Virus record (IMG/VR): IMGVR_UViG_3300030102_004176
Coordinates: 1 to 56,058 of that record
Direction: 5' to 3' (one strand)
Length of the DNA: 56,058 bases
Origin: a virus
Lineage: Duplodnaviria; Caudoviricetes
Both the position numbers and the translations under genes were made by a program. Within the stretch, counting starts at the first letter, position 1. The number at the start of each line of letters is the position of its first letter. Below, one piece after another: positions 1-56,058 of the stretch. The notes below the pieces were generated by a model. It was not told the origin of the DNA. It saw nothing but the letters and a program-made list of their open reading frames with translations, and searched no databases.

Positions 1-114
1 ACAGCTGGTACAGGTCCTGGTGTGAATCCATTTGCTCAAGCTGTTGGAGCAGGAGTGGGAGCTTATAAAGCTTTTGATCTTCTTGGTGGCACAGGTATAT
101 CAGGAAGTAAATAA
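1..114 (+). CDS. 3' end of a probable internal virion (DNA ejection) protein, partial
   Basis: Frame 1 is open from base 1 (TAGTGPGVNPFAQAVGAGVGAYKAFDLLGGTGISGSK*). Its TAA overlaps the next ATG (TAATG). Gly/Ala-rich C-terminus. Confidence 0.65.
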   Translation, partial: TAGTGPGVNPFAQAVGAGVGAYKAFDLLGGTGISGSK

Positions 115-2750
115 TGAGCAAAACTTTAAAAAGAAAATTGTTCAGGCACAAATATCAAATAGCCACGAAACAGGTGCCAGGACATATGGCTGGTATGCTC
201 ATAAATCCTCTCATGCAACTAGGTGCTAGAGTTGCACCTTATTTATCTCCGTATGCTATGGGTCTAAGACAAGCAGCACAACCAGTTATGCAAAGAGGTG
301 CTGAACTTGCAGGTAGAATAGGTCAGTCTCCAGCTGCAAAACTTGCCAAACGAGCGGGTAAAGCAATTGAAAAGTCACCATTTGGACAAGCTGCAGGGAA
401 AACTTTTTCTGTTTTATCTTTGCCTCTTGCTGGTGTTAGTGGTGGTAAAACTGTTTATGATACAACTATGGCTGCTAGTGATTTTATGGAGGGTGATGTC
501 GAAGGAGCAAAAGCTAGAGGTATTGAGGCTCTTCGTAGTGGTTTAGATACAGCTGCAGCAATTCCTTTTTTGCGACCAGGGGCATATTTGACCAGTAAAG
601 CGTTTACAGGAACAGGAAAAACGGGCATAACAAAACTAGCAGGTGAAATAACTCCTAAATTTGTTAAGAAAAATCCTTTAGTGTCAGAAATTCCAATAGC
701 TGCTGGTTATATGATGTTACCAGAGAATGCTGAAGGTCAGGAAATGTTTGACCCAAGTAAACCAAAAACAGCATCAGAATTAGGTTTATCTCCACCAACT
801 CCAGAAGACGAAGAACAAATAATTGATGACTCAACTAAAGATGCAACTGAACAAAATCTTGAAAGCACGCCACCCGATCAAAAACAACTATTAGTAAACT
901 CTGAAAATTTAGCAAGAGTCTATGGTCAGGCAGAAGGTGAATTAGCTGATGAAAGAAAAGATGTAACTTCTATGAAAAATGTTTTAAAAGAAACTGAACC
1001 TGAAATGTATGAAAAAGTTATGTCTGGAGAAGAGGGAGCTGATGTGAAAGAAGCTCAAGTAACACTTGATACTAACTTTGCTAGTGCAAATGAAACAGGT
1101 TTAATTAAAAACAATGTAAATCCCGATGGCGACAATAGTCTTGCAGGTAATGCTAATTATTCTGAAAATGAGACTTCATTAATGGAGATCGCTTCCGCTC
1201 AAGAGATAGAAGCTGGCAATATGTTAAAATCTCAAAAATTAATTAATGAATATGAAAAAAAATTAAATGATAGACAAAAACAATCTTTTGATGAATACAA
1301 AAAAACGTATCAACAAATGACTGGTGATGACGGAACTAACAATTATAGAGATATAGCTATATTCAAATGGGCTATGAGAATGATGAGTGCAAAAACAGCA
1401 CAAACAGGTATGGCAGGTTTTTTTGATGTGTTAGGTAGGTCCTCTTCTGCTTTAGCTGATGATATATTAGCGATTGATCAAAATGAAAAAGCTCAAAATA
1501 AATATATGGCTGAACGTTATTTAGATTACGAAAAATCATTTGATGCTACAACAGCACAAAATGACAAAGAAATATTTGCAGCTCAACTAGGTCTTGCTCA
1601 ACAATTAGAACAAAGGGCTTTCACAACAAATAGAGATGCAGCCGACAGAGCATTTCAAATGGCTAAGCTAGAAGCAGAATTAAGACAAAAAGCTGCAGCA
1701 GCGAAAGCAAAAGCAATGAGAGAAAATATGAAAGTTGATAACCCTGAAACTTACTTGTTAGAAGATAAAACTGTTTTTGGTGGACGTAGAAGTATAACTG
1801 TTTATCAAAATCCTCAAAAAGTACCGATGAAGTATGGTCCAGTTTATAATGAGAAAGGTCAAATTATTGATAGACAATTACAGCCTTTTACAGATGCTAA
1901 TGGTGTGCCTGCAGATTTAGATCAATACAGAAAAGTAAAATACAATGATACTCTGATTGCAAAAACTTTTAATTCTATGAAAATGGCAAACGAAGCCATG
2001 CGTTTCTCAAAACAGTTTGGTGATATTACTGATCAATTTGGCGATAATATTATTGGACTTTCAGGTGCTATTAAAATTCTTCAAACAAACTTTTTAGACG
2101 TCTTATCACAAGTTCCAGTAGTCGGTGGTGGTTTAGCAAGTAAACTAGGTGGAAATAATTTGAATGCTTTTGTAAATTCCAATATGTCCGATTCAGATTT
2201 TAAAAATGAATTAGCTAGACTTGCAGGGGTAACAGACTCTGGCGAAGCTGTGCCCCAAGAAAAAGTTGAAGAAATATTAGCAAAGTACGATGCCGATATT
2301 AAAGCTGCGGAGAAAGCTGTCAAATCAAGGACCTCAACATTTAAATTAGACAGAACAGATAGAACTCAAATTGAAGCCTTATCTTCATTAATGGTAATGG
2401 AACAGAGGATGAAATACGTTATTGCGCATGCAAACAAAGCAGGGGATAGATTAGCATTGTCAGATATTGCTTCTGCCGAAAAAAGAACAGAGATATTTCC
2501 TTTATTTAAAGCAAGACCACTCATAAAAGAAAACTACAAAAAGTTTTCACGAGATATGGAGACAGTTATGGCACAAAAATTTGAAGAATATTTACAGTAT
2601 GGTGGTGATCCAAATGTGATTATGAGAGCTTTTCCAGATAATGAGTGGGTGATAAAAACTTTAGATGAGCAAGGTATAAAACAAGAAAATATACCTTCTG
2701 AAGCTGATATAATTGAAAATTTAAAACGTAAAGGTTTAATTACATCATGA
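114..2750 (+). CDS. large helical protein, probable internal virion/ejection protein
   Basis: 878 aa Ala/Gly/Gln-rich ORF with coiled-coil segments, coupled to both neighbours, at the end of the structural operon. Function inferred from position. Confidence 0.6.
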   Translation: MSKTLKRKLFRHKYQIATKQVPGHMAGMLINPLMQLGARVAPYLSPYAMGLRQAAQPVMQRGAELAGRIGQSPAAKLAKRAGKAIEKSPFGQAAGKTFSVLSLPLAGVSGGKTVYDTTMAASDFMEGDVEGAKARGIEALRSGLDTAAAIPFLRPGAYLTSKAFTGTGKTGITKLAGEITPKFVKKNPLVSEIPIAAGYMMLPENAEGQEMFDPSKPKTASELGLSPPTPEDEEQIIDDSTKDATEQNLESTPPDQKQLLVNSENLARVYGQAEGELADERKDVTSMKNVLKETEPEMYEKVMSGEEGADVKEAQVTLDTNFASANETGLIKNNVNPDGDNSLAGNANYSENETSLMEIASAQEIEAGNMLKSQKLINEYEKKLNDRQKQSFDEYKKTYQQMTGDDGTNNYRDIAIFKWAMRMMSAKTAQTGMAGFFDVLGRSSSALADDILAIDQNEKAQNKYMAERYLDYEKSFDATTAQNDKEIFAAQLGLAQQLEQRAFTTNRDAADRAFQMAKLEAELRQKAAAAKAKAMRENMKVDNPETYLLEDKTVFGGRRSITVYQNPQKVPMKYGPVYNEKGQIIDRQLQPFTDANGVPADLDQYRKVKYNDTLIAKTFNSMKMANEAMRFSKQFGDITDQFGDNIIGLSGAIKILQTNFLDVLSQVPVVGGGLASKLGGNNLNAFVNSNMSDSDFKNELARLAGVTDSGEAVPQEKVEEILAKYDADIKAAEKAVKSRTSTFKLDRTDRTQIEALSSLMVMEQRMKYVIAHANKAGDRLALSDIASAEKRTEIFPLFKARPLIKENYKKFSRDMETVMAQKFEEYLQYGGDPNVIMRAFPDNEWVIKTLDEQGIKQENIPSEADIIENLKRKGLITS

Positions 2751-5700
2751 ACATAGCAGAATTACAAAAGTCTTTCGACAACTTTGAGTTTGACCCTTCA
2801 CAGTATGGTGAAGAAGAATTGCAAGCTATAGATCAAGCTTTCAAAGGCGGAGTGTTACAAAACTTTTCTGGAGTTGGTCAATACCAAGGCGTAAGACAGT
2901 CTGCACAAAAAGATATTGCTAAAGGTATACAGCAAGAAGAAGAAACAGTTCCTGGTGTTACAATACCTGGTGTTGGCACAGTAATGACAGAAAAAGCTAG
3001 CTTTGAAACTTTTGGAGATGTAGCTGGCTCTTTCATACCTTATATTATGGATAGACAAAAGCTTATTGATGCCTTTAATCCAGAAACAAGTAGACAATTT
3101 GGTGTAAATTATAGAAAAGGTTTTGTTCAAAAAACTGCTGATTTAGCATCTAAACTTGAAAAGATACCTATGGTGAAACGTTTTGGAATGTTAGGTAGAA
3201 TGTTTGCTAGAACTGTAGGTACACTGGGAAATGCAGTTAGAAAAACTGATGATTTCTTAAAATATGGTGCAACACAAGCTACAAAAACAGAATTAAAATC
3301 TATTACTGGTGGAGCTTTAGGAGCAGCTGCGGGTTCTACTGCTTTTGACACAGTAAATAATTTACAAAAAGATTTTGCAGTTGGTGTTCAATATGATCTA
3401 GCTGATGTAGCTGAGAATGAAAAAGATAAATTATCTCCAGTACAAAGAACATTAGCAAATGCAATGGAGGCAGCTAAAAACTCTTTATTGTGGGCAGGTG
3501 GTATGAACGCTTTTGCTGAAGGGGCAGGTATTACAGCTAAAGCTTTTGCAAAGAAACTTACATCAACAGGTACACCAGAATCAAAAGAAGTTGGTGAGTT
3601 AGCAAAAAAATATGGTATTAATTTAAATTTAGGTCAAGCTGCAAAAGAGGGTGGTATCTTCGGTAACTTTATTAAAACGTATTTTGAAACTCTTGGTATT
3701 ATGCCAGGTGTTGCAGTGGTTGGTAAAAGACAAAGAGCACCACAAGAAAAAAAAGTAGGTGAAGCTATGTTTGAGTTTGCAGAAAACTTTGCACCTGTGA
3801 CCACGGCTCGCATCTTAGGGTATGAGGCTTTAGATGTAATAGATAACAATTACATACAATACATGAATTTGATTGATGAGGGTTTCAAACAACTGAAAAA
3901 TGAAGCCGATGCTATGGGTAATCCAAGAATGATACCAACTACCAAATTAAGAGAAATGGCTCAAGAATATATGGGCGATCTAAAAGATTTTGAAATTGGT
4001 AAATTAGGTTTAGACGAAGATAAAAGACTTTTTAAAATGTTAGCTAAAAACGACCCTGTCAATGCTTTGTTCTTAAAATTTGCAGATCAAGGTATATTTG
4101 ATGATAAATTTTTTCTTACACCAAAAGAATATTTACAACTTAGAAAAGATATAAATAAGTCTGTGAAAATGTCACCTAACAACAGATCAATACTACAAGC
4201 AGCCACAGGACTAAGAAGAGGTCTGGAACAAGATCTTGGATCTGTAGGACAGCCAGCTGTTCAACAACAAATATTACAAAAAAGTCCAGATTTTGCTGGA
4301 AAACAATTTGCGAACGCTGCTGAAAAAAATAAATTTATGGAAGATTCAGCTAAAAATCTTGAAGTTTTTGGAAATGAATTAATAAACAAATTTCATATGT
4401 ATTCTGCAATTACATCACCTTTTGAAAGTATGACAGCTAAAGAATTAAAAAAATTTGGTGACTATCTTTTTTCAGCCAAATCTGAACTAGGTGTTATGGG
4501 AGAGGCAAAACAAGTGCCTAGTAAAATGTTTGACTCTGTGATTACAGGTATTTTAAGAGATGGATCACCTGAAGCGTTGAATGAACTTAGGTTTTTAGTG
4601 GGAGCGACTGATAAAGGTTTTACTCGTACAGTAAAAGAAACTCTACCAGATGGTAAAGTTGTAGATAAGCAAATTAAAGTCGGTGAAAACTTTATGAACA
4701 AACTTACTTCACGATTTATTTATGATGCATTTTTTAAATCTTTTGCAAAACAACCTGATGAAACTCTAGCTAGAAACTTGGAATTATTTAAAGATCTACA
4801 AGAAAAAGGTATGGCACGAGGTGTGTTTGCTGACGAAGTATTAGATGCTGCAGGAGTGGCTGATATTGCAAAACTTAAAGAAATTCAAGCTGAAAAGACT
4901 ATGGCTAATAATGTAGAAAGAATTACCAAAGAACAAATAGAAGTAAACTTAACACCAGAAGGTTTAGGTGAATTTCAAGGTATGGATGTTTTAAGAAAAA
5001 ATTTAGGTTTAAATAATGCTGACGGCAGTGTAAATCAAGCAGGTAGAGAAAAACTACAAATATTGTTTGGCACTGGTGAAAAGGGTGCAAAACAATTAAA
5101 AGATTTAGAAGACTTTTTAGATGTTGTAGAAAGATTTAATTCCCAGTCTATTGGTGAGAGTAGCCGATTCCTTACTCGAAGAATTGGCTTGACAGGTTTA
5201 TCCTTAACAGCTGGTACCATAGGTGCTTTTACAGGTGGTCTAGGAGTTGGTTTTATGGGTCTAATCTTGACTCCTTTATTATTAAGAGGTGTTGGTGGTT
5301 TGGTATCAAACCCTAAATATATGAAAGCTTTACTAGATGTTTACACACCTGATGAAAGATTAGCTCGACTTGGTAAAGGTTCTTTTAAAGATGCTCCTTT
5401 TATTGATCCTCTTCAACCGCTCGGTAAATATTTATCACCATCAAAAAGAAGATCATTAGGAATTTTATTAAATTATTTTAAAAGTTCAGAAGATGAAGTT
5501 CCTATAGACCCTGATACTATGACAGCAGAACAAATAAGAGATTATCTTTCAAACAAAGTAAGAACTATGGTCCCTAACACAGCTATGAAAATGTCTGATC
5601 TACCACCTAATCAAATTAAAAAAATGTTTCCTGATGTGCACCTTTATCAGAATTCATCTTTAGAAGATAGAGCAAAGTATGATGAAATACTTGCTGGTGG

Positions 5701-5965
5701 TATTAAAGCAAGAGCATTCACAGATGCAGTGCGTGATGCTGATAATGAAAGTGCCGTAAGAAATGTAAGCTTAGATGCGATGATCAGAAATCCTCAAGCT
5801 ATGCAACTTGCACAAAGTGCTCCTAGTGCACCAAGACAAGAAGAAATGACCACGCCTCAGCAGCCAGCTGCAACAGGTATGCAAAGACAAGGATTGTTTG
5901 CATCTCTATTTCCTAATGATCCTACTTTACAAATGTTAAGTCAGAGGAAACAAAACAATGCCTGA
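2747..5965 (+). CDS. large internal virion/ejection protein (putative)
   Basis: 1072 aa ORF with ATGA overlap and a Gly-rich hydrophobic segment (GLSLTAGTIGAFTGGLGVGFMGLIL), as expected for podovirus ejection proteins. Confidence 0.6.
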   Translation: MNIAELQKSFDNFEFDPSQYGEEELQAIDQAFKGGVLQNFSGVGQYQGVRQSAQKDIAKGIQQEEETVPGVTIPGVGTVMTEKASFETFGDVAGSFIPYIMDRQKLIDAFNPETSRQFGVNYRKGFVQKTADLASKLEKIPMVKRFGMLGRMFARTVGTLGNAVRKTDDFLKYGATQATKTELKSITGGALGAAAGSTAFDTVNNLQKDFAVGVQYDLADVAENEKDKLSPVQRTLANAMEAAKNSLLWAGGMNAFAEGAGITAKAFAKKLTSTGTPESKEVGELAKKYGINLNLGQAAKEGGIFGNFIKTYFETLGIMPGVAVVGKRQRAPQEKKVGEAMFEFAENFAPVTTARILGYEALDVIDNNYIQYMNLIDEGFKQLKNEADAMGNPRMIPTTKLREMAQEYMGDLKDFEIGKLGLDEDKRLFKMLAKNDPVNALFLKFADQGIFDDKFFLTPKEYLQLRKDINKSVKMSPNNRSILQAATGLRRGLEQDLGSVGQPAVQQQILQKSPDFAGKQFANAAEKNKFMEDSAKNLEVFGNELINKFHMYSAITSPFESMTAKELKKFGDYLFSAKSELGVMGEAKQVPSKMFDSVITGILRDGSPEALNELRFLVGATDKGFTRTVKETLPDGKVVDKQIKVGENFMNKLTSRFIYDAFFKSFAKQPDETLARNLELFKDLQEKGMARGVFADEVLDAAGVADIAKLKEIQAEKTMANNVERITKEQIEVNLTPEGLGEFQGMDVLRKNLGLNNADGSVNQAGREKLQILFGTGEKGAKQLKDLEDFLDVVERFNSQSIGESSRFLTRRIGLTGLSLTAGTIGAFTGGLGVGFMGLILTPLLLRGVGGLVSNPKYMKALLDVYTPDERLARLGKGSFKDAPFIDPLQPLGKYLSPSKRRSLGILLNYFKSSEDEVPIDPDTMTAEQIRDYLSNKVRTMVPNTAMKMSDLPPNQIKKMFPDVHLYQNSSLEDRAKYDEILAGGIKARAFTDAVRDADNESAVRNVSLDAMIRNPQAMQLAQSAPSAPRQEEMTTPQQPAATGMQRQGLFASLFPNDPTLQMLSQRKQNNA

Positions 5966-6179
5966 GCCAAGAACGACTAAAGAACATATTATATCTTTGT
6001 ATGGACACATTGAGGGTGTTAAAAGAGATGTAAAAACAATAAAAGAGAATCATCTAGCCCACATTCACGAAGACATTGATAAACTTGGTGAAAAAGTAGA
6101 CAAGTTGTTATTTTGGTTAATGAGTGGTATGCTCACAATAATCATAACAATAATAGGGCTTGTAGCATGGATCCAATAA
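5958..6179 (+). CDS. small coiled-coil protein with C-terminal transmembrane helix (XhlA/holin-like)
   Basis: 73 aa; heptad region followed by LLFWLMSGMLTIIITIIGLVAW. Confidence 0.6.
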   Translation: MPEPRTTKEHIISLYGHIEGVKRDVKTIKENHLAHIHEDIDKLGEKVDKLLFWLMSGMLTIIITIIGLVAWIQ

Positions 6180-6610
6180 CGATAGCAACAGCAGCCTTTA
6201 GCGCAATAAAATCTAGTGTTGAGGTTGGTAAACAATTGACTGACGTTTCAGGACAGATAATAAAATTTGTTAATCAAATGACAAATGTTGAAGAGGAACA
6301 TAAAAAACAAAAAGCCAGTTGGTTTACATCTTCAAACGAAGAAGCTTTAGACACATTTTTTAAAATTCAAAAAGTTCATCAAATGGAAGAGCAATTAAGA
6401 GAAGTGTTTATGCTTTACGGAAATATTAATATGTGGAATGAGTTCGTAGCCATTCGAGCAAAAGTTAGAAAAGAAAGACAGATAGCTAAAGCAAAAAAAC
6501 AAAGAGAACGAGCTGAATTATTACAGTTTTTAACATATGCTGGTCTTGCTTTAGGTGTTATTGCTATCATAGTTATATTTAGTATAAATTACTTTATGTT
6601 GACAAAATAG
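6167..6610 (+). CDS. conserved phage membrane-anchored protein
   Basis: Start moved to MDPITIATAAFSAIK (ATG 6167). C-terminal TM helix. Confidence 0.65.
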   Translation: MDPITIATAAFSAIKSSVEVGKQLTDVSGQIIKFVNQMTNVEEEHKKQKASWFTSSNEEALDTFFKIQKVHQMEEQLREVFMLYGNINMWNEFVAIRAKVRKERQIAKAKKQRERAELLQFLTYAGLALGVIAIIVIFSINYFMLTK

Positions 6611-6626
6611 TTGTAAACCGGCAAAA

Positions 6627-6649
6627 AACGACCGATTTTAAGCGCCGTA
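6627..6649 (+). repeat. 23-bp element, inverted copy of 25199-25221
   Basis: AACGACCGATTTTAAGCGCCGTA matches the reverse complement of 25199-25221 at 22/23 positions. Both copies are intergenic. Confidence 0.85.
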
Positions 6650-6743
6650 CACGCAAAGATTTTATGTAAGATGACCTTTACTACCTAGCTAAAAACCATT
6701 AAAATACATCTAGTTAACTAATAAACCTTATAAGGAGATAATA

Positions 6744-7022
6744 ATGCAAAAAAAAATGAAATCAAAAGGCTATGCCAAAGGTGGAGCCAAAATGATGAAA
6801 GCTATGGGCGGAAAAATGATGAAGTCTAAAGGTTACGCTAAGGGTGGAGCTAAAATGATGAAAGCTAAATCAGGTAAAATGATGAAAGCTATGGGCGGAA
6901 AAATGATGAAGTCCAAAGGTTACGCTAAAGGCGGAGCTAAAATGGTTAAAGCTAGTATGGGTGTAGCTGCTATGAAATCGGCTTTAAAGAAAAAAGGTTT
7001 CAAGGTCACAAAAATAAAATAA
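6744..7022 (+). CDS. Lys/Met/Gly-rich repeat protein (KSKGYAKGGAKM repeats), possibly nucleic-acid binding
   Basis: Strong RBS AAGGAGA. 92 aa with no Asp/Glu. Repeats carry synonymous codon differences, which supports coding. Confidence 0.75.
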   Translation: MQKKMKSKGYAKGGAKMMKAMGGKMMKSKGYAKGGAKMMKAKSGKMMKAMGGKMMKSKGYAKGGAKMVKASMGVAAMKSALKKKGFKVTKIK

Positions 7023-7059
7023 ATTCTTGCTTAGTATTATTTTATATTTATTATAGGGT

Positions 7060-7737
7060 ATGGCATATCTTATTAAGAACATACCCTATTTTAAAGTATG
7101 GGTAAGAAAAGAATTCACACACAATCACAGAAAATATCAGGGCGAGTACATTCATGCACTTGCTTGTGCTGTTACCAGTATCCCTGATAGGTGCTTAAGC
7201 TTTCAGGTCATTTTTACAGGTTGCGAAGACGAAGAGAATAGACTTGAAAATCCGCATGGTGGAGCAATGTGGGCACGAATGCCTATAACGGCTCTTGTGG
7301 CAGATGAACCTTTGGATATATTTCCTCCTCCCCTTCAAACTCATCTGGCACAACCATGGGATTGTTCAGCGCGTAACTTCGAGGTGATAAAATTTGATAG
7401 AACTTCAAGCAGTCCATGGCAATGTAAAATAGATGGAGAATTTTATACTGGCAAGTATTATTTTACTGTTGATTATACTGGATCAGAAATAGCTGATGAC
7501 CCTGCTCAACATAAACAATCACACGTTATTGAATTAACAAGTGGCCCCTGGAAAGGCTGCATTGTGGCTTTACCTAATAATAGAGTCAGAGTTACATCAC
7601 CAGCTATGTGGGTTACAGGGAAGGGAGCTCCTGATTTTATACCGAGTCAATGGACACACAGTGCTGAAGGACATGATAGCTATATGGATTGGGAAACTAC
7701 CTTTAATAATCTATATGCAGATAACGAAAAAGAATAA
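7060..7737 (+). CDS. conserved phage protein of unknown function
   Basis: 225 aa ORF with GAMWARMPITA, QPWDC, HKQSH and LPNNRV motifs familiar from marine phage hypotheticals. Confidence 0.75.
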   Translation: MAYLIKNIPYFKVWVRKEFTHNHRKYQGEYIHALACAVTSIPDRCLSFQVIFTGCEDEENRLENPHGGAMWARMPITALVADEPLDIFPPPLQTHLAQPWDCSARNFEVIKFDRTSSSPWQCKIDGEFYTGKYYFTVDYTGSEIADDPAQHKQSHVIELTSGPWKGCIVALPNNRVRVTSPAMWVTGKGAPDFIPSQWTHSAEGHDSYMDWETTFNNLYADNEKE

Positions 7738-8446
7738 ACAATTCGAAGTATCTGGCTTTACTATAAATAAAAAGTACAGTTATAAAGAATATTCAAGAAA
7801 TGATGAAGAGTCAGGTAGAACTTACAATGTTGGTGAGTTTAAAATACCATCTGTCACAACTATTTTAAACAAAACACAAAGCGAAGAAAAAAGAAGATCG
7901 CTTGATGCATGGAGAGAACGTGTAGGATATCAAGAAGCTGCACGGATCACGGCCCAAGCATCTAAAAGAGGCACAGAAATGCATTATGTATTAGAACAAT
8001 ATTTAAATGGAATAGGATATATCAACCTTTCTAAAGATGGTGTTTTACCTCGTATGATGGCACATACAATAGTTTCTAATCTTGACCGATTTAGTCAGGT
8101 ATATGGTACCGAAGTGAGTTTATTTTACAAAGATAGATGGGCAGGAATGACTGATGTGGTTGGTGTATATGATGATAAATCTACGATAGTGGATTTTAAG
8201 CAAGCTAACAAACCAAAAAGAGAAGAATGGATTGAGGACTATTATTATCAGATAGCTGCATATTCTTTAGCTCATAAATTAAATTTTGGTCCTATTGAAC
8301 AAGGTTTAATTTGTATATGCACAAAAGACCTGCAATATCAACAATTTAAGATGAATACAAATATGTTATCTGAGTATGAAGATAAGTGGATGGACAGGGT
8401 AGAAAAGTTTTACAAATATTCTAATACTTCTTCACCTAACGTTTGA
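7715..8446 (+). CDS. PD-(D/E)XK exonuclease
   Basis: PSVTTIL, RGTEMH, E..AGMTD..IVDFKQ and YYYQIAAY motifs. Start moved to MQITKK (7715). Confidence 0.85.
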   Translation: MQITKKNKQFEVSGFTINKKYSYKEYSRNDEESGRTYNVGEFKIPSVTTILNKTQSEEKRRSLDAWRERVGYQEAARITAQASKRGTEMHYVLEQYLNGIGYINLSKDGVLPRMMAHTIVSNLDRFSQVYGTEVSLFYKDRWAGMTDVVGVYDDKSTIVDFKQANKPKREEWIEDYYYQIAAYSLAHKLNFGPIEQGLICICTKDLQYQQFKMNTNMLSEYEDKWMDRVEKFYKYSNTSSPNV

Positions 8447-9816
8447 GCGCTAATCTTAAATTTTTTGTTTAATGCTTTAATAATAAACTCGTCAATGGTC
8501 GACCTAGCTAAAATATCTATATACGTTACTTTATTGTTTTGACCTATTCTATGGGCCCTATCTTCTGACTGTTGTCTTACTTCTAGATCATAATTATTGC
8601 TATAATAAATTACTGTGCTAGCTTTTGTAAGGTTAAGACCATAACCACCTGTTGTTGGATTTCCTACAAAGAAACGAACGTGTTTATTTCCCTGAAAGTT
8701 TTTTACAGCTGAAGTCCTAGCTTCAACAGGCACACTACCATAAATGGATACAACTGACATTGTTCCAAATTTGTCCTGTAACGTTTTAATAATAGTCTCT
8801 ATATTATGAACATAATTTGCCCAAATAATTACTTTACCATCAATCTCCTCAAGAATTCTTAACAACTCATCAAGTTTTGGATCTTCCAAACTTTGTTTTA
8901 CACCTTCATCTGTAACCATATAACCACAACAGACTTGATGCAATTTAATTATTTCTGTTAATTTATTTGTATAGCTGGCTTCTTTATCTTCAAGCACAGC
9001 ACGGGCAAACATTTTAAGTTGTGTATAAACTTTTAATTGATCACCTGTCATATCAACATATCTTTTTTCATATACTTTGTCTGGTAAATCAAGACAATCT
9101 TGTTTTTTTACACGATATGAGAAAGTTTTAAGTTTTTTTTCTAATTCATCAAGGTTGGTAAAATATAAAGGCAAGCTAAATTGTCTGCCTGTTGACCCTA
9201 GACCAATAGTTTTCATCACACAATAACGTGATCTAAATGCATAATAATTTGTAATACCTAACAGGTCTGGGTTAAGAAAACCACATTGACTAAATAAATC
9301 GAGTGGTGATTTTGTCACAGGTGAACCTGTTAATATTCTCTTATATCTTATAGATTTACATAATTTAGTAATTGTTTTTGTTCTTTTTGCTTGTCTGTTC
9401 TTAATAGTGGTAGCTTCATCGACGATGACCATTGCAGTATCTGCGTATTCATTTATAATATCTGTAACAATTTTTTCACCAGATTTACGAGAAAATGCTT
9501 CTATATTTATTAAAAAGAATGTTAATTTTTGTGATAGCCTTGCAAATTTTTTGTCTAATTTATGGATGCGAATTTCTGTGTCGACAGGACAATGAGTGTC
9601 TATTTCGTCCTTCCAATTACGATAAACCGAGTTTGGAGCCACTACCAAAACGACGTTAATTTTTTCTTGTTGATACAAATAGGCAGCGTTATCAATCGAA
9701 ACTTTTGTTTTACCCGTGCCCATTTCCATAAAATATGCATAATTAAATTTATCTGCACCTTCAATTAAAGCTTGTCTTTGATGTTCAAAAGGTTTGGTTT
9801 TATAGTCGTATCCCAT
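8410..9816 (-). CDS. SNF2-family (SF2) helicase
   Basis: MEMGTGKT (Walker A), VDEATTIKN, LTGSP, GGYGLNL, QSEDRAHRIGQ. Confidence 0.92.
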   Translation of the reverse strand: MGYDYKTKPFEHQRQALIEGADKFNYAYFMEMGTGKTKVSIDNAAYLYQQEKINVVLVVAPNSVYRNWKDEIDTHCPVDTEIRIHKLDKKFARLSQKLTFFLINIEAFSRKSGEKIVTDIINEYADTAMVIVDEATTIKNRQAKRTKTITKLCKSIRYKRILTGSPVTKSPLDLFSQCGFLNPDLLGITNYYAFRSRYCVMKTIGLGSTGRQFSLPLYFTNLDELEKKLKTFSYRVKKQDCLDLPDKVYEKRYVDMTGDQLKVYTQLKMFARAVLEDKEASYTNKLTEIIKLHQVCCGYMVTDEGVKQSLEDPKLDELLRILEEIDGKVIIWANYVHNIETIIKTLQDKFGTMSVVSIYGSVPVEARTSAVKNFQGNKHVRFFVGNPTTGGYGLNLTKASTVIYYSNNYDLEVRQQSEDRAHRIGQNNKVTYIDILARSTIDEFIIKALNKKFKISAQTLGEEVLEYL

Positions 9817-9827
9817 ATATTTATAAG

Positions 9828-9873
9828 TTTATATTAAATATTTGTTGACAAGTCAATTGATAAATTTTAAACA
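9828..9873. promoter_or_regulatory. back-to-back divergent sigma70-like promoters
   Basis: TTGACA (9845-9850, +) abuts TTGACT (9856-9851, -). Leftward -10 TATAAA and rightward -10 TAAACA, each at 17 nt. Confidence 0.55.
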
Positions 9874-9893
9874 TATATTGGAAAGGAGTTCTT

Positions 9894-10439
9894 ATGGACT
9901 TAGAAGCAGAATCTACCCGAATCAAGGTAGACACAGATGTCACTAAAGACATCGCACAATCTTGCAATAAGTTATTGGGACTTCAGGAACAAATGTCAAA
10001 GTGTGAAGAACATTTAAAAACCCTTCAAAACGAAGCACGTTTGCTTTCTGAACAAGAAATCCCTAACTTAATGCAACAAGCTGGCGTATCAATGCTTAAA
10101 TTAGCAGATGGATCATCTGTTGAGGTAAAGCCACAATATGCTGCAAAAATTCCTGTATCTAAACAAGGTGAAGCTTATACTTGGCTTCGTGATAACGGAT
10201 ATGGGGATATTATTAAAAATAATGTAACTGTTACTTTTGGAAAGTCTGAGGACAATGCCGCTCGGAGTGTCTTTCACGATCTTAAAGAAGCAGGACATAA
10301 TGTAGTTCAAAAGGAAAAAGTAGAACCTATGACACTAAAAGCATTTGTTAAAGAGCAAATACAGAATGGTCATAATATTCCTATGGATCTTTTTGGAGTA
10401 TATGTTGCTAACAAGACTAATATAAAAGGAGAAAAATAA
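9894..10439 (+). CDS. conserved replication-module protein
   Basis: RBS GGAAAGGAG. N-terminal coiled coil, WLRDNGYGDIIKN and VEPMTLKAFVKE motifs typical of genes preceding phage SSBs. Confidence 0.75.
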   Translation: MDLEAESTRIKVDTDVTKDIAQSCNKLLGLQEQMSKCEEHLKTLQNEARLLSEQEIPNLMQQAGVSMLKLADGSSVEVKPQYAAKIPVSKQGEAYTWLRDNGYGDIIKNNVTVTFGKSEDNAARSVFHDLKEAGHNVVQKEKVEPMTLKAFVKEQIQNGHNIPMDLFGVYVANKTNIKGEK

Positions 10440-10441
10440 TT

Positions 10442-11242
10442 ATGAACCAAGTCGCAACGAAAAAAGAAAACGCAGTACAATCTGTATCTGCTCTTGAAGA
10501 ATTTGCAGGACAAGGTGCTGAAAATATCACAGCTCGTGATACTAAGCTTCCTATTCTTAAAATTCTTTATTCTAACTCACCAGTGCTTGATGAAAGTGAT
10601 GGTAAATTTAACGAAAAAGCAAGACAAGGTGATATCTATAATGAAATCACAGGGTCCTTATATAAAGGTAAAGATGGAGTAATTGTTGTTCCGTGTTTAT
10701 ATATAAATACTTTCAATGAGTGGAAAGATAGGGGTGATTCTCCGGGACGTCCTATTGCCATACATACTGATCCATCTATTTTAAGACAAACGTCACGAGG
10801 TGATGATGGCAAAGATAGATTAGAAAATGGTAATTACATCGAAGACACAGGTAATCATTTTGTTTATATATTGAACAAAGATTATGAGCCTGTTGAAAGT
10901 GCTTTAATTACTATGAAATCTACGCAAAAGAAAAAATCTAAACTATGGAATTCTATGATTCAATCAAGAAGAATGAAAGGTAAAAATGGTTTTTTCTGTC
11001 CACCTTCTTGGGCAACAGCTTACAAACTAACTACGACAAAAGAGTCTAATTCACAAAACTCTTGGTATGGTTGGGTATGTGAGTTTGATAAAATTATAGC
11101 TGACTATGAAAAAACTTTACAAGTTACAAAAGATTTTTACGAAGGCGCTAAGTCATCTGAAATCTTTGGTAAAGTTGATTTCGGTCAAGAAAATGCTATG
11201 AACGAAACAAAGCCTAAAGAAAGTGGAGACGTACCCTTCTAA
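10442..11242 (+). CDS. single-stranded DNA-binding protein (putative)
   Basis: 266 aa ending in the acidic-aromatic tail ESGDVPF, directly upstream of the primase. Confidence 0.7.
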   Translation: MNQVATKKENAVQSVSALEEFAGQGAENITARDTKLPILKILYSNSPVLDESDGKFNEKARQGDIYNEITGSLYKGKDGVIVVPCLYINTFNEWKDRGDSPGRPIAIHTDPSILRQTSRGDDGKDRLENGNYIEDTGNHFVYILNKDYEPVESALITMKSTQKKKSKLWNSMIQSRRMKGKNGFFCPPSWATAYKLTTTKESNSQNSWYGWVCEFDKIIADYEKTLQVTKDFYEGAKSSEIFGKVDFGQENAMNETKPKESGDVPF

Positions 11243-12822
11243 TGGAAGAAAAACTATTTTCACTTTTTAAAGGTGACAACACTCGTTATCTCAAGTCCTC
11301 TCTTACGGGAGAGGACGATGAGAGGGGCAAGAAGTCTGCTGAATATATCACGATACACGAACCAGTGACCAGCGCCATATGGAAACAACACCTTGAAGGC
11401 AAGCTCAGAGTTGGATTAAAACCTGAGATTGATGGTCAATGTAAGTGGGGTTGTATTGATGTAGATCCAAATAATTATAAAGATTATTCAGAAAAAAAGT
11501 ATGTAGAAATTATTAAAAAATATAAATTACCTTTCGTGCCAGTAAAATCAAAGTCTGGTGGACTACACATATTTGTATTTTTTAGTGATTTCGCTGAAGT
11601 TGATAAGGTAGTAAAAAAACTTGGTGAAATAAATCAACAATATTTTTTGGCTCAAGAAATATTTCCGTGTAATAAAGCAGTAAATATGCCTTATCATAAT
11701 GTAAATGCATCAATGGAATTTGCTTTTGACGATAATAATACACCAGTTATGGTTGGTAGATTTATTGAACTGGCTATGGAAAAAATGTTAGCTCCGCAGG
11801 ACTTTTATGGTTTGAAGGTCAGGGAATATGAAGCTGAGTCACAATGGAGCAGCTATCCACCCTGTGTGCAAAAACTAATACAAGAGGGTTGGAGTGGGTC
11901 TAACCGCAATAATTTTTTGTTTAATGTTTTAGTATTGGAATCCAAAAAAGATTCATCTTTATCAGTACAACAGCTTGAACAAATAGCTATTGCTCGAAAT
12001 ACACAAATATTTGCAAAGCCTTTACCCACGTCTGAAGTAATAGCGCTAGCAAAGTCTGTGTCAAAAGGTGGTTACCAGTTTCAATGTCCACCAAAACATC
12101 CTGAATATCAGCCCATTTGCAATAAAGATTTATGTAAAACAAGAAGTTTAGGAATCGGTGAAGCAGTACCAGAAATTATTGATCAGTTTGAAAATATAAA
12201 ATATATACAAGATACAAAAAGCATTTGGTATGAGTTTGATTACAAAGGTCAACATATATCTGTAACACCGGAGGATATGAAAGACGAAAAATCTTTTAGG
12301 GTTAAGCTACTAAGACATAGGGTTTATTGGCTAACTTTACCCAAACCTAGAAAAGGTCCTAGTCCTTTTGAACTTTTAATGAAAGGCATCGTAGATCAAG
12401 CTGAAGAAAGTCAAGAACATGTCTACGCAGACACACTTGAAGAAGAACGCTATTCTTTACTAAAGGATTTCTTTGAATCACATATAGAACAAGACAAGTT
12501 TGACAAACTTAAAGATGGCTATGTGGTATTAGATAGTAAGTCAAATGTGTGCTATTTTAAAAGACTAACATTAGATAAATTTATAAAAAAGAATGCTACA
12601 AAAGTATTTAACACGACAGCTGATGCTCTTAGATTGCTTGGTTGTAAAAGAAAAGATTACCACGAAGGCGAGAAAAATGTATGGAATGTAGAGATGCCAG
12701 AGTTTGTAAACCACCAGGCTTTGAAACCAAAAACAAAAGAAACAGAAAGTGAAATGGATGATAGCTATCACGACAAATTCAGACCTGCACAAGCACAAGC
12801 TGATACACAAAAAGACAATTAA
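11242..12822 (+). CDS. primase-polymerase (AEP superfamily) with PriCT-like domain
   Basis: WGCIDVD and KSKSGGLHIF catalytic motifs; PPCVQ..GSNRNNFLF helical domain. Confidence 0.85.
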   Translation: MEEKLFSLFKGDNTRYLKSSLTGEDDERGKKSAEYITIHEPVTSAIWKQHLEGKLRVGLKPEIDGQCKWGCIDVDPNNYKDYSEKKYVEIIKKYKLPFVPVKSKSGGLHIFVFFSDFAEVDKVVKKLGEINQQYFLAQEIFPCNKAVNMPYHNVNASMEFAFDDNNTPVMVGRFIELAMEKMLAPQDFYGLKVREYEAESQWSSYPPCVQKLIQEGWSGSNRNNFLFNVLVLESKKDSSLSVQQLEQIAIARNTQIFAKPLPTSEVIALAKSVSKGGYQFQCPPKHPEYQPICNKDLCKTRSLGIGEAVPEIIDQFENIKYIQDTKSIWYEFDYKGQHISVTPEDMKDEKSFRVKLLRHRVYWLTLPKPRKGPSPFELLMKGIVDQAEESQEHVYADTLEEERYSLLKDFFESHIEQDKFDKLKDGYVVLDSKSNVCYFKRLTLDKFIKKNATKVFNTTADALRLLGCKRKDYHEGEKNVWNVEMPEFVNHQALKPKTKETESEMDDSYHDKFRPAQAQADTQKDN

Positions 12823-14380
12823 AATATTCGGACCACCTGGTACAGGTAAAACTTATACTCTTATTGAACGTGTTTTAAAAAAACATCTTGCCAAGGGGGT
12901 TCATCCTAAAGACATAGCCTTCATATCTTTTACAAACAAAGCCGTAAATACAGCACGGGATAGGGCTTTAGCAACTTTTACAGAATATACAGAAGATGAC
13001 TTTCAAAGATTTAAAACACTACATAAATATTGTAGGCGTTATTTTGAGGAAGAGGTTTTTGATCCAAAGAATTGTATGCTTGATTATGCACTACAAGCTA
13101 AAATAATAAAATCTTCAGATGGTCGTTTATCAGATGATAATTTTACATATAAAGATTGGTCTCTTGGTATCTATGACAAAGCAAGAAATATGATGACGGA
13201 TCCACGTTTAATTTATAAGAAAGAATCTTATAAAAGAGATAGTCTTGATATATTTTTAAGAAAAATTAACACGTATGAAAATTACAAAAAAGACAGCTTT
13301 ATAGATTTTACAGATATGATTGAAAGATCAATTGATGAAGTTGACTTTCCTCCACTAGAGATATTAATTTTAGATGAAGCTCAAGACTTTACACCTTTAC
13401 AGTGGTCAGTAATATATAAAATGTGTTCAAAAGTAAAAAGAATTTATTTAGCTGGTGATGATGATCAGGGTATTTATAAATGGAATGGAGCTGACCCTAA
13501 ATATTTCACCACTTATTTTCCAGGACGCAAAGTCATATTAAGAAAGACTAGAAGGTTTGGTGAAGCCATACATCATTTCTCACAAATAATAAGACGTGGT
13601 ATATTAGATAGTGTTGAGAAGGATTATGAAGCTTTGCAAAAAGATGGAGCTGTAAAAAGATATCTAAATTTCAATGAAGTTCCAATAGGTAAATTGCCTG
13701 GCACTTGGTACATACTTGGTAGAGTAAACACAACTGTTAACGAACTTAGAATGTGTGCTAAAGATGCAGGCTTATACTATGGTGATAATAGGGGCAACAG
13801 ATCATTTGACATCAAACAGTGGGCGGCTATTAAAGCCTGGACAAAAATTTCTAAAAATAAAAAGATAAACAAGAAAGAAGCTGAGCTTATGTATAAGTAT
13901 ATTAGGGAGCTGCAAGACTTAAGTTTTAGAAGAGATAAGTTTTGGCATAATTTACCTGATTATCAAGAGTATGATTTCAAAGGTTTAAAAGATTGGTGTG
14001 GTTTAGATTTACCAGATGAATCAAAAGATAAACCTTGGTGGGAAATATTACAACGTAATTTTAAACCTGAGCAAATAACTTATTTTATTAGGTTGTTAAA
14101 AAGATACGGAGCTAGGCAACTTAACGCAGAACCTCAAATAATAATAGATACAATACATTCTGTAAAAGGTGGTGAAGCTGATAATGTGTTAATATATTCA
14201 AAAACTAATTGGCCTTCTGCATTTAGAAATAAGAATATATCTGAAAAATCAGACGAAAAAAGGGTATATTATACAGGGGTTACAAGAGCAAAAAACACTT
14301 TACATATTTTATCCACAGACTATAAATATAACTATCCTATTGGTTCAGATTATTTTGTGTATTTGCAGGAGAAAAAATGA
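12758..14380 (+). CDS. UvrD/Rep-like SF1 helicase
   Basis: GPPGTGKT, FTNKA, LDEAQD, GDDDQGIY, TIHSVKGGEAD, YTGVTRAK. Confidence 0.92.
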   Translation: MIAITTNSDLHKHKLIHKKTIKIFGPPGTGKTYTLIERVLKKHLAKGVHPKDIAFISFTNKAVNTARDRALATFTEYTEDDFQRFKTLHKYCRRYFEEEVFDPKNCMLDYALQAKIIKSSDGRLSDDNFTYKDWSLGIYDKARNMMTDPRLIYKKESYKRDSLDIFLRKINTYENYKKDSFIDFTDMIERSIDEVDFPPLEILILDEAQDFTPLQWSVIYKMCSKVKRIYLAGDDDQGIYKWNGADPKYFTTYFPGRKVILRKTRRFGEAIHHFSQIIRRGILDSVEKDYEALQKDGAVKRYLNFNEVPIGKLPGTWYILGRVNTTVNELRMCAKDAGLYYGDNRGNRSFDIKQWAAIKAWTKISKNKKINKKEAELMYKYIRELQDLSFRRDKFWHNLPDYQEYDFKGLKDWCGLDLPDESKDKPWWEILQRNFKPEQITYFIRLLKRYGARQLNAEPQIIIDTIHSVKGGEADNVLIYSKTNWPSAFRNKNISEKSDEKRVYYTGVTRAKNTLHILSTDYKYNYPIGSDYFVYLQEKK

Positions 14381-14577
14381 GTATATGGGAAAAAGGTGGT
14401 AAGCATTATAAAAGTTTTAAAATACAACCTTCAAAATTTATCAATGAAAACAAGTTACTATTTGCAGAAGGCAACGTAATAAAGTATGTTTGTAGGCATA
14501 GAAATAAAAACGGCAAAGAAGATATACAAAAAGCAATTCATTATTTAGAAATGATCATTGAAAGAGACTATGACTAG
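14377..14577 (+). CDS. DUF3310-type small phage protein
   Basis: GGKHY...QP...EGNVIKYVCR..KNG.EDIQKAIHYLE signature. Confidence 0.8.
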   Translation: MSIWEKGGKHYKSFKIQPSKFINENKLLFAEGNVIKYVCRHRNKNGKEDIQKAIHYLEMIIERDYD

Positions 14578-16441
14578 TTTACAACTAACATTTAATTTTA
14601 AAAAACACATATGGTCAGCTCCTAGTGATTACAGAGATTTATCTGATGCAAAAGAAATTGCCATAGATTTAGAAACTAGAGATGATGGTATAACAAAAGG
14701 TATTGGAGCAGGTTGGGCTACAGGTGCTGGTGAGATAATAGGTTTTGCTGTAGCAACTGAGGGTTGGCAAGGATATTACCCTTTTGGTCATTTTGGTGGT
14801 GGTAACTTAATTAAAGAACAAGTTATGCGGTATATGCATGATGTATGTAGTCTACCTTGCACCAAAATTTTTCATAATGCTCAATATGATGTAGGTTGGT
14901 TACAAGCATATGGTATCGATGTCAAGGGTGAGATAATAGATACTATGGTAGCTGGCGCCCTAATAGACGAGAATAGATATACTTATAAATTGAATGCGCT
15001 AGCCAAAGATTACATTGGAGAATTAAAAGCTGAAACTGACTTGATTGAAGCGGCTAAGGCGCATGGTGTTGACCCTAAGATGGAAATGTGGAAGCTGCCC
15101 GCTGAACATGTAGGATATTATGCGGAACAAGATGCACGGCTCACGTACCTTCTGTGGCAACGATTTAAACATGAGATAAGACAACAGAATCTTGAAACTA
15201 TTTGGGAGTTAGAAAAAAATTTGTTACCTATATTAATTCGAATGCGTAAGCAAGGTATAAGAGTAAACGTTGAGAAAGCTGAACAATTACAGGTAGATTT
15301 TAGTAAAAAAGAAAAAGCACTATTAAGTAATATAAAAAAACTAGTTGGCAAAGATGTAGACATTTGGGCAGCCAGACAAATAGGATTTGCATTTGATAAG
15401 TTAGGTATAGACTATCCAAAAACACCAAAAACAGGTGAGCCTAGCTTTACACAGAATTGGCTGATGAATTCAAAACAAGAAATATCTAAACTAATTGTAG
15501 AGGCTCGTGAGATAAATAAATTTCACAATACATTTTTAAATTCAATTATGAAATACGAACACAAAGGTCGTATTCACGGAGAAATAAACCAACTGCGTTC
15601 AGATTCAGGTGGCACTGTATCAGGAAGACTAAGTATGTCTAATCCTAATTTACAACAGCTGCCTGCAAGGAATAAGGATTTCGGTCCTTTAATCAGAGGC
15701 CTTTTTCTCCCTGAGGAAGGCCATAAGTGGGGTTCTTTTGATTATTCTCAACAAGAGCCTCGCTTAGTTGTACACTATGCTGCAAGTATTGGTGAGGGTT
15801 ACGAAGGCAGTCAAGAGTTAGTTGAAGCGTACACTAACGCTGACGCAGACTTTCATCAAACTGTCGCTGATCTTGTTGGCATAGATCGTAAACAAGCTAA
15901 AACAATTGGACTTGGTCTTATGTATGGTATGGGCAAAAACAAACTGGCAAATATGTTAGGTGTATCTTTCGATGAGGCTAAAGAATTAATAAACAAATAT
16001 AATAAAAGAGCTCCTTTTGTTAAAATGTTATCTGATAGATGTATGCAAAAAGCAAATTCAGAAGGTGTAATTAGGACTAAGTTAGGTCGTAAATGTCGTT
16101 TTGAAATGTGGGAACCGAAAGATTTTGGTGTTCATACACCCGAGCGGTTTGAGAATGCTTCAGCTAAATATGGATCTAGCAATATTAAAAGAGCTTTTAC
16201 ATATAAGGCGTTAAACAGATTAATACAAGGTTCAGCTGCTGACCAAACTAAACAAGCAGTGGTTGAATGTCATAAAAATGGTTTTACTCCCATTTTGCAA
16301 ATACACGATGAATTGTGTTTTAATTTGATTAATGATGAGGATGTAAATAAAATAAAGAGAGTGATGGAGGGTTGCGTGAAACTAAAAGTTCCAAGTGTAG
16401 TTGACGTAGCGATAGGAAAAGACTTCGGTGAAGCTTCCTAA
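14570..16441 (+). CDS. polA: family A DNA polymerase with 3'-5' exonuclease
   Basis: IDLET, FHNAQYD, YAEQDA (exonuclease); SGRLS..PNLQQ, DYSQQEPR, KTIGLGLMYG, QIHDEL (polymerase motifs A-C). Confidence 0.95.
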   Translation: MTSLQLTFNFKKHIWSAPSDYRDLSDAKEIAIDLETRDDGITKGIGAGWATGAGEIIGFAVATEGWQGYYPFGHFGGGNLIKEQVMRYMHDVCSLPCTKIFHNAQYDVGWLQAYGIDVKGEIIDTMVAGALIDENRYTYKLNALAKDYIGELKAETDLIEAAKAHGVDPKMEMWKLPAEHVGYYAEQDARLTYLLWQRFKHEIRQQNLETIWELEKNLLPILIRMRKQGIRVNVEKAEQLQVDFSKKEKALLSNIKKLVGKDVDIWAARQIGFAFDKLGIDYPKTPKTGEPSFTQNWLMNSKQEISKLIVEAREINKFHNTFLNSIMKYEHKGRIHGEINQLRSDSGGTVSGRLSMSNPNLQQLPARNKDFGPLIRGLFLPEEGHKWGSFDYSQQEPRLVVHYAASIGEGYEGSQELVEAYTNADADFHQTVADLVGIDRKQAKTIGLGLMYGMGKNKLANMLGVSFDEAKELINKYNKRAPFVKMLSDRCMQKANSEGVIRTKLGRKCRFEMWEPKDFGVHTPERFENASAKYGSSNIKRAFTYKALNRLIQGSAADQTKQAVVECHKNGFTPILQIHDELCFNLINDEDVNKIKRVMEGCVKLKVPSVVDVAIGKDFGEAS

Positions 16442-16605
16442 TAATTTATTTTAGCATTAGCTATGTCTTTCTGGATAATTTTTTCTTTTATAAGATCAAT
16501 TTTTCCTTCCAGATCCTTCATATCAACAGAATATACACCTTTAGTCAGATACATATGATTCCATTGATTTTCTAACGCCATCTTTTCTGCAATAAGTGCA
16601 TTCAT
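16438..16605 (-). CDS. small hypothetical protein, 55 aa (not in ORF track)
   Basis: MNALIAEKMALENQWNHMYLTKGVYSVDMKDLEGKIDLIKEKIIQKDIANAKINY; RBS AGGAGA and an upstream TTGACA. Confidence 0.7.
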   Translation of the reverse strand: MNALIAEKMALENQWNHMYLTKGVYSVDMKDLEGKIDLIKEKIIQKDIANAKINY

Positions 16606-16623
16606 TACGTTTCTCCTACTAAC

Positions 16624-16686
16624 ATAATATAATTTTTTGATATTTTGTCAATATTTCTTGACCTGCCCCACATTATCCTATATATT
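16624..16686. promoter_or_regulatory. divergent sigma70-like promoter pair
   Basis: Leftward TTGACA(16651-16646)-16-TATTAT; rightward TTGACC(16658)-17-TATATT(16681-16686). Confidence 0.55.
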
Positions 16687-16692
16687 TAGGAT

Positions 16693-16947
16693 ATGAAAAC
16701 ATTTATTAAATCAAAAAGAACAATAAGTTTTTTACAACAAATAGAAAAGGCTCTACGACAAGTTGAAGCCACTGATTTTAGGGGCAATCCTTATGATGAT
16801 GGTGATGTCGCTGAGCATGTGAAAGATTTTAAAAAAATTGTATATCAATGTCCTGACACAGGTGTAGAACATCAAGTATTTGGCACAGATTTAGCAGCAG
16901 CTATGATAAAATCAGAAAACTTGGCTAAATGTGGGCAAGATGACTAA
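16693..16947 (+). CDS. hypothetical protein
   Basis: 84 aa ORF directly after the promoter, overlapping the next gene. Confidence 0.65.
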   Translation: MKTFIKSKRTISFLQQIEKALRQVEATDFRGNPYDDGDVAEHVKDFKKIVYQCPDTGVEHQVFGTDLAAAMIKSENLAKCGQDD

Positions 16948-17785
16948 CCCTTTTTTGTTAGAAACTCCTGGTGTCATAAACTTTTCCGGAGGCAGAACGT
17001 CTGGCTTTATGTTGCGAAAAATACTAGATGCTTTCGATGATAAGCTACCAAAAGATTTACCCGTTTGTTTTGCTAACACCGGTAAAGAGATGCCACAAAC
17101 TTTAGATTTTGTGCACGAGTGCTCTACAAAATGGAGTGTTCCTATTGTGTGGATGGAGTGGGATGATCAATCAGAAAACCATTTAAAAATTGTTGATTAT
17201 GAAACAGCATCAAGAAAAGGTGAACCTTATGAAAAATTAATAGACAGTAAAAGATTTTTACCTAACCCTGTTACAAGATATTGTACGTCTTATTTAAAAA
17301 TTAAAACTATGCGGGCATATTGTATGTTTCATTTAGGTTTTGAACATTGGATGTCTTATGTGGGTCTTAGATATGATGAGCCACATAGGGTAGCTAGACT
17401 GTCCAATCGTAATAAAAAAGAAAGATGGGAAACAGAAGCACCTTTACATAATGCAAAAATTACAGTGCAAAATGTTTTTGATTTCTGGAAAGATAATGAT
17501 TTTGATTTACGTTTACCAAATATTGGTGGTAAAACACCACAAGGTAATTGTGATTTGTGTTTTTTAAAAGGTGCAAACACAATAAAAAATATAATGAAAT
17601 CAGACCCAAAATTAGCTGATTGGTGGATATCTCAAGAAAGTAAAAAGATGGGCACGGGAAATGATCGTGCTGCATACTTTCGTAAGGACAGACCAAGCTA
17701 CGCTAAATTACTACAAAACACTGAAAATCAACTTGAATTATTTGAGTTTGATCAAGCAACCGATACATGTTTTTGTCACGATTAG
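16940..17785 (+). CDS. PAPS/APS reductase-family (PP-loop) protein
   Basis: FSGGRTSG PP-loop, FANTGKE, RYCTSYLKI, GLRYDE..R, GNCDLCFLKG, C-terminal CFC. Confidence 0.85.
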   Translation: MTNPFLLETPGVINFSGGRTSGFMLRKILDAFDDKLPKDLPVCFANTGKEMPQTLDFVHECSTKWSVPIVWMEWDDQSENHLKIVDYETASRKGEPYEKLIDSKRFLPNPVTRYCTSYLKIKTMRAYCMFHLGFEHWMSYVGLRYDEPHRVARLSNRNKKERWETEAPLHNAKITVQNVFDFWKDNDFDLRLPNIGGKTPQGNCDLCFLKGANTIKNIMKSDPKLADWWISQESKKMGTGNDRAAYFRKDRPSYAKLLQNTENQLELFEFDQATDTCFCHD

Positions 17786-17797
17786 AAAGGAGAAATT

Positions 17798-17992
17798 ATG
17801 GACATAAATAAATGGAAATCTGTAGCAGTGCGATCTGAAAATTATGCATTACTAAAAGGTTTATGCAAAAAAAAATATAGAACACCAGGCGCATTTATTG
17901 AAAAACTAATTTACGATTACATTAGTTTTCAAGCTAAAAAAGAAAAACTACCGGAGGAAAAATATAAAGAACTTTTATTGGAGGAAAAATGA
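17798..17992 (+). CDS. small ribbon-helix-helix-like DNA-binding protein (putative)
   Basis: RBS GAAAGGAG. KWKSVAV strand followed by two amphipathic helices. Confidence 0.6.
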   Translation: MDINKWKSVAVRSENYALLKGLCKKKYRTPGAFIEKLIYDYISFQAKKEKLPEEKYKELLLEEK

Positions 17993-18240
17993 AAAAAAAT
18001 TTAAGATGGTGGCCATTCCTTGCATACAGAGATAACAAGAGATATGGCACTGGATATTTAGACACGTCGATTGCTCACGAGGATTATAAGAGAGGTATAC
18101 ATATTTCTTTACCACAAGACCTTGAGCTTATAATGGATAGTGAGTTCGAGTATAATGGTAAGAAGATGAAAGCTTTAACTGTTCATAGATGTCCGCATTG
18201 GGAAGAATCTCTTTATGTCTTTGCTAGAGAAATAGAATGA
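17989..18240 (+). CDS. hypothetical protein
   Basis: RBS GGAGG, ATGA coupling. Confidence 0.7.
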   Translation: MKKNLRWWPFLAYRDNKRYGTGYLDTSIAHEDYKRGIHISLPQDLELIMDSEFEYNGKKMKALTVHRCPHWEESLYVFAREIE

Positions 18241-18443
18241 AGTGGATTTTAATACTATTTCTATATGGTGGTGAGGAAGTCGTATATGGTGAACTTGAAA
18301 ACTGTAATATAAACAAAATTTGGGAAAAAGTTGAGATGTTTAAGCAAGAGAATGACATAGATGTTCAAGGTTGGGGTTGTTACGATGAAAAAACATTTAT
18401 CATACGAGAGAAAGCCAAAGAAAGTTTAGGCATTGATGTTTGA
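18237..18443 (+). CDS. hypothetical protein with hydrophobic N-terminus
   Basis: ATGA coupling; starts MKWILILFLYGG. Confidence 0.65.
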   Translation: MKWILILFLYGGEEVVYGELENCNINKIWEKVEMFKQENDIDVQGWGCYDEKTFIIREKAKESLGIDV

Positions 18444-18678
18444 TTGGTTTATCGTGACACTGTGGTTCGAATTAAATGACAAACTATATATGAAACATTA
18501 CCCTAATCATTTGATTAGTGATTGTAAAAATGCGGTAGTAGAACTTATTGATGTTTATGAGAAAGAATATCCATTACGAAAATTTCGTGCTGCAAAATGC
18601 AATAAACCCACTGATTGGGTAAGAAAGTATAAAAATAATGGTTGGGATAATTTTTTGTTTTATAAGGAGGAAAAATGA
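18436..18678 (+). CDS. hypothetical protein
   Basis: ORF in a tightly packed operon. Confidence 0.6.
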   Translation: MFDWFIVTLWFELNDKLYMKHYPNHLISDCKNAVVELIDVYEKEYPLRKFRAAKCNKPTDWVRKYKNNGWDNFLFYKEEK

Positions 18679-18851
18679 CTAAACGAAAATATATAATATG
18701 TGAAGAATGTAAAGGTAACGGATATATTCGCACTGATCATAATAAACCTATGTCAGCTGAAAACACACATATTTGTCCTGCGTGTCAAGGTGAAGGTGCA
18801 GTTGGAGATTGCAGAATAGACTATAATGACGAAGTTCAATACTGGTGTTAA
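18675..18851 (+). CDS. DnaJ-type zinc-finger microprotein, 58 aa (not in ORF track)
   Basis: RBS AAGGAGG. Two CxxCxGxG repeats: CEECKGNG and CPACQGEG. Confidence 0.8.
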   Translation: MTKRKYIICEECKGNGYIRTDHNKPMSAENTHICPACQGEGAVGDCRIDYNDEVQYWC

Positions 18852-18879
18852 TATTAATAAAAAAGAAAGGCAAAAAAAA

Positions 18880-19173
18880 ATGAAAAACAAAAAAACACAA
18901 ATGAAAGCAGAAGAAATGCACGAAATATATTTAGAGTTTGGAAAAAAATTTGCTGATATGTCAAAAAAATATAACGCTGAAGCACTATTAAAAGGGGGCG
19001 CCTTTGCTGCATTAGAGGGATTAATAGAATGTGCTCCTTCAAAACAAACAGCACTTGATAGTATTTTTGCTATGCTCGAATTAATAATAAATAAAAATGC
19101 AAAATCAGATGAAGAAAAAGTATTTAAAGTAGAAAGAGAAAAAATCCATGAATTAAGTAAAGAGGTTCATTAA
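18880..19173 (+). CDS. hypothetical protein, similar to 22466-22702
   Basis: RBS GAAAGG before ATG 18880; ECAP motif. Confidence 0.7.
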   Translation: MKNKKTQMKAEEMHEIYLEFGKKFADMSKKYNAEALLKGGAFAALEGLIECAPSKQTALDSIFAMLELIINKNAKSDEEKVFKVEREKIHELSKEVH

Positions 19174-19301
19174 TGAATGAAAAAGAACTGTTATTAAAAT
19201 GTATACAAAGACCCAACTACGCAAGTGAGCGTTTACAAAGTCATTATGGTTATACGATGAAGCAGTTACAACAAATTAAAAATCGTGCCGCGCTACTATA
19301 A
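19173..19301 (+). CDS. possible 42-aa hypothetical protein
   Basis: TAATG coupling; fills the gap before the HNH gene (MNEKELLLKCIQRPNY...). Confidence 0.45.
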   Translation: MNEKELLLKCIQRPNYASERLQSHYGYTMKQLQQIKNRAALL

Positions 19302-19614
19302 ATCAGCTAATACCTTTACAAGTATATCTGAAGAAGAATTATTTGTAGAAGATTCGCAGTACAGAAATAGACACCGATTAAAAATAAGAGTTATTAAATC
19401 AGGTAAAGTCCCTTACCAATGTTTTAACTGCGGAAATACCGGTCTTTGGCAGGGAAAAAAATTAACACTTGTTTTAGACCATAAAAATGGTGTAAAACTA
19501 GATCATAGGCTCGAGAACCTTAGGTTCGTGTGCCCAAACTGCGATAGCCAGTTACCCACGTATAAAAGTAGAAATATCAAGTACCAAGAATCACGGAACA
19601 AGGGCCAGGAGTAA
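19285..19614 (+). CDS. HNH endonuclease with zinc finger
   Basis: CFNCG, LVLDHKNG, NLRFVCPNCD. Confidence 0.85.
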   Translation: MPRYYKSANTFTSISEEELFVEDSQYRNRHRLKIRVIKSGKVPYQCFNCGNTGLWQGKKLTLVLDHKNGVKLDHRLENLRFVCPNCDSQLPTYKSRNIKYQESRNKGQE

Positions 19615-19632
19615 CCTTAAATAGGAGACTTT

Positions 19633-19860
19633 GTGAGTGATTTAAACAAAACTGATGAAATTATGTCAATTTTAAGTAAAAATTTGACAAAAAAAGATTT
19701 TAAAAAAGTAATGGATTTCATTTATGGTGCATCTATGGGTATGGACTTTAACTATTCCAACGCCTTGTATCAAAAATTATTGAATCAATATTATGAAACA
19801 ACAGATCAGAAAGAAAATGTGGTAAAACTAAATCTTGTTAAGGGTGGTAAAAATGATTGA
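19633..19860 (+). CDS. hypothetical protein
   Basis: RBS AGGAGA with GTG start. Confidence 0.7.
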   Translation: MSDLNKTDEIMSILSKNLTKKDFKKVMDFIYGASMGMDFNYSNALYQKLLNQYYETTDQKENVVKLNLVKGGKND

Positions 19861-20095
19861 AAAAGGATACGATAAAAAAATGGACAAAAAAATTGATTGG
19901 CAAGAGTTGATTGGTGGTGATAATGACACAATCATAGATCCCTCGACAATGGATCCTATTGATCGTATGCATTTCATTGATGGTATCCTTAATGAGTATC
20001 TCTCTTTTTCTAAATCATCAGATCCTCAGCTAACACAATTTACAGAAAAGTATTACACAGTTCTTACAGAATTAATACAGGTTTACGGGCACTAA
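19853..20095 (+). CDS. hypothetical protein
   Basis: Coupled ORF; start codon uncertain. Confidence 0.6.
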   Translation: MIEKGYDKKMDKKIDWQELIGGDNDTIIDPSTMDPIDRMHFIDGILNEYLSFSKSSDPQLTQFTEKYYTVLTELIQVYGH

Positions 20096-20562
20096 TGAAT
20101 CCATCACCACTTTTAATGCGAAAAATGGGTTTGAGGTTTGCAAGAAGTATTTTATCGTTTGATAAGTTAGAGTCAGAGGAGAAACTATGGCGATCTGTTG
20201 TAATAAATGCAATTGAAGATTGTATGATAGATCATAGTGACAGAAAACCATCATTAATTAAAATAGAAGCTCATAATTGGATAGTATCTAGAACAAAAGA
20301 TTTTGATTTAGTTTGCGCATGGGGCAGATTAGATCCTGATGATATTGAAGAATGTTATGTTAAAGCTTTAAAAAATTTACATATGCGTTTTACTCTTAGA
20401 CAATTAAAATGGTTTGATTATGACAAAATTTATAAAGAAATGTTAACGTCATCTCCACCTAAAAAAAAGAAATTAAGAAAAGACTTAAATGATTTGCGAG
20501 AAGTCGTAAAGAACACACCCACTACTTATATAAGTACAATTTTTGTTTCAGCACTTGTATAG
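20095..20562 (+). CDS. conserved hypothetical protein
   Basis: TAATG coupling; EEKLWRSVVINAIED...W...DFDLVC motif. Confidence 0.7.
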   Translation: MNPSPLLMRKMGLRFARSILSFDKLESEEKLWRSVVINAIEDCMIDHSDRKPSLIKIEAHNWIVSRTKDFDLVCAWGRLDPDDIEECYVKALKNLHMRFTLRQLKWFDYDKIYKEMLTSSPPKKKKLRKDLNDLREVVKNTPTTYISTIFVSALV

Positions 20563-20767
20563 TATTCATTTTTTTACAATTCCTTATATGTGTCAATATC
20601 ATAGCTGCAGATAAAAATAACATAGGGAAATGACCTCCCAATATTGACCAAGCAACCCAAAATATTTGAGAGAAAAAACCAAAAAGCGGTGCGTACCAAG
20701 ATTGATTGCCATAAATATAAATTGATATAACGGCAGTTACAGCGCAAAAAACTTCTAAATAAAACAT
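20522..20767 (-). CDS. small multi-pass membrane protein
   Basis: About three hydrophobic helices; SD GAGGT 10 nt upstream; leftward TTGACA promoter. Confidence 0.65.
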   Translation of the reverse strand: MFYLEVFCAVTAVISIYIYGNQSWYAPLFGFFSQIFWVAWSILGGHFPMLFLSAAMILTHIRNCKKMNTIQVLKQKLYLYK

Positions 20768-20777
20768 TGTTTATGAT

Positions 20778-20831
20778 ACCTCAAGCTAGCGGAAAGGCAA
20801 ATAGGTGTTAACAATTTGGCTAACTTGAGGT
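20778..20831 (-). ncRNA. candidate regulatory hairpin RNA (5' leader or antisense sRNA)
   Basis: 13-bp stem ACCUCAAGUUAGC/GCUAGCUUGAGGU is fully paired only on the minus strand (U-G wobble). Inner CAAAU/AUUUG stem and a CCUUUCC bulge. Confidence 0.55.
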
Positions 20832-20844
20832 TTGTGACAAGTTT

Positions 20845-20875
20845 ATTGTATAATTCATACTACAAAAAATGTCAA
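20845..20875 (-). promoter_or_regulatory. leftward sigma70-like promoter
   Basis: TTGACA(20875-20870)-17-TATACA, with an alternative TACAAT at 19 nt. Confidence 0.5.
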
Positions 20876-20906
20876 CAATTATTATTTTTTATTTTCCCAG
20901 TTTTTT

Positions 20907-21162
20907 ATAATGTCACTCCTTACAAACTTTTTTTTAAAAAAGTTCAAAACATAGACAAAAAACTAGGAAACTAGGAAAAATAGCAGAAAACAAGGAAATA
21001 TTAGAAAAAAAACTAGGAAAAAACTAGGAATTTTTTCCAAAAACTAGGAAAAATATCAATATATATTACTAAATTTAGTATTTTAATTCCAAAAAGTAGA
21101 AATCCTTATGGACAAAAAATAGAAACTTTTTTTAAAAAAAACTTTGTATATAAAGACATTAT
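20907..21162. repeat. AACTAGGAA direct-repeat array between ~40-bp imperfect inverted repeats (candidate origin or pac site)
   Basis: Exact AACTAGGAA at 20961, 20969, 21011, 21022, 21042; palindrome TACTAAATTTAGTA at 21067-21080; arms at 20907-20945 and 21122-21162. Confidence 0.75.
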
Positions 21163-21691
21163 GGTAAAAATAGGTATGCCACAAAGAAAAAGAGAAGTAA
21201 GAACTATTGATGATTTGACTGATAAACAAAGAAAGTTTATTGACATACTTGTAGATAACTGGGGTTCAATATCTAAAACAGATGCGTATTTGAAAGCTGG
21301 ATATGAAACAAAAGGTAGTAAGATAGATAAAGGAAGTGTTGCAGCCATTGCAAGCAAACTTACAAATCCAAAAATAAATCCTCATATTTGTAGATATCTT
21401 GAGATTAGGTTGCAACAGGAACAAGAGAAGTATGAAAAAGATAAACTTAGAAGATATAAAATATTTGAAAGATTAAGAAATGGTGCAGAAACTAAAGGTC
21501 AATATACTGGGGCTATAAATGCAGAGTTTAGAGCCGGACAATTGGCAGGACAATTTGTTGACAAAAAAGAAATAGCGCACACTACTTTAGAGGGTATGAG
21601 TAGAGATAAATTAGAAGAACGTTTAAAAGAGTTAGAAAATAAAATTAAAGACGCTGATAATATTATTGATGTGACACCAGAAGGTAAGTGA
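21161..21691 (+). CDS. terS: terminase small subunit
   Basis: LTDKQRKF...AYLKAGY...ASKL..P.I HTH-type signature; AINAE...GQ..G.FVDKKEI. Confidence 0.8.
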   Translation: MVKIGMPQRKREVRTIDDLTDKQRKFIDILVDNWGSISKTDAYLKAGYETKGSKIDKGSVAAIASKLTNPKINPHICRYLEIRLQQEQEKYEKDKLRRYKIFERLRNGAETKGQYTGAINAEFRAGQLAGQFVDKKEIAHTTLEGMSRDKLEERLKELENKIKDADNIIDVTPEGK

Positions 21692-22077
21692 TGAGAGAGT
21701 CCCAAATATGGAGACTTATTAACACGATTCAAAAGCCTTACCGAGATTGGCATTTAATAAGAATCGAATCCAGTACAATCAACGGAATCCCTGATGTTAA
21801 CGCTTGTATAGGTGGTAATGAGTTTTGGTTTGAATTAAAATCAAATGATGACAAGAATTATGGTATATCAAAGTATCAAATTAATTGGATCATCAAGAGA
21901 CAACGAGCTGGTGGCAAAGCTTTTATCTTGCATAACTCCCCCTTGAAGAGAGAGTTCAAAATTCTCGAGATCCGTGATTCTGGTCTCCCGTTTCCCGTTT
22001 CCCGTTTCCCGTACACTAAACCCGCTACCATTTTACCATCGATCATGATGGAGCTGGCCCTGCGCGCTGCAGCGTAA
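21688..22077 (+). CDS. VRR-NUC / Holliday-junction-resolvase-like nuclease
   Basis: ESQIW, RIES..NGIPDV, FWFELK, QINW...GG.AFIL. The C-terminus runs through the TTTCCCG repeat. Confidence 0.8.
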   Translation: MMRESQIWRLINTIQKPYRDWHLIRIESSTINGIPDVNACIGGNEFWFELKSNDDKNYGISKYQINWIIKRQRAGGKAFILHNSPLKREFKILEIRDSGLPFPVSRFPYTKPATILPSIMMELALRAAA

Positions 22078-22169
22078 ATTTGGTTTCCCGTTTCCCGTAC
22101 GAAGTCGCAGTTTTCTAGGACTTTTTCATTCCATTGGAGCTGGCCCTGCGCGCAGCGGGGAAGGTTCTG
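21981..22169 (+). repeat. tandem duplication of (TTTCCCG)n plus a GC-rich box
   Basis: TTTCCCG x3 at 21991-22011 and x2 at 22084-22097; TGGAGCTGGCCCTGCGCGC at 22049 and 22135. Confidence 0.9.
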
Positions 22170-22222
22170 TTCCCTGTAAAAGCACCCAGTTCCTTAATTT
22201 TCTTCACGCTGTAAAAAACTTG

Positions 22223-22290
22223 TTGACAGCGTTTGATCCCTGGTATATATATAAGCTGTTAACAATTTGTATATTAACCTTAATATAGGA
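22223..22290 (+). promoter_or_regulatory. early promoter 1 with conserved 33-nt leader
   Basis: TTGACA-17-TATATA, then GTTAACAATTTGTATATTAACCTTAATATAGGA (22258-22290), identical to 23223-23255. Confidence 0.8.
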
Positions 22291-22298
22291 AAAACTTT

Positions 22299-22469
22299 AT
22301 GTCCGAAAATTTATGCAGCTGCTGCAAGCAGTCAATAGAAAAAAATGCCAAAGATCAATTCTGGACCTTGGGACAAGAGGGCTGGCCATTGTTCAAAGGC
22401 AATATATGTGATGTGTGTCATGAAGAATGGCAGGCAGATATAATTAAAGCTAGGATGGTGCAAGCATGA
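22299..22469 (+). CDS. small Cys-rich (putative Zn-binding) early protein, 56 aa (not in ORF track)
   Basis: MSENLCSCCKQSIEK...ICDVCHEEW...; first gene after leader 1; ATGA coupling to the next gene. Confidence 0.75.
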   Translation: MSENLCSCCKQSIEKNAKDQFWTLGQEGWPLFKGNICDVCHEEWQADIIKARMVQA

Positions 22470-22702
22470 GTAAAAAAGACGAAAAACAGATTGATTGGGT
22501 TATGAGTGAAGTTAGTAAAATAATAAATCAAGCCCATGAAAAAAAATATGATTGTGTAAATGTGTGGCAAGGTCTTAACCAAACTGCAATTGAATATGGT
22601 TTTGATTGCGCTCCTACAAACACGAATGCAACTATGTTTACTCTCTTGAAATTAGTAGACAAACTTAAACATTTAGAAGAGGAAAGGTTAAAACATGACT
22701 GA
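22466..22702 (+). CDS. hypothetical early protein
   Basis: Coupled ORF with FDCAP motif. Confidence 0.7.
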   Translation: MSKKDEKQIDWVMSEVSKIINQAHEKKYDCVNVWQGLNQTAIEYGFDCAPTNTNATMFTLLKLVDKLKHLEEERLKHD

Positions 22703-22982
22703 TAACACTTACAACGGATGGACCAACTACGAAACATGGCGCGTGAAGCTTGAGATGATTGACAACTTTGCTAGTGTCGAGCACTTAGCTCCAGAATTTG
22801 ATCGTCGAGACTTAAAGGAGTATTGCACTGAGTTACTGGATGAAGAGTTTAGGACTCTAGAGCATATGCCTGTCCAGCGATTCGGTCGTGACTATGCGTA
22901 TGCGTTCTTGGATGCTGTCAACTGGGCAGAGATAGAACGTGCTTTAGTTCGTGATTACGAGGAGGACCAGCGGACCGCATGA
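22695..22982 (+). CDS. conserved phage early protein
   Basis: YNGWTNYETW...VNWAEI signature common in phage hypotheticals. Confidence 0.8.
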   Translation: MTDNTYNGWTNYETWRVKLEMIDNFASVEHLAPEFDRRDLKEYCTELLDEEFRTLEHMPVQRFGRDYAYAFLDAVNWAEIERALVRDYEEDQRTA

Positions 22983-23083
22983 TGGCGTTCATACTTACTA
23001 TAATAATAATGGCAATATTTTTTCCACGGCTGAGCGCTTTCTTAGCCGTGGTCATTGCCTGTATAGTTTTTTCATTTTTATAA
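22979..23083 (+). CDS. possible 34-aa hydrophobic membrane peptide
   Basis: MMAFILTIIIMAIFFPRLSAFLAVVIACIVFSFL; GAGGAGG upstream; ATGA coupling. Confidence 0.5.
   Translation: MMAFILTIIIMAIFFPRLSAFLAVVIACIVFSFL
23024..23051 (+). terminator. 11-bp hairpin closing early cassette 1
   Basis: CCACGGCTGAG-cgcttt-CTTAGCCGTGG followed by TCATT; the T-tract is weak. Confidence 0.45.
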
Positions 23084-23086
23084 CGT

Positions 23087-23169
23087 TTTCCCGTTTCCCG
23101 TTTGTGGAGGCTGCTCTTTCTTTTTTTCTCGTTCATTCGGTCTGCCAGGCGCAGCGGGGGAAGTTTCTG
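23087..23169 (+). repeat. (TTTCCCG)2 plus GC box, cassette 2 copy
   Basis: TTTCCCG x2 at 23087-23100; GCGCAGCGGGGGAAGTTTCTG resembles GCGCAGCGGGGAAGGTTCTG at 22150. Confidence 0.85.
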
Positions 23170-23188
23170 GAGCGTGAATATTTTTTTC

Positions 23189-23255
23189 TTGACTATGATT
23201 TTTTTGGTTCTATAATAGAGGAGTTAACAATTTGTATATTAACCTTAATATAGGA
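23189..23255 (+). promoter_or_regulatory. early promoter 2 with conserved 33-nt leader
   Basis: TTGACT-16-TATAAT followed by the exact 33-nt leader copy. Confidence 0.8.
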
Positions 23256-23262
23256 GACAAAA

Positions 23263-23838
23263 ATGGGTTTCGATTTATACGGACTTAATCCAAAATTAAA
23301 AGGCGTTCAACCTAGTATTGATTGGGCTACTGCTACTGATGAAGACAAAGACAAATATGTGAAAGCAAAAAATGTTTTTGAAGAAGAAAATCCTGGACAT
23401 TACTTTGGTAATAATGTTTGGTGGTGGAGACCATTAGCATATTTAATAGAAGATAAATGTAAAGATTTTTTAACTGACGAGCAAAGAAAAAGTTTACATT
23501 ATAATGACGGCAAAAAATATTCGGATAAGATTGCAGTTAAAATTGCAAACAGATTGCAGGAAGTCTTGGATAGTGGCGAGTTGCTTAAGTTAAAAGAAGA
23601 ACACGATGCAGAAATGCAGAAAGCCAAAGAACATAACGATATTATAGAAAGTAAAATGAAAGCAATAGTTGATGCTCACAACGGAGTTGCTCCAAAAGAT
23701 TTACCAAAAGAAGAATTTACAAATTGGCGTGAGCTTCAAAAACAAAAAAATTGGGCTGACTCTTATCCGTTTGATATCGACAACGTGAAGGAGTTTATAT
23801 TATTTGCTCGTTGTAGTGGAGGGTTTTCTATATGTTAA
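23263..23838 (+). CDS. conserved phage early protein
   Basis: MGFDLYG...YFGNNVWWWRPL...YPFDIDNVKEF..F...SGGFSIC; RBS AGGAGA. Confidence 0.8.
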   Translation: MGFDLYGLNPKLKGVQPSIDWATATDEDKDKYVKAKNVFEEENPGHYFGNNVWWWRPLAYLIEDKCKDFLTDEQRKSLHYNDGKKYSDKIAVKIANRLQEVLDSGELLKLKEEHDAEMQKAKEHNDIIESKMKAIVDAHNGVAPKDLPKEEFTNWRELQKQKNWADSYPFDIDNVKEFILFARCSGGFSIC

Positions 23839-24137
23839 AAGAACCAAAGGAAAATATAGCATTAACTTGTTCTGATTGTGGTTTAGAACAATATTTTAAA
23901 ATTAAAGAAATGGAGAAACAACTCAAAGAATTTGTTTACTGTATGTTTGAGGTTGACCACGAACACAAACACATTAATACTGAAAGAATGTGGGTTAAGA
24001 TTGAGTTTGGCGACCAAAAAAATGGAACAGGTTATTTGAGCAACCAACCTCAATTCATTTCTAATTTAAAAGAGGGTGATAGATGTTCTTTCTATACGAC
24101 GAAAGAAGGGATAACTAGAGCCGAGTTACAACAATGA
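23832..24137 (+). CDS. hypothetical protein
   Basis: Coupled ORF with CSDC and ERMWVKI motifs. Confidence 0.7.
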   Translation: MLKEPKENIALTCSDCGLEQYFKIKEMEKQLKEFVYCMFEVDHEHKHINTERMWVKIEFGDQKNGTGYLSNQPQFISNLKEGDRCSFYTTKEGITRAELQQ

Positions 24138-24205
24138 TGAGTTCCTTTCTTGAACTGCTAGGTGTATTCCTAGCAGTTCTCATTTTCTTTTTGCTAATCA
24201 GATAA
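24134..24205 (+). CDS. possible 23-aa hydrophobic peptide
   Basis: MMSSFLELLGVFLAVLIFFLLIR; ATGA coupling; overlaps the terminator hairpin. Confidence 0.4.
   Translation: MMSSFLELLGVFLAVLIFFLLIR
24152..24192 (+). terminator. rho-independent terminator closing cassette 2
   Basis: Perfect stem GAACTGCTAGG-tgtatt-CCTAGCAGTTC followed by TCATTTTCTTTTT. Confidence 0.65.
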
Positions 24206-24210
24206 ATATA

Positions 24211-24295
24211 TTTCCCGTATCCCGTTTGCCGTTCCGTTTGCCGTTTGCTGGTTTTCATCAACCAGCAGCGGTGGGCGCGCCTGGCGAAAACTTCT
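24211..24295 (+). repeat. degenerate TTTCCCG/TTTGCCG run plus GC box, cassette 3 copy
   Basis: TTTCCCG TATCCCG TTTGCCG TTCCG TTTGCCG, then GCAGCGGTGGGCGCGCCTGG. Confidence 0.75.
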
Positions 24296-24300
24296 ACCAG

Positions 24301-24404
24301 TAAAAAAATATCAAAAAAATAAAATTAAAAAAAATAAAAAAGTGTTTGGTGATACTATAAAAGTATGGTCTAATATATATGTGTTAACAATTAAACAAGA
24401 AAGG
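24301..24404 (+). promoter_or_regulatory. early promoter 3 region: A-tracts, GTGTTAACAATT leader, GAAAGG RBS
   Basis: Repeated A-tracts at 24301-24341; leader core at 24381-24392; -35 is poorly matched. Confidence 0.55.
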
Positions 24405-24412
24405 TAGTAATT

Positions 24413-24817
24413 ATGACACAATTAAAACTAAAAACTACTTACTTAACTAAGTTCAAGGAAGAATTTATTGTTAAGTATGGTGAACTAAAACAAGAAGTTT
24501 TAGATAAACAAAAAGTACTAAGTAATATGAAGTCTATGGTTTTAGAAGTATTTGATGATTTAAATACTTCTATGATTGAGATTACTAAATTACCTAAATA
24601 TAAAGGCACTACAATTTCTAAAATTACTAGAGAAAGTAGTTATGCAGTTAAGGGTGATGGCACTAAACTTCTTGATGCAAACAAACAACCTATTTTAATT
24701 TCTGGTAGAATAGACACTAAGAAGTTAAAAGAAAAGTATCCTAATGTTTATGCAGATTGTTTAAAGGCAGTTAAGTCTGTTGAAATAAAGTATGACATTA
24801 AGAAAGTTGGTAAATAA
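24413..24817 (+). CDS. hypothetical early protein
   Basis: RBS GAAAGG; RIDTKKLKEKYPNVY motif. Confidence 0.75.
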   Translation: MTQLKLKTTYLTKFKEEFIVKYGELKQEVLDKQKVLSNMKSMVLEVFDDLNTSMIEITKLPKYKGTTISKITRESSYAVKGDGTKLLDANKQPILISGRIDTKKLKEKYPNVYADCLKAVKSVEIKYDIKKVGK

Positions 24818-25074
24818 TGCCAAACTTATTAGATACTATTATTAATACTAATCTCACTACTATCAATGATAGTAGTGAGGTTGATCAACAACGAACTCAA
24901 ACTAATATCAACGACAATCCAACTCATCATTTAAACAATGCTCTCGTTGCAAAGATATTAGAGGATATAATCGTTGTTCATTGTAATAAATACCAACATA
25001 CTGATCAAGCTAAAGAATTATGGTCTGAGGTTGAACAAGCTATTGCTCAAGTTCGTATCCATATAGTGAGGTAA
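24817..25074 (+). CDS. hypothetical early protein
   Basis: TAATG coupling; followed by a terminator. Confidence 0.7.
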   Translation: MPNLLDTIINTNLTTINDSSEVDQQRTQTNINDNPTHHLNNALVAKILEDIIVVHCNKYQHTDQAKELWSEVEQAIAQVRIHIVR

Positions 25075-25092
25075 GTATTAATTATAATCAAG

Positions 25093-25125
25093 AAAAGGGA
25101 TTAGATATCTAATCCCTTTTTTTTT
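25093..25125 (+). terminator. rho-independent terminator, possibly bidirectional
   Basis: Perfect 28-bp palindrome AAAAGGGATTAGATATCTAATCCCTTTT followed by more T's. Confidence 0.85.
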
Positions 25126-25198
25126 GTCTACTACAATTCCCCAAATAACAACCTAATTAATAAAGTATTAGACTTCATTAAATTATTTTATGCTTATC

Positions 25199-25221
25199 TA
25201 CGGCTCTTAAAATCGGTCGTT
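25199..25221 (-). repeat. 23-bp element, inverted copy of 6627-6649
   Basis: TACGGCTCTTAAAATCGGTCGTT. Confidence 0.85.
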
Positions 25222-25434
25222 ATTAAATAAAACAATACAATTCCCACATAAAAACTAGGTTACGCAAACAGGTTACCTGTTTTTCATCTAGCGTTTCCGA
25301 GCGCGCGCGATCGCGGAAAAGAGACTCTGAATCCTATCCAAACACAAGATCTAGTATGTTTTTGTATTCCCACCTACAAGATATAGGTTCTTGCGACAAC
25401 GACAGCCTACGGCAAGATCAATACATACATATGT

Positions 25435-25463
25435 TTGCATTTTCTTATGACCTAGATTATAGT
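25435..25463 (+). promoter_or_regulatory. sigma70-like promoter for terL
   Basis: TTGCAT-17-TATAGT, 7 nt before ATG 25471; no SD. Confidence 0.55.
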
Positions 25464-25470
25464 GTTTTGT

Positions 25471-26946
25471 ATGTCAATTAACAATTTGACCACAGACAAA
25501 TTGAGGCTCGAAGTAGAGAGACTCTTGATAAAAAACATTAAACTGTGCCAAGATAATTTTTTATATTTTGTAAAAGAGATGTGGCCTGATTTTATATATC
25601 GTAAAACCAAACTAAGGGATAACTGGGGTCATCATCAAATCATAGCAAATGAATTTACTAAAGTAGCTTCAGATAAAAAAGGGAGGCTCATAATAAATAT
25701 GCCTCCTAGACACACTAAATCAGAATTTGCTTCAATTTATTTTCCGGCATGGATGATAGGGAAGTTTCCTAAAATGAAAATTATGCAAGTATCACATAAC
25801 ACAGAACTTGCAGTACGATTTGGTTCTAAGGTTCGAAACATTGTTGGTTCATCTGAGTATAAACAAATCTTTGGTGACGTCAGATTGCGAGAAGATTCAA
25901 AAGCCAAAGGTAGATGGGAGACTAATCAAGGGGGTGAATATTACGCAGCTGGCGTCGGGGCGTCCATCACGGGTCGTGGTGCGGACTTACTGATTATTGA
26001 TGATCCACACACGGAACAAGATTCTTTATCTGACATGGCGATGGAACGTGCTTATGAATGGTATGCTTCAGGTCCAAGACAGCGTTTACAACCTGGAGGT
26101 TCAATTTTATTAGTAATGACGAGATGGGCAGAAGATGATTTAACCGGTCGTTTATTGAAGGCTCAAACTGAACCGAAAGCAGATTCTTGGCGTCAAATTT
26201 CATTCCCAGCGATCCTCGGTTCAGGGAACCCAGTCTGGCCTGAGTACTGGAACTTAGAAGAATTAGAAAAGATCAAAGCATCATTACCGATACGAAACTG
26301 GTCTGCTCAGTATATGCAGAATCCAACCAGTGAGGAAGGTGCAATTTTAAAACGAGAATGGTGGCGACCTTGGAAAGGACCCATACCGAATTTGATGCAT
26401 GTCATACAAAGTTATGATACAGCGTTCAGTAAGAGAGAGACAGCTGACTATTCAGCCATAACAACTTGGGGTGTATTTTTTCCAGAAGAAGGTGGGGGAC
26501 CCAATATAATTTTACTTGATGCTTTACGGGGTAAGTATGATTTTCCAGAATTAAAAGCAGTCGCTTTAGATGCACATAAGTATTGGGAACCCGAAAGTAT
26601 TATTATTGAACAGAAAGCTAGTGGTGAACCTTTGACTCAAGAGTTTAGAAGAATGGGTATACCGGTCATACCATTTGTTCCAAGTAAGGGTAATGACAAA
26701 CATACACGTGTTAATGCGACCTCTCCTATTTTTGAAAGTGGTGCTGTATGGTATCCGTATGGTGAGCATTTTGCAGAAGAAGTGATAGAGGAGTGTGCTG
26801 CATTTCCAAATGGTGCAAATGACGATTATGTTGACTCAACGACTCAAGCCCTACTAAGGTATCGCCAAGGCAACTTTGTTGAGTTATACTCAGATTATAT
26901 AGATAACGAGGATAGACCTCCTAAGGAATATAGATATTATGGATGA
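25471..26946 (+). CDS. terL: terminase large subunit
   Basis: MPPRHTKS (Walker A), LLIIDDP (Walker B), MTRW, SYDTA and DDYVD nuclease motifs. Confidence 0.95.
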   Translation: MSINNLTTDKLRLEVERLLIKNIKLCQDNFLYFVKEMWPDFIYRKTKLRDNWGHHQIIANEFTKVASDKKGRLIINMPPRHTKSEFASIYFPAWMIGKFPKMKIMQVSHNTELAVRFGSKVRNIVGSSEYKQIFGDVRLREDSKAKGRWETNQGGEYYAAGVGASITGRGADLLIIDDPHTEQDSLSDMAMERAYEWYASGPRQRLQPGGSILLVMTRWAEDDLTGRLLKAQTEPKADSWRQISFPAILGSGNPVWPEYWNLEELEKIKASLPIRNWSAQYMQNPTSEEGAILKREWWRPWKGPIPNLMHVIQSYDTAFSKRETADYSAITTWGVFFPEEGGGPNIILLDALRGKYDFPELKAVALDAHKYWEPESIIIEQKASGEPLTQEFRRMGIPVIPFVPSKGNDKHTRVNATSPIFESGAVWYPYGEHFAEEVIEECAAFPNGANDDYVDSTTQALLRYRQGNFVELYSDYIDNEDRPPKEYRYYG

Positions 26947-29278
26947 AGAGAATCAAGAATCGGGTGGTCCAGGTATATTTGGTGTACTTGGTGGAATCGG
27001 GGCAGCTGCTCTAGCATTACCTAAAGCAAGAAGAAAAATAGTAAAAGGCATCGGCGAGTTTTTTAGAGACGACGATAAAAAATTTAAAACTAGCGTAGAT
27101 AGATTTGCATCAAAAGCAGAGGCTCAAAAAGCTGAAAACATATCACAAGAGGTGTCAAAAGATTATCCCGATTTATACAAAGCCAATGAAGCGGCAATAA
27201 AAGAACAACAAGAGTTAGAAGATATTAGAAAAGCTGTACTAAAAAAACCTTTAAGTTTTGGTGGTAAGATTGATGATCCAGAACACAACTACACAGATCA
27301 ACTTGATGCTGTGCGTTTACCTGATTATAATTTTGGTTCAACACTTTATGATTTTGTAGCTTTACATCCGTCTAAAAAACCACTTACTGCTCAGCAGTGG
27401 TTGAGTGAATTCAAGAATCCACAAAGGATGGCAAACCTGAAGTATAAAACACCAGGTTTTGAAAACATAAAAGCAGGAGTTTCAAGACAAGAATTAAGTG
27501 ATGCAAATATCGCTGAGTTCGATGACAGCGGTAAATTAATTGGTGGTATTCTTAAATCAGCAGAAGATTCTAATGTTAAGGTAGGCAAAAAGATGTTACT
27601 GGATATGGCGTATGATACACCGGGTGCACGTTTACAAGTTACTGAATATGGTTTACCTATTAAGACAGTTAAAAAGGTAGAAGCTTTTTTAGATAAGGCA
27701 GAAGAAAGTTTAGCACATGAAGCACAAGTTGGGTATAAAAAAATTAGAAACGTGCTCGCTAAAGAAGCTGGTAATATTTTAGAAACAGAACAAAGGGCTA
27801 AAACTAAAAAAAACTTGGACGCAGTTTTAACATCACAATATGATCCTCTTGTGGATATGGCCGCACGCAATCTCGCAAAAATTAAAATGCAATTTACAAG
27901 GAATGATGCGATGGGCTTGGCAGGAGAAAAAGCCCTTAATGTAAATGCCAATATAATGCGACAGTTAAAAGACATAGAATTTCGTACAGGTATTTTTGAT
28001 ATGTTTAAAAATAATTTTGCTAGAGATAATATTCCAAAAACAAAAGCTGCTGTCGAAACATTTCAACAGACAGTGCCTAACAAAGCAAAAGAAGATTTAA
28101 GAGCTATGATGGGTGACATAGCTCGAGATTATGAGAAATTAAAGGGCAGTTCTATTAGAAGTGGTAATACTTCATACGGACAGCACGATGAATACAGGTT
28201 GAGTGGGCCTGAGACCTATCAAGAATTAATTGTTAACCTTACACCAAGAGCAGGAAGTTATAAAGGAAGAAGACCAGTAACTACAAAACACTATGGTCGA
28301 GATGCGCAGGCAACAGATCAACTATATTTTGTTCGTTATGGTGTACGTTCTGACTTCTACAATCCTGATATGAAAGGAATTACTATTGATGAGATACAAG
28401 CCGATATAGCACAACAGGTAAGAAAAAATAATCAAAAGCCACCAAACCCTTTTAATATTAATTTTCAAGAAAAACTTGTTGAGGAAAGAATCAAGGAAAT
28501 CCTACCACGGGCCAGGGAACTTTCTAATAAGGGTGTAAATATGACACCGAAAGAAAGACAAGAATTACGAGAAATAAATAATTCTGCTGCTACTTTGTAC
28601 AGATCGACAAGAAGAAGACGTGCGGATAGTCAGGTAGATAATCAGTCTACAACTAATTTTCAACCTTTGCAGGACAGTTCTGATTATGCTGAGCACGCTG
28701 TAAAGGTACTAATTAAAAAAGCGATGAGAGATGATTTAGATTTTATATCGGTAAACACTGTAGATGTTCAACATAATTTTAAACATCCAAATGCTGGTTA
28801 TAAAGGTATGGAAAATTTTTACGGAATGCAATCAGGTAGAAGTACTGCGCAAAAAGAAGCAATCTTAGAGGGTAAAAAAGTACCTCCTCTACCCGACGGC
28901 GAACTTGTAAAAGCAATGAAGAATATTGCTAAACAATACAATGGTCGTGTTGATAAAAGAATGGTCGCAAAAAGCGACCCTAGTAAACCATTCAAGGTAA
29001 TTAGGACTCTAAGCGATAAAACTATAGCTAATGTAGAGCCTGGACAAAAACCAAAACAATTTGATGAACACCTTGCAGCCTTCAAATCAAAAGCTGAAGT
29101 TGATGCGTATACTAGAGATCGGCAGGGTGAGGGTTTGAAAATAGAAAAGATAGAAGGTAGTGATCCAAAAAATTATTATGAGATACCTACTCTTGTAATA
29201 ACACCAGAAATGAAAACAAAACCTTTTAAAATATATAAGAGAGAAGGTGGACTAGTCGTAGACTTGTTTAAATGGTAG
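26939..29278 (+). CDS. large protein of unknown function, probably virion-associated
   Basis: 779 aa ORF between terL and portal; IDEIQAD motif; ends KREGGLVVDLFKW. Confidence 0.7.
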   Translation: MDEENQESGGPGIFGVLGGIGAAALALPKARRKIVKGIGEFFRDDDKKFKTSVDRFASKAEAQKAENISQEVSKDYPDLYKANEAAIKEQQELEDIRKAVLKKPLSFGGKIDDPEHNYTDQLDAVRLPDYNFGSTLYDFVALHPSKKPLTAQQWLSEFKNPQRMANLKYKTPGFENIKAGVSRQELSDANIAEFDDSGKLIGGILKSAEDSNVKVGKKMLLDMAYDTPGARLQVTEYGLPIKTVKKVEAFLDKAEESLAHEAQVGYKKIRNVLAKEAGNILETEQRAKTKKNLDAVLTSQYDPLVDMAARNLAKIKMQFTRNDAMGLAGEKALNVNANIMRQLKDIEFRTGIFDMFKNNFARDNIPKTKAAVETFQQTVPNKAKEDLRAMMGDIARDYEKLKGSSIRSGNTSYGQHDEYRLSGPETYQELIVNLTPRAGSYKGRRPVTTKHYGRDAQATDQLYFVRYGVRSDFYNPDMKGITIDEIQADIAQQVRKNNQKPPNPFNINFQEKLVEERIKEILPRARELSNKGVNMTPKERQELREINNSAATLYRSTRRRRADSQVDNQSTTNFQPLQDSSDYAEHAVKVLIKKAMRDDLDFISVNTVDVQHNFKHPNAGYKGMENFYGMQSGRSTAQKEAILEGKKVPPLPDGELVKAMKNIAKQYNGRVDKRMVAKSDPSKPFKVIRTLSDKTIANVEPGQKPKQFDEHLAAFKSKAEVDAYTRDRQGEGLKIEKIEGSDPKNYYEIPTLVITPEMKTKPFKIYKREGGLVVDLFKW

Positions 29279-29286
29279 TATAACGA

Positions 29287-29619
29287 ATGGCAAAAAAAAG
29301 AAAAACATTAGAAGAAAGATTTAGTCTAGATGACATCGTTTTAGGTACTGATTTTGAAGGTGCCTTTTTTGATGAACCCGAACAACCTAAATTAAAACCA
29401 AGCAACATGATTGGTGAAATAGCCTCTAAAAATAAAGCGTTTAAAAAAGCTAACAGAAAAAGACGCATGTACCCTTTACCAGTAAGCAGCATATCAGAAG
29501 ATGTTGTCAAGTTAGCTCCATATCAAGTTATACCTGAAGCAATGAAAAAAGCTAGTAAAGGTGAGTTTGTCATGGTAAAAACAAAAATAGGTAAAAACAA
29601 AAAAACAAGGATTACATAA
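29287..29619 (+). CDS. hypothetical protein
   Basis: TAATG-coupled to the portal gene. Confidence 0.7.
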   Translation: MAKKRKTLEERFSLDDIVLGTDFEGAFFDEPEQPKLKPSNMIGEIASKNKAFKKANRKRRMYPLPVSSISEDVVKLAPYQVIPEAMKKASKGEFVMVKTKIGKNKKTRIT

Positions 29620-31952
29620 TGGATGATGAAGATAATCTAGAAGAACAGGTTCAACCTGTTGATGTTGAAATTGAAGAACCTACCGATGAAGTTGTAGAAG
29701 AACAAGATGAACCTCAACAAGATTTTAATGCAAACTTAGCCGAAAACCTTGACGATAGAGTTTTAACATCTATGGCTCAACAGTTAATTTCTGATTACAG
29801 AAAAGACAAAGAGTCTAGAGGGGATTGGGAAAAATCATATACATCTGGACTTGATTTACTGGGTTTTAAATATGAGGGCGAGGGTCAACCTTTTAGAGGA
29901 GCTTCAAGTGTAACACACCCCTTACTTGCTGAATCCGTGACACAGTTTCAGGCACAAGCTTACAAAGAATTATTACCAAGTGATGGACCTGTAAAAACTA
30001 TGGTTGTAGGAGATGCAACTCCAGACAAAATAGATCAAGCTCAAAGAGTCAAAGACTTTATGAATTATATGGTTACAGAAGTTATGGAAGAGTATACACC
30101 AGAATTTGATCAAATGTTATTTTATTTACCTCTTGCAGGATCATCATTTAAAAAAGTTTATTACGACGATTTAATGCAGCGCGCTGTCAGTAAATTTGTT
30201 CCAGCAGAAGATTTAGTTGTGCCCTATTATGCATCCGATTTGAAAGACTGTGAAAGAATTACACACTGTATCAAGATGAGCGAAAATGATTTACTAAAAA
30301 AAATAAGCACAGGATTCTATAGAGATGTAAAAATTTATCCTACAGCTGCTGACGATAATGAAGTTCAGGATAAATATGACGAATTGGAGGGACTATCTCC
30401 AACTAAAGATAAAGAGTATCAGTATAATATTCTTGAAATGCATGTTGATATTGATTTAGAAGAATACGAGGTTGAAAATTCTGAAAAGAAAATAAAAGTA
30501 CCTTACATTGTTACTATCGATGAGGGATCACAAGAGGTTTTAAGTATATATCGAAACTATTTACCTGACGATCAATTATTTACTAGGCGTGAATATTTTG
30601 TGCATTACAAGTTTTTGCCCGGTTTAGGGTTTTATGGTTTTGGTTTAATACATATGATTGGTGGTTTGAGTAGAACTGCAACTGCTGCATTAAGACAATT
30701 GTTAGATGCAGGGACTTTAGCAAACTTACCAGCAGGTTTTAAGTCTAGAGGACTACGAATTAGAGACGATGAACAACCATTTCAACCAGGAGAGTTTAGA
30801 GATGTTGATGCACCTGGTGGAAATATTAAAGATCAGTTTCAAATTTTGCCTTTTAAAGAGCCTAGTAGCGTCTTAATGCAGCTTTTAGGCTTTGTTGTTC
30901 AAGCTGGACAGCGTTTTGCCTCTATTGCAGACATGCAAATTGGTGAAGATTCACAAAATCGTGCAGTTGGAACAACTTTGGCTCTTATGGAACGTGGTTC
31001 TAGGGTAATGAGTGCTATTCATAAGCGTTGTTACTACTCAATGCGACAAGAATTTAGACTTTTATCTAATGTTTTTGCCGAATATTTACCACCTGACTAC
31101 CCATACGCTGTTTATGGTGCCGATAGAGTGGTAAAAGCATTAGATTTTTCACCAGAAGTTGATGTTATACCAGTTGCGGACCCAAATTCTTTCTCAATGA
31201 GTCAAAGAGTAACGTTAGCATCACAACAATTACAAATTGCAAATGCTGCACCACAATTACACAACATTAGGGAGGCATATAGACGTGTTTATGAGTCTTT
31301 AGGTGCAAAAAAGATAGATGATTTACTTTTACCAGAAAAAAAACCAGAACCTATGGACCCTGGTGCAGAAAATTCACTAGCTTTACAAGCAAAACCACTT
31401 AAAGCATTTTATTTTCAAAACCATGATGCTCATATTGCAGCTCACGCTGCATTTATACAATCAAGAATGGTGCAGGCTAACCCTTTAGTGTATTCAATAT
31501 TACAAGCACACATATCTGAACATATTTCTTTCAAAGCAAGAGCACAAACTCTTCTATATATTAAAACAGAAAGACCTGATTTAGTTGAACTAGAGCAAAC
31601 AGATCCACAAGCATATCTTGCTGAATCAGAATCTATCATAGCTAGAACGATTGCTGAACTTACACAACAATTAGTTATGGCTGAGCAGGGCACAGAAAAA
31701 CCAGACCCTGTTGTAATGCTTAAAAACAGAGAACTTGATATTAAAGCTATGGATATGCAGAGAAAAGCTGCTGAGTTCCAGCAACAAGAACAAAGAAAAA
31801 CAGGTGAGTTTGACGAACGTATTGATCTTGATAAAATGAAAAGAGAAGATGCTGAAGAAGCATCAAAAGAAAGAATAAGAGTAGCTGATGAAAAGCTTGA
31901 GTTAAATGCTTTTAAAGTTGGCTTAGATCAGGCAGGTAAAAAAAATGAGTGA
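29619..31952 (+). CDS. portal protein
   Basis: 777 aa; HPLLAESVTQFQAQAYKELLP, LPLAGSSFKKVYYD, GFYGFGLIH, LLDAGTLANLP; lies between terL and the capsid genes. Confidence 0.88.
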   Translation: MDDEDNLEEQVQPVDVEIEEPTDEVVEEQDEPQQDFNANLAENLDDRVLTSMAQQLISDYRKDKESRGDWEKSYTSGLDLLGFKYEGEGQPFRGASSVTHPLLAESVTQFQAQAYKELLPSDGPVKTMVVGDATPDKIDQAQRVKDFMNYMVTEVMEEYTPEFDQMLFYLPLAGSSFKKVYYDDLMQRAVSKFVPAEDLVVPYYASDLKDCERITHCIKMSENDLLKKISTGFYRDVKIYPTAADDNEVQDKYDELEGLSPTKDKEYQYNILEMHVDIDLEEYEVENSEKKIKVPYIVTIDEGSQEVLSIYRNYLPDDQLFTRREYFVHYKFLPGLGFYGFGLIHMIGGLSRTATAALRQLLDAGTLANLPAGFKSRGLRIRDDEQPFQPGEFRDVDAPGGNIKDQFQILPFKEPSSVLMQLLGFVVQAGQRFASIADMQIGEDSQNRAVGTTLALMERGSRVMSAIHKRCYYSMRQEFRLLSNVFAEYLPPDYPYAVYGADRVVKALDFSPEVDVIPVADPNSFSMSQRVTLASQQLQIANAAPQLHNIREAYRRVYESLGAKKIDDLLLPEKKPEPMDPGAENSLALQAKPLKAFYFQNHDAHIAAHAAFIQSRMVQANPLVYSILQAHISEHISFKARAQTLLYIKTERPDLVELEQTDPQAYLAESESIIARTIAELTQQLVMAEQGTEKPDPVVMLKNRELDIKAMDMQRKAAEFQQQEQRKTGEFDERIDLDKMKREDAEEASKERIRVADEKLELNAFKVGLDQAGKKNE

Positions 31953-32397
31953 ATACAGATACCCTCCATTAAAAGGATTCAAACTTGAGGTTCCAGAACC
32001 AAGTCCTGAATATAAAGCATTGCAGGAACGCAGGTCAAAATACGACATAGAAGGTGAGCTTATTGACGATGAAAAATATGATTATGAAACTTTGACGTCA
32101 GATCCAGTTCAATATAGAAAAATAGGAAAAAAATCAAAATTTAGAAATGTTTATAAAAAAAGCCCAATAATGAAAGATCTTTACAAAGATCTAGAAGAAA
32201 GTCAAAAAAACAACCCTTTTAAAAGAAAAACAGGGGGTAAAGCATTCGGACCTCCTCCTAAAAAAGGACCACAGCCTCAGGGTATGAAAGATGGTAATTT
32301 AATTGGTTGCCCTCATAGAGAAAATGGTGTAAGAAGTGATATTAAGGGTATCAAAGAGATTCAAGTAAAAGGTAAAAAGTTTGTAGGTGTCCGATAA
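31945..32397 (+). CDS. hypothetical protein
   Basis: Coupled ORF; GPPPKKGPQPQG and C-terminal KGKKFVGVR. Confidence 0.7.
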   Translation: MSEYRYPPLKGFKLEVPEPSPEYKALQERRSKYDIEGELIDDEKYDYETLTSDPVQYRKIGKKSKFRNVYKKSPIMKDLYKDLEESQKNNPFKRKTGGKAFGPPPKKGPQPQGMKDGNLIGCPHRENGVRSDIKGIKEIQVKGKKFVGVR

Positions 32398-32493
32398 ACT
32401 TGAAAAATTAGTAAATATAATTATTGTTTTGTGTATTATAGAAATTATGATACATTCTGTAGAAGTAATGATTGATATACTACCTTACATAAA

Positions 32494-33096
32494 ATGATTA
32501 TAAAAGGCGACTCTACAGAATACCATTTACTCACTAAACACATAGGTAAACTTAAAATAGACAGAGCCACTTTGACTTGTGAAATAGGTCTAAGAGAAGG
32601 TTTAGGTTCGAAGATAATTATGGATGCAATTAGAGATCACAAACCACCACTTTATAAACATGTCGCTGTTGATCCGTACAATAATTTAAGTTATCAGCAT
32701 ACTGATGATGAGAAAGAGACCAGTGCTGATTACACAGAAGATATGAAACAAAGAGTTGTTTCTTATTTATATCAAAACTATCAAGAGTTTGATTTTTATC
32801 ATATGACAGATGAGTATTATTTTGAAGCTATGAAAGATGGACATCAGTTTTCAATTAATGGTAACTGTATGATATATGGCTTATACAAAGTTGTTCATCT
32901 TGATGGACCACATACGACGCATGCTGTCTTAGAAGAATTAAAGTTTTTTATCCCACGTATGGATGAAGAGGGTTTAATAATAATAGATGATTACACACGC
33001 CTTAAGATGGGTATTGTGGATATGCTCCTGAAGACTTATAATTTTAATGTTGCTGAAAAAGGTGACAATAAAATTATTTTTAAAAAGGAGATATAA
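32494..33096 (+). CDS. class I SAM-dependent methyltransferase
   Basis: EIGLREGLGS, AVDPY, VHLDGPH, IIIDDY. Confidence 0.8.
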   Translation: MIIKGDSTEYHLLTKHIGKLKIDRATLTCEIGLREGLGSKIIMDAIRDHKPPLYKHVAVDPYNNLSYQHTDDEKETSADYTEDMKQRVVSYLYQNYQEFDFYHMTDEYYFEAMKDGHQFSINGNCMIYGLYKVVHLDGPHTTHAVLEELKFFIPRMDEEGLIIIDDYTRLKMGIVDMLLKTYNFNVAEKGDNKIIFKKEI

Positions 33097-33464
33097 TGTT
33101 TCAAGCAATTATCGGTCCTGTCGCCAAGTTAGCTTCAACTTGGATTGAAGGACGTCAAAAAAAAGCTGAACTTAAATCAAAAGTTGAGTTAACAAAACTA
33201 GAAGCAACAAGAACAAGAATTGAGAAGGAAGGGACTTGGGACGAAAAACAAGCTGATGCAGCAGCAGATTCGTGGAAAGACGAAGCTTGGACCCTTGCGT
33301 TCATTGCCATAATTTTTGCATCCTTCATACCTGCACTTCAACCTTATATGAAAGAGGGATTTGTTTTTCTAAAAAACGATTGTCCTGAATGGTTAAGTTG
33401 GGGTATTCTAGCTTCGATTGCAGGATCATTCGGGCTAAAGAGTATTGCTAAGTTTAAAAAATAG
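33096..33464 (+). CDS. putative holin (3TM type)
   Basis: RBS AAGGAG; SWKDEAW, two TM helices, C-terminal SFGLK. Confidence 0.65.
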   Translation: MFQAIIGPVAKLASTWIEGRQKKAELKSKVELTKLEATRTRIEKEGTWDEKQADAAADSWKDEAWTLAFIAIIFASFIPALQPYMKEGFVFLKNDCPEWLSWGILASIAGSFGLKSIAKFKK

Positions 33465-33472
33465 ACTAAAAT
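33445..33472 (+). promoter_or_regulatory. candidate promoter for pqqA
   Basis: TTGCTA-16-TAAAAT, about 58 nt upstream of the ATG. Confidence 0.4.
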
Positions 33473-33529
33473 ATGTTTAGTGGACTGCGGTCACGAGGAC
33501 AACCAGCACTTTAATTTTAGGAGATAATT

Positions 33530-33604
33530 ATGTGGTCTAAACCTGTAATTACAGAAATTTCTGTTGGTCTTGAGATTAACAGTTATGCCTGTGCTGAAAA
33601 ATAA
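33530..33604 (+). CDS. pqqA: pyrroloquinoline quinone precursor peptide PqqA (24 aa, not in ORF track)
   Basis: MWSKPVITEISVGLEINSYACAEK: W-x-x-P leader, G-x-E-x-x-x-Y core and typical length. RBS AGGAGA at 33519-33524. Confidence 0.88.
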   Translation: MWSKPVITEISVGLEINSYACAEK

Positions 33605-33630
33605 AGTGATGGGGACTCAGTCCCCACACT
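33605..33630 (+). terminator. hairpin directly after pqqA
   Basis: TGGGGAC-tca-GTCCCCA with an AGTG/CACT extension; no strong T-tract. Confidence 0.6.
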
Positions 33631-33640
33631 AAATTTGTAT

Positions 33641-33760
33641 ATGGCTACTAAGATTGACAGATTATTGTGGTTTTTATTACAAATTTTATTTGGCTTTATG
33701 ATAGGTTTATTATTATTTTTAATTTTATATTTTATAGGAGTTTATTATGTTATTAACTAA
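33641..33760 (+). CDS. possible 39-aa membrane peptide
   Basis: MATKIDRLLWFLLQILFGFMIGLLLFLILYFIGVYYVIN; no clear RBS. Confidence 0.4.
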   Translation: MATKIDRLLWFLLQILFGFMIGLLLFLILYFIGVYYVIN

Positions 33761-33869
33761 AAATTTTATAAAATTTAATAACCTTTTGGTTAAAATACCT
33801 AATCAAACAAAACGTGTTTGGGATCTATCTGAAAACAGATGGGGTTACAAACTTGTCAAAGATATTTAG
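33747..33869 (+). CDS. 40-aa hypothetical protein
   Basis: RBS AGGAG; MLLTKNFIKFNNLLVKIPNQTKRVWDLSENRWGYKLVKDI. Confidence 0.5.
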   Translation: MLLTKNFIKFNNLLVKIPNQTKRVWDLSENRWGYKLVKDI

Positions 33870-34058
33870 AATAAAAGATTGTAGTGGCTCAAAGTTTCCA
33901 AGGAAAAGACGCTTACTTGAATATGTGTCACCAGTAAAATATTATGGTAAAAAGGTTTCAAAAAGTAGAAATAATAATTGCAAAGAAGACAAAGAGAAGG
34001 TATAACAAAAAAGGATTTACACATAGAAAAAAACTTGGACCTAAGTCTCATTTAAGAC

Positions 34059-34265
34059 ATGCTTGATATCGATACAATACAAACAGTTCGACATTATATC
34101 AAAAAACAAATTCAACAAACTAAAGATCATATTTGCTATGGTATAGACAAACTTGATCAACTACATTATGCTAAAGGCAAGCTCGCAGCCCTAGAGGCTG
34201 TGCTTCAGGATCTAAAAGACCTGCAAAATAGAGAGGATAGTGTAGATGACATTGATCAAACCTAA
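34059..34265 (+). CDS. conserved small protein upstream of GroES
   Basis: 68 aa helical ORF overlapping groES. Confidence 0.7.
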   Translation: MLDIDTIQTVRHYIKKQIQQTKDHICYGIDKLDQLHYAKGKLAALEAVLQDLKDLQNREDSVDDIDQT

Positions 34266-34680
34266 TACTAAGTTAGTCACACCTGACAAAGATGATGACG
34301 ACGAACCCTTAGTTCCGAAGGGTGCGAAAGAAACGGAACAATATCTTAAATTATTACCAAAACCAGTAGGATACAGACTTTTGATAAGACCTTATCAACC
34401 TAAGGCTAAAACAAAAGGCGGTCTTTATTTAACTGAAAAAACTCTTGAAACTCAACAAATGACAACAGTGGTTGGACTCGTCGTTAAAATGGGTGATCTT
34501 TGTTATAAAGATAAGGAGAAGTTTCCAACTGGACCTTGGTGCAAAGAGGGGCAGTTTATCGTTTATGGACGATATGCTGGCGCTCGATTTAAGACAAAAT
34601 ATGGTGAACATCGTATTTTAAACGATGATGAAATCATAGGAACTATTAACAAACCCGAGGATATCCTCGCATTATTCTAA
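34246..34680 (+). CDS. groES: co-chaperonin GroES (Cpn10)
   Basis: PVGYRLLI, KTKGGLYL, VVKMG, GRYAG, RILNDDEIIG. Confidence 0.9.
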   Translation: MTLIKPNTKLVTPDKDDDDEPLVPKGAKETEQYLKLLPKPVGYRLLIRPYQPKAKTKGGLYLTEKTLETQQMTTVVGLVVKMGDLCYKDKEKFPTGPWCKEGQFIVYGRYAGARFKTKYGEHRILNDDEIIGTINKPEDILALF

Positions 34681-34689
34681 GGAGTAATT

Positions 34690-35601
34690 ATGACTGAAGA
34701 AAATCAAGTTGAACTAGATACTGATGATGCAAAAGAAGAAACTTTGCATCTTGCAGAGAAACCTAAAGAAGAAAAACCTGAAAAGGTTGAAGTTGACTTA
34801 GGTTACACAGACCCAATTAAAACAGAAACAAAAGCGAAAGTTGTCGAAGAAGAAAAGACTGATGATAATTTACAAGATGTATCTGAAAACGTTCAGAAAA
34901 GAATTGATAAACTTACAAGAAAGTATAGAGAAGCCGAAAGAAGAGAAAAAGCTGCTCTTGACTATGCTAAAGGTTTGCAGAACAAATATTCAGGTCTTGA
35001 AAAAAAAGTACAAGAAACAGATAAAACATACGTTGAAGAATATGAAGCAAGAGTGGACTCTCAAAGAGAACAAGTAAAAAACAAACTTCAAAAAGCTATA
35101 GAAGACAACAATTCAGAAGCAATAATGAAAGCAAATGATGAGTTGACTCAATTAGCAGTAGAAAAAGAAAAAGCAAGGATAAAAAAATCTCAATTTGAGG
35201 AGGCTTCTGCACAAGCTAAAGCTCAAGTTGAACAACAAGCTCAACAACCAGTACAACAGCCTCAGCCTCCATCAAGGAAAGCTGAGAAGTGGGCTGAGGA
35301 TAATGATTGGTTTGGTAATGATCGGATAATGACAAGCGCTGCTTACGCTATCCATGAAGATTTGGTTACGCAGGGGTTTGACCCAGAGTCCGATGAGTAT
35401 TACAATGAGATAAACAAACATATGAAGGATAACTTCCCTCATAAGTTTGCAAACGATAAACAACGACCTGTGCAAACTGTTGCTTCTGCTGGAAGAAAAC
35501 AGGAAGGTCGCAGAACTGTGAAACTCACTCGATCACAGGTGGCTATTGCCAAAAAATTAGGAGTGCCACTAGAAGAATACGCAAAATTCGTGAAGGAGTA
35601 A
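34690..35601 (+). CDS. capsid scaffolding protein (putative)
   Basis: Acidic coiled coil, VQKRIDKLT, C-terminal KLTRSQVAIAKKLGVPLEEYAK; upstream of the capsid genes. Confidence 0.7.
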   Translation: MTEENQVELDTDDAKEETLHLAEKPKEEKPEKVEVDLGYTDPIKTETKAKVVEEEKTDDNLQDVSENVQKRIDKLTRKYREAERREKAALDYAKGLQNKYSGLEKKVQETDKTYVEEYEARVDSQREQVKNKLQKAIEDNNSEAIMKANDELTQLAVEKEKARIKKSQFEEASAQAKAQVEQQAQQPVQQPQPPSRKAEKWAEDNDWFGNDRIMTSAAYAIHEDLVTQGFDPESDEYYNEINKHMKDNFPHKFANDKQRPVQTVASAGRKQEGRRTVKLTRSQVAIAKKLGVPLEEYAKFVKE

Positions 35602-35604
35602 AAA

Positions 35605-36078
35605 ATGAACGAAAAACTAGTAAAAACCTCACGCGCGTCACAAGATAATAAGCCATTAAGGAATAAACCTTGGACGCCTCCGTCAAGTCTGGATGCACCC
35701 CCTGCACCAAAAGGGTTTGTACACAGATGGATAAGAACCGAACTTATGGGTCAAGAAGATACAGGTAATGTATCTAAAAAACTCAGAGAGGGTTGGGAAT
35801 TTGTGAGAGCAGAGGAAATAAAAAATCAACTCGGTGATCATAGTTATCCAGTGATACAAAAAGGACAATATCAGGGGTTAATTGGGGTTGGTGGCCTTGT
35901 GTTGGCAAGGATACCTGAAGAAATTGTAGAACAACGCAAGCAGTATTTTAAAAATCTTACTGCTGACCAAGTAAACGCCGTTGATCAAGATATTCTTAGG
36001 GAGCAACGACCAGAGATGCCTGTTAATATTAACAGACAATCTCGTGTAACTTTTGGTGGTGGTCGAAAATCAGAATAA
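35605..36078 (+). CDS. conserved head-module protein
   Basis: WTPPSSLDAPPAP..HRWIR, LREGWEFVR, GGLVLARIP. Confidence 0.75.
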   Translation: MNEKLVKTSRASQDNKPLRNKPWTPPSSLDAPPAPKGFVHRWIRTELMGQEDTGNVSKKLREGWEFVRAEEIKNQLGDHSYPVIQKGQYQGLIGVGGLVLARIPEEIVEQRKQYFKNLTADQVNAVDQDILREQRPEMPVNINRQSRVTFGGGRKSE

Positions 36079-36132
36079 TTTTTTGATAAAAGCCATCGCT
36101 GTAATATTAATGCTTATTTAAGGAGAATCTAA

Positions 36133-36732
36133 ATGGCAAATGTAAGTGAAAAGTTTGGTCTAAGACCTTATAAATCTCTTAATGGTGCTCCATGGAATGG
36201 TGCTCAGAATAGGTATACTATTGCAGCCAACTACGGAACAGCTATCTTCCAAGGTGACTTGGTGGTACCAACAGCTGCAGGTAACATTGAACGTTATGAT
36301 GTTACTGCAAGCTCAGGAGCTGTAAAACCTATTGGTGTGTTTAATGGTGTATTTTATACTGACCCAACTACGAGCAAACCAACATTTGGTAACTTTTATC
36401 CTGGCAGTGTCAACGCTAGTGATATTGTTGCTAATGTAATTGATGATCCCAATACGTTATTTTTAATTGATTCTGATGATGCTTTTACAAGAGCAGGTCT
36501 GTTTATTGGTTATAAAACTACTAACGTAACAGGAAACACAGTAACCGGTATATCTAAAGTACAACTTGATACGAGTACTGCAGATTCTACGAATGCAATT
36601 CCATTGCAGGCTGTAGATATATGCCAAGATGTTAACAATGAGGACACAACGACTGCTAATGCAAACATTGTTGTCCGTATTCAAAACCATTTTCTGAATC
36701 CACCGGCTGCTGCTGGTGATACAGGGGTATAA
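36133..36732 (+). CDS. capsid decoration/minor head protein (putative)
   Basis: RBS AAGGAGA; FGLRP, IFQGD, GVFNG, DDP motifs; immediately before the major capsid gene. Confidence 0.65.
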   Translation: MANVSEKFGLRPYKSLNGAPWNGAQNRYTIAANYGTAIFQGDLVVPTAAGNIERYDVTASSGAVKPIGVFNGVFYTDPTTSKPTFGNFYPGSVNASDIVANVIDDPNTLFLIDSDDAFTRAGLFIGYKTTNVTGNTVTGISKVQLDTSTADSTNAIPLQAVDICQDVNNEDTTTANANIVVRIQNHFLNPPAAAGDTGV

Positions 36733-36744
36733 GGGAGATATAAT

Positions 36745-37656
36745 ATGGCTATTTCAAGATCACAACTGGTCAAAGAGCTAGAGCCTGGTTTAAATGCTCT
36801 CTTTGGCTTAGAATATAATCGTTACGAAAACGAACATGCAGAAATTTTCGTTGCAGAAGCATCGGATAGAGCTTTTGAAGAAGAAGTAATGCTAAGCGGT
36901 TTCGGTAGTGCTCCAGTAAAAGAAGAAGGTTCGGGCGTCGCATTTGACCAAGCAACTGAATCTTTCACTGCGAGATACACTCACGAAACAATCGCAATGG
37001 CATTTGCTATCACTGAAGAAGCAATTGAAGATAATCTGTACGACAGATTAGCTGCTAGATACACAAGAGCACTTGCTCGTTCAATGGCTAACACTAAACA
37101 AGTAAAAGCTGCAAACGTACTTAACAATGCGTTTAATTCTAACTTTGCTGGTGGTGATGGTGTTGAACTATGTTCGACTGCTCATCCAATCGCTACTGGT
37201 GGTACGTTCGCAAATGAACTATCAACAGCTGCCGATTTATCTGAAACATCACTAGAGCAGTCTCTAATTGATATTGCTGCTTTCGTTGATGAAAGAGGAC
37301 TTAAAATTGCAATGCAAGGTGTTAAACTGATCATTCCAAAAGAACTTCAGTTTACTGCTGAGAGAATTTTAAGATCACCTCAGAGAGTTGGTACTGCTGA
37401 TAATGACATCAATGCTATGGCTTCTATGGGTATGATCCCACAAGGTTATAGAGTTAATCATTATCTAACAGATACTGATGCTTTCTTCATCATGACTGAT
37501 GCTCCAAACGGAATGAAACAATTCGTAAGAGCACCAATTAAAACTGCAATCGAAGGTGACTTTGATACTGGTAACGTCAGATTTAAAGCAAGAGAAAGAT
37601 ATTCTTTTGGTTTCTCTGACCCTAGAGGTATTTTTGGTTCACCTGGAGCTGCATAG
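36745..37656 (+). CDS. major capsid protein (Mu gpT-like family)
   Basis: MAISRSQLVKELEPGLNALFG...FKARERYSFG.SDPRG; followed by a strong terminator. Confidence 0.88.
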   Translation: MAISRSQLVKELEPGLNALFGLEYNRYENEHAEIFVAEASDRAFEEEVMLSGFGSAPVKEEGSGVAFDQATESFTARYTHETIAMAFAITEEAIEDNLYDRLAARYTRALARSMANTKQVKAANVLNNAFNSNFAGGDGVELCSTAHPIATGGTFANELSTAADLSETSLEQSLIDIAAFVDERGLKIAMQGVKLIIPKELQFTAERILRSPQRVGTADNDINAMASMGMIPQGYRVNHYLTDTDAFFIMTDAPNGMKQFVRAPIKTAIEGDFDTGNVRFKARERYSFGFSDPRGIFGSPGAA

Positions 37657-37680
37657 TTTCAGTGGTGAAATAAATTAAAG

Positions 37681-37709
37681 AAGGGGACTTACGAGTCCCC
37701 TTTTTTTTT
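37681..37709 (+). terminator. rho-independent terminator
   Basis: GGGGACT-tacg-AGTCCCC followed by T9. Confidence 0.9.
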
Positions 37710-37719
37710 GTATAATATA

Positions 37720-37795
37720 AAAACCAAGATTATATAAACTAGATATAGACTGACTTGGCAGACACCCTAGAGGACTATATCTTTTAACTAGGAAA
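37720..37795 (+). ncRNA. structured RNA, probable Mu-gpT-DE motif
   Basis: Located after the capsid terminator and a TATAAT. Crossing stems CCAAG/CTTGG and AGATATAG/CTATATCT around a GACTGAC..GCAGAC core. Confidence 0.55.
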
Positions 37796-37801
37796 AAAAT
37801 T

Positions 37802-38281
37802 ATGGCAAACACAACTTTTTCAGGTCCAGTTCGTTCAGAAAATGGATTTAAAAATATAATTAAAAACAGTATTGGCACAGTCACAAGTGACATGGGTTTA
37901 TCTGTTTACAGCACTTCAATTGCAATTGCTGCCACAGGCACAGATCACAAAGAAACATCAATTGGTATTCCATCTAATTTTATACCAATGGGTGTGGCAG
38001 TAACAGTTACAAGTGCGGCAGCAAACGCAGTTAACTTAGTTGACATAGGCACAGAGGCTGATGACGATGGTTTCGTTGATGGTATTTCTGCTGCAATAAA
38101 TAGCACAGGCTTCAAAGGGTTCTTCCCTTGCAATGGTGTGTTAGGAATGTCAGGTGGAGCAACTACTGCTGCAACTGAAACAGCAGACGAAGTACAAGTC
38201 GTAGTATCTGGAACTGCTGGTGCAGGTGGTGTTGTAGCACTTAAGTTTTTTGGTTTATCCTCTGATTCACCAACTACTTAA
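37802..38281 (+). CDS. virion structural protein (putative)
   Basis: Starts MANTTFSGPVRS; Ala/Gly/Thr-rich. Confidence 0.7.
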   Translation: MANTTFSGPVRSENGFKNIIKNSIGTVTSDMGLSVYSTSIAIAATGTDHKETSIGIPSNFIPMGVAVTVTSAAANAVNLVDIGTEADDDGFVDGISAAINSTGFKGFFPCNGVLGMSGGATTAATETADEVQVVVSGTAGAGGVVALKFFGLSSDSPTT

Positions 38282-38293
38282 TAGGAGAAAAAT

Positions 38294-38602
38294 ATGAACT
38301 CTGATGTAGGTGCAAAAACATTAACATCAACAGGTACGATTCAATCTGGCAGAACTAGATTGCTATCAATATATTATGTTGGTCATGCTTCAGCAGGTAC
38401 TCTTACATTTAAAGATGGAGGAGGTAGTGGTACACAAAAATTAGTTATTACAACACCAGCTAGTAGTGCAGCAGATCAATATCAAATTGATATACCTCTT
38501 GATGGCATTGTTTTTAAAACAGATATGCATTTAACAATTTCCAATGTTACGTCAGTAACTGTGTTTGTAACACCAGTCACTGCTGATACTGACAATGGAT
38601 AA
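38294..38602 (+). CDS. small virion structural protein (putative)
   Basis: RBS AGGAGA; beta-rich composition. Confidence 0.7.
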   Translation: MNSDVGAKTLTSTGTIQSGRTRLLSIYYVGHASAGTLTFKDGGGSGTQKLVITTPASSAADQYQIDIPLDGIVFKTDMHLTISNVTSVTVFVTPVTADTDNG

Positions 38603-38915
38603 TAGTTACTATGATGATTTAGACCTTTTTGGTTTAGCGAAAGGTGGTATGCCTGCTCGTAATAAAAAAAACTATAGGTCTACAAAATCAGGTGCGGGAA
38701 TGACTGAAGCTGGGGTGAAAGCGTATAGACGTTTAAACCCTGGCTCTAAGTTAAAAACTGCTGTTACTGGAAAAGTTAAAAAGGGCAGCAAAGCAGCTAA
38801 ACGCAGAAAATCATATTGTTCTAGAAGTAAGGGACAGATGAAAATGCATAATATTAATTGTCAAAAAACGCCAAACAAAAGAATTTGTCAGGCGAGAAGG
38901 AGATGGAAATGTTAG
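38595..38915 (+). CDS. basic conserved phage protein
   Basis: GMTEAGVKAYRRLNPGSKLKTAV...RRKSYCSRS...RRRWKC. Confidence 0.75.
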   Translation: MDNSYYDDLDLFGLAKGGMPARNKKNYRSTKSGAGMTEAGVKAYRRLNPGSKLKTAVTGKVKKGSKAAKRRKSYCSRSKGQMKMHNINCQKTPNKRICQARRRWKC

Positions 38916-39022
38916 AGAAAATTAAATTTTATAAAGAAATGATAAAAGACTTGTATGTTACTAATAAAGACCTTATAGTAGTTGTGTTATGTGGTTTATT
39001 AGTGATGTCTTGGATGTTGTAG
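38909..39022 (+). CDS. 37-aa membrane peptide upstream of the endolysin
   Basis: RBS AGGAG; MLEKIKFYKEMIKDLYVTNKDLIVVVLCGLLVMSWML. Confidence 0.5.
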   Translation: MLEKIKFYKEMIKDLYVTNKDLIVVVLCGLLVMSWML

Positions 39023-39109
39023 CAACTTCAATCTTATTATTGGTATTTTTATTTTTTTTATCAATAGGGAGTGCTTGGACGATATTATCTTATCCAATCA
39101 ATAAATTAT

Positions 39110-39571
39110 ATGCAATTAACAGAAAACTTTTCACTCGCAGAGTTGACAAAATCGCAGACAGCGACTCGTCTAGGTTACGATAACAAACCTAATCAGATGC
39201 AAGTTTTAGCTCTGACTAAACTTTGTGAAAATGTTCTTCAACCTGTAAGAAATAAATTTGAAATGCCAGTGTTTATATCATCAGGATTTAGGTCAGCTCG
39301 TTTAAGTGAGGCAATTGGTTCTTCAAGTAAGTCTCAACACTGCAAAGGGGAGGCTGCCGATATAGAAATTTTTGGCGTAGATAACAAAATACTTGCTCGT
39401 TGGATTCATAATAATATTAAATATGACCAGCTAATATTAGAGTTTTATAAGGAGTCAGAAGGGCCAAATAGCGGATGGGTTCACGTTTCATACACTGACA
39501 ATTGTCGCAAACAATTTTTAAAAGCATATAAAGATGCGAAAGGAAAGACGAGGTATATACCATGGCAATAA
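39110..39571 (+). CDS. endolysin, peptidase M15A family
   Basis: NFSLAELTKS, SSGFRS, SQHCKGEAADI, WVHVSY (Zn ligands H, D, H). Confidence 0.88.
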   Translation: MQLTENFSLAELTKSQTATRLGYDNKPNQMQVLALTKLCENVLQPVRNKFEMPVFISSGFRSARLSEAIGSSSKSQHCKGEAADIEIFGVDNKILARWIHNNIKYDQLILEFYKESEGPNSGWVHVSYTDNCRKQFLKAYKDAKGKTRYIPWQ

Positions 39572-39660
39572 CAAGATCACAAATGAAAAAACAAATAGAA
39601 ACACCTCCTAGCAAAAAGAGAAAAATAGTGAGGGGTAGAAATAATTCTAAAAAAGGGTAG
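39562..39660 (+). CDS. 32-aa basic peptide with a capsid-like N-terminus
   Basis: MAITRSQMKKQIETPPSKKRKIVRGRNNSKKG; GAGGT upstream. Confidence 0.55.
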   Translation: MAITRSQMKKQIETPPSKKRKIVRGRNNSKKG

Positions 39661-39668
39661 AATTAATT

Positions 39669-40328
39669 ATGACAAAATTATGTGCTAGAGGCAAATCTGC
39701 TGCAAAAAGAAAATTTAAGGTATACCCAAGTGCTTATGCAAATGCATATGCATCGAAAATCTGTGCAGGTAAAATAAAAGATCCGAGCGGTGTAAAACGT
39801 AAAGATTTTAAAGGACCTAAGCCAGCCAAAAAAGGGGCAATGATAAAAGCAAGTGAGGGTAAAGATATAGAAAAAAAAAATAAAGTAAGTCTAGCAAATA
39901 AATTACCAACTAATGTAAAAAAGAAAAAATTAGGTTTTTTAGGAAAAAGAATTGGCGCCGTAGGAGTTGTAGCTACAGTCGGCAGTATGTTAAAAAATTT
40001 AGGAGAAAAAGCTTACACAGCACAAAAAGCTGGTCAGTATAGAAAAGAAAAAAAACCAACAGCTACTTTTCAAAAAAGAAGTACAAAAAAACAACAAATA
40101 AGAGATCAAAAATCTGAAAGATTTATAAAAGATGGCAATACATCTACATCTCGTATTTTAGGTGATGAAGCCCAAAAAAGTAACTCGTCCGACAGTTATG
40201 AGTTTAGTAAGGGTGGCTTTAATAAAGTTAGTAATCACGAAGTTATGGGTTCACAATTAGTAGGTGAGATTGATGGACAGCCCGTGTCTGCTAAAGGGTC
40301 TTTAAAATATTACGAAGATTTATTATAA
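39669..40328 (+). CDS. basic conserved phage protein
   Basis: N-terminus KLCARGKSAAKRKFKVYPSAYANAYASKIC. Confidence 0.75.
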   Translation: MTKLCARGKSAAKRKFKVYPSAYANAYASKICAGKIKDPSGVKRKDFKGPKPAKKGAMIKASEGKDIEKKNKVSLANKLPTNVKKKKLGFLGKRIGAVGVVATVGSMLKNLGEKAYTAQKAGQYRKEKKPTATFQKRSTKKQQIRDQKSERFIKDGNTSTSRILGDEAQKSNSSDSYEFSKGGFNKVSNHEVMGSQLVGEIDGQPVSAKGSLKYYEDLL

Positions 40329-40330
40329 TA

Positions 40331-40627
40331 ATGGCCAAGAGTGGTTTAAAAAAATGGTTTTCTGAAAAATGGGTGGACATTGGTTCAAAAAAAGCTGATG
40401 GTTCATATGCTAAATGTGGTCGTAGTAAACTAAAAGCCGACAAGAAAAGAAAATATCCTAAATGTGTACCACTAGCTAAAGCGAGAAGAATGTCTGAATC
40501 GCAAAGACGAAGTGCGGTAAAACGAAAAAGAGCAAAAGCTCAAGGAGTGGGTGGTAAACCCACAAATGTAAAAACCTTTGCAAGTAAGGGTATGTTGATT
40601 GAAACTTATTATCAAGATATACTGTAA
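40331..40627 (+). CDS. basic conserved phage protein
   Basis: GLKKWFSEKWVDIG...YPKCVP. Confidence 0.75.
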   Translation: MAKSGLKKWFSEKWVDIGSKKADGSYAKCGRSKLKADKKRKYPKCVPLAKARRMSESQRRSAVKRKRAKAQGVGGKPTNVKTFASKGMLIETYYQDIL

Positions 40628-40641
40628 TTTAAGGAGTTGTT

Positions 40642-40848
40642 ATGAAAAATAAAAACAAAGATAAATTTTTAGTGGGTGGCCAAGCTAAAATAGATAAGAA
40701 TAAAAATGATAGAATTGACGCTGAAGACTTTAAAATATTAAGAGAAGAAAATAATATGAAAGATGGTGGCGTAACAAGTGCTATTAGAAAAATTAGAGGT
40801 ATAGGTATGGCAAAAGGTGGATTTAAAAAGAAAACACCAATTTATTAG
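40642..40848 (+). CDS. small protein with an EF-hand-like loop
   Basis: RBS AAGGAG; DKNKNDRIDAED loop; upstream TTGATT-17-TATACT. Confidence 0.7.
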   Translation: MKNKNKDKFLVGGQAKIDKNKNDRIDAEDFKILREENNMKDGGVTSAIRKIRGIGMAKGGFKKKTPIY

Positions 40849-40856
40849 GATGAATT

Positions 40857-41546
40857 ATGGCCACATCAGGAACAACTTCATTTGATCTCAATATTGATGA
40901 TATCATTCAGGAAGCATACGAACGTTGTGCGGCAAGAACTAACAGTGGGTATGACTTAAAATCGGCAAGGCGAAGTTTAAATATTCTTTTCAGCGAATGG
41001 GGAAACCGAGGTGTTCATTTATGGAAGGTCGCCCTCCAAGAGCAGCTACTGACAAACGGGACAGCGACATACACAGCACCGAGCAATGCGAACGACATAC
41101 TAGAAGCGTACATAAGCACAACTACGGGTCAATCTACCACTACCAACGATGTTTCGCTAACAAAGATTAGTAGAAGTGAATATGCAGCACTTCCTAATAA
41201 AGGTTCAAAAGGACAACCAAGTCAGTATTATGTGGATAGACAAACAACACCAACAATAACTCTTTATCAGACACCTGATGCTGCAACATATACTTATCTA
41301 AAATATTATTATTTAAAAAGAATTGAAGACGCAGGAGCTTACACAAATACAGCAGATGTTGTTTTTAGATTTATACCTTGTATGGTTGCAGGTCTAGCTT
41401 ATTATTTGTCAATGAAGTATAATCCAGCTATGACACAACAAAATAAACTTATATATGAAGATGAACTCTCAAGAGCATTAAACGAAGATGGTCAAAGAAC
41501 ATCGGTGTATATTACACCACAAACTTATTATCCAAGGGGGTTTTAA
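40857..41546 (+). CDS. head-tail adaptor/connector protein (putative)
   Basis: IIQEAYER, ARRSLN.LF.EWGNRG, GQPSQYY, RFIPCMVAGLAYY. Confidence 0.7.
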   Translation: MATSGTTSFDLNIDDIIQEAYERCAARTNSGYDLKSARRSLNILFSEWGNRGVHLWKVALQEQLLTNGTATYTAPSNANDILEAYISTTTGQSTTTNDVSLTKISRSEYAALPNKGSKGQPSQYYVDRQTTPTITLYQTPDAATYTYLKYYYLKRIEDAGAYTNTADVVFRFIPCMVAGLAYYLSMKYNPAMTQQNKLIYEDELSRALNEDGQRTSVYITPQTYYPRGF

Positions 41547-42509
41547 ATGAAAGGTATGAAAATACATAAAAGAAGTGAAGGTGGTTATCTATCACAGTTG
41601 GAAAAAACTCGTCCAGAATTATTTAAAACAATAAACCAATATAGAACGAGATTAGCTGGTTTAGAGGGTGGAGAAGATTTACAAAAAACTTTTGACAAGA
41701 GAGCAAATATACAATTACAAGCCACTAGAAACATGGCAGCACCAGAAAGAGATGCTTACATCGCTGATGTTGAGAAACAGTTTGCTCAAGCAACCGATAA
41801 ACAATTTGATAGTTTAGTAGAAGATCTTAAAAGCGAAAAAAGATTTGTTCCAACATATAGATTTGCTGCTGATCAAACTTCTTTCGGACCTACAACAGGA
41901 TATTACAGAAATCTTCAAAAGGAAATTGATGAAAAGCAAAAATTCTTAGACGAGTTGCAGTTTACTGGAACAAAAACTAGACTAGTACCTCAATATGAAA
42001 TGACAATTCCTGATCCTAGAGGGGCAATAGCTGGTGGAACAAAACCCCAAACTAAAATGACAACTGAGTTACCTAAAGGAGCTCAATTAACAACGGGACA
42101 ATACGGACGACAATTTTATCAGGTACCATTTCAACCCACACAAACGGGTCAAACAAATATGAATCCTACATACAGACGGGTAGGTAGTAAGCAAATTACA
42201 GAAAAATTTACGAGACAAGCTAAAGCGGGAGACCCAGAATACGATAAAGCTTTTTCAGAATTAGGTAGACTACAAACACGACATAAATTTAGAAATATAT
42301 ATGGAAACGAACCCACAAGGTCTACAGGCACAAGTATATACTCAAAACTGGGAATGAATCAAAACTCTCCACAAGCAGCTTCGCCCACTACGTCTTTCAC
42401 AAATCCTTATGCTTCACTTGCAGGATCACCTATGCAAGTTAAAGAAGGTGGGGAGATAAAAGGTAAAGGTAAGGCTGTTAGAGGTTTCAAATTTGGTGGA
42501 GTTAAATAA
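41547..42509 (+). CDS. hypothetical protein
   Basis: 320 aa ORF in the structural operon, with GG motifs at both ends. Confidence 0.7.
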   Translation: MKGMKIHKRSEGGYLSQLEKTRPELFKTINQYRTRLAGLEGGEDLQKTFDKRANIQLQATRNMAAPERDAYIADVEKQFAQATDKQFDSLVEDLKSEKRFVPTYRFAADQTSFGPTTGYYRNLQKEIDEKQKFLDELQFTGTKTRLVPQYEMTIPDPRGAIAGGTKPQTKMTTELPKGAQLTTGQYGRQFYQVPFQPTQTGQTNMNPTYRRVGSKQITEKFTRQAKAGDPEYDKAFSELGRLQTRHKFRNIYGNEPTRSTGTSIYSKLGMNQNSPQAASPTTSFTNPYASLAGSPMQVKEGGEIKGKGKAVRGFKFGGVK

Positions 42510-43201
42510 TGGGTTATGCACGAGGTAAATATGCTCAGGCAATTTCAGACCGCTCTGGCATAGCTTTTCCATACAATGAAATGGTCAAAGAATGGAATGG
42601 TTCTTTTGTTCATAAATCTGAATTTGAAGCAAAACATCCTCAGATAAGAAGAAAACATATTAAAGCTGATGCAATAGCATTAGCAAACGCTAGACCAAGA
42701 ACTCCTGATAATACAGGTGATTTTGTTTTATATATAACTAATGGTTTGCTTACAAACCCTGGTATGAGACCTACTGATGGTCAAGGCATTTTAGGCACAG
42801 AACTTACAAGCTATAGTGCAATAATGTCATTAGGGACTGTTAGTATTGTAAGCACAGATACTTTAACAACACTGACCACAACTGTTGCGAATGTAAGTGG
42901 CAGCAACTACTATTTTATAGATGGTGTTCAACAAGCAACTTTATCTTTCACTAGGGGTCAAACTTATAAATTTGATCAGTCAGCAGGCACAAATGACAAC
43001 CATCCATTAAGGCTTTCGACTATAAGTAACGGAACACACGCTGGAGGTTCACCATACACAACAGGGGTAACTACAAGTGGAGTGCCAGGCACGTCAGGTG
43101 CTTATACTCAAATAACTGTAGCAGGTGATGCACCAGATACTTTATATTATTATTGTTCAAATCATTCAGGTATGGGTGGTACAATAAATATATCAGGATA
43201 A
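42509..43201 (+). CDS. virion protein with C-terminal cupredoxin-like domain
   Basis: N-terminal AISDRSG..FPY..M..EWNG; C-terminal NHPLR...TLYYYCSNHSGMGG. Confidence 0.7.
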   Translation: MGYARGKYAQAISDRSGIAFPYNEMVKEWNGSFVHKSEFEAKHPQIRRKHIKADAIALANARPRTPDNTGDFVLYITNGLLTNPGMRPTDGQGILGTELTSYSAIMSLGTVSIVSTDTLTTLTTTVANVSGSNYYFIDGVQQATLSFTRGQTYKFDQSAGTNDNHPLRLSTISNGTHAGGSPYTTGVTTSGVPGTSGAYTQITVAGDAPDTLYYYCSNHSGMGGTINISG

Positions 43202-43204
43202 TCT

Positions 43205-43855
43205 ATGTCAATAACTCATTCAAATTTTTTAACACAAGTACGTAATTACACAGAGGTTGATTCAAATGTTTTAACGGATAATCTTTTAGATGAGTTTATA
43301 AGACATGTTGAGGTTGATATTGCAGGTAAAGTCGATTATGACGATTTAAGAAAATACTCAACATCTAATACGATTACTTCACAGAGATATCTTACAATGC
43401 CCTCTGATTTAATTTATCTAAGGTCTGTGCAGATAACTAATTCTGGAGTGCGAACTTTTTTAGAAAAAAGAGATACAAGTTTTATATCAGAATATAATTC
43501 ATCAGATGCAACAGGAGTTCCTAAATATTACGCTAATTGGGACGACCTTACGATAGTAATAGCTCCTGTACCTAATGCTGAATACACAGTACAAATTAAT
43601 TATATAATAGACCCACCACATTTTGATTCAGCTAATAATACTTATTTATCGACTTATCAAGAAGCTATGTTACTTAATGGTGTTTTAACTGAATGTTTCA
43701 GGTATTTAAAAGGACCAGCTGAACTATACAAAGTGTATTTTGATAAGTATAATGAAGATGTTCAATCATTTGCTTTACAGCAAATGGGACAACGTAGAAG
43801 AGGACAGTATGAGGAGGGTGTTCCAAGAATACCCATACAGTCACCTTCGCCTTAA
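43205..43855 (+). CDS. head-tail adaptor/tail tubular protein (putative)
   Basis: FLEKRDTSFISEY, GVPKYYANWD, IAPVP, YLKGP. Confidence 0.7.
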   Translation: MSITHSNFLTQVRNYTEVDSNVLTDNLLDEFIRHVEVDIAGKVDYDDLRKYSTSNTITSQRYLTMPSDLIYLRSVQITNSGVRTFLEKRDTSFISEYNSSDATGVPKYYANWDDLTIVIAPVPNAEYTVQINYIIDPPHFDSANNTYLSTYQEAMLLNGVLTECFRYLKGPAELYKVYFDKYNEDVQSFALQQMGQRRRGQYEEGVPRIPIQSPSP

Positions 43856-43872
43856 TTTTATGGAGTAATAAT

Positions 43873-44310
43873 ATGGCTATAACAACAAGTGTATTAACAA
43901 ATTCGTTCAAAAAAGAATTGCTTGAAGGAACACATAACTTCAAACAAACCGGGGGAAACACTTTTAAATTATCTTTATACACCAATTCTGCTGTTCTTGG
44001 TAAGTCAACCACTAGTTATACAACAGATGGTGAGATATCGGCTACTGGTCAGTATGTTGCTAGTGGTAAAGCTTTAGTTAATGGGGGAACATCAGTTGCT
44101 ACTGATACAGCAATAGTCGATTTTGCTGATAGATCTTACACTGGTGTAACTTTAACTGCAAGAGGAGCTTTAATTTATAATGATACTGCATCAGGAGATC
44201 CTGCTGTAGCAGTTTTAGATTTTGGGTCTGATAAAACAGCAACTTCTGGAACTTTTACTATTCAGTTTCCTGCGTTTACTACATCAGCTGCAATTATAAG
44301 AATTAGCTAG
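43873..44310 (+). CDS. tail structural protein (putative)
   Basis: NSFKKELLEGTHNF, TARGALIYN, VLDFGSDK. Confidence 0.7.
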   Translation: MAITTSVLTNSFKKELLEGTHNFKQTGGNTFKLSLYTNSAVLGKSTTSYTTDGEISATGQYVASGKALVNGGTSVATDTAIVDFADRSYTGVTLTARGALIYNDTASGDPAVAVLDFGSDKTATSGTFTIQFPAFTTSAAIIRIS

Positions 44311-44316
44311 GTTAAA

Positions 44317-44757
44317 ATGTCTAGCACTTGGGGTTCTTATACTTGGGGACAAGGTAATTGGGGAGAAAACGCTGATTCCGATATAGCGTTAAGTGGTTTT
44401 ACACTTACATCAGCAGTTGGTGGTGTTCAACAAGCTAATGTAGGAGAAGCTACAGGTATTGTTTTAACCTCCTCTATAGGCACATCTTCAATTACAGGTG
44501 ATGCAAATGTTGCACTTACTGGGCTAAGTAGCACTTTAACTTTTGGATCTTTTTCAGCAACCCCCGGACAAGAAGTGGCATTAACTGGATTAAGTTTAAG
44601 TATTACACTGGGAGATGCAGATGATGTAATAAGTTCTCCAATAATAGTAACAGGTTTTAATTTAACAAGCGGTATAGGAAGTGTTGCTGTAACGGGTTGG
44701 GCAGAAGTTAACAGAGGTTCAACTTCAACTTGGACAGAGGTTGATAAAGCTGCGTAA
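44317..44757 (+). CDS. tail-associated protein (putative)
   Basis: WG-repeat N-terminus and Thr/Gly/Ser beta repeats. Confidence 0.65.
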   Translation: MSSTWGSYTWGQGNWGENADSDIALSGFTLTSAVGGVQQANVGEATGIVLTSSIGTSSITGDANVALTGLSSTLTFGSFSATPGQEVALTGLSLSITLGDADDVISSPIIVTGFNLTSGIGSVAVTGWAEVNRGSTSTWTEVDKAA

Positions 44758-44769
44758 GTCGCTTATAAT
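44741..44769 (+). promoter_or_regulatory. sigma70-like promoter
   Basis: TTGATA-17-TATAAT. Confidence 0.6.
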
Positions 44770-44786
44770 ACATTTAAAGGATAATT

Positions 44787-45833
44787 ATGGTTTCATACAC
44801 AAACAGTTTAGGAATTGAACTTCAAGTTACAGGCACTAATTCAGGAACTTGGGGTACAAAAACAAATAACAATTTTGAATTATTTGAACAAGCTATTGCT
44901 GGTTATCAAGATGTTTCAATTGCAGGTGGTGCACAAACTACTGCATTACAAATGTCTGATGCAACAATATCTAATGCTCGAAATGCAGTTATAAAATTAT
45001 CAGGAACAATAACAGGTAACCAAATTGTAACTATTCCAAATAGTATTGAAAAAGTCTACATAATATCAAACGAAACTTCAGGTGCACATACAGTTCAATT
45101 TAAAACTGTGAGTGGCACTGGATACACTTTTGCAGCAGCCGATAAAACAAAAAGAGTTTTATATTCAGACGGAACAAATATTGTTGATACAGGAATTGTC
45201 ACAACGGCATCAACGGACACTTTATCTAACAAAACATTTTCGGGCACAATTACAAATTCAGGAACGATTGTTGGTGGTGGTGTTAGTGCTGTAACTTTAA
45301 CTAAGCCTAAATTTGCAGATGCTGGTTTTATTGCTGATTCAAATGGAAACGAACAAATAATATTTCAAGAAACAGCCAGTGCTGTAAATGAATTGGAAAT
45401 CACAAACGCAGCTACAGGTAATGATGTAGGACTTGCCGTTAGTGGTGGTGATACAAATGTAGGTTTAGCTTTTACTGCTAAAGGTAATGGTAAGTTTAAA
45501 TTTAACGATGCGGCTTATTTTCCAGAAGCCACATTAACAGATGGTGCAACAATAAATTGGGATGTGCAAGCAACACCAGTTGCAAAGGTAACTTTAGGTG
45601 GAAATAGAACTTTTGCTGCACCTACAAATGGTTCAACAGGACAGTTTGTATCGCTTTTAATAGTCCAGGGGTCAGGACCCTTCAACCCTACCTTTAATGC
45701 GATATTTGAATTTACTGGAGATACGGCTCCGACTTTGACGCAAACTGCGGGTCAAGGTGATATTTTTATATTTTATTATAATGGTTCGAAGTTTTTAGAA
45801 GTAGGAAGAAATTTAAATTTAACACTAAGTTAG
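44787..45833 (+). CDS. tail fiber protein (putative)
   Basis: GTNSGTWGTKTNNNF N-terminal anchor motif; Thr/Gly-rich; C-terminal TLTDGATINWD domain. Confidence 0.7.
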   Translation: MVSYTNSLGIELQVTGTNSGTWGTKTNNNFELFEQAIAGYQDVSIAGGAQTTALQMSDATISNARNAVIKLSGTITGNQIVTIPNSIEKVYIISNETSGAHTVQFKTVSGTGYTFAAADKTKRVLYSDGTNIVDTGIVTTASTDTLSNKTFSGTITNSGTIVGGGVSAVTLTKPKFADAGFIADSNGNEQIIFQETASAVNELEITNAATGNDVGLAVSGGDTNVGLAFTAKGNGKFKFNDAAYFPEATLTDGATINWDVQATPVAKVTLGGNRTFAAPTNGSTGQFVSLLIVQGSGPFNPTFNAIFEFTGDTAPTLTQTAGQGDIFIFYYNGSKFLEVGRNLNLTLS

Positions 45834-45841
45834 GATAGTAT

Positions 45842-46474
45842 ATGTGGGCACAAGTTAAAAATGGACAGGTTATAAAAATTTTTAAGGCAGCACAAGCTTT
45901 CAAAATAGGTGAGTATCAATATCCAAGTGCTGTTTTCTCAAAATGGAGTAAACCAGAGTTAGCAGAAATAGGTTTATACCCTGTTCAACAAGACAGAACA
46001 AATTACAAAAATACAGAATACCATAGAAATACTACTCATACTTATACTGTGGATGACAAAAATAAAGTTGTAAAAATGACTTGGGGCAAAGCTACTGCAC
46101 ACAGTTTGGTTGATGTAGAGGTCAAAGATGAGGATGGAAAAAATGTTTTAGATGGAGAGGGTAATAAAGTTATTAATGAGGGTCTTAAAACAGTAAAGAA
46201 AAAACAAATAAATGATGAGGCTCGTAATATTTTAAATAATACCGATTGGTATGTTATTAAAGCCAGCGAAGTGTCTGACTACACTTTACCAACAAACATA
46301 GCAAAATTTAGAGCAGCAGTAAGGACAAAATGTAATGCTATGCAAACACAAATTGATAATGCTAATGATGTCGATGCTTTAGAAACTCTTTATACATATA
46401 CAAACACTGGTACAAAAGAAAAACCTGTAATGACTAGACCTTTAGGGGAGTTTCCAAAACTGGAGGATTTCTAA
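45842..46474 (+). CDS. tail fiber-associated/assembly protein (putative)
   Basis: QYP..F..WS..EL..IGLY and L..TDWYVI motifs; lies between fiber genes. Confidence 0.6.
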   Translation: MWAQVKNGQVIKIFKAAQAFKIGEYQYPSAVFSKWSKPELAEIGLYPVQQDRTNYKNTEYHRNTTHTYTVDDKNKVVKMTWGKATAHSLVDVEVKDEDGKNVLDGEGNKVINEGLKTVKKKQINDEARNILNNTDWYVIKASEVSDYTLPTNIAKFRAAVRTKCNAMQTQIDNANDVDALETLYTYTNTGTKEKPVMTRPLGEFPKLEDF

Positions 46475-47935
46475 ATGCCTTTTATTTTAGGAGCTAGCAG
46501 CGCGTCAGATACTGTTCACCAGATCAATCAATCAATTAGATTTAATGACTCTGATTCACCTATATTAAAAAAAACTTTAGCTGCTGGTACGGATGAAACA
46601 TTTACATTTTCTTGTTGGGTTAAAAGAGGTAAAATAGGTTCTGGATTAGGTGGTGCTGGTAATTATGGATTAACTTTATTTTCGGGTGGTTCAGATACTA
46701 GTAATTATGGAGAGATACGTTTTGAATCAAGTGGTTTTGGTACTCAAGATTCTCTTTTTTTTTATAATTTAACTAGTGGTTCTATTAATTATAAATTAGC
46801 AACAACACAATTATTTCGTGATACTTCAGCTTGGTATCATATTGTTTGTGTAATGGATACAACCAATGCTTCTGAAACAGAAAGAATGAGAATTTATGTT
46901 AATGGTTTAAGAGTTACAGATTTTTCTGCTATAAGTTATCCAGGTCAAAATGACCCTACTAATTTTAACACTGCAACAGAACACGGAGTGGGTGGTTTTG
47001 CAGTTGGTACAGATACAAGATTTTTTGATGGCTATTTAGCAGAAATTGTATTTCTTGATGGCACTGCTACAACTTGTAATAGCTTCGGTGAATTTAATAG
47101 TTCAGGAATCTGGGTCCCCAAAGACGTAAGTGGTTTGACATTTGGCACTAATGGTTTTCATATTGATGGTAGAGATGCAACTGATCTTGGAGATGATGAA
47201 GCTGGAAGTAATGATTTTGCAGCAAGTGGACTTGCAGAACATGACCAAGTGTCTGACTCTCCTACGAATAATTTTCCAACTTTAAATCCATTAAACAAAT
47301 ATGGTAGTAATGTGTCTCTATCAGATGGTAATTTAACATCAACAGTTTCCTCAAGCAGTAATCATAGAGGAGCAAAAGCAACCCAAGCTGTTGCATCAGG
47401 TAAATGGTATTTCGAGGTGTATTTTAGTGCATCCAATGCTGATAATAATGGTGCAGTTGCTATAAGTGAATCCTCTGAATATAATGATGTTCCGGGAGAA
47501 ACTTCTGACCCTACAGGATTTAGATACGGTAGTGCTGGAAACTTCAAACAAAATAATGTAGCAAGTAGTGTTATTACAACTATTGCGGCTAAAGATATTG
47601 TAATGGTGGCGCTTGATATGGATAATGACAAAGCTTGGATTGGAATTAATGGAGCTTTTGTTTCAAGTGGTGATCCAGCATCTGGTAGTAATGCAATAAC
47701 TACAACTGTTCCAGATTTAGCTTTTCCCGTGTCATATCATTATAGCACTACAGCAACTGAGATATTTAATTTTGGGCAAGACTCCACTTTTAGTGGATTA
47801 TATACACAGTCAAACAGTTATGTTGCAGATTCAAACAACTATGTTGGAGCAAGTGATGGAAATGGTGTAGGTAGTTTTTTTTATACACCACCAACTGGTT
47901 ATTTAGCAATTTGTACAAAGAATTTAGGAAGTTAA
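46475..47935 (+). CDS. LamG/ConA-like plus SPRY domain receptor-binding protein
   Basis: TFSCWVKR, FRDTSAWYHIV, FDGYLAE, SGKWYFEV, FNFGQ. Confidence 0.8.
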   Translation: MPFILGASSASDTVHQINQSIRFNDSDSPILKKTLAAGTDETFTFSCWVKRGKIGSGLGGAGNYGLTLFSGGSDTSNYGEIRFESSGFGTQDSLFFYNLTSGSINYKLATTQLFRDTSAWYHIVCVMDTTNASETERMRIYVNGLRVTDFSAISYPGQNDPTNFNTATEHGVGGFAVGTDTRFFDGYLAEIVFLDGTATTCNSFGEFNSSGIWVPKDVSGLTFGTNGFHIDGRDATDLGDDEAGSNDFAASGLAEHDQVSDSPTNNFPTLNPLNKYGSNVSLSDGNLTSTVSSSSNHRGAKATQAVASGKWYFEVYFSASNADNNGAVAISESSEYNDVPGETSDPTGFRYGSAGNFKQNNVASSVITTIAAKDIVMVALDMDNDKAWIGINGAFVSSGDPASGSNAITTTVPDLAFPVSYHYSTTATEIFNFGQDSTFSGLYTQSNSYVADSNNYVGASDGNGVGSFFYTPPTGYLAICTKNLGS

Positions 47936-47936
47936 T

Positions 47937-50384
47937 ATGGCAACACCAACAATACCAAATGGCGAAGAATATTTTTTCAATACCCTGTATGAAGGTAACG
48001 GAAAAGGGCAGAGGGTCGGTAAGTTTGTACCTTTTACAGATAATGGCACGATTGCAAATAGTTGTTTGTTTGAAAATAATGTAAGTTCTTATTTATCAAG
48101 AACACTAAGTTCAAATGGTAGTGGCACAACAGTAACATTTTCTTGTTGGGTAAAAAGAGATATATTAACACAAGGATTAATAGGGTCAGTAATAATGATG
48201 CACTCTAATGTAAGTACAAATTCAGAAATACTTGAATTTAATAGTACAGATAATTTACATTATTATGAAGTAACAAGTGGAACAAGAAAATGGAATTTTG
48301 CAACAGTTAGAACTTTTGAAGATACAACTAAATGGTATCATATTATGGTGGCTAGAAATACTACTGAAGATAGTCCAGATGATAGAGTTAAGATTTATGT
48401 AGATGGAGAATTATTGACTGATTCAGATTTTCAAGATGGTTCAGGTGCATTAGATTTAATAAAACCAGCAAAAAATGATACTGGATATTGGAATCAAACT
48501 ACATATGATGCAGTAGTAGGTAACACAAATAATGGAAGTTATATAGATGGTGCTGGTTATCTTGCTGAAGTAAATATGGTTGATGGCACAGCATTAACAC
48601 CTGACACTTTTGGTGTTACTGATACCTCAACTGGTAGATGGATACCTAAGACATTAAGCGGTATTACTTATGGCACAAATGGTTTTAGATTAACTTTTCA
48701 AAACAATGATGCTGTTGCAAATTTAGGTTATGACTATCAAACAAGTGATAGGTCTGGCACAACTAATGATTTTTCTGTAACTAATTTAGCCACTACAAAC
48801 CAGACTACTGATAGTCCTACCCAAAACTTTGCGACGTTACAAGGAACTGGTGGAACATTAAGTGAGGGTAATTTAAAATTAGTAACTGGTAACACAGAAA
48901 GAGCGCATCACAATGCTACATTAAAACCAAAAAGTGGCAAATATTATGCAGAGTTTACTTGTAATGCTATGGGTCGTTCTGAAGTAGGTGTGGTATCAAC
49001 TCTCAATGTTCCTTATTCATCAAGTGCAACAAGACTACCAGCAACATCAGATGAAAGTGTGGCTGGTTATATGTATTATGGGTATAATGGACGAGTGTAT
49101 TATGATTCGAGTAATAAGTATGATGTAACTTATGCAACTTATACTACAAATGATTTAATAAGTATCGCTTTAGATTTAGATAATCATACTGTTGAATTTT
49201 TTAAAACAACCTATGACAGCGTAAGTGCTAGTTATGGATCAAGAGTAAGCCAAGGGACTTTAGGGTTACCTAATAGTAATTATATTTTTGCTGTGGGTGA
49301 TGGTGCTGCTGGATATGGAGGTGGTTGGACAGCTAACTTTGGTCAAAGAAGTTTTATTCATACCCCACCAACTGGCTTTGTCGCTTTACAACAGGATAAA
49401 TTACCAAGTACAGCTAAAGGCATTAGTGGATTAGTGTGGACGAAAAACAGAGATGCTTCTGATGACCATCAATGGTATGATAGTTCACGAGGCGCACAAC
49501 AAGTTATTGAATCAAATACAACAAGCGCTGAAGCTACAGTTGCAGATGGTTTACAAAAGTTTTTAGCAGGTGGACAACAAATTGAAGATGATGTGTCAAT
49601 TAATACAAATGGTGAATCGTATGTGAGTTGGAACTGGGTGGCAAATGGAGGAACTACAGAAAATATAGATGTTGGTGGTGATATCACTATAGCTTCAGTT
49701 GTTCAGAAAAATACAACCGCTGGATTTTCTATTGTCCAATATACTGGAAATGGTTCTGCTAGTCAAAAAATCGGACACGGCCTATCACAAGCTCCAGAAT
49801 TTATAGTTACTAAAAGATTAGATGGTACACAGAGTTGGCACCTGTATCATTCTTCACAAGGCCCAACTAAATATGCTCTTTTAGATTCTACTGGGACATT
49901 TCAATCCTCAACACTACCTTGGCAAGACACCTCTCCGGATGCAACTTGGTTTTCTGTAGGTAGTGGTAATACAAATCAAAATACTCAAACATATGTTGCG
50001 TATTGTTGGCATGGAGTAGATGGCTTCAGTAAAATTGGAAAATATCGTGGAAACTCAAGTTCTACTGGAGATGGTCCGTTTGTTTTTTTAGGATTTAAGC
50101 CAGCTTGGGTTCTTATTAAAAACGTCGGTGATGCTTCACAATGGCGACTTTTTGATGGAGCAAGAAATACTTTTAATCCAGTTAACAAAAGTTTTAGAGC
50201 AAATGCTACAAATACTGATCACACAGATAATACTTATTATTTAATGGATTTTCTAAGTAATGGATTTAAGATTAGGGGTCAAGCTTCAACAGATTTAAAT
50301 TCATCATCATACGATTATGCTTTTCTAGCCTTTGCTGAACATCCATTTCTAGGGGACGGAACTAGTCCTATGACTGCGGGATAA
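47937..50384 (+). CDS. LamG/SPRY-containing tail/receptor-binding protein
   Basis: TFSCWVKR, WYHIMV, SGKYYAEF, ANFGQ; C-terminal NTTAGFSIVQYTGNG and DFLSNGFKIR. Confidence 0.8.
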   Translation: MATPTIPNGEEYFFNTLYEGNGKGQRVGKFVPFTDNGTIANSCLFENNVSSYLSRTLSSNGSGTTVTFSCWVKRDILTQGLIGSVIMMHSNVSTNSEILEFNSTDNLHYYEVTSGTRKWNFATVRTFEDTTKWYHIMVARNTTEDSPDDRVKIYVDGELLTDSDFQDGSGALDLIKPAKNDTGYWNQTTYDAVVGNTNNGSYIDGAGYLAEVNMVDGTALTPDTFGVTDTSTGRWIPKTLSGITYGTNGFRLTFQNNDAVANLGYDYQTSDRSGTTNDFSVTNLATTNQTTDSPTQNFATLQGTGGTLSEGNLKLVTGNTERAHHNATLKPKSGKYYAEFTCNAMGRSEVGVVSTLNVPYSSSATRLPATSDESVAGYMYYGYNGRVYYDSSNKYDVTYATYTTNDLISIALDLDNHTVEFFKTTYDSVSASYGSRVSQGTLGLPNSNYIFAVGDGAAGYGGGWTANFGQRSFIHTPPTGFVALQQDKLPSTAKGISGLVWTKNRDASDDHQWYDSSRGAQQVIESNTTSAEATVADGLQKFLAGGQQIEDDVSINTNGESYVSWNWVANGGTTENIDVGGDITIASVVQKNTTAGFSIVQYTGNGSASQKIGHGLSQAPEFIVTKRLDGTQSWHLYHSSQGPTKYALLDSTGTFQSSTLPWQDTSPDATWFSVGSGNTNQNTQTYVAYCWHGVDGFSKIGKYRGNSSSTGDGPFVFLGFKPAWVLIKNVGDASQWRLFDGARNTFNPVNKSFRANATNTDHTDNTYYLMDFLSNGFKIRGQASTDLNSSSYDYAFLAFAEHPFLGDGTSPMTAG

Positions 50385-50385
50385 A

Positions 50386-52305
50386 ATGCCTTTAATTAAG
50401 ATACCCTTTAAACCTGGTTTTAATAAACAAATGACAAGGACCACTGCTGAATACCAGTGGACAGATGGTGACTTTGTGCGTTTTAGATATGGGGAGCCAG
50501 AAAAAATTGGTGGATGGACACAACCAATAGTAAACACGTTACCAGGTGTTGCAAGAGGTATACATAATTGGGTTGCTTTAGATGGCAACAAATATATTGC
50601 AATAGGAACCACTAAAGGTTTGTTTTTATATTATGAAGGAGCATTTTATGATATTTCACCGCTCGGAACACCTTTAACATCCTGCACTATTACTACAACA
50701 AATAGCTCGGCTACAGTCACAATAAACAAGACTGGACATGAGGTAAAAGTTGGAGAGTATGTTGTTTTTTCAAGTGTAACTTTACCGGGATCAGGAACCG
50801 GGTTTACAGCCGCTGATTTTACAACCAATCCTTTTGAAGTTATCTCTGTTCCAACTGCAAATACTTTTACGATTACTATGTCTGCAAATGAATCTGGAGC
50901 TGGTATCACCGCAGCTGGATCAGCAACAGTTACACCTTATGAAGAAATAGGTCCTTTAATACAGACACAGGGTTTTGGTTGGGGTACAGGTACTTGGAGT
51001 GGCAGCCAAAATTGGGGTGAGGCAAGTAGCACGGATGACACTGTGCTTGAACCGGGAAATTGGTCATTAGATAATTATGGTCAAATTCTAATAGCTACAG
51101 TCCGTAACGGAAGAACATTTGAATGGAATCCTTCAGCTTCAAACGCTTTGACTACAAGAGCAACTTTTGTAACTTCAAATCCGACAGCCTCGGTACAAAC
51201 TATTGTATCAGATACAGACAGGCATTTAATTCATTTAGGAACTGAAACTTTAATAGGCACAGCTGCCTCACAAGACAAAATGTTTATACGTTTTTCTGAT
51301 CAAGAGGATAGAACGACATATGCTGCAACCTCTACAAACACAGCAGGGACTTTTCAGTTAGACTCTGGATCAAAAATTGTAGGAGCCGTACGAGCTAAAG
51401 ATGTTACTTTTATTGTTACGGATACCTCAGCTTATATTATGCAATTTGTAGGTCCACCTTTTACATTTTCTATTAGACAGGTAGGTACAAACTGTGGAGC
51501 TATGTCACAACATTCAATAGTGCATGTAGATGGTGTAGTATACTGGATGGGACGAACTGGAGGTTTCTTTGTGTATGACGGAGGTGGAGTTAAAAAAATA
51601 CCATGTTCTGTTGAAGATTTTGTATTTACCACACAATCTAGTGAGGATTTAGGTTTTAATTTTCAACAAAATGAAATTATTTTTGCAGGGTACAATTCTT
51701 TATTTACAGAGATAAACTGGTTCTATCCAAAATTTGGATCTGATGTAATTGATAGATGTGTGACTCTAAATTATAGAGAGGGTGTTTGGACAACTAGTTC
51801 ACTTGCAAGAACAACTTACGTTGATAAAATTACTTTTGATAATCCTTATGCAACTGAATTTAATTCAACAGCTGTACCTAATTTTTCTATAAATGGTATT
51901 ACGAATACTGCTGGTGCAACCACTTTTTATGAACACGAAATCGGCACTGATCAAGTAGATAGTGCTGGTAGTAGAACAGCTATTCCTGCTTTTATTGAGT
52001 CAGGAGATTTTAGTTTGGATTTTGAGGGAACACAGGGTGAGTTTTTTATCAAGATAAGACGTTTTATACCAGACTTTGCTAAGATAGATGGTAATGCAAA
52101 AATATCATTGTTATTAAAAGACTTTCCAGCAGAGACAGAGACATCATCAAGTTTAGGACCTTTTACAATAACGTCATCTACAAACAAAATTGACACAAGA
52201 GCACGAGGACGTTTTGCAGCTTTAAAAATAGAAAATGAAAATATAAATGAAAGTTGGCGTTTTGGTTCTTTCCGTGCTGATGTCCAACCAGATGGAAGGA
52301 GGTAA
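50386..52305 (+). CDS. tail nozzle / DNA stabilization protein (putative)
   Basis: VRFRYGEPEKIGGW, IRFSDQED, GPPFTF, EINWFYP, QPDGRR; beta-propeller-like. Confidence 0.7.
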   Translation: MPLIKIPFKPGFNKQMTRTTAEYQWTDGDFVRFRYGEPEKIGGWTQPIVNTLPGVARGIHNWVALDGNKYIAIGTTKGLFLYYEGAFYDISPLGTPLTSCTITTTNSSATVTINKTGHEVKVGEYVVFSSVTLPGSGTGFTAADFTTNPFEVISVPTANTFTITMSANESGAGITAAGSATVTPYEEIGPLIQTQGFGWGTGTWSGSQNWGEASSTDDTVLEPGNWSLDNYGQILIATVRNGRTFEWNPSASNALTTRATFVTSNPTASVQTIVSDTDRHLIHLGTETLIGTAASQDKMFIRFSDQEDRTTYAATSTNTAGTFQLDSGSKIVGAVRAKDVTFIVTDTSAYIMQFVGPPFTFSIRQVGTNCGAMSQHSIVHVDGVVYWMGRTGGFFVYDGGGVKKIPCSVEDFVFTTQSSEDLGFNFQQNEIIFAGYNSLFTEINWFYPKFGSDVIDRCVTLNYREGVWTTSSLARTTYVDKITFDNPYATEFNSTAVPNFSINGITNTAGATTFYEHEIGTDQVDSAGSRTAIPAFIESGDFSLDFEGTQGEFFIKIRRFIPDFAKIDGNAKISLLLKDFPAETETSSSLGPFTITSSTNKIDTRARGRFAALKIENENINESWRFGSFRADVQPDGRR

Positions 52306-52307
52306 AA

Positions 52308-52442
52308 ATGCATTATACAGCAAGACTTAAAAAAGTTATAAAAGGTTTAAAAAAAGCTACAAAATTACACGCACAACAAGCGAAAATTTTGGAAGGTATT
52401 GAAAAAGACCAAAGACTTAGATATAAAAAGAAGACAAAGTAA
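52308..52442 (+). CDS. 44-aa basic protein (not in ORF track)
   Basis: RBS AGGAGG; MHYTARLKKVIKGLKKATKLHAQQAKIL...; TAATG coupling. Confidence 0.65.
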   Translation: MHYTARLKKVIKGLKKATKLHAQQAKILEGIEKDQRLRYKKKTK

Positions 52443-52729
52443 TGAAAAAAAAAGACCCTAAAGTTGGAACAGGTAAAAAACCTAAACAGTCTGGTAGACG
52501 ATTATATACTGATGAAAACCCAAAAGATACAGTAAGTATTAAATTTGCTACGCCGACTGATGCAAGAAAAACTGTGGCAAAGGTAAAAAAAATAAATAAA
52601 CCTTATGCAAGAAAAATACAAATACTGACAGTTATGGAACAACGTGCTAAAGTAATGGGAAAAAATCAGGTTGTTAGTATTGCTAAAAAAGCAAAAGAAT
52701 CTTTAAAAAAAGCGAGGAAAATTGGCTAA
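52442..52729 (+). CDS. basic conserved phage protein
   Basis: DPKVGTGKKPKQSGRRLYTDENPKDTV. Confidence 0.75.
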   Translation: MKKKDPKVGTGKKPKQSGRRLYTDENPKDTVSIKFATPTDARKTVAKVKKINKPYARKIQILTVMEQRAKVMGKNQVVSIAKKAKESLKKARKIG

Positions 52730-52886
52730 AATAAATATACTTATACCACAACTTAGTGAAGAATATGTTATGCAAAATCAAAGACAAATTTCTTACAGTA
52801 TTGAAACTTTAGTCAATCAACTAAATTTTTCATATCAAAATGAATTGAAAAAAGAACAAGATGCATTTAACTTTTTTATGAGCTAA
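52722..52886 (+). CDS. 54-aa tail-module protein, TTG start (not in ORF track)
   Basis: GAGG RBS; MAKINILIPQLSEEY...QLNFSYQNELKKEQDAFNFFMS; TAATG coupling. Confidence 0.65.
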   Translation: MAKINILIPQLSEEYVMQNQRQISYSIETLVNQLNFSYQNELKKEQDAFNFFMS

Positions 52887-53230
52887 TGACAATACGATAT
52901 AAAAATCAAGGGTTTTCGCTAACAACAACTGACACTGTGAGTGTTTTAACATCACCGACAAGTGGACGTTGTTTAGTAAAACAAATACAAGTTCATAATG
53001 GGTCATCAAGTGCGGCAGTAAATTTAGTAACACAAGTTACAGACACAAGTGCATCAGGAACATTTAGAATTGACAATGCGGCCATTGCCTCAAATACAAC
53101 ACGACAAATTATATCTCAAACGTTAGTATTAGAGGAAGGTGATATAATAAAGATGACAGCAGGCACAGCTAATGAAATACAAGGTATAATATCCTACGCT
53201 TTAATTGATCGCTCTCAAGAAAATGGTTGA
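52886..53230 (+). CDS. small beta-rich virion protein (putative)
   Basis: YKNQGFSL...LVLEEGDIIK. Confidence 0.7.
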   Translation: MTIRYKNQGFSLTTTDTVSVLTSPTSGRCLVKQIQVHNGSSSAAVNLVTQVTDTSASGTFRIDNAAIASNTTRQIISQTLVLEEGDIIKMTAGTANEIQGIISYALIDRSQENG

Positions 53231-53311
53231 TTTAATTTTTTAATTATGTAGATTTAGATATATGACAACATATATAATAGTAAATTTAGTGCTTTATCTA
53301 ATTTTTTAATT

Positions 53312-53500
53312 ATGACAAAAATAATACATTGTGAATCTAAAACTAAGATCACAAACAAAAGAACTGGTAAAGTATATGCATCAGAAAAAGAAGCTAAATT
53401 CGATGTCGAGGACAAATTGTCTGCTACAACTGAGGAGGACATTCAAAGGGACGTTACAATTATCGTTCCACAGTTGGATATTGAAGGAGGAACAGATTGA
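53312..53500 (+). CDS. conserved hypothetical protein
   Basis: ITNKRTGKVY.SE.EA..DV...T.EEDIQRDV. Confidence 0.7.
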   Translation: MTKIIHCESKTKITNKRTGKVYASEKEAKFDVEDKLSATTEEDIQRDVTIIVPQLDIEGGTD

Positions 53501-54426
53501 ACCCGTTGGGAGGAACTGAACTTCAAAACAATTTTTTACATAAAAATGTTAAAAAAGAGTTGTTAGAAGGTGTTCAAATCTGTTTATCTGTTCCTGAAAA
53601 AACACCTTTATCTAAAGATAAAGTAAATATCTTATGGCAAAAAAATGCCCCAAACCAACCTAATATTGAGCCTTGGTTTAAAAATAAAGAAAATCACACA
53701 AAATACGATTGGTATGTATTTAATTCACATTGGAATTATGAACAGTTTAGAAAAAGTTTTAATCTACCAACTGACAGATGTCATGTAATTAAAAATGGTG
53801 TAACAAGTTTTCCTAAGGTAAATAATTTCAACGAAGGAGATCGTTTAAGAATTGTACATCATAATACGCCTTGGAGAGGTTTAAATGTGTTATTGGGTGC
53901 TATGCAATATCTTGAGGGTGAAAATATTGAGCTTGATGTATATAGCAGTTGTGAAATATACGGAGATGAATTTAAAAAAGATAATGATCACAATTATAAA
54001 GAATTGTATGATCAAGCCAGAGAACTATCAAACGTAAATTATATCGGGTATAGAACAAATGATTTTATATTAAGTAAATTACCAAATTATCATCTGTATG
54101 TGTATCCAAGTATATGGGAAGAAACATCATGCATTTCTTTGTTAGAGTCTATGGCAGCTGGCTTATACTGTGTCGTGACTAATTATGGTGCTATTTACGA
54201 AACAGGGTCAGAGTTTCCTATATATATTAACTATGAAACAAATTTTAATAATCTTGCATTCCAATTTGCAGAAGCTATTAAAGTAGCACGGGACACGCTT
54301 CACGAACCTATGATTAGAAAACATTTGTCTTTACAGCAAGATTTTGTAAAAAGATTTTATTGTTGGGAAAAAAAGGCACACGAATGGACTAATTTTCTTA
54401 CAGGTGTTTTAGATGCAAAACAATAA
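53497..54426 (+). CDS. glycosyltransferase, GT-B fold (GT4-like)
   Basis: GGTE, FNSHW, PWRGL, YPSIWEETSCISLLESMAAG (E-x7-E). Confidence 0.88.
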   Translation: MNPLGGTELQNNFLHKNVKKELLEGVQICLSVPEKTPLSKDKVNILWQKNAPNQPNIEPWFKNKENHTKYDWYVFNSHWNYEQFRKSFNLPTDRCHVIKNGVTSFPKVNNFNEGDRLRIVHHNTPWRGLNVLLGAMQYLEGENIELDVYSSCEIYGDEFKKDNDHNYKELYDQARELSNVNYIGYRTNDFILSKLPNYHLYVYPSIWEETSCISLLESMAAGLYCVVTNYGAIYETGSEFPIYINYETNFNNLAFQFAEAIKVARDTLHEPMIRKHLSLQQDFVKRFYCWEKKAHEWTNFLTGVLDAKQ

Positions 54427-55243
54427 ACCGATTTGGATAAATAAAACTAAAAGTACAGATAAATATAAAATCAAACTTTTTGTAGCTACACCTGTTCACA
54501 GTGAAGTATCTATACATTTTACACAAACAATGCTTGAGCTACAAAAAGAATGTATGAAAAGAGATATACTTGTAACATTTCAATTAATGAAATCTTCTTT
54601 AGTTACACAGGGACGAAATTTATGTGTTAGCGCTTTTTTACAAACGGATTATACACACTTATTATTTGTAGATTCGGATATTGCTTTTGATGTTGAGAGT
54701 ATATTTAAAATGATGAGTAAAGAAAAAGAAATAATTTCACAACCCTATCCTATTAAAACAGCTAAGTGGGAAAATTTAATTACTAAAATTAAGGGTGGAC
54801 TTATTAAAGAACCCAAACATTGTCAATTTCATATAAATCAGTATCCAATACTTTTAGAAGATGAAGAGCATAACGTTAAATGTAATGAAGGTGTTATTGA
54901 AGTTACACACGCACCTACCGGTTGCATGTTAATACAAAGACAAGTTTTTGATAAATTAATAAAAGCTTATCCAAATATGGATATTGTACAAAAAACTGTA
55001 ATAGATGGTGAGTTCAAAGACAGACCACATTTTTATGCTTTTTTTGACACGTATTATGATCCAGAAAATAAAAGATATTACGGAGAAGACTTTGCTTTCT
55101 GCCGTTTATGGAAAAATATAGGTGGCAAATTATATTGTTACATACTTGATTATATAACTCATGTAGGTGAGTTTCAGTATACTGGTCGGTTATATGACGA
55201 GATGACCAAGCAGGAGGTTGAAAAACTATCTGATACAGAGTAG
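54413..55243 (+). CDS. glycosyltransferase-like protein, GT-A fold
   Basis: LFVATP, SLVTQGRN, HLLFVDSDI (DxD), PTGCMLI, GEDFAFC. Confidence 0.8.
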   Translation: MQNNKPIWINKTKSTDKYKIKLFVATPVHSEVSIHFTQTMLELQKECMKRDILVTFQLMKSSLVTQGRNLCVSAFLQTDYTHLLFVDSDIAFDVESIFKMMSKEKEIISQPYPIKTAKWENLITKIKGGLIKEPKHCQFHINQYPILLEDEEHNVKCNEGVIEVTHAPTGCMLIQRQVFDKLIKAYPNMDIVQKTVIDGEFKDRPHFYAFFDTYYDPENKRYYGEDFAFCRLWKNIGGKLYCYILDYITHVGEFQYTGRLYDEMTKQEVEKLSDTE

Positions 55244-55246
55244 AAT
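55218..55246 (+). promoter_or_regulatory. sigma70-like promoter
   Basis: TTGAAA-17-TAGAAT. Confidence 0.5.
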
Positions 55247-55271
55247 AGACCTTAAAAGACTAGGAGTTTAT

Positions 55272-56058
55272 ATGTTACAAGGATTAATGTTGCCTATTTT
55301 AATTGGAGGTGGAATAGGTGCAATTTCAGCGATGGCTAGAGGCGAATCAGGAAGAAATATTTTTAAATCATTTGGTTTGGGAGCACTGTTAGGTGGTATT
55401 GGTGGTTATGCTATGCAGGGCATAGGTGGCGCAGCAGCTGGTGGTGCAGGTGGTGGCGCAGCAGCTGGTGGTGCAGGTTCAGCAGCTACTGGTGCCGGAG
55501 TAACAGGCACAGGCGCAACAGCAAGTTTTATGGCAGGTTCTACAAAAGCTGCACAACAAGCAGCAGCAAATATAGCGGCACAAAGTGCAGCTAGAGCACC
55601 TCTATCAACCTTACAATCAATAGGTATTGGAACAACAGCAGGACAATTAGGAAGTTCTTTAGCAGCTAGTCCTCCACCAAGTATGGCTGAACAAATGGAG
55701 ATGGCATCACCTTATAGTGAAGAAGCTTATGCTGAAGCTTATGGTAGAGCAAGAGATAGCTTACAAGGCATTGGAGAGAGAGCAGTCTATGCAGATGAGC
55801 CAGCAGGACAACAACAAGCCTTATATGATTTTCAAACACCAAGATATCAACTAGCACAAGGTGGTATAGTTGATGCTATTCCTAGATACAGAGAAGGTGG
55901 TGTAAATTATTTACCAAGCAAATCAGATCACGATGAAAATGATGCAACTAATTATGTTCGAGCTATGGGATATGTAGAAGATGGTTCTGGTAACGGAGAT
56001 AAAGATGAAGATACTATGTTAGCACAACTAGCAGATGGAGAATTCGTTTCTCGTGCCG
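55272..56058 (+). CDS. Gly/Ala-rich internal virion protein, partial (runs off the window)
   Basis: RBS AGGAG; MLQGLMLPILIGGGIG...LAQGG...YREGG...DTMLAQLADGEFV; no stop codon before the end. Confidence 0.75.
   Translation, partial: MLQGLMLPILIGGGIGAISAMARGESGRNIFKSFGLGALLGGIGGYAMQGIGGAAAGGAGGGAAAGGAGSAATGAGVTGTGATASFMAGSTKAAQQAAANIAAQSAARAPLSTLQSIGIGTTAGQLGSSLAASPPPSMAEQMEMASPYSEEAYAEAYGRARDSLQGIGERAVYADEPAGQQQALYDFQTPRYQLAQGGIVDAIPRYREGGVNYLPSKSDHDENDATNYVRAMGYVEDGSGNGDKDEDTMLAQLADGEFVSRA

Follow-up and report, generated by a model that had tools for sequence, protein, structure and literature searches.

A hairpin in a pelagiphage membrane-protein leader is a candidate trans-acting antisense RNA with loop seeds matched to cassette leaders

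The window analyzed here, that is, the whole stretch of 56,058 nt, is an HTVC023P-type pelagiphage, a virus type abundant in the ocean. On its minus strand, we read a leftward promoter in the sequence, composed of a -35 hexamer TTGACA (20870..20875) and a -10 hexamer TATACA (20847..20852) separated by a 17-nt spacer. The same layout, TTGACA-17-TATACA, is present again in diverged relatives. The promoter was missing from our consensus promoter scan because position 6 of TATACA is an A, and its RNA is predicted to start at about 20840-20837. The unit continues with a hairpin (20778..20831, minus strand), followed by a gene for an 81-aa membrane protein (20522..20767, minus strand), whose ATG at 20767 lies 3' of the hairpin.

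The 81-aa protein matches phrog_2421, a family without assigned function, and an alignment of its homologues contains 21 invariant columns. Pfam returned no match for any of 11 scanned sequences of alignment A1, this protein and 10 others, and PF04973 was found in only 11-22% of the members of the viral Atlas clusters nearest to it; a relationship to PnuC-like proteins of the NMN transporter family is only a lead. Neither a near-identity DNA search with the window nor tblastn with the 81-aa protein gave a match in the phage record collection; the gene is thus apparently missing from the cultured phages HTVC023P and HTVC027P.

The hairpin has a 13-bp stem with one G-U pair and a 28-nt loop. Its 5' arm (20830-20819) and 3' arm (20790-20779) form 12 pairs, or 13 when A20831-U20778 is counted, and the fold has a predicted energy of -22.1 kcal/mol (z -2.7; 1 of 200 shuffles was equally stable). 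The plus strand has an A-C mismatch in place of the G-U pair, U20823/G20786, so that the stem is complete only on the minus strand, as an earlier note on this DNA had proposed when it placed the stem behind a leftward TTGACA promoter. All the sequence features listed in that note are indeed present, with a few coordinates off by 1-2 nt. There is no U-run 3' of 20779, and the hairpin is absent from our list of terminator-like structures; it does not combine a G+C-rich hairpin with a directly following U-run, as an intrinsic terminator does. Leaders of the L009 and L013 types do show this combination, with a classical hairpin and U7 directly 5' of the AUG. When 20000-25500 was compared with Rfam at E up to 1, four weak matches appeared, none of them on 20778-20831.

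We collected 20 distinct versions of the hairpin from relatives on viral and metagenome contigs. Each has perfect arms of 12-22 bp with 1-6 G-U pairs, and because of these G-U pairs the gene strand gives the more stable fold in all 20. The arm sequences are wholly different between hairpin types, and their pairing is always kept; in the window, L010, and L028 types, alignable loops sit within unrelated arms. Since MAFFT did not yield a single structural register for all types, formal pair counts were restricted to one subfamily, GGUAG, and the window, L010, and L028 types were compared by eye. Within the GGUAG subfamily, 98% of the cells are paired and three pairs show double changes, compared with 15-60% of cells pairing in controls whose columns were slid by 1-3 positions. 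By eye, both sides have changed in 7 of the 12 stem pairs between the window and the L010 type, and none is broken. The compensatory arms between types, together with the greater stability on the gene strand in 20/20 variants, support the view that the hairpin is an RNA structure of the minus strand.

In every type, the hairpin lies across the region where the membrane gene starts or directly beside it, but the arrangement differs between types. In the window, a GAGG (20779..20782, minus strand), the putative Shine-Dalgarno (SD) sequence of the gene, lies within the 3' arm, 11 nt 5' of the ATG. This placement of the putative SD in the stem is seen in the window itself, but is not a conserved feature: the SD is absent from the arm in L010- and L028-type relatives, and in the L021, L019, L059, L065, and L009/L013 types it is the first in-frame AUG that falls within the 3' arm. 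The AUG of the L010, L027, and L028 types follows 8-12 nt after the end of the stem.

Two segments of the loop are complementary to sequences elsewhere in the genome. The first, seed 1 (CAAAUUGUUAACAC, 20805..20818, minus strand), is the complement of the 5' ends of cassette leaders and has exact complements on the plus strand at 22257-22269 (13 nt), 23223-23234 (12 nt), and 24381-24392 (12 nt), in agreement with the 12-13 nt of complementarity claimed before. Each of these sites lies 5 nt 3' of a -10-like hexamer, at a predicted transcript 5' end. They belong to three rightward cassettes. Cassette 1 (22223..22298, plus strand) has the promoter TTGACA-17-TATATA and a leader from about 22257 with TGTTAACAATTTG (22257-22269), preceding a gene at 22299. 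Cassette 2 (23189..23262, plus strand) has the promoter TTGACT-16-TATAAT (11 of 12 consensus matches) and a leader with GTTAACAATTTG (23223-23234), preceding a gene at 23263. Cassette 3 (24371..24412, plus strand) has a -10-like TAATAT, GTGTTAACAATT (24381-24392), and the SD GAAAGG (24399-24404), preceding a gene at 24413. The targets are 1.5-3.6 kb from the hairpin, and the promoters are divergent. The cassettes are modular and repeated: a 33-nt leader repeat is identical in cassettes 1 and 2, and repeats occur upstream as well.

The second segment, seed 2 (UUUGCCUUUCC, 20791..20801, minus strand), is an anti-SD-like element. It is complementary over 10 nt to GAAAGGCAAA (18865..18874, plus strand) in the SD region of the gene whose start lies near 18880, and to GAAAGG at 9881, 17785, 22682, and 24399. 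In the relative L041, GGTGTTAACA is also found in the leader orthologous to that of the 18865 gene. CCUUUC or a close variant occurs in every leader variant that we inspected. The complementarity of the loop to GAAAGG-type ribosome-binding sites, described in the earlier note, is thus present. Structural genes mostly have AGGAG-like SD sites, and GAAAGG precedes start codons in the non-structural half of the genome only.

Both seeds are predicted to be unpaired, with opening costs of 2.4 kcal/mol for seed 1 and 0.4 kcal/mol for seed 2, compared with about 16 kcal/mol for the 3' arm of the window hairpin, and their predicted net binding is weak to moderate (-4 to -7 kcal/mol). We relied on duplex and opening energies because pairing inside a hairpin loop is beyond the scope of RNAcofold, which returned unrelated contacts when the leader RNA was folded with target leaders, and with control leaders too. 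Read from 5' to 3', the two seeds and their two target sites follow the same order, which precludes a single continuous duplex of both seeds with one leader. Within the window, the loop motif is not enriched (15 matches with up to three mismatches, 15.9 expected), and TGTTAACA, the core of the motif and a perfect palindrome at a fixed 5 nt from the -10 box, occurs 4 times where 2.6 are expected. The significance of the motif derives from the comparative data, not from the window alone. An 11-nt complement of the loop where the large-terminase gene begins (25477-25487) was read as chance because it is not kept in an L010-type relative. We also dropped a plus-strand mini-ORF following the GGAAAGG of the loop, whose frames span 2 codons in the L010 type, 7 in the window, and 10 in the L028 type.

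The earlier note had named in advance co-variation of loop and leader sequences across related phages as a test of its idea, and the outcome was positive. In six types, the loop motif changes along with the sequence just 3' of the -10 box, with exact complements of 10-16 nt. The leader complements are TGTTAACAATTTG in the window type (12-16 nt), TGTTAACAATA in the L010 type (11-12 nt), TGTTAAACA in the L028 type (10 nt, with an extra base on both partners), TTGTAATATTAACT in the L021 type (14 nt), GGTGTAAAAATGTC in the L027 type (14 nt), and TCAGTTGTCAA in the L133 type (11 nt). Five further types instead match the SD region of cassette leaders and adjacent bases, some of them combining a 5' single-stranded seed with a terminator-like hairpin. 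For L019, L059, L065/L125, and L031, CCUUUC and its 3' extensions match the SD and the bases upstream of it exactly over 10-11 nt; in the L013 and L009 types, the match to the SD region has one interruption (-18.4 and -22.4 kcal/mol, respectively). Across eight types, the leader of the cassette 2 ortholog varies together with the loop.

To quantify this correspondence, we compared cognate and non-cognate pairings. For loops against the leader of the orthologous gene in eight types, the cognate mean was -15.2 kcal/mol, compared with -9.9 kcal/mol for non-cognate pairs (permutation p = 5e-5), and an unbiased 12-type matrix gave -17.4 and -13.9 kcal/mol (p = 4e-5), although these p-values overstate independence because the types are related by descent. 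The cognate partner was the best in its row in 4/8 cases in the ortholog-leader matrix and in 3/12 in the unbiased matrix. The longest repeat between a loop and the upstream region was always in direct DNA orientation, that is, antisense at the RNA level. Repeat lengths within single loci are only modestly unusual, with empirical fractions of 0.01-0.09 in 8 of 12 loci and 0.27-0.995 in the other four; a Fisher combination over nine types gave p = 0.0013.

From the observed structure and its strand, the complementarity, and the co-variation, we infer an RNA that would be produced, would pair in vivo, and would repress. On balance, and with moderate confidence, we think that the hairpin RNA is a trans-acting antisense RNA repressing cassette messages, analogous but not homologous to c4 of phages P1 and P7. 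The regulatory RNA would be the 5' leader of the leftward transcript that encodes the membrane protein, and a stable hairpin at or near its 5' end would expose two single-stranded seeds in the loop. One seed would pair with the 5'-terminal ~12 nt of messages from several rightward promoter cassettes, and the other, CCUUUCC, would mimic the ribosomal anti-SD and complement the GAAAGG-type ribosome-binding sites of the cassettes. Acting either as an mRNA leader or as a processed piece, the RNA would pair in trans, lowering the translation of the cassettes or altering message stability. The different, mutually matched seed/leader pairs of related phages would then represent specificity types, as in P1/P7 c4. 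Located at the translation start of the membrane gene or beside it, the hairpin probably keeps the translation of that gene low too.

A shared DNA operator could produce much of the same pattern. A phage protein would bind the motif at the cassette +1 and in the leftward unit and co-evolve with it, the RNA complementarity being a by-product. A co-evolving repressor predicts site co-variation equally well, and both TGTTAACA and the L021-type TAATATTA are palindromes. Moreover, a constant 5 nt separates the site from the -10 hexamer in each of the three window cassettes as well as in the L010-type cassettes, and the 16-nt match of L041/L095 starts 2 nt after TATAAT, so that a few matched bases may precede the transcript start. 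Repressor operators do overlap promoters, and the asymmetric stoperators of cluster A mycobacteriophages are a short site repeated at or after promoters. Unlike these, the pelagiphage copy is held in the loop of a conserved hairpin, in a kept orientation opposite to transcription, and an operator leaves unexplained why the leftward copy should sit in the loop of a compensatory, strand-specific hairpin (20/20 variants). The motifs of the L027 and L133 types are not palindromic, and in five types the target is the SD region, which lies 30-40 nt past the promoter; since the SD is an RNA-level signal, these targets favor RNA pairing over a DNA site. In a non-exhaustive Pfam search of 30 window ORFs, we identified no repressor and no helix-turn-helix or other recognized DNA-binding family, only two small Cys-rich proteins (22299-22469 and 18675-18851). 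We regard an operator as rather unlikely.

The antisense reading also has to be weighed against the same RNA pairing with control running in reverse, in which abundant messages from the cassettes, whether of the phage itself or of a superinfecting sibling, would alter the translation or stability of the membrane-protein mRNA. The hairpin does overlap or abut the membrane-gene start in every type, with GAGG (window) or, in several other types, the AUG in the 3' arm, and opening that arm costs about 16 kcal/mol, so that some activator would help. However, the complementary stretches lie only in the loop or in single-stranded segments on the 5' side, reaching at most 1 nt into the stem (the 5' arm in L040), which leaves no path for strand invasion of the kind used by activating RNAs and toehold switches. 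The anti-SD-like seed would also be left without a role. We consider this direction of control improbable; of the two options raised in the earlier note, the toehold-like switch fares poorly, and the c4-like antisense RNA is the best-supported reading because of the loop-leader co-variation and the minus-strand RNA structure. Less probable still is a leader structure acting purely in cis, as a translation brake or attenuator, with the shared motif kept by cassette recombination and no function in trans. The hairpin and U7 directly 5' of the AUG in L009/L013 leaders would suit such a device, and the repeated modular cassettes, with their identical leader repeat and upstream repeats, and the whole-cassette gaps by which relatives in RNA-library contigs differ speak for recombination. 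Yet the window hairpin has no U-run and is not on the terminator-like list, repeats of 10-16 nt in unrelated flanks are probably too short to be homogenized by recombination, and the loop copy has kept pace with the leader motif across six or more different sequences.

Several known antisense systems share features with the proposed RNA. In ColE1 RNAI and R1 CopA, a hairpin loop presents the recognition sequence, and matched changes of loop and target give rise to incompatibility types. Both are cis-encoded and control replication, unlike the pelagiphage RNA, which is trans-encoded and predicted to control the translation of several genes. The c4 RNA has two loops and is processed. According to the review PMC12197685, c4 of P1/P7 is a trans-acting phage antisense RNA whose exposed loops pair around the target ribosome-binding site, and matched RNA/target changes define heteroimmune types. 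Such matched changes between related phages are found here as well, computationally. The pelagiphage seeds, which by prediction are unpaired, complement GAAAGG SDs and, over 12-13 nt, the 5' ends of the leaders. Unlike c4, with which it shares no sequence or structure homology detectable by Rfam (E up to 1), the pelagiphage RNA forms the leader of a divergently oriented gene for a membrane protein and carries both seeds in one loop. Its targets are the 5' ends and SDs of several separate cassette leaders rather than a site downstream in the same operon. In addition, the c4 phages are temperate plasmid prophages, whereas the pelagiphage group of the window is described as lytic in the abstract of PMC12753301.

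The same review text (PMC12197685) mentions P22 sar and lambda OOP, small phage RNAs that reduce the translation or stability of phage messages by pairing. These are cis-encoded and fully complementary, unlike the pelagiphage regulator, which lies 1.5-3.6 kb from its targets and uses a seed of 10-16 nt. It also mentions IsrK of prophage Gifsy-1, where one transcript serves as both regulatory RNA and mRNA (PMC12197685); the targets and mechanism of IsrK are unrelated, and the pelagiphage transcript would have a dual function of this kind.

Almost nothing is known about gene regulation in pelagiphages. A transcriptome study of this group (PMC12753301) reports that all early genes lack a known function and are arranged as a mosaic, and a narrow literature search (HTVC023P; pelagiphage with antisense RNA) found no description of the hairpin element. 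A conserved RNA regulator with specificity types would be a first handle on temporal control or superinfection exclusion. If the antisense reading is true, these phages hold a natural set of orthogonal RNA/target pairs, a directly testable question, and the pairing of an anti-SD mimic with a variable address sequence would be an economical way of targeting ribosome-binding sites selectively. A bolder and doubtful extension is that phages with the hairpin may use an RNA as the basis of immunity or incompatibility. The anti-SD mimic and a fast-diversifying seed would silence cassette genes, also in a superinfecting phage of the same type and not in other types, and the seed/leader types would be heteroimmunity groups under diversifying selection among co-occurring ocean phages.

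Finally, we inspected four RNA-library runs with word shares of 0.05 or less, two of which gave contigs and two none. These contigs, which carry no information on strand, ends, or transcription, come from relatives, mostly <90% identical.

The hairpin lies in the leader of an 81-aa membrane-protein gene (20522-20767, minus strand), the sole leftward gene of its region in a window whose genes run rightward almost everywhere. The record is a 56-kb viral contig with an estimated completeness of 94%, and its large terminase (25462-26946) is 75.6% identical to the counterpart in Pelagibacter phage HTVC023P. A rightward replication module (~9.9-16.4 kb) is followed by small rightward genes up to 20562; beyond the membrane-protein gene come an iteron-rich gap, the small terminase (21161) and a resolvase-like gene, then three rightward promoter-plus-leader cassettes (~22.2, 23.2 and 24.4 kb), and finally the large terminase and structural genes. 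Passages in PMC12753301 describe this phage type as lytic and the early genes of HTVC027P as all of unknown function and mosaically arranged.

On the minus strand, a -35 box (TTGACA, 20875-20870) and, after a 17-nt spacer, a -10 box (TATACA, 20852-20847), both read in the sequence, precede a 13-bp hairpin (20831-20778) with a single G-U pair that turns into a mismatch on the opposite strand. The fold beats 199 of 200 shuffles (z -2.7). The 28-nt loop contains CAAAUUGUUAACAC and UUUGCCUUUCC, and GAGG sits inside the 3' arm, 11 nt upstream of the membrane-gene ATG. Three sites are exactly complementary to the first loop motif, over 13 nt at 22257, 12 nt at 23223 and 12 nt at 24381; all three start 5 nt past a -10-like hexamer, where the promoter hexamers predict that a rightward transcript begins. 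The promoter, hairpin, GAGG and loop complements listed in the earlier note are all present in the window. Taken alone, none of the window's features stands far above chance; the case rests on comparison with relatives.

We collected 35 loci on viral contigs through the membrane protein, 60 by a protein-alignment search (many on contigs already in the first set) and 73 further loci by a metagenome scan. Homologues at 59-98% identity share the layout of promoter, structured leader and gene. Among 27 inspected loci whose homologues are mostly 39-47% identical (one 52%), 25 have the gene directly after same-strand sequence, judged by eye to contain no such leader; the element is thus a property of one phage group and not of the gene. 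The 81-aa protein and its scanned relatives had no Pfam match. The nearest Atlas clusters hold small viral proteins, 11-22% with the PnuC/NMN-transporter family, a lead towards a possible short, transporter-like membrane protein.

A script whose only criterion was the best stem upstream of the membrane gene returned 20 distinct hairpins with perfect arms (12-22 bp, 1-6 G-U pairs), and the gene-strand fold was more stable than the complement-strand fold in all 20. Types are named after related loci. The arms of the window type (CCUCAAGUUAGC / GCUAGCUUGAGG), the L010 type (GCGCAAGAGGCU / AGCUUCUUGCGU) and the L028 type (GUAGUCUGGGAU / AUCCUGGACUAC) are unrelated, while the loops between them align well. 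Between the window and L010 arms, both bases differ in 7 of 12 pairs and pairing is kept throughout; a near relative (L102/L104/L133) has both bases altered in one pair and A-U in place of G-U in another. Within a second subfamily, whose arms begin with GGUAG, 98% of cells pair, with double changes in 3 of 10 pairs, compared with only 15-60% of cells in controls slid by 1-3 columns. Together, these results support a hairpin that forms in RNA, on the strand of the gene.

When the leader region is compared with the rest of its locus, the longest exact repeat has one copy inside the loop in every type, and its second copy lies immediately after a -10 box of a divergent promoter. The two copies stand in direct DNA orientation, which is antisense at the RNA level. 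Exact complements measure 12-16 nt at three sites per locus in the window type and 12, 11 and 11 nt in the L010 type, where A follows TGTTAACAAT in the loop copy and two leaders, as against T in the window type. They measure 10 and 10 nt in the L028 type, with one extra core base in both partners, 14 and 10 nt in the L021 type, with a different motif, and 11 nt in the L133 type; the 14-nt complement of the L027 type is non-palindromic and differs from the window motif at 5 of 14 positions on both partners. The leader of window gene 23263, traced in orthologues of eight types, changes along with the loop. Loop and leader thus co-vary across related phages, the check suggested at the outset, with matched exact complements of 10-16 nt.

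Against the leaders of these orthologues, the predicted duplex energy of the loops averaged -15.2 kcal/mol for cognate and -9.9 kcal/mol for non-cognate combinations (permutation p = 5e-5), with the cognate leader topping its row in only 4 of 8 cases, and an unbiased matrix (12 types, stems masked, all upstream leaders) gave -17.4 versus -13.9 kcal/mol (p = 4e-5), with cognate row ranks of 2, 3, 8, 1, 3, 2, 7, 3, 1, 2, 9 and 1; these p-values are generous, since the types share ancestry. A random-segment control per locus placed 8 of 12 loci at fractions of 0.01-0.09 and the other four at 0.26, 0.27, 0.61 and 0.95-0.995 (nine types combined, p = 0.0013, likewise generous).

CCUUUC, or a sequence close to it, is also present in every inspected leader variant and complements the GAAAGG-type ribosome-binding sites of the genome's non-structural half; we take this element to resemble the pyrimidine-rich end of 16S rRNA. 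Co-varying bases adjoin it in several types. In L019 (CUUUCUCGUUA), L059 (CCUUUCUUUG), L065/L125 (CCUUUGUUGAA) and L031 (UCCUUUCGUU), the co-varying element matches the Shine-Dalgarno (SD) sequence and upstream bases of the same phage's cassette leaders over 10-11 nt. In the L013 and L009 types this seed comes at the 5' end, before a hairpin and a U-run, a predicted layout like that of a classical small RNA; the seeds of these two types match a cassette SD region with one interruption (-18.4 and -22.4 kcal/mol, respectively). This SD-centred signal is RNA-specific and hard to explain at the DNA level.

We propose that the leader RNA would act in trans: its 5'-end seed, its anti-SD seed or both would base-pair with the cassette leaders and thereby lower translation or alter the stability of cassette messages. 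Both loop seeds are predicted to be accessible, with net binding of -4 to -7 kcal/mol. Because they lie in the same order as their targets, they cannot form a single continuous helix with one leader; they may each address a different target or provide two contacts. A shared DNA operator is a possible source of the promoter-proximal motif, whose core is palindromic and whose spacing to the -10 box is fixed, but it would leave the hairpin, the non-palindromic types and the SD-matching types unexplained, and no DNA-binding family was found among 30 scanned ORFs.

The hairpin also covers or abuts the membrane-gene start region: the window type has GAGG within its stem, five other types have their first AUG within the 3' arm, and in three the stem ends 8-12 nt upstream of the AUG. 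The claim that it hides the ribosome-binding site therefore holds loosely, while the detail of an SD within the stem is not conserved across types. A purely cis role of the leader hairpin would leave the co-variation unexplained. The toehold-like switch raised in the earlier note lacks its defining feature, as no complementarity reaches into the stem; a sensor role of another kind is possible. For trans pairing, the closest analogue is the c4 RNA of P1/P7, which, as described in PMC12197685, shares exposed loop sequences, a ribosome-binding-site target and matched changes, the last defining immunity types in P1/P7. The hairpin had no match in Rfam and is not a c4 family member; unlike c4, it is the leader of a divergent membrane-protein gene, and the phage type and the number and kind of targets differ. 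We found no published description of the element in the literature on HTVC023P or pelagiphage antisense RNA.

Several other features of the window were recorded. Immediately upstream of the small-terminase gene, a 35-nt inverted repeat (20907-20941 / 21128-21162) encloses five copies of ACTAGGAA (20962-21050); these iterons occupy the same place in HTVC023P and several related loci, and the region 20907-21162 may be a replication origin or packaging site. A phosphoadenosine-phosphosulfate reductase-like auxiliary metabolic gene is encoded at 16931-17785 (Pfam E 8.9e-07, PHROG E 9.1e-51), and two very large ORFs at 114-5965 (878 and 1072 aa) matched no PHROG family at E up to 1e-5. Cassettes 1 and 2 share an identical 33-nt leader repeat (22258-22290 and 23223-23255) with an 8-bp hairpin right before the SD, leaving the first ~12 nt of the leader single-stranded. 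Runs of TTTCCCGT-like units and a G+C-rich repeat precede each of the three cassettes (21973-22177, 23076-23101 and 24207-24232), 120-160 nt upstream of the leader motif; the G+C-rich repeat is 43 nt long at 22049-22091 / 22135-22177, and these repeats may be binding sites or cassette boundaries. Across window positions 22283-24138, whole cassette segments are missing from RNA-library contigs of relatives (for example, from 22458 to 22980 and from 23835 to 24138), consistent with related phages differing in which cassette genes they carry. An additional 11-nt loop complement at 25477-25487 falls within the first large-terminase codons if ATG 25471 is the start; it is not conserved in an L010-type relative and is probably due to chance.

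HTVC023P (L001) itself has no membrane gene but does have a 10-nt leader motif of its own, with five exact plus-strand copies (10805-10925, 13056, 13766, 15284 and 16136). Four lie just before the SDs of cassette genes, and the fifth falls in the 3' UTR of the leftward gp20 transcript, beside a hairpin and then U10. The minus strand of this fifth region folds strongly (z -6.1), but with the anti-leader stretch paired; the region may encode an analogous anti-leader RNA or, alternatively, serve as leader to a 30-aa ORF on the plus strand.

What the first reader, a model, noticed from the sequence alone, without database searches (positions are those of the whole stretch)
33445..33630. Phage-encoded PqqA: a RiPP cofactor precursor without its maturation genes
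Seen: a 24-codon ORF, MWSKPVITEISVGLEINSYACAEK, below the ORF-track cutoff. It has an AGGAGA RBS, a candidate promoter and a downstream hairpin, forming a compact unit between the holin and the groES/head genes. No pqqB/C/D/E/F were recognised in this near-complete genome. Established: PQQ is made by cross-linking the Glu and Tyr of the PqqA E-x3-Y motif (radical-SAM PqqE with PqqD), followed by proteolysis, PqqB and PqqC. One peptide is consumed per cofactor, and PQQ serves periplasmic alcohol, methanol and sugar dehydrogenases. Inference: the phage supplies the consumable substrate to host enzymes to sustain respiration during infection, or alternatively a decoy that titrates PqqD/E. It also points to a PQQ-producing host, probably alphaproteobacterial from the peptide's appearance. 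I cannot confirm that this is undescribed.
Basis: partly seen in the sequence, partly recalled or inferred. Interest (0 to 1): 0.92.

Follow-up and report, generated by a model that had tools for sequence, protein, structure and literature searches.

The report
Phage-borne PQQ precursor peptide gene

Summary
The ORF at 33530-33604 (+) encodes a 24-aa peptide that passes both curated PqqA models (TIGR02107 36.4 bits against a cut-off of 20; PF08042 29.3 against 21.1). The window is a 94%-complete HTVC023P-type phage genome with no pqqB-F.

The gene lies on a ~160-190 bp insertion/deletion cassette: a 5' stem-loop found here only in phages, an AGGAGA ribosome-binding site, pqqA, then a GC-rich hairpin. 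Close relatives either have the cassette or cleanly lack it.

Anchoring on the non-coding 5' element gives 36 distinct gene sequences. Residues G13-K24, including the cross-link residues E15 and Y19, never change, although every one of those codons varies synonymously.

Orphan pqqA is widespread:
- At least 218 IMG/VR contigs carry it.
- Four cultured methylotroph phages tested by HMM (Venkman, P19250A, MEP301, Melnitz-1) carry it, unannotated or mis-called.

The peptide subtype matches one small order of 0.8-2.0 Mb marine Alphaproteobacteria. That order carries pqqABCDE, 1-5 pqqA copies and an adjacent PQQ alcohol dehydrogenase.

Best reading (0.65): an auxiliary gene that supplies the consumable precursor to host PqqB-E. 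This is inferred, not shown. Viral PqqA was already reported (Coutinho 2020), so this is a new member of a known kind. The proposed promoter is not supported.

The parts
33476..33631 (+). pqqA cassette, an insertion/deletion unit (minimal extent)
   Evidence: Window 33476-33662 is missing from the close relative L246, and 33473-33743 from L262 and L266, with both flanks aligned. L247 and an RNA-library contig keep 33479-33631 but lack 33632-33734.
33480..33509 (+). conserved 5' stem-loop element of the phage cassette
   Evidence: It occurs once in the window, with 0 expected by chance. It was found 23-35 nt upstream of pqqA in 46 viral loci plus L132, a phage-like contig filed in a MAG, and upstream of none of the other 119 host loci. 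In the proposed hairpin 94.7% of cells pair and 3 pairs show changes on both sides, against 0.5 in shuffles (2 of 500 shuffles reach this). I derived the structure from these same sequences. The single-sequence fold is not significant (z = 0.15). There is no Rfam match.
33519..33524 (+). ribosome-binding site AGGAGA, 5 nt before the ATG
   Evidence: Read directly. GGAG is kept in all of the 27 distinct upstream variants printed.
33530..33604 (+). pqqA, 24 codons plus stop; cross-link residues E15 and Y19
   Evidence: In 36 distinct sequences anchored on the 5' element, G13-K24 is invariant and every one of those codons has synonymous variants.
33609..33627 (+). GC-rich hairpin after the stop codon (terminator- or stabiliser-like)
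   Evidence: Of the 30 distinct downstream variants printed, 29 form a hairpin of -11.7 kcal/mol or better, with different stem sequences and often a T-run. Pelagic host pqqA copies have the same design: 44 of 62 reach -10 kcal/mol or better.
   Evidence: It matches 9 of 12 positions. The region holds 4 such sites against 2.7+/-1.5 in shuffles. It overlaps the end of the upstream gene and is shared with relatives that lack pqqA.
33096..33464 (+). upstream 122-aa membrane protein (possible holin)
   Evidence: phrog_2524, unknown function, E 6e-23. Sub-threshold match to PF11351 GTA_holin_3TM: 19.2 bits against 24.8.
33641..33760 (+). small hydrophobic ORF next to the cassette, variably present
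   Evidence: It is conserved in L246. Window 33632-33734, which takes in its start and most of its length, is missing from L247 and from the X18 contig.
34246..34680 (+). GroES-like co-chaperonin, a core gene of HTVC023P-type phages; used as the synteny anchor
   Evidence: phrog_3188 at E 4.5e-17. PF00166 at 40.2 bits. Named a core gene in PMC9599517 (passage read).
36745..37656 (+). major capsid protein
   Evidence: phrog_371. It is 81.6% identical to the capsid protein of Pelagibacter phage HTVC023P.

Best explanation
The ORF is a functional pqqA carried as a phage auxiliary metabolic gene.

Proposed course of events:
1. During infection the phage transcribes a short message bracketed by a 5' stem-loop and a 3' GC hairpin.
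2. From it the cell makes the 24-residue PqqA peptide in quantity.
3. The host's own PqqD/PqqE cross-link E15 to Y19. Host protease, PqqB and PqqC finish PQQ.
4. One peptide is destroyed per PQQ molecule. The extra supply therefore keeps cofactor synthesis going, and with it periplasmic PQQ-dependent alcohol or methanol oxidation and respiration, while host gene expression fails.

The likely host is a member of one small order of streamlined, low-GC marine Alphaproteobacteria, not a canonical SAR11 strain. That order has pqqABCDE, several pqqA copies and a XoxF/ExaF-family dehydrogenase next to the operon.

Shown:
- the identity of the gene
- its orphan state
- selection on the peptide
- the cassette structure
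- its spread among phages
- the match to the host's peptide type

Inferred:
- expression level
- processing by host enzymes
- any benefit to the phage
- the host assignment
For: Identity: both curated PqqA models are passed.

Orphan state:
- No pqqB-F in the 94%-complete genome.
- No pqqB-E and no PQQ dehydrogenase in 381 viral loci, 3.16 Mb held.

Not an assembly artefact:
- The same gene sits at the same place in 40 of the 80 closest relatives found through GroES.
- It is absent from 13 relatives with both flanking genes held.
- It was not found in the other 27, where the site cannot be delimited.

Selection, using an anchor independent of the peptide (the 5' element):
- 58 of 58 true element contexts are followed by an intact G-x-E-x3-Y ORF.
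- In 36 distinct nucleotide versions G13-K24 is invariant, while each codon has 2-3 synonymous forms. E15 is GAG in 26 and GAA in 10; Y19 is TAT in 32 and TAC in 4.

Recurrence:
- At least 99 IMG/VR contigs carry the ...FGFEVTMY... type and at least 119 the ...GLEIN.YACAE... type.
- A tblastn of the phage collection found nine isolate records from OM43/LD28 hosts.
- Four of these complete genomes were tested by HMM (Venkman, P19250A, MEP301, Melnitz-1). Each has one pqqA over the cut-off and no PqqE or PqqB.
- pqqA is co-oriented with late genes. In 8 loci it lies 138-190 nt after the capsid gene.

Host side:
- The ...EISVGLEINSYACAEK subtype occurs in 1.3-2.0 Mb genomes that all fall in one order, 9 of 9 tested.
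- In that order 39 of 42 species have pqqA, in 1-5 copies.
- A PQQ-ADH (~670 bits) lies ~5-6 kb from a pqqA copy (the operon copy in G001) in 4 of 5 genomes.
- Multiple pqqA copies beside a single pqqB-G set are known in methylotrophs (PMC4109929, passages read).

RNA: a contig from one metatranscriptome library spans 33479-33631 with 3 differences.
Against: - There are no functional data of any kind.
- The RNA-library contig does not prove transcription, because DNA can be present in such libraries.
- The four closest deposited phages (HTVC023P, HTVC027P, 023Pt_psg01, DSL-LC04) lack pqqA. Three close relatives cleanly lack the cassette. The gene is therefore dispensable.
- The cultured relatives HTVC023P and HTVC027P infect Pelagibacter HTCC1062, so the host could be a SAR11 strain. 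I could not test SAR11 genomes for pqq genes.
- Direct host linkage is weak. One genome of 42 in the candidate order holds a related phage contig (capsid 74% identical) that itself has no pqqA. The comparison groups gave 0 of 46 and, at 44-61% identity, 4 of 401. This is not significant.
- Whether precursor supply limits PQQ synthesis in these hosts is unknown.
- Phage and host pqqA are only 70-81% identical in DNA, and the homology stops at the ORF. Transfer was not recent.
Confidence: 0.65

Rival explanations
1. Decoy or inhibitor. The phage peptide binds host PqqD/PqqE without being turned over productively. This shuts down PQQ synthesis, for example to redirect radical-SAM/SAM resources or to alter periplasmic redox metabolism.
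For: The gene is orphan in every phage examined. The leader half differs from host peptides: Ala2 is absent, and there are T/S, M/V/I and S/T changes. Some phage variants replace the leader Glu with Val.
Against: A decoy has no need to keep the cross-link residues or the residues after Tyr. Yet G13-K24 is invariant across 36 distinct sequences despite synonymous change at every codon. The leader changes are conservative. Hosts themselves amplify pqqA (1-5 copies), which points to demand for more substrate. Phages of obligate methylotrophs would be cutting off their host's only energy source.
Confidence: 0.1
2. The peptide has another role, or none. It could be a selfish or neutral mobile mini-cassette that hitch-hikes between phages. 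Alternatively the peptide is used for something other than PQQ, such as signalling, regulation, or a phage-defence interplay. This would apply in particular if the host lacks pqqB-E.
For: The cassette is an indel polymorphism and is dispensable. The same 5' element plus pqqA occurs in phages that share little else with the window: L011, L015, L084 and L118. One mining study speculated on links between PqqA-family RiPPs and phage interactions, from co-expression with defence systems (PMC11118758, one passage read).
Against: Strict purifying selection acts on exactly the residues that PQQ chemistry needs. The peptide type tracks the host type: the ...FGFEVTMY... type is in phages cultured on Methylophilales/Methylophilaceae, and the ...GLEIN.YACAE... 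type matches Alphaproteobacteria with pqq operons. Nine isolate records from PQQ-dependent methylotroph hosts hold a pqqA match.
Confidence: 0.12
3. Artefact: a chimeric assembly or host contamination placed a bacterial pqqA in a viral contig.
For: None found. The one cellular record with the identical peptide (L132, titled as a Maricaulis MAG contig) might suggest a bacterial origin.
Against: The same synteny occurs in 40 independent IMG/VR contigs, with phage genes on both sides. Marine metagenome runs from 11 studies hold the stretch or part of it, and 4 of the 20 runs may be its source. L132 itself is a phage contig: 35.8% GC and homologs of 11 window proteins. There is no DNA homology to host loci beyond the ORF.
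Confidence: 0.01

Closest known systems
Bacterial PqqA (TIGR02107 / PF08042), first gene of pqqABCDE(F)
   Same: Length, the W-x2-P leader, the G-x-E-x3-Y core, a score above both curated cut-offs, and a GC hairpin straight after the stop codon, as in pelagic host copies.
   Different: No pqqB-F lies nearby or anywhere in the genome. The gene sits in a phage late-gene block. It carries a 5' stem-loop element that was not found upstream of any of 119 host copies.
PqqA of Lake Baikal virus population VP_266 (Coutinho et al. 2020, PMC7678222; passages read)
   Same: A virus-encoded PqqA, interpreted as an auxiliary gene that boosts PQQ for host dehydrogenases.
   Different: VP_266 is a freshwater virus predicted to infect methylotrophs, and it also encodes a methanol dehydrogenase. 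The window is a marine HTVC023P-type genome with an alphaproteobacterial-type peptide and no dehydrogenase. I did not see the VP_266 sequence.
Unannotated pqqA in cultured methylotroph phages (Venkman, P19250A, MEP301, MEP401/402, Melnitz); found here
   Same: A single orphan pqqA. The four genomes tested by HMM score over the cut-off (31.6-37.6 bits) and have no PqqE or PqqB.
   Different: The peptide is of the ...FGFEVTMY... type. The virion types, genome positions and hosts (OM43/LD28) differ. In Venkman, P19250A and MEP301 the neighbouring genes lie on the opposite strand. PqqC and PqqD were not tested in these genomes.
HTVC023P-type pelagiphages (Pelagibacter phages HTVC023P and HTVC027P; Wittmers et al. 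2022, PMC9599517)
   Same: Capsid 81.6% and large terminase 75.6% identical to HTVC023P. Same portal-GroES-capsid order and a ~56-61 kb genome.
   Different: The four deposited genomes lack pqqA. The main text of the 82-genome AMG survey never mentions pqq (0 occurrences).
Cyanophage psbA (recalled, not tested here)
   Same: It works alike in principle: the phage re-supplies a host component that is consumed or turned over quickly, so that energy metabolism lasts through infection.
   Different: psbA encodes a complete functional protein. pqqA encodes only a sacrificial substrate that is useless without five host enzymes.

Membership tests
PqqA (TIGR02107 / PF08042) | Score above the curated cut-off of the family model | tested here: met
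   TIGR02107: 36.4 bits against 20, E 3.3e-9, model positions 1-21 of 21. PF08042: 29.3 bits against 21.1, positions 1-19 of 19.
PqqA (TIGR02107 / PF08042) | Glu and Tyr of the E-x3-Y cross-link motif are present and conserved in homologs | tested here: met
   E15 and Y19 are present in the window. Both are invariant, with synonymous codon changes, in 36 distinct sequences found through a non-coding anchor.
PqqA (TIGR02107 / PF08042) | A translatable short ORF of about 20-30 codons with a start codon and ribosome-binding site | tested here: met
   ATG at 33530, AGGAGA 5 nt upstream, 24 codons.
PqqA (TIGR02107 / PF08042) | Encoded next to pqqB-E | tested here: not met
   None in the window. This is the point of the finding and does not exclude membership. 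In the 8 kb held, 58 of 120 cellular loci also showed pqqA without pqqB-E. Of four such loci whose genomes were checked, three have PqqE elsewhere.
PqqA (TIGR02107 / PF08042) | Bound by PqqD, cross-linked by PqqE and converted to PQQ | not testable with these tools
   This needs biochemistry or complementation. Complex prediction asks for chains of 30 residues or more, and the peptide has 24, so no job was sent.
Viral auxiliary metabolic gene | Lies inside a bona fide viral genome with viral genes on both sides | tested here: met
   Terminase, portal, GroES and capsid genes lie around it. IMG/VR record, CheckV 94%.
Viral auxiliary metabolic gene | Maintained by selection in viruses and recurrent across viral lineages | tested here: met
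Viral auxiliary metabolic gene | Expressed during infection | tested here: inconclusive
   One of three metatranscriptome runs has a contig over 33479-33631. Contigs in RNA libraries may derive from DNA.
HTVC023P-type phage | Hallmark proteins closest to HTVC023P, with the GroES core gene | tested here: met
   Capsid 81.6% and TerL 75.6% identical to HTVC023P; these are the best hits among 50,697 phage records. GroES is present.

The most novel reading that the evidence does not exclude
Orphan pqqA is a general, overlooked signature of phages that infect PQQ-dependent methanol or alcohol oxidisers.

In marine alphaproteobacterial phages it travels as a self-contained mobile mini-cassette: a phage-specific 5' stabilising stem-loop, a ribosome-binding site, pqqA and a terminator. 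This cassette has moved between unrelated phage lineages.

Its peptide subtype reads out the host. On that reading, this branch of the supposedly SAR11-specific HTVC023P-type phages preys on a small order of streamlined XoxF-bearing Alphaproteobacteria. That order may be the 'Clade X' reported to hold the most highly expressed xoxF5 genes in the ocean.

If so, viral control of marine methanol oxidation runs through a 24-codon gene that gene callers skip.
Probability: 0.35. Interest if true: 0.75.

Novelty: new member of a known kind. Interest (0 to 1): 0.55.

Why it matters
A RiPP precursor with no tailoring enzymes is an unusual auxiliary gene. The phage supplies only a sacrificial substrate and relies wholly on host enzymes.

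The gene has 24 codons, so gene callers miss it:
- It is unannotated in the Venkman, P19250A, MEP301, MEP401 and MEP402 records. In the four Melnitz records only a 'hypothetical protein' is annotated there, on the opposite strand in Melnitz-1.
- The term pqq occurs 0 times in the three open papers held on Venkman, MEP301 and the MEP401/402 lineage, and once, for the growth medium, in the Melnitz paper.
- It is absent from the main text of the main HTVC023P-type AMG survey.

Yet at least 218 IMG/VR contigs carry it.

This gives three things:
1. A cheap host-prediction marker for phages of PQQ-dependent bacteria.
2. A lead that part of the HTVC023P-type 'pelagiphage' group infects a different, methanol- or alcohol-oxidising alphaproteobacterial order.
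3. Ready laboratory systems (OM43 and LD28 phage-host pairs) in which to test whether precursor supply limits cofactor synthesis during infection.

Tried and rejected
Searches that gave nothing or could not run:
I used degenerate DNA patterns instead.
- Megablast of window 30000-40000 and tblastn of the window peptide against 50,697 phage records found nothing.
- Rfam at E<=10 gave only sub-threshold chance hits around the cassette.
- The 5' leader folded alone is no better than shuffles (z = 0.15). The stem-loop rests on an alignment of 12 sequences that I chose out of 23 distinct variants, and I derived the structure from them.
- The promoter-like site does not exceed chance.
- The PqqC HMM control rang in no control genome. 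I replaced it with tblastn.

RNA runs:
- Runs X19 and X20 gave no cover over the ORF.
- The X18 contig begins at 33479. This cannot be read as a transcript start.

Host linkage through the capsid protein:
- 1 of 42 genomes in the candidate order had a match (74% identical).
- 0 of 46 in the order of the ...INCY... subtype had one.
- 4 of 401 in an even sample of the class had one, at 44-61% identity.
- This is not significant. The related contig, G032:C15, has no pqqA.
- The tool withholds the names of these orders. I could not name the host order or search bona fide Pelagibacterales.

Literature:
- 'AEGEAN-169' with 'PQQ' returned 0 papers.
- The search was badly designed, because its terms did not force pqqA. 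It gave nothing useful.
- Identifying the host with 'Clade X' of PMC11996626 is a lead from passages read. It was not tested.
- The P19250A paper is not in the library.
- Supplementary tables were closed. Data Set S1 of PMC9599517 and the AMG tables of PMC7678222 and PMC13188868 may list PqqA.

Tools not used or closed:
- Complex prediction, structure prediction, the search for homologous proteins and the search of protein representatives were not used, because the peptide is too short for them to inform.

Bias to note:
- The pattern scans force W, P, G, E and Y. The regex forces 12 residues. I therefore draw conservation only from the GroES-anchored set and the element-anchored set.
- Of 75 element contexts, 15 had unrelated spacers and no pqqA. 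I take these as chance matches of a 17-base pattern. Two more lay at contig ends.
Full report
THE OBSERVATION

Window 33530-33604 (+) is a 24-codon ORF ending in TAA that gives the quoted peptide. AGGAGA lies at 33519-33524, 5 nt before the ATG.

A GC-rich hairpin at 33609-33627 folds at -16.7 kcal/mol, z = -3.5 against shuffles.

The peptide passes both curated family models over their whole length:
- PF08042: 29.3 bits against a cut-off of 21.1.
- TIGR02107: 36.4 bits against a cut-off of 20.

The promoter-like site at 33445-33472 matches 9 of 12 positions. The 500-b region holds 4 such sites against 2.7+/-1.5 in shuffles, so I do not count it.

THE GENOME

The window is a whole IMG/VR record: linear, 56058 b, 94% complete by CheckV, about 35% G+C, no tRNA.

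It encodes an SNF2 helicase, Pam3 gp33/gp34-like proteins, a primase-like protein, a UvrD helicase, family-A DNA polymerase, terminase, portal, GroES-like co-chaperonin, major capsid protein and endolysin.

Its best matches among 50,697 phage records are:
- Pelagibacter phage HTVC023P: capsid 81.6%, TerL 75.6% identical.
- Phage DSL-LC04, phage 023Pt_psg01 and Pelagibacter phage HTVC027P.

It is therefore an HTVC023P-type podovirus-like genome.

No PqqE, PqqD, PqqC, PqqB or PqqF was found at E<=10. The PqqC control was silent, so I rely there on tblastn with the PqqB-E proteins of a canonical Caenispirillum operon (L178). That search found the operon in 62 of 120 cellular loci. It found nothing in the window or in 120 viral loci. 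Later it found nothing in 381 viral loci, 3.16 Mb held.

A DISCRETE CASSETTE

Relatives were found through the neighbouring GroES gene: 80 loci, 71-97% identical. They were searched with a PqqA HMM on all six frames and by synteny.

- 40 of 80 have pqqA at the same place. One more copy is cut by a locus edge.
- 13 have both flanking genes held and no pqqA.
- In 27 none was found in the held stretch, but the site cannot be delimited.

All 40 carriers have a GroES at least 81.9% identical to the window's. Among such close relatives three cleanly lack the gene (L246, L262, L266).

Alignment shows that window 33476-33662 (L246) or 33473-33743 (L262, L266) is missing, with both flanks intact. L247 keeps 33479-33631 but lacks 33632-33734.

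The unit is thus about 160-190 b.

FLANKING SIGNALS

Downstream:
- Of the 30 distinct downstream variants printed, 29 form a hairpin of -11.7 kcal/mol or better.
- The stem sequences differ. Many are followed by a T-run, so they look like intrinsic terminators.
- Low-GC host copies have the same feature: 44 of 62 reach -10 kcal/mol or better.

Upstream:
- A 30-nt element at 33480-33509 is conserved. It occurs once in the window, with 0 expected by chance.
- It was found 23-35 nt before pqqA in 46 viral loci plus the phage-like contig L132. It was found before none of the other 119 cellular pqqA loci.
- It also precedes pqqA in loci that share little else with the window: L011, L015, L084 and L118.
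- A hairpin I drew on 12 of the 23 distinct variants pairs in 94.7% of cells. Three pairs change on both sides, against 0.5 in shuffles (2 of 500 reach this). Controls with the partner slid by 1-3 columns pair in 21-57% of cells.
- The events are few and I derived the structure from the same sequences. The fold of the window sequence alone is not significant, and Rfam has no match. I call it a candidate 5' stem-loop, possibly an mRNA stabiliser.

SELECTION

The pattern scans force the key residues, so I used the non-coding 5' element as an independent anchor. That scan ran to completion and returned 109 stretches.

- Of 75 distinct contexts, 58 are followed by an intact ORF with G-x-E-x3-Y.
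- 15 have unrelated spacers and no pqqA. I take these as chance matches.
- 2 lie at contig ends.

In the 36 distinct pqqA nucleotide sequences:
- Residues G13 to K24 never change.
- Every one of those codons occurs in two or three synonymous forms. E15 is GAG in 26 and GAA in 10. Y19 is TAT in 32 and TAC in 4. S18 is AGT, AGC or TCT.
- The leader half shows S3N, V6I/S, E9V, I10V, S11A and V12I, most of them conservative.

This is strong purifying selection on the part of the peptide that PQQ chemistry uses.

HOW COMMON IT IS

Every one I could read (119) is a short M-(x)-W-x2-P...Y ORF. Of these, 99 are of an ...FGFEVTMY... type and 20 of the window's ...GLEIN.YACAE... type.

A scan specific to the window's type also hit the limit, at 119 stretches. 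At least 218 viral contigs therefore carry an orphan pqqA.

Where the surroundings match window proteins, pqqA is almost always co-oriented with them; the one exception is the endolysin in L018. Its positions are:
- 138-190 nt after the capsid gene in 8 loci
- after the endolysin in 4
- between portal and GroES in 5
- between terminase and portal in 1

A tblastn with an ...FGFEVTMY... type peptide found 12 phage records:
- Nine are isolates grown on Methylophilales or Methylophilaceae: Venkman, P19250A, MEP301, MEP401, MEP402 and four Melnitz records.
- One is an uncultured virus.
- Two are weaker Acinetobacter phage matches.

In Venkman, P19250A, MEP301 and MEP401/402 nothing is annotated at the match. 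In Melnitz-1 a 'hypothetical protein' is called on the opposite strand.

By HMM, Venkman, P19250A, MEP301 and Melnitz-1 each have one PqqA over the cut-off (37.6, 36.4, 33.0 and 31.6 bits). They have no PqqE or PqqB. PqqC and PqqD were not tested there.

HTVC023P, HTVC027P, 023Pt_psg01 and DSL-LC04 have no pqqA.

THE LIKELY HOST

The record titles almost all name Alphaproteobacteria or one of its groups. Four name other phyla or classes (L142, L152, L176, L196), some of them possibly mis-binned.

The exact C-terminal 16 residues of the window peptide occur in low-GC loci (25-36% G+C) of genomes of 1.3-2.0 Mb:
- Nine of nine such genomes tested fall in one order of 42 species representatives.
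- In that order 39 of 42 have pqqA, in 1-5 copies.
- Four of five genomes have a PQQ-dependent methanol/ethanol-family dehydrogenase over the cut-off (about 670 bits). It lies about 5-6 kb from a pqqA copy; in G001 that copy is the one heading the operon.
- The order's name is withheld. NCBI titles of members include 'Pelagibacteraceae bacterium TMED13' and 'Rickettsiales bacterium MED657'.

The related ...INCYACAE[IL] subtype, also common in viral contigs, belongs to a different order of 46 species.

Phage and host genes are 70-81% identical in DNA, and only within the ORF.

Direct linkage is weak. One genome of the 42 holds an 18.8-kb contig that is wholly a related phage, with capsid 74% identical and no pqqA. 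The comparison groups gave 0 of 46, and 4 of 401 at 44-61% identity.

I could not test true SAR11 genomes. Since HTVC023P and HTVC027P were isolated on Pelagibacter HTCC1062, a SAR11 host is not excluded.

OCCURRENCE AND RNA

Marine metagenome runs from 11 studies hold the stretch or part of it. Four of the 20 runs may be its source.

In one of three metatranscriptome runs a 186-nt contig covers 33479-33631 with 3 differences. It then joins to 33735, which is the L247 arrangement. Such contigs may derive from DNA, so expression remains unproven.

MECHANISM

Established knowledge (recalled; the primary papers appear only in reference lists I saw):
- PqqE, with the chaperone PqqD, cross-links the Glu and Tyr of PqqA.
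- A protease, PqqB and PqqC then complete PQQ.

Methylotrophs keep 3-12 pqqA copies beside a single set of the other genes (PMC4109929, passages read). Individual copies differ greatly in expression (PMC9851590, passages read).

The candidate hosts likewise hold several copies.

I therefore read the phage gene as extra dosage of the one consumable part of the pathway. It is delivered from a small, probably stable message in the late region, to keep PQQ-dependent periplasmic oxidation running during infection.

The decoy model is disfavoured by the invariance of the whole core. It cannot be excluded without biochemistry.

WHAT IS KNOWN

- Viral PqqA was reported in 2020 for Lake Baikal population VP_266, with the same interpretation (PMC7678222).
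- pqqA, pqqD and pqqE are listed as virus-encoded in a 2026 sediment study (PMC13188868).
- Searches for pqqA with 'phage' (60 papers, 25 listed) and with 'auxiliary metabolic' (3 papers) showed nothing else relevant.
- The HTVC023P-type survey does not mention pqq in its main text.
- In the search listing, pqq occurs 0 times in the papers on MEP301, Venkman and the MEP401/402 lineage. It occurs once in the Melnitz paper, for the growth medium.

The idea is therefore in print. As far as these searches reach, the following are new:
- this marine alphaproteobacterial-type member
- the cassette anatomy
- the selection evidence
- the prevalence
- the presence in cultured methylotroph phages

VERDICT

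This is a real, selected, orphan PqqA gene on a small mobile cassette in an HTVC023P-type phage. It is most likely a substrate-supplying auxiliary gene (0.65). It is a new member of a known kind. Interest 0.55.

Noticed in passing
Phage records MT375522.1 9977-10045 (-), KX815270.1 28085-28153 (-), MW452941.1 3316-3384 (-), MZ577095.1 74888-74953 (+): The cultured OM43/LD28 phages Venkman, P19250A, MEP301 and Melnitz-1 each hold a pqqA over the TIGR02107 cut-off. It is unannotated, or in Melnitz-1 overlapped by a 'hypothetical protein' called on the opposite strand next to a tRNA-Leu. tblastn also hits MEP401, MEP402 and three further Melnitz records.
   Followed up: partly
L132 (NZMJ01000006.1, titled MAG: Maricaulis sp. 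isolate IN14): This 13.8-kb contig filed in a bacterial MAG is a phage contig closely related to the window. It has 35.8% G+C, homologs of 11 window proteins (portal 89% identical), the identical PqqA peptide and the 5' element. It is probably mis-binned.
   Followed up: partly
L246 5481-6801; L262 974-2354 (relatives lacking pqqA): In relatives without the cassette, the interval between the 122-aa membrane-protein gene and the 68-aa gene before GroES instead holds two extra ORFs of about 225 and 235-255 aa that are absent from the window. The interval is therefore a hot spot for accessory cargo. The ORFs were not annotated.
   Followed up: no
G032:C15 (L330, 18.8 kb): One genome of the candidate host order contains a contig that is wholly an HTVC023P-like phage (portal 54%, capsid 74% identical) and has no pqqA. 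This is either a captured infection or a binning error.
   Followed up: partly
L149 2975-3725; L194 2135-2819; L135 345-491; G004:C5 9553-10463: Cellular genomes hold tandem triplets of pqqA ahead of pqqB (L149, L194). They also hold inverted pairs of pqqA about 100-850 nt apart (L135, G004). These may be real inverted repeats or assembly artefacts.
   Followed up: no
window 7060-7737, 16931-17785, 32494-33096, 53497-54426: Other accessory-looking genes are present: a phrog_3704 'ferredoxin' family protein (category moron/AMG), a PAPS-reductase-domain protein, a Methyltransf_24 methyltransferase just upstream of the cassette region, and a group-1 glycosyltransferase.
   Followed up: no
window 114-5965 and 26939-29278: Three very large ORFs (878, 1072 and 779 aa) have no Pfam match, and the two tested have no PHROG match. 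The 779-aa one sits between terminase and portal.
   Followed up: no
viral loci (for example the variants with T-V-V in place of T-E-I): A few phage PqqA variants replace the conserved acidic leader residue (E9) with Val while keeping the whole core. This could bear on PqqD recognition.
   Followed up: no
window 33096-33464: The upstream membrane protein's only family hint is the alphaproteobacterial gene-transfer-agent holin family PF11351, below the cut-off (19.2 bits against 24.8). This is a weak pointer both to a lysis role and to an alphaproteobacterial host.
   Followed up: no
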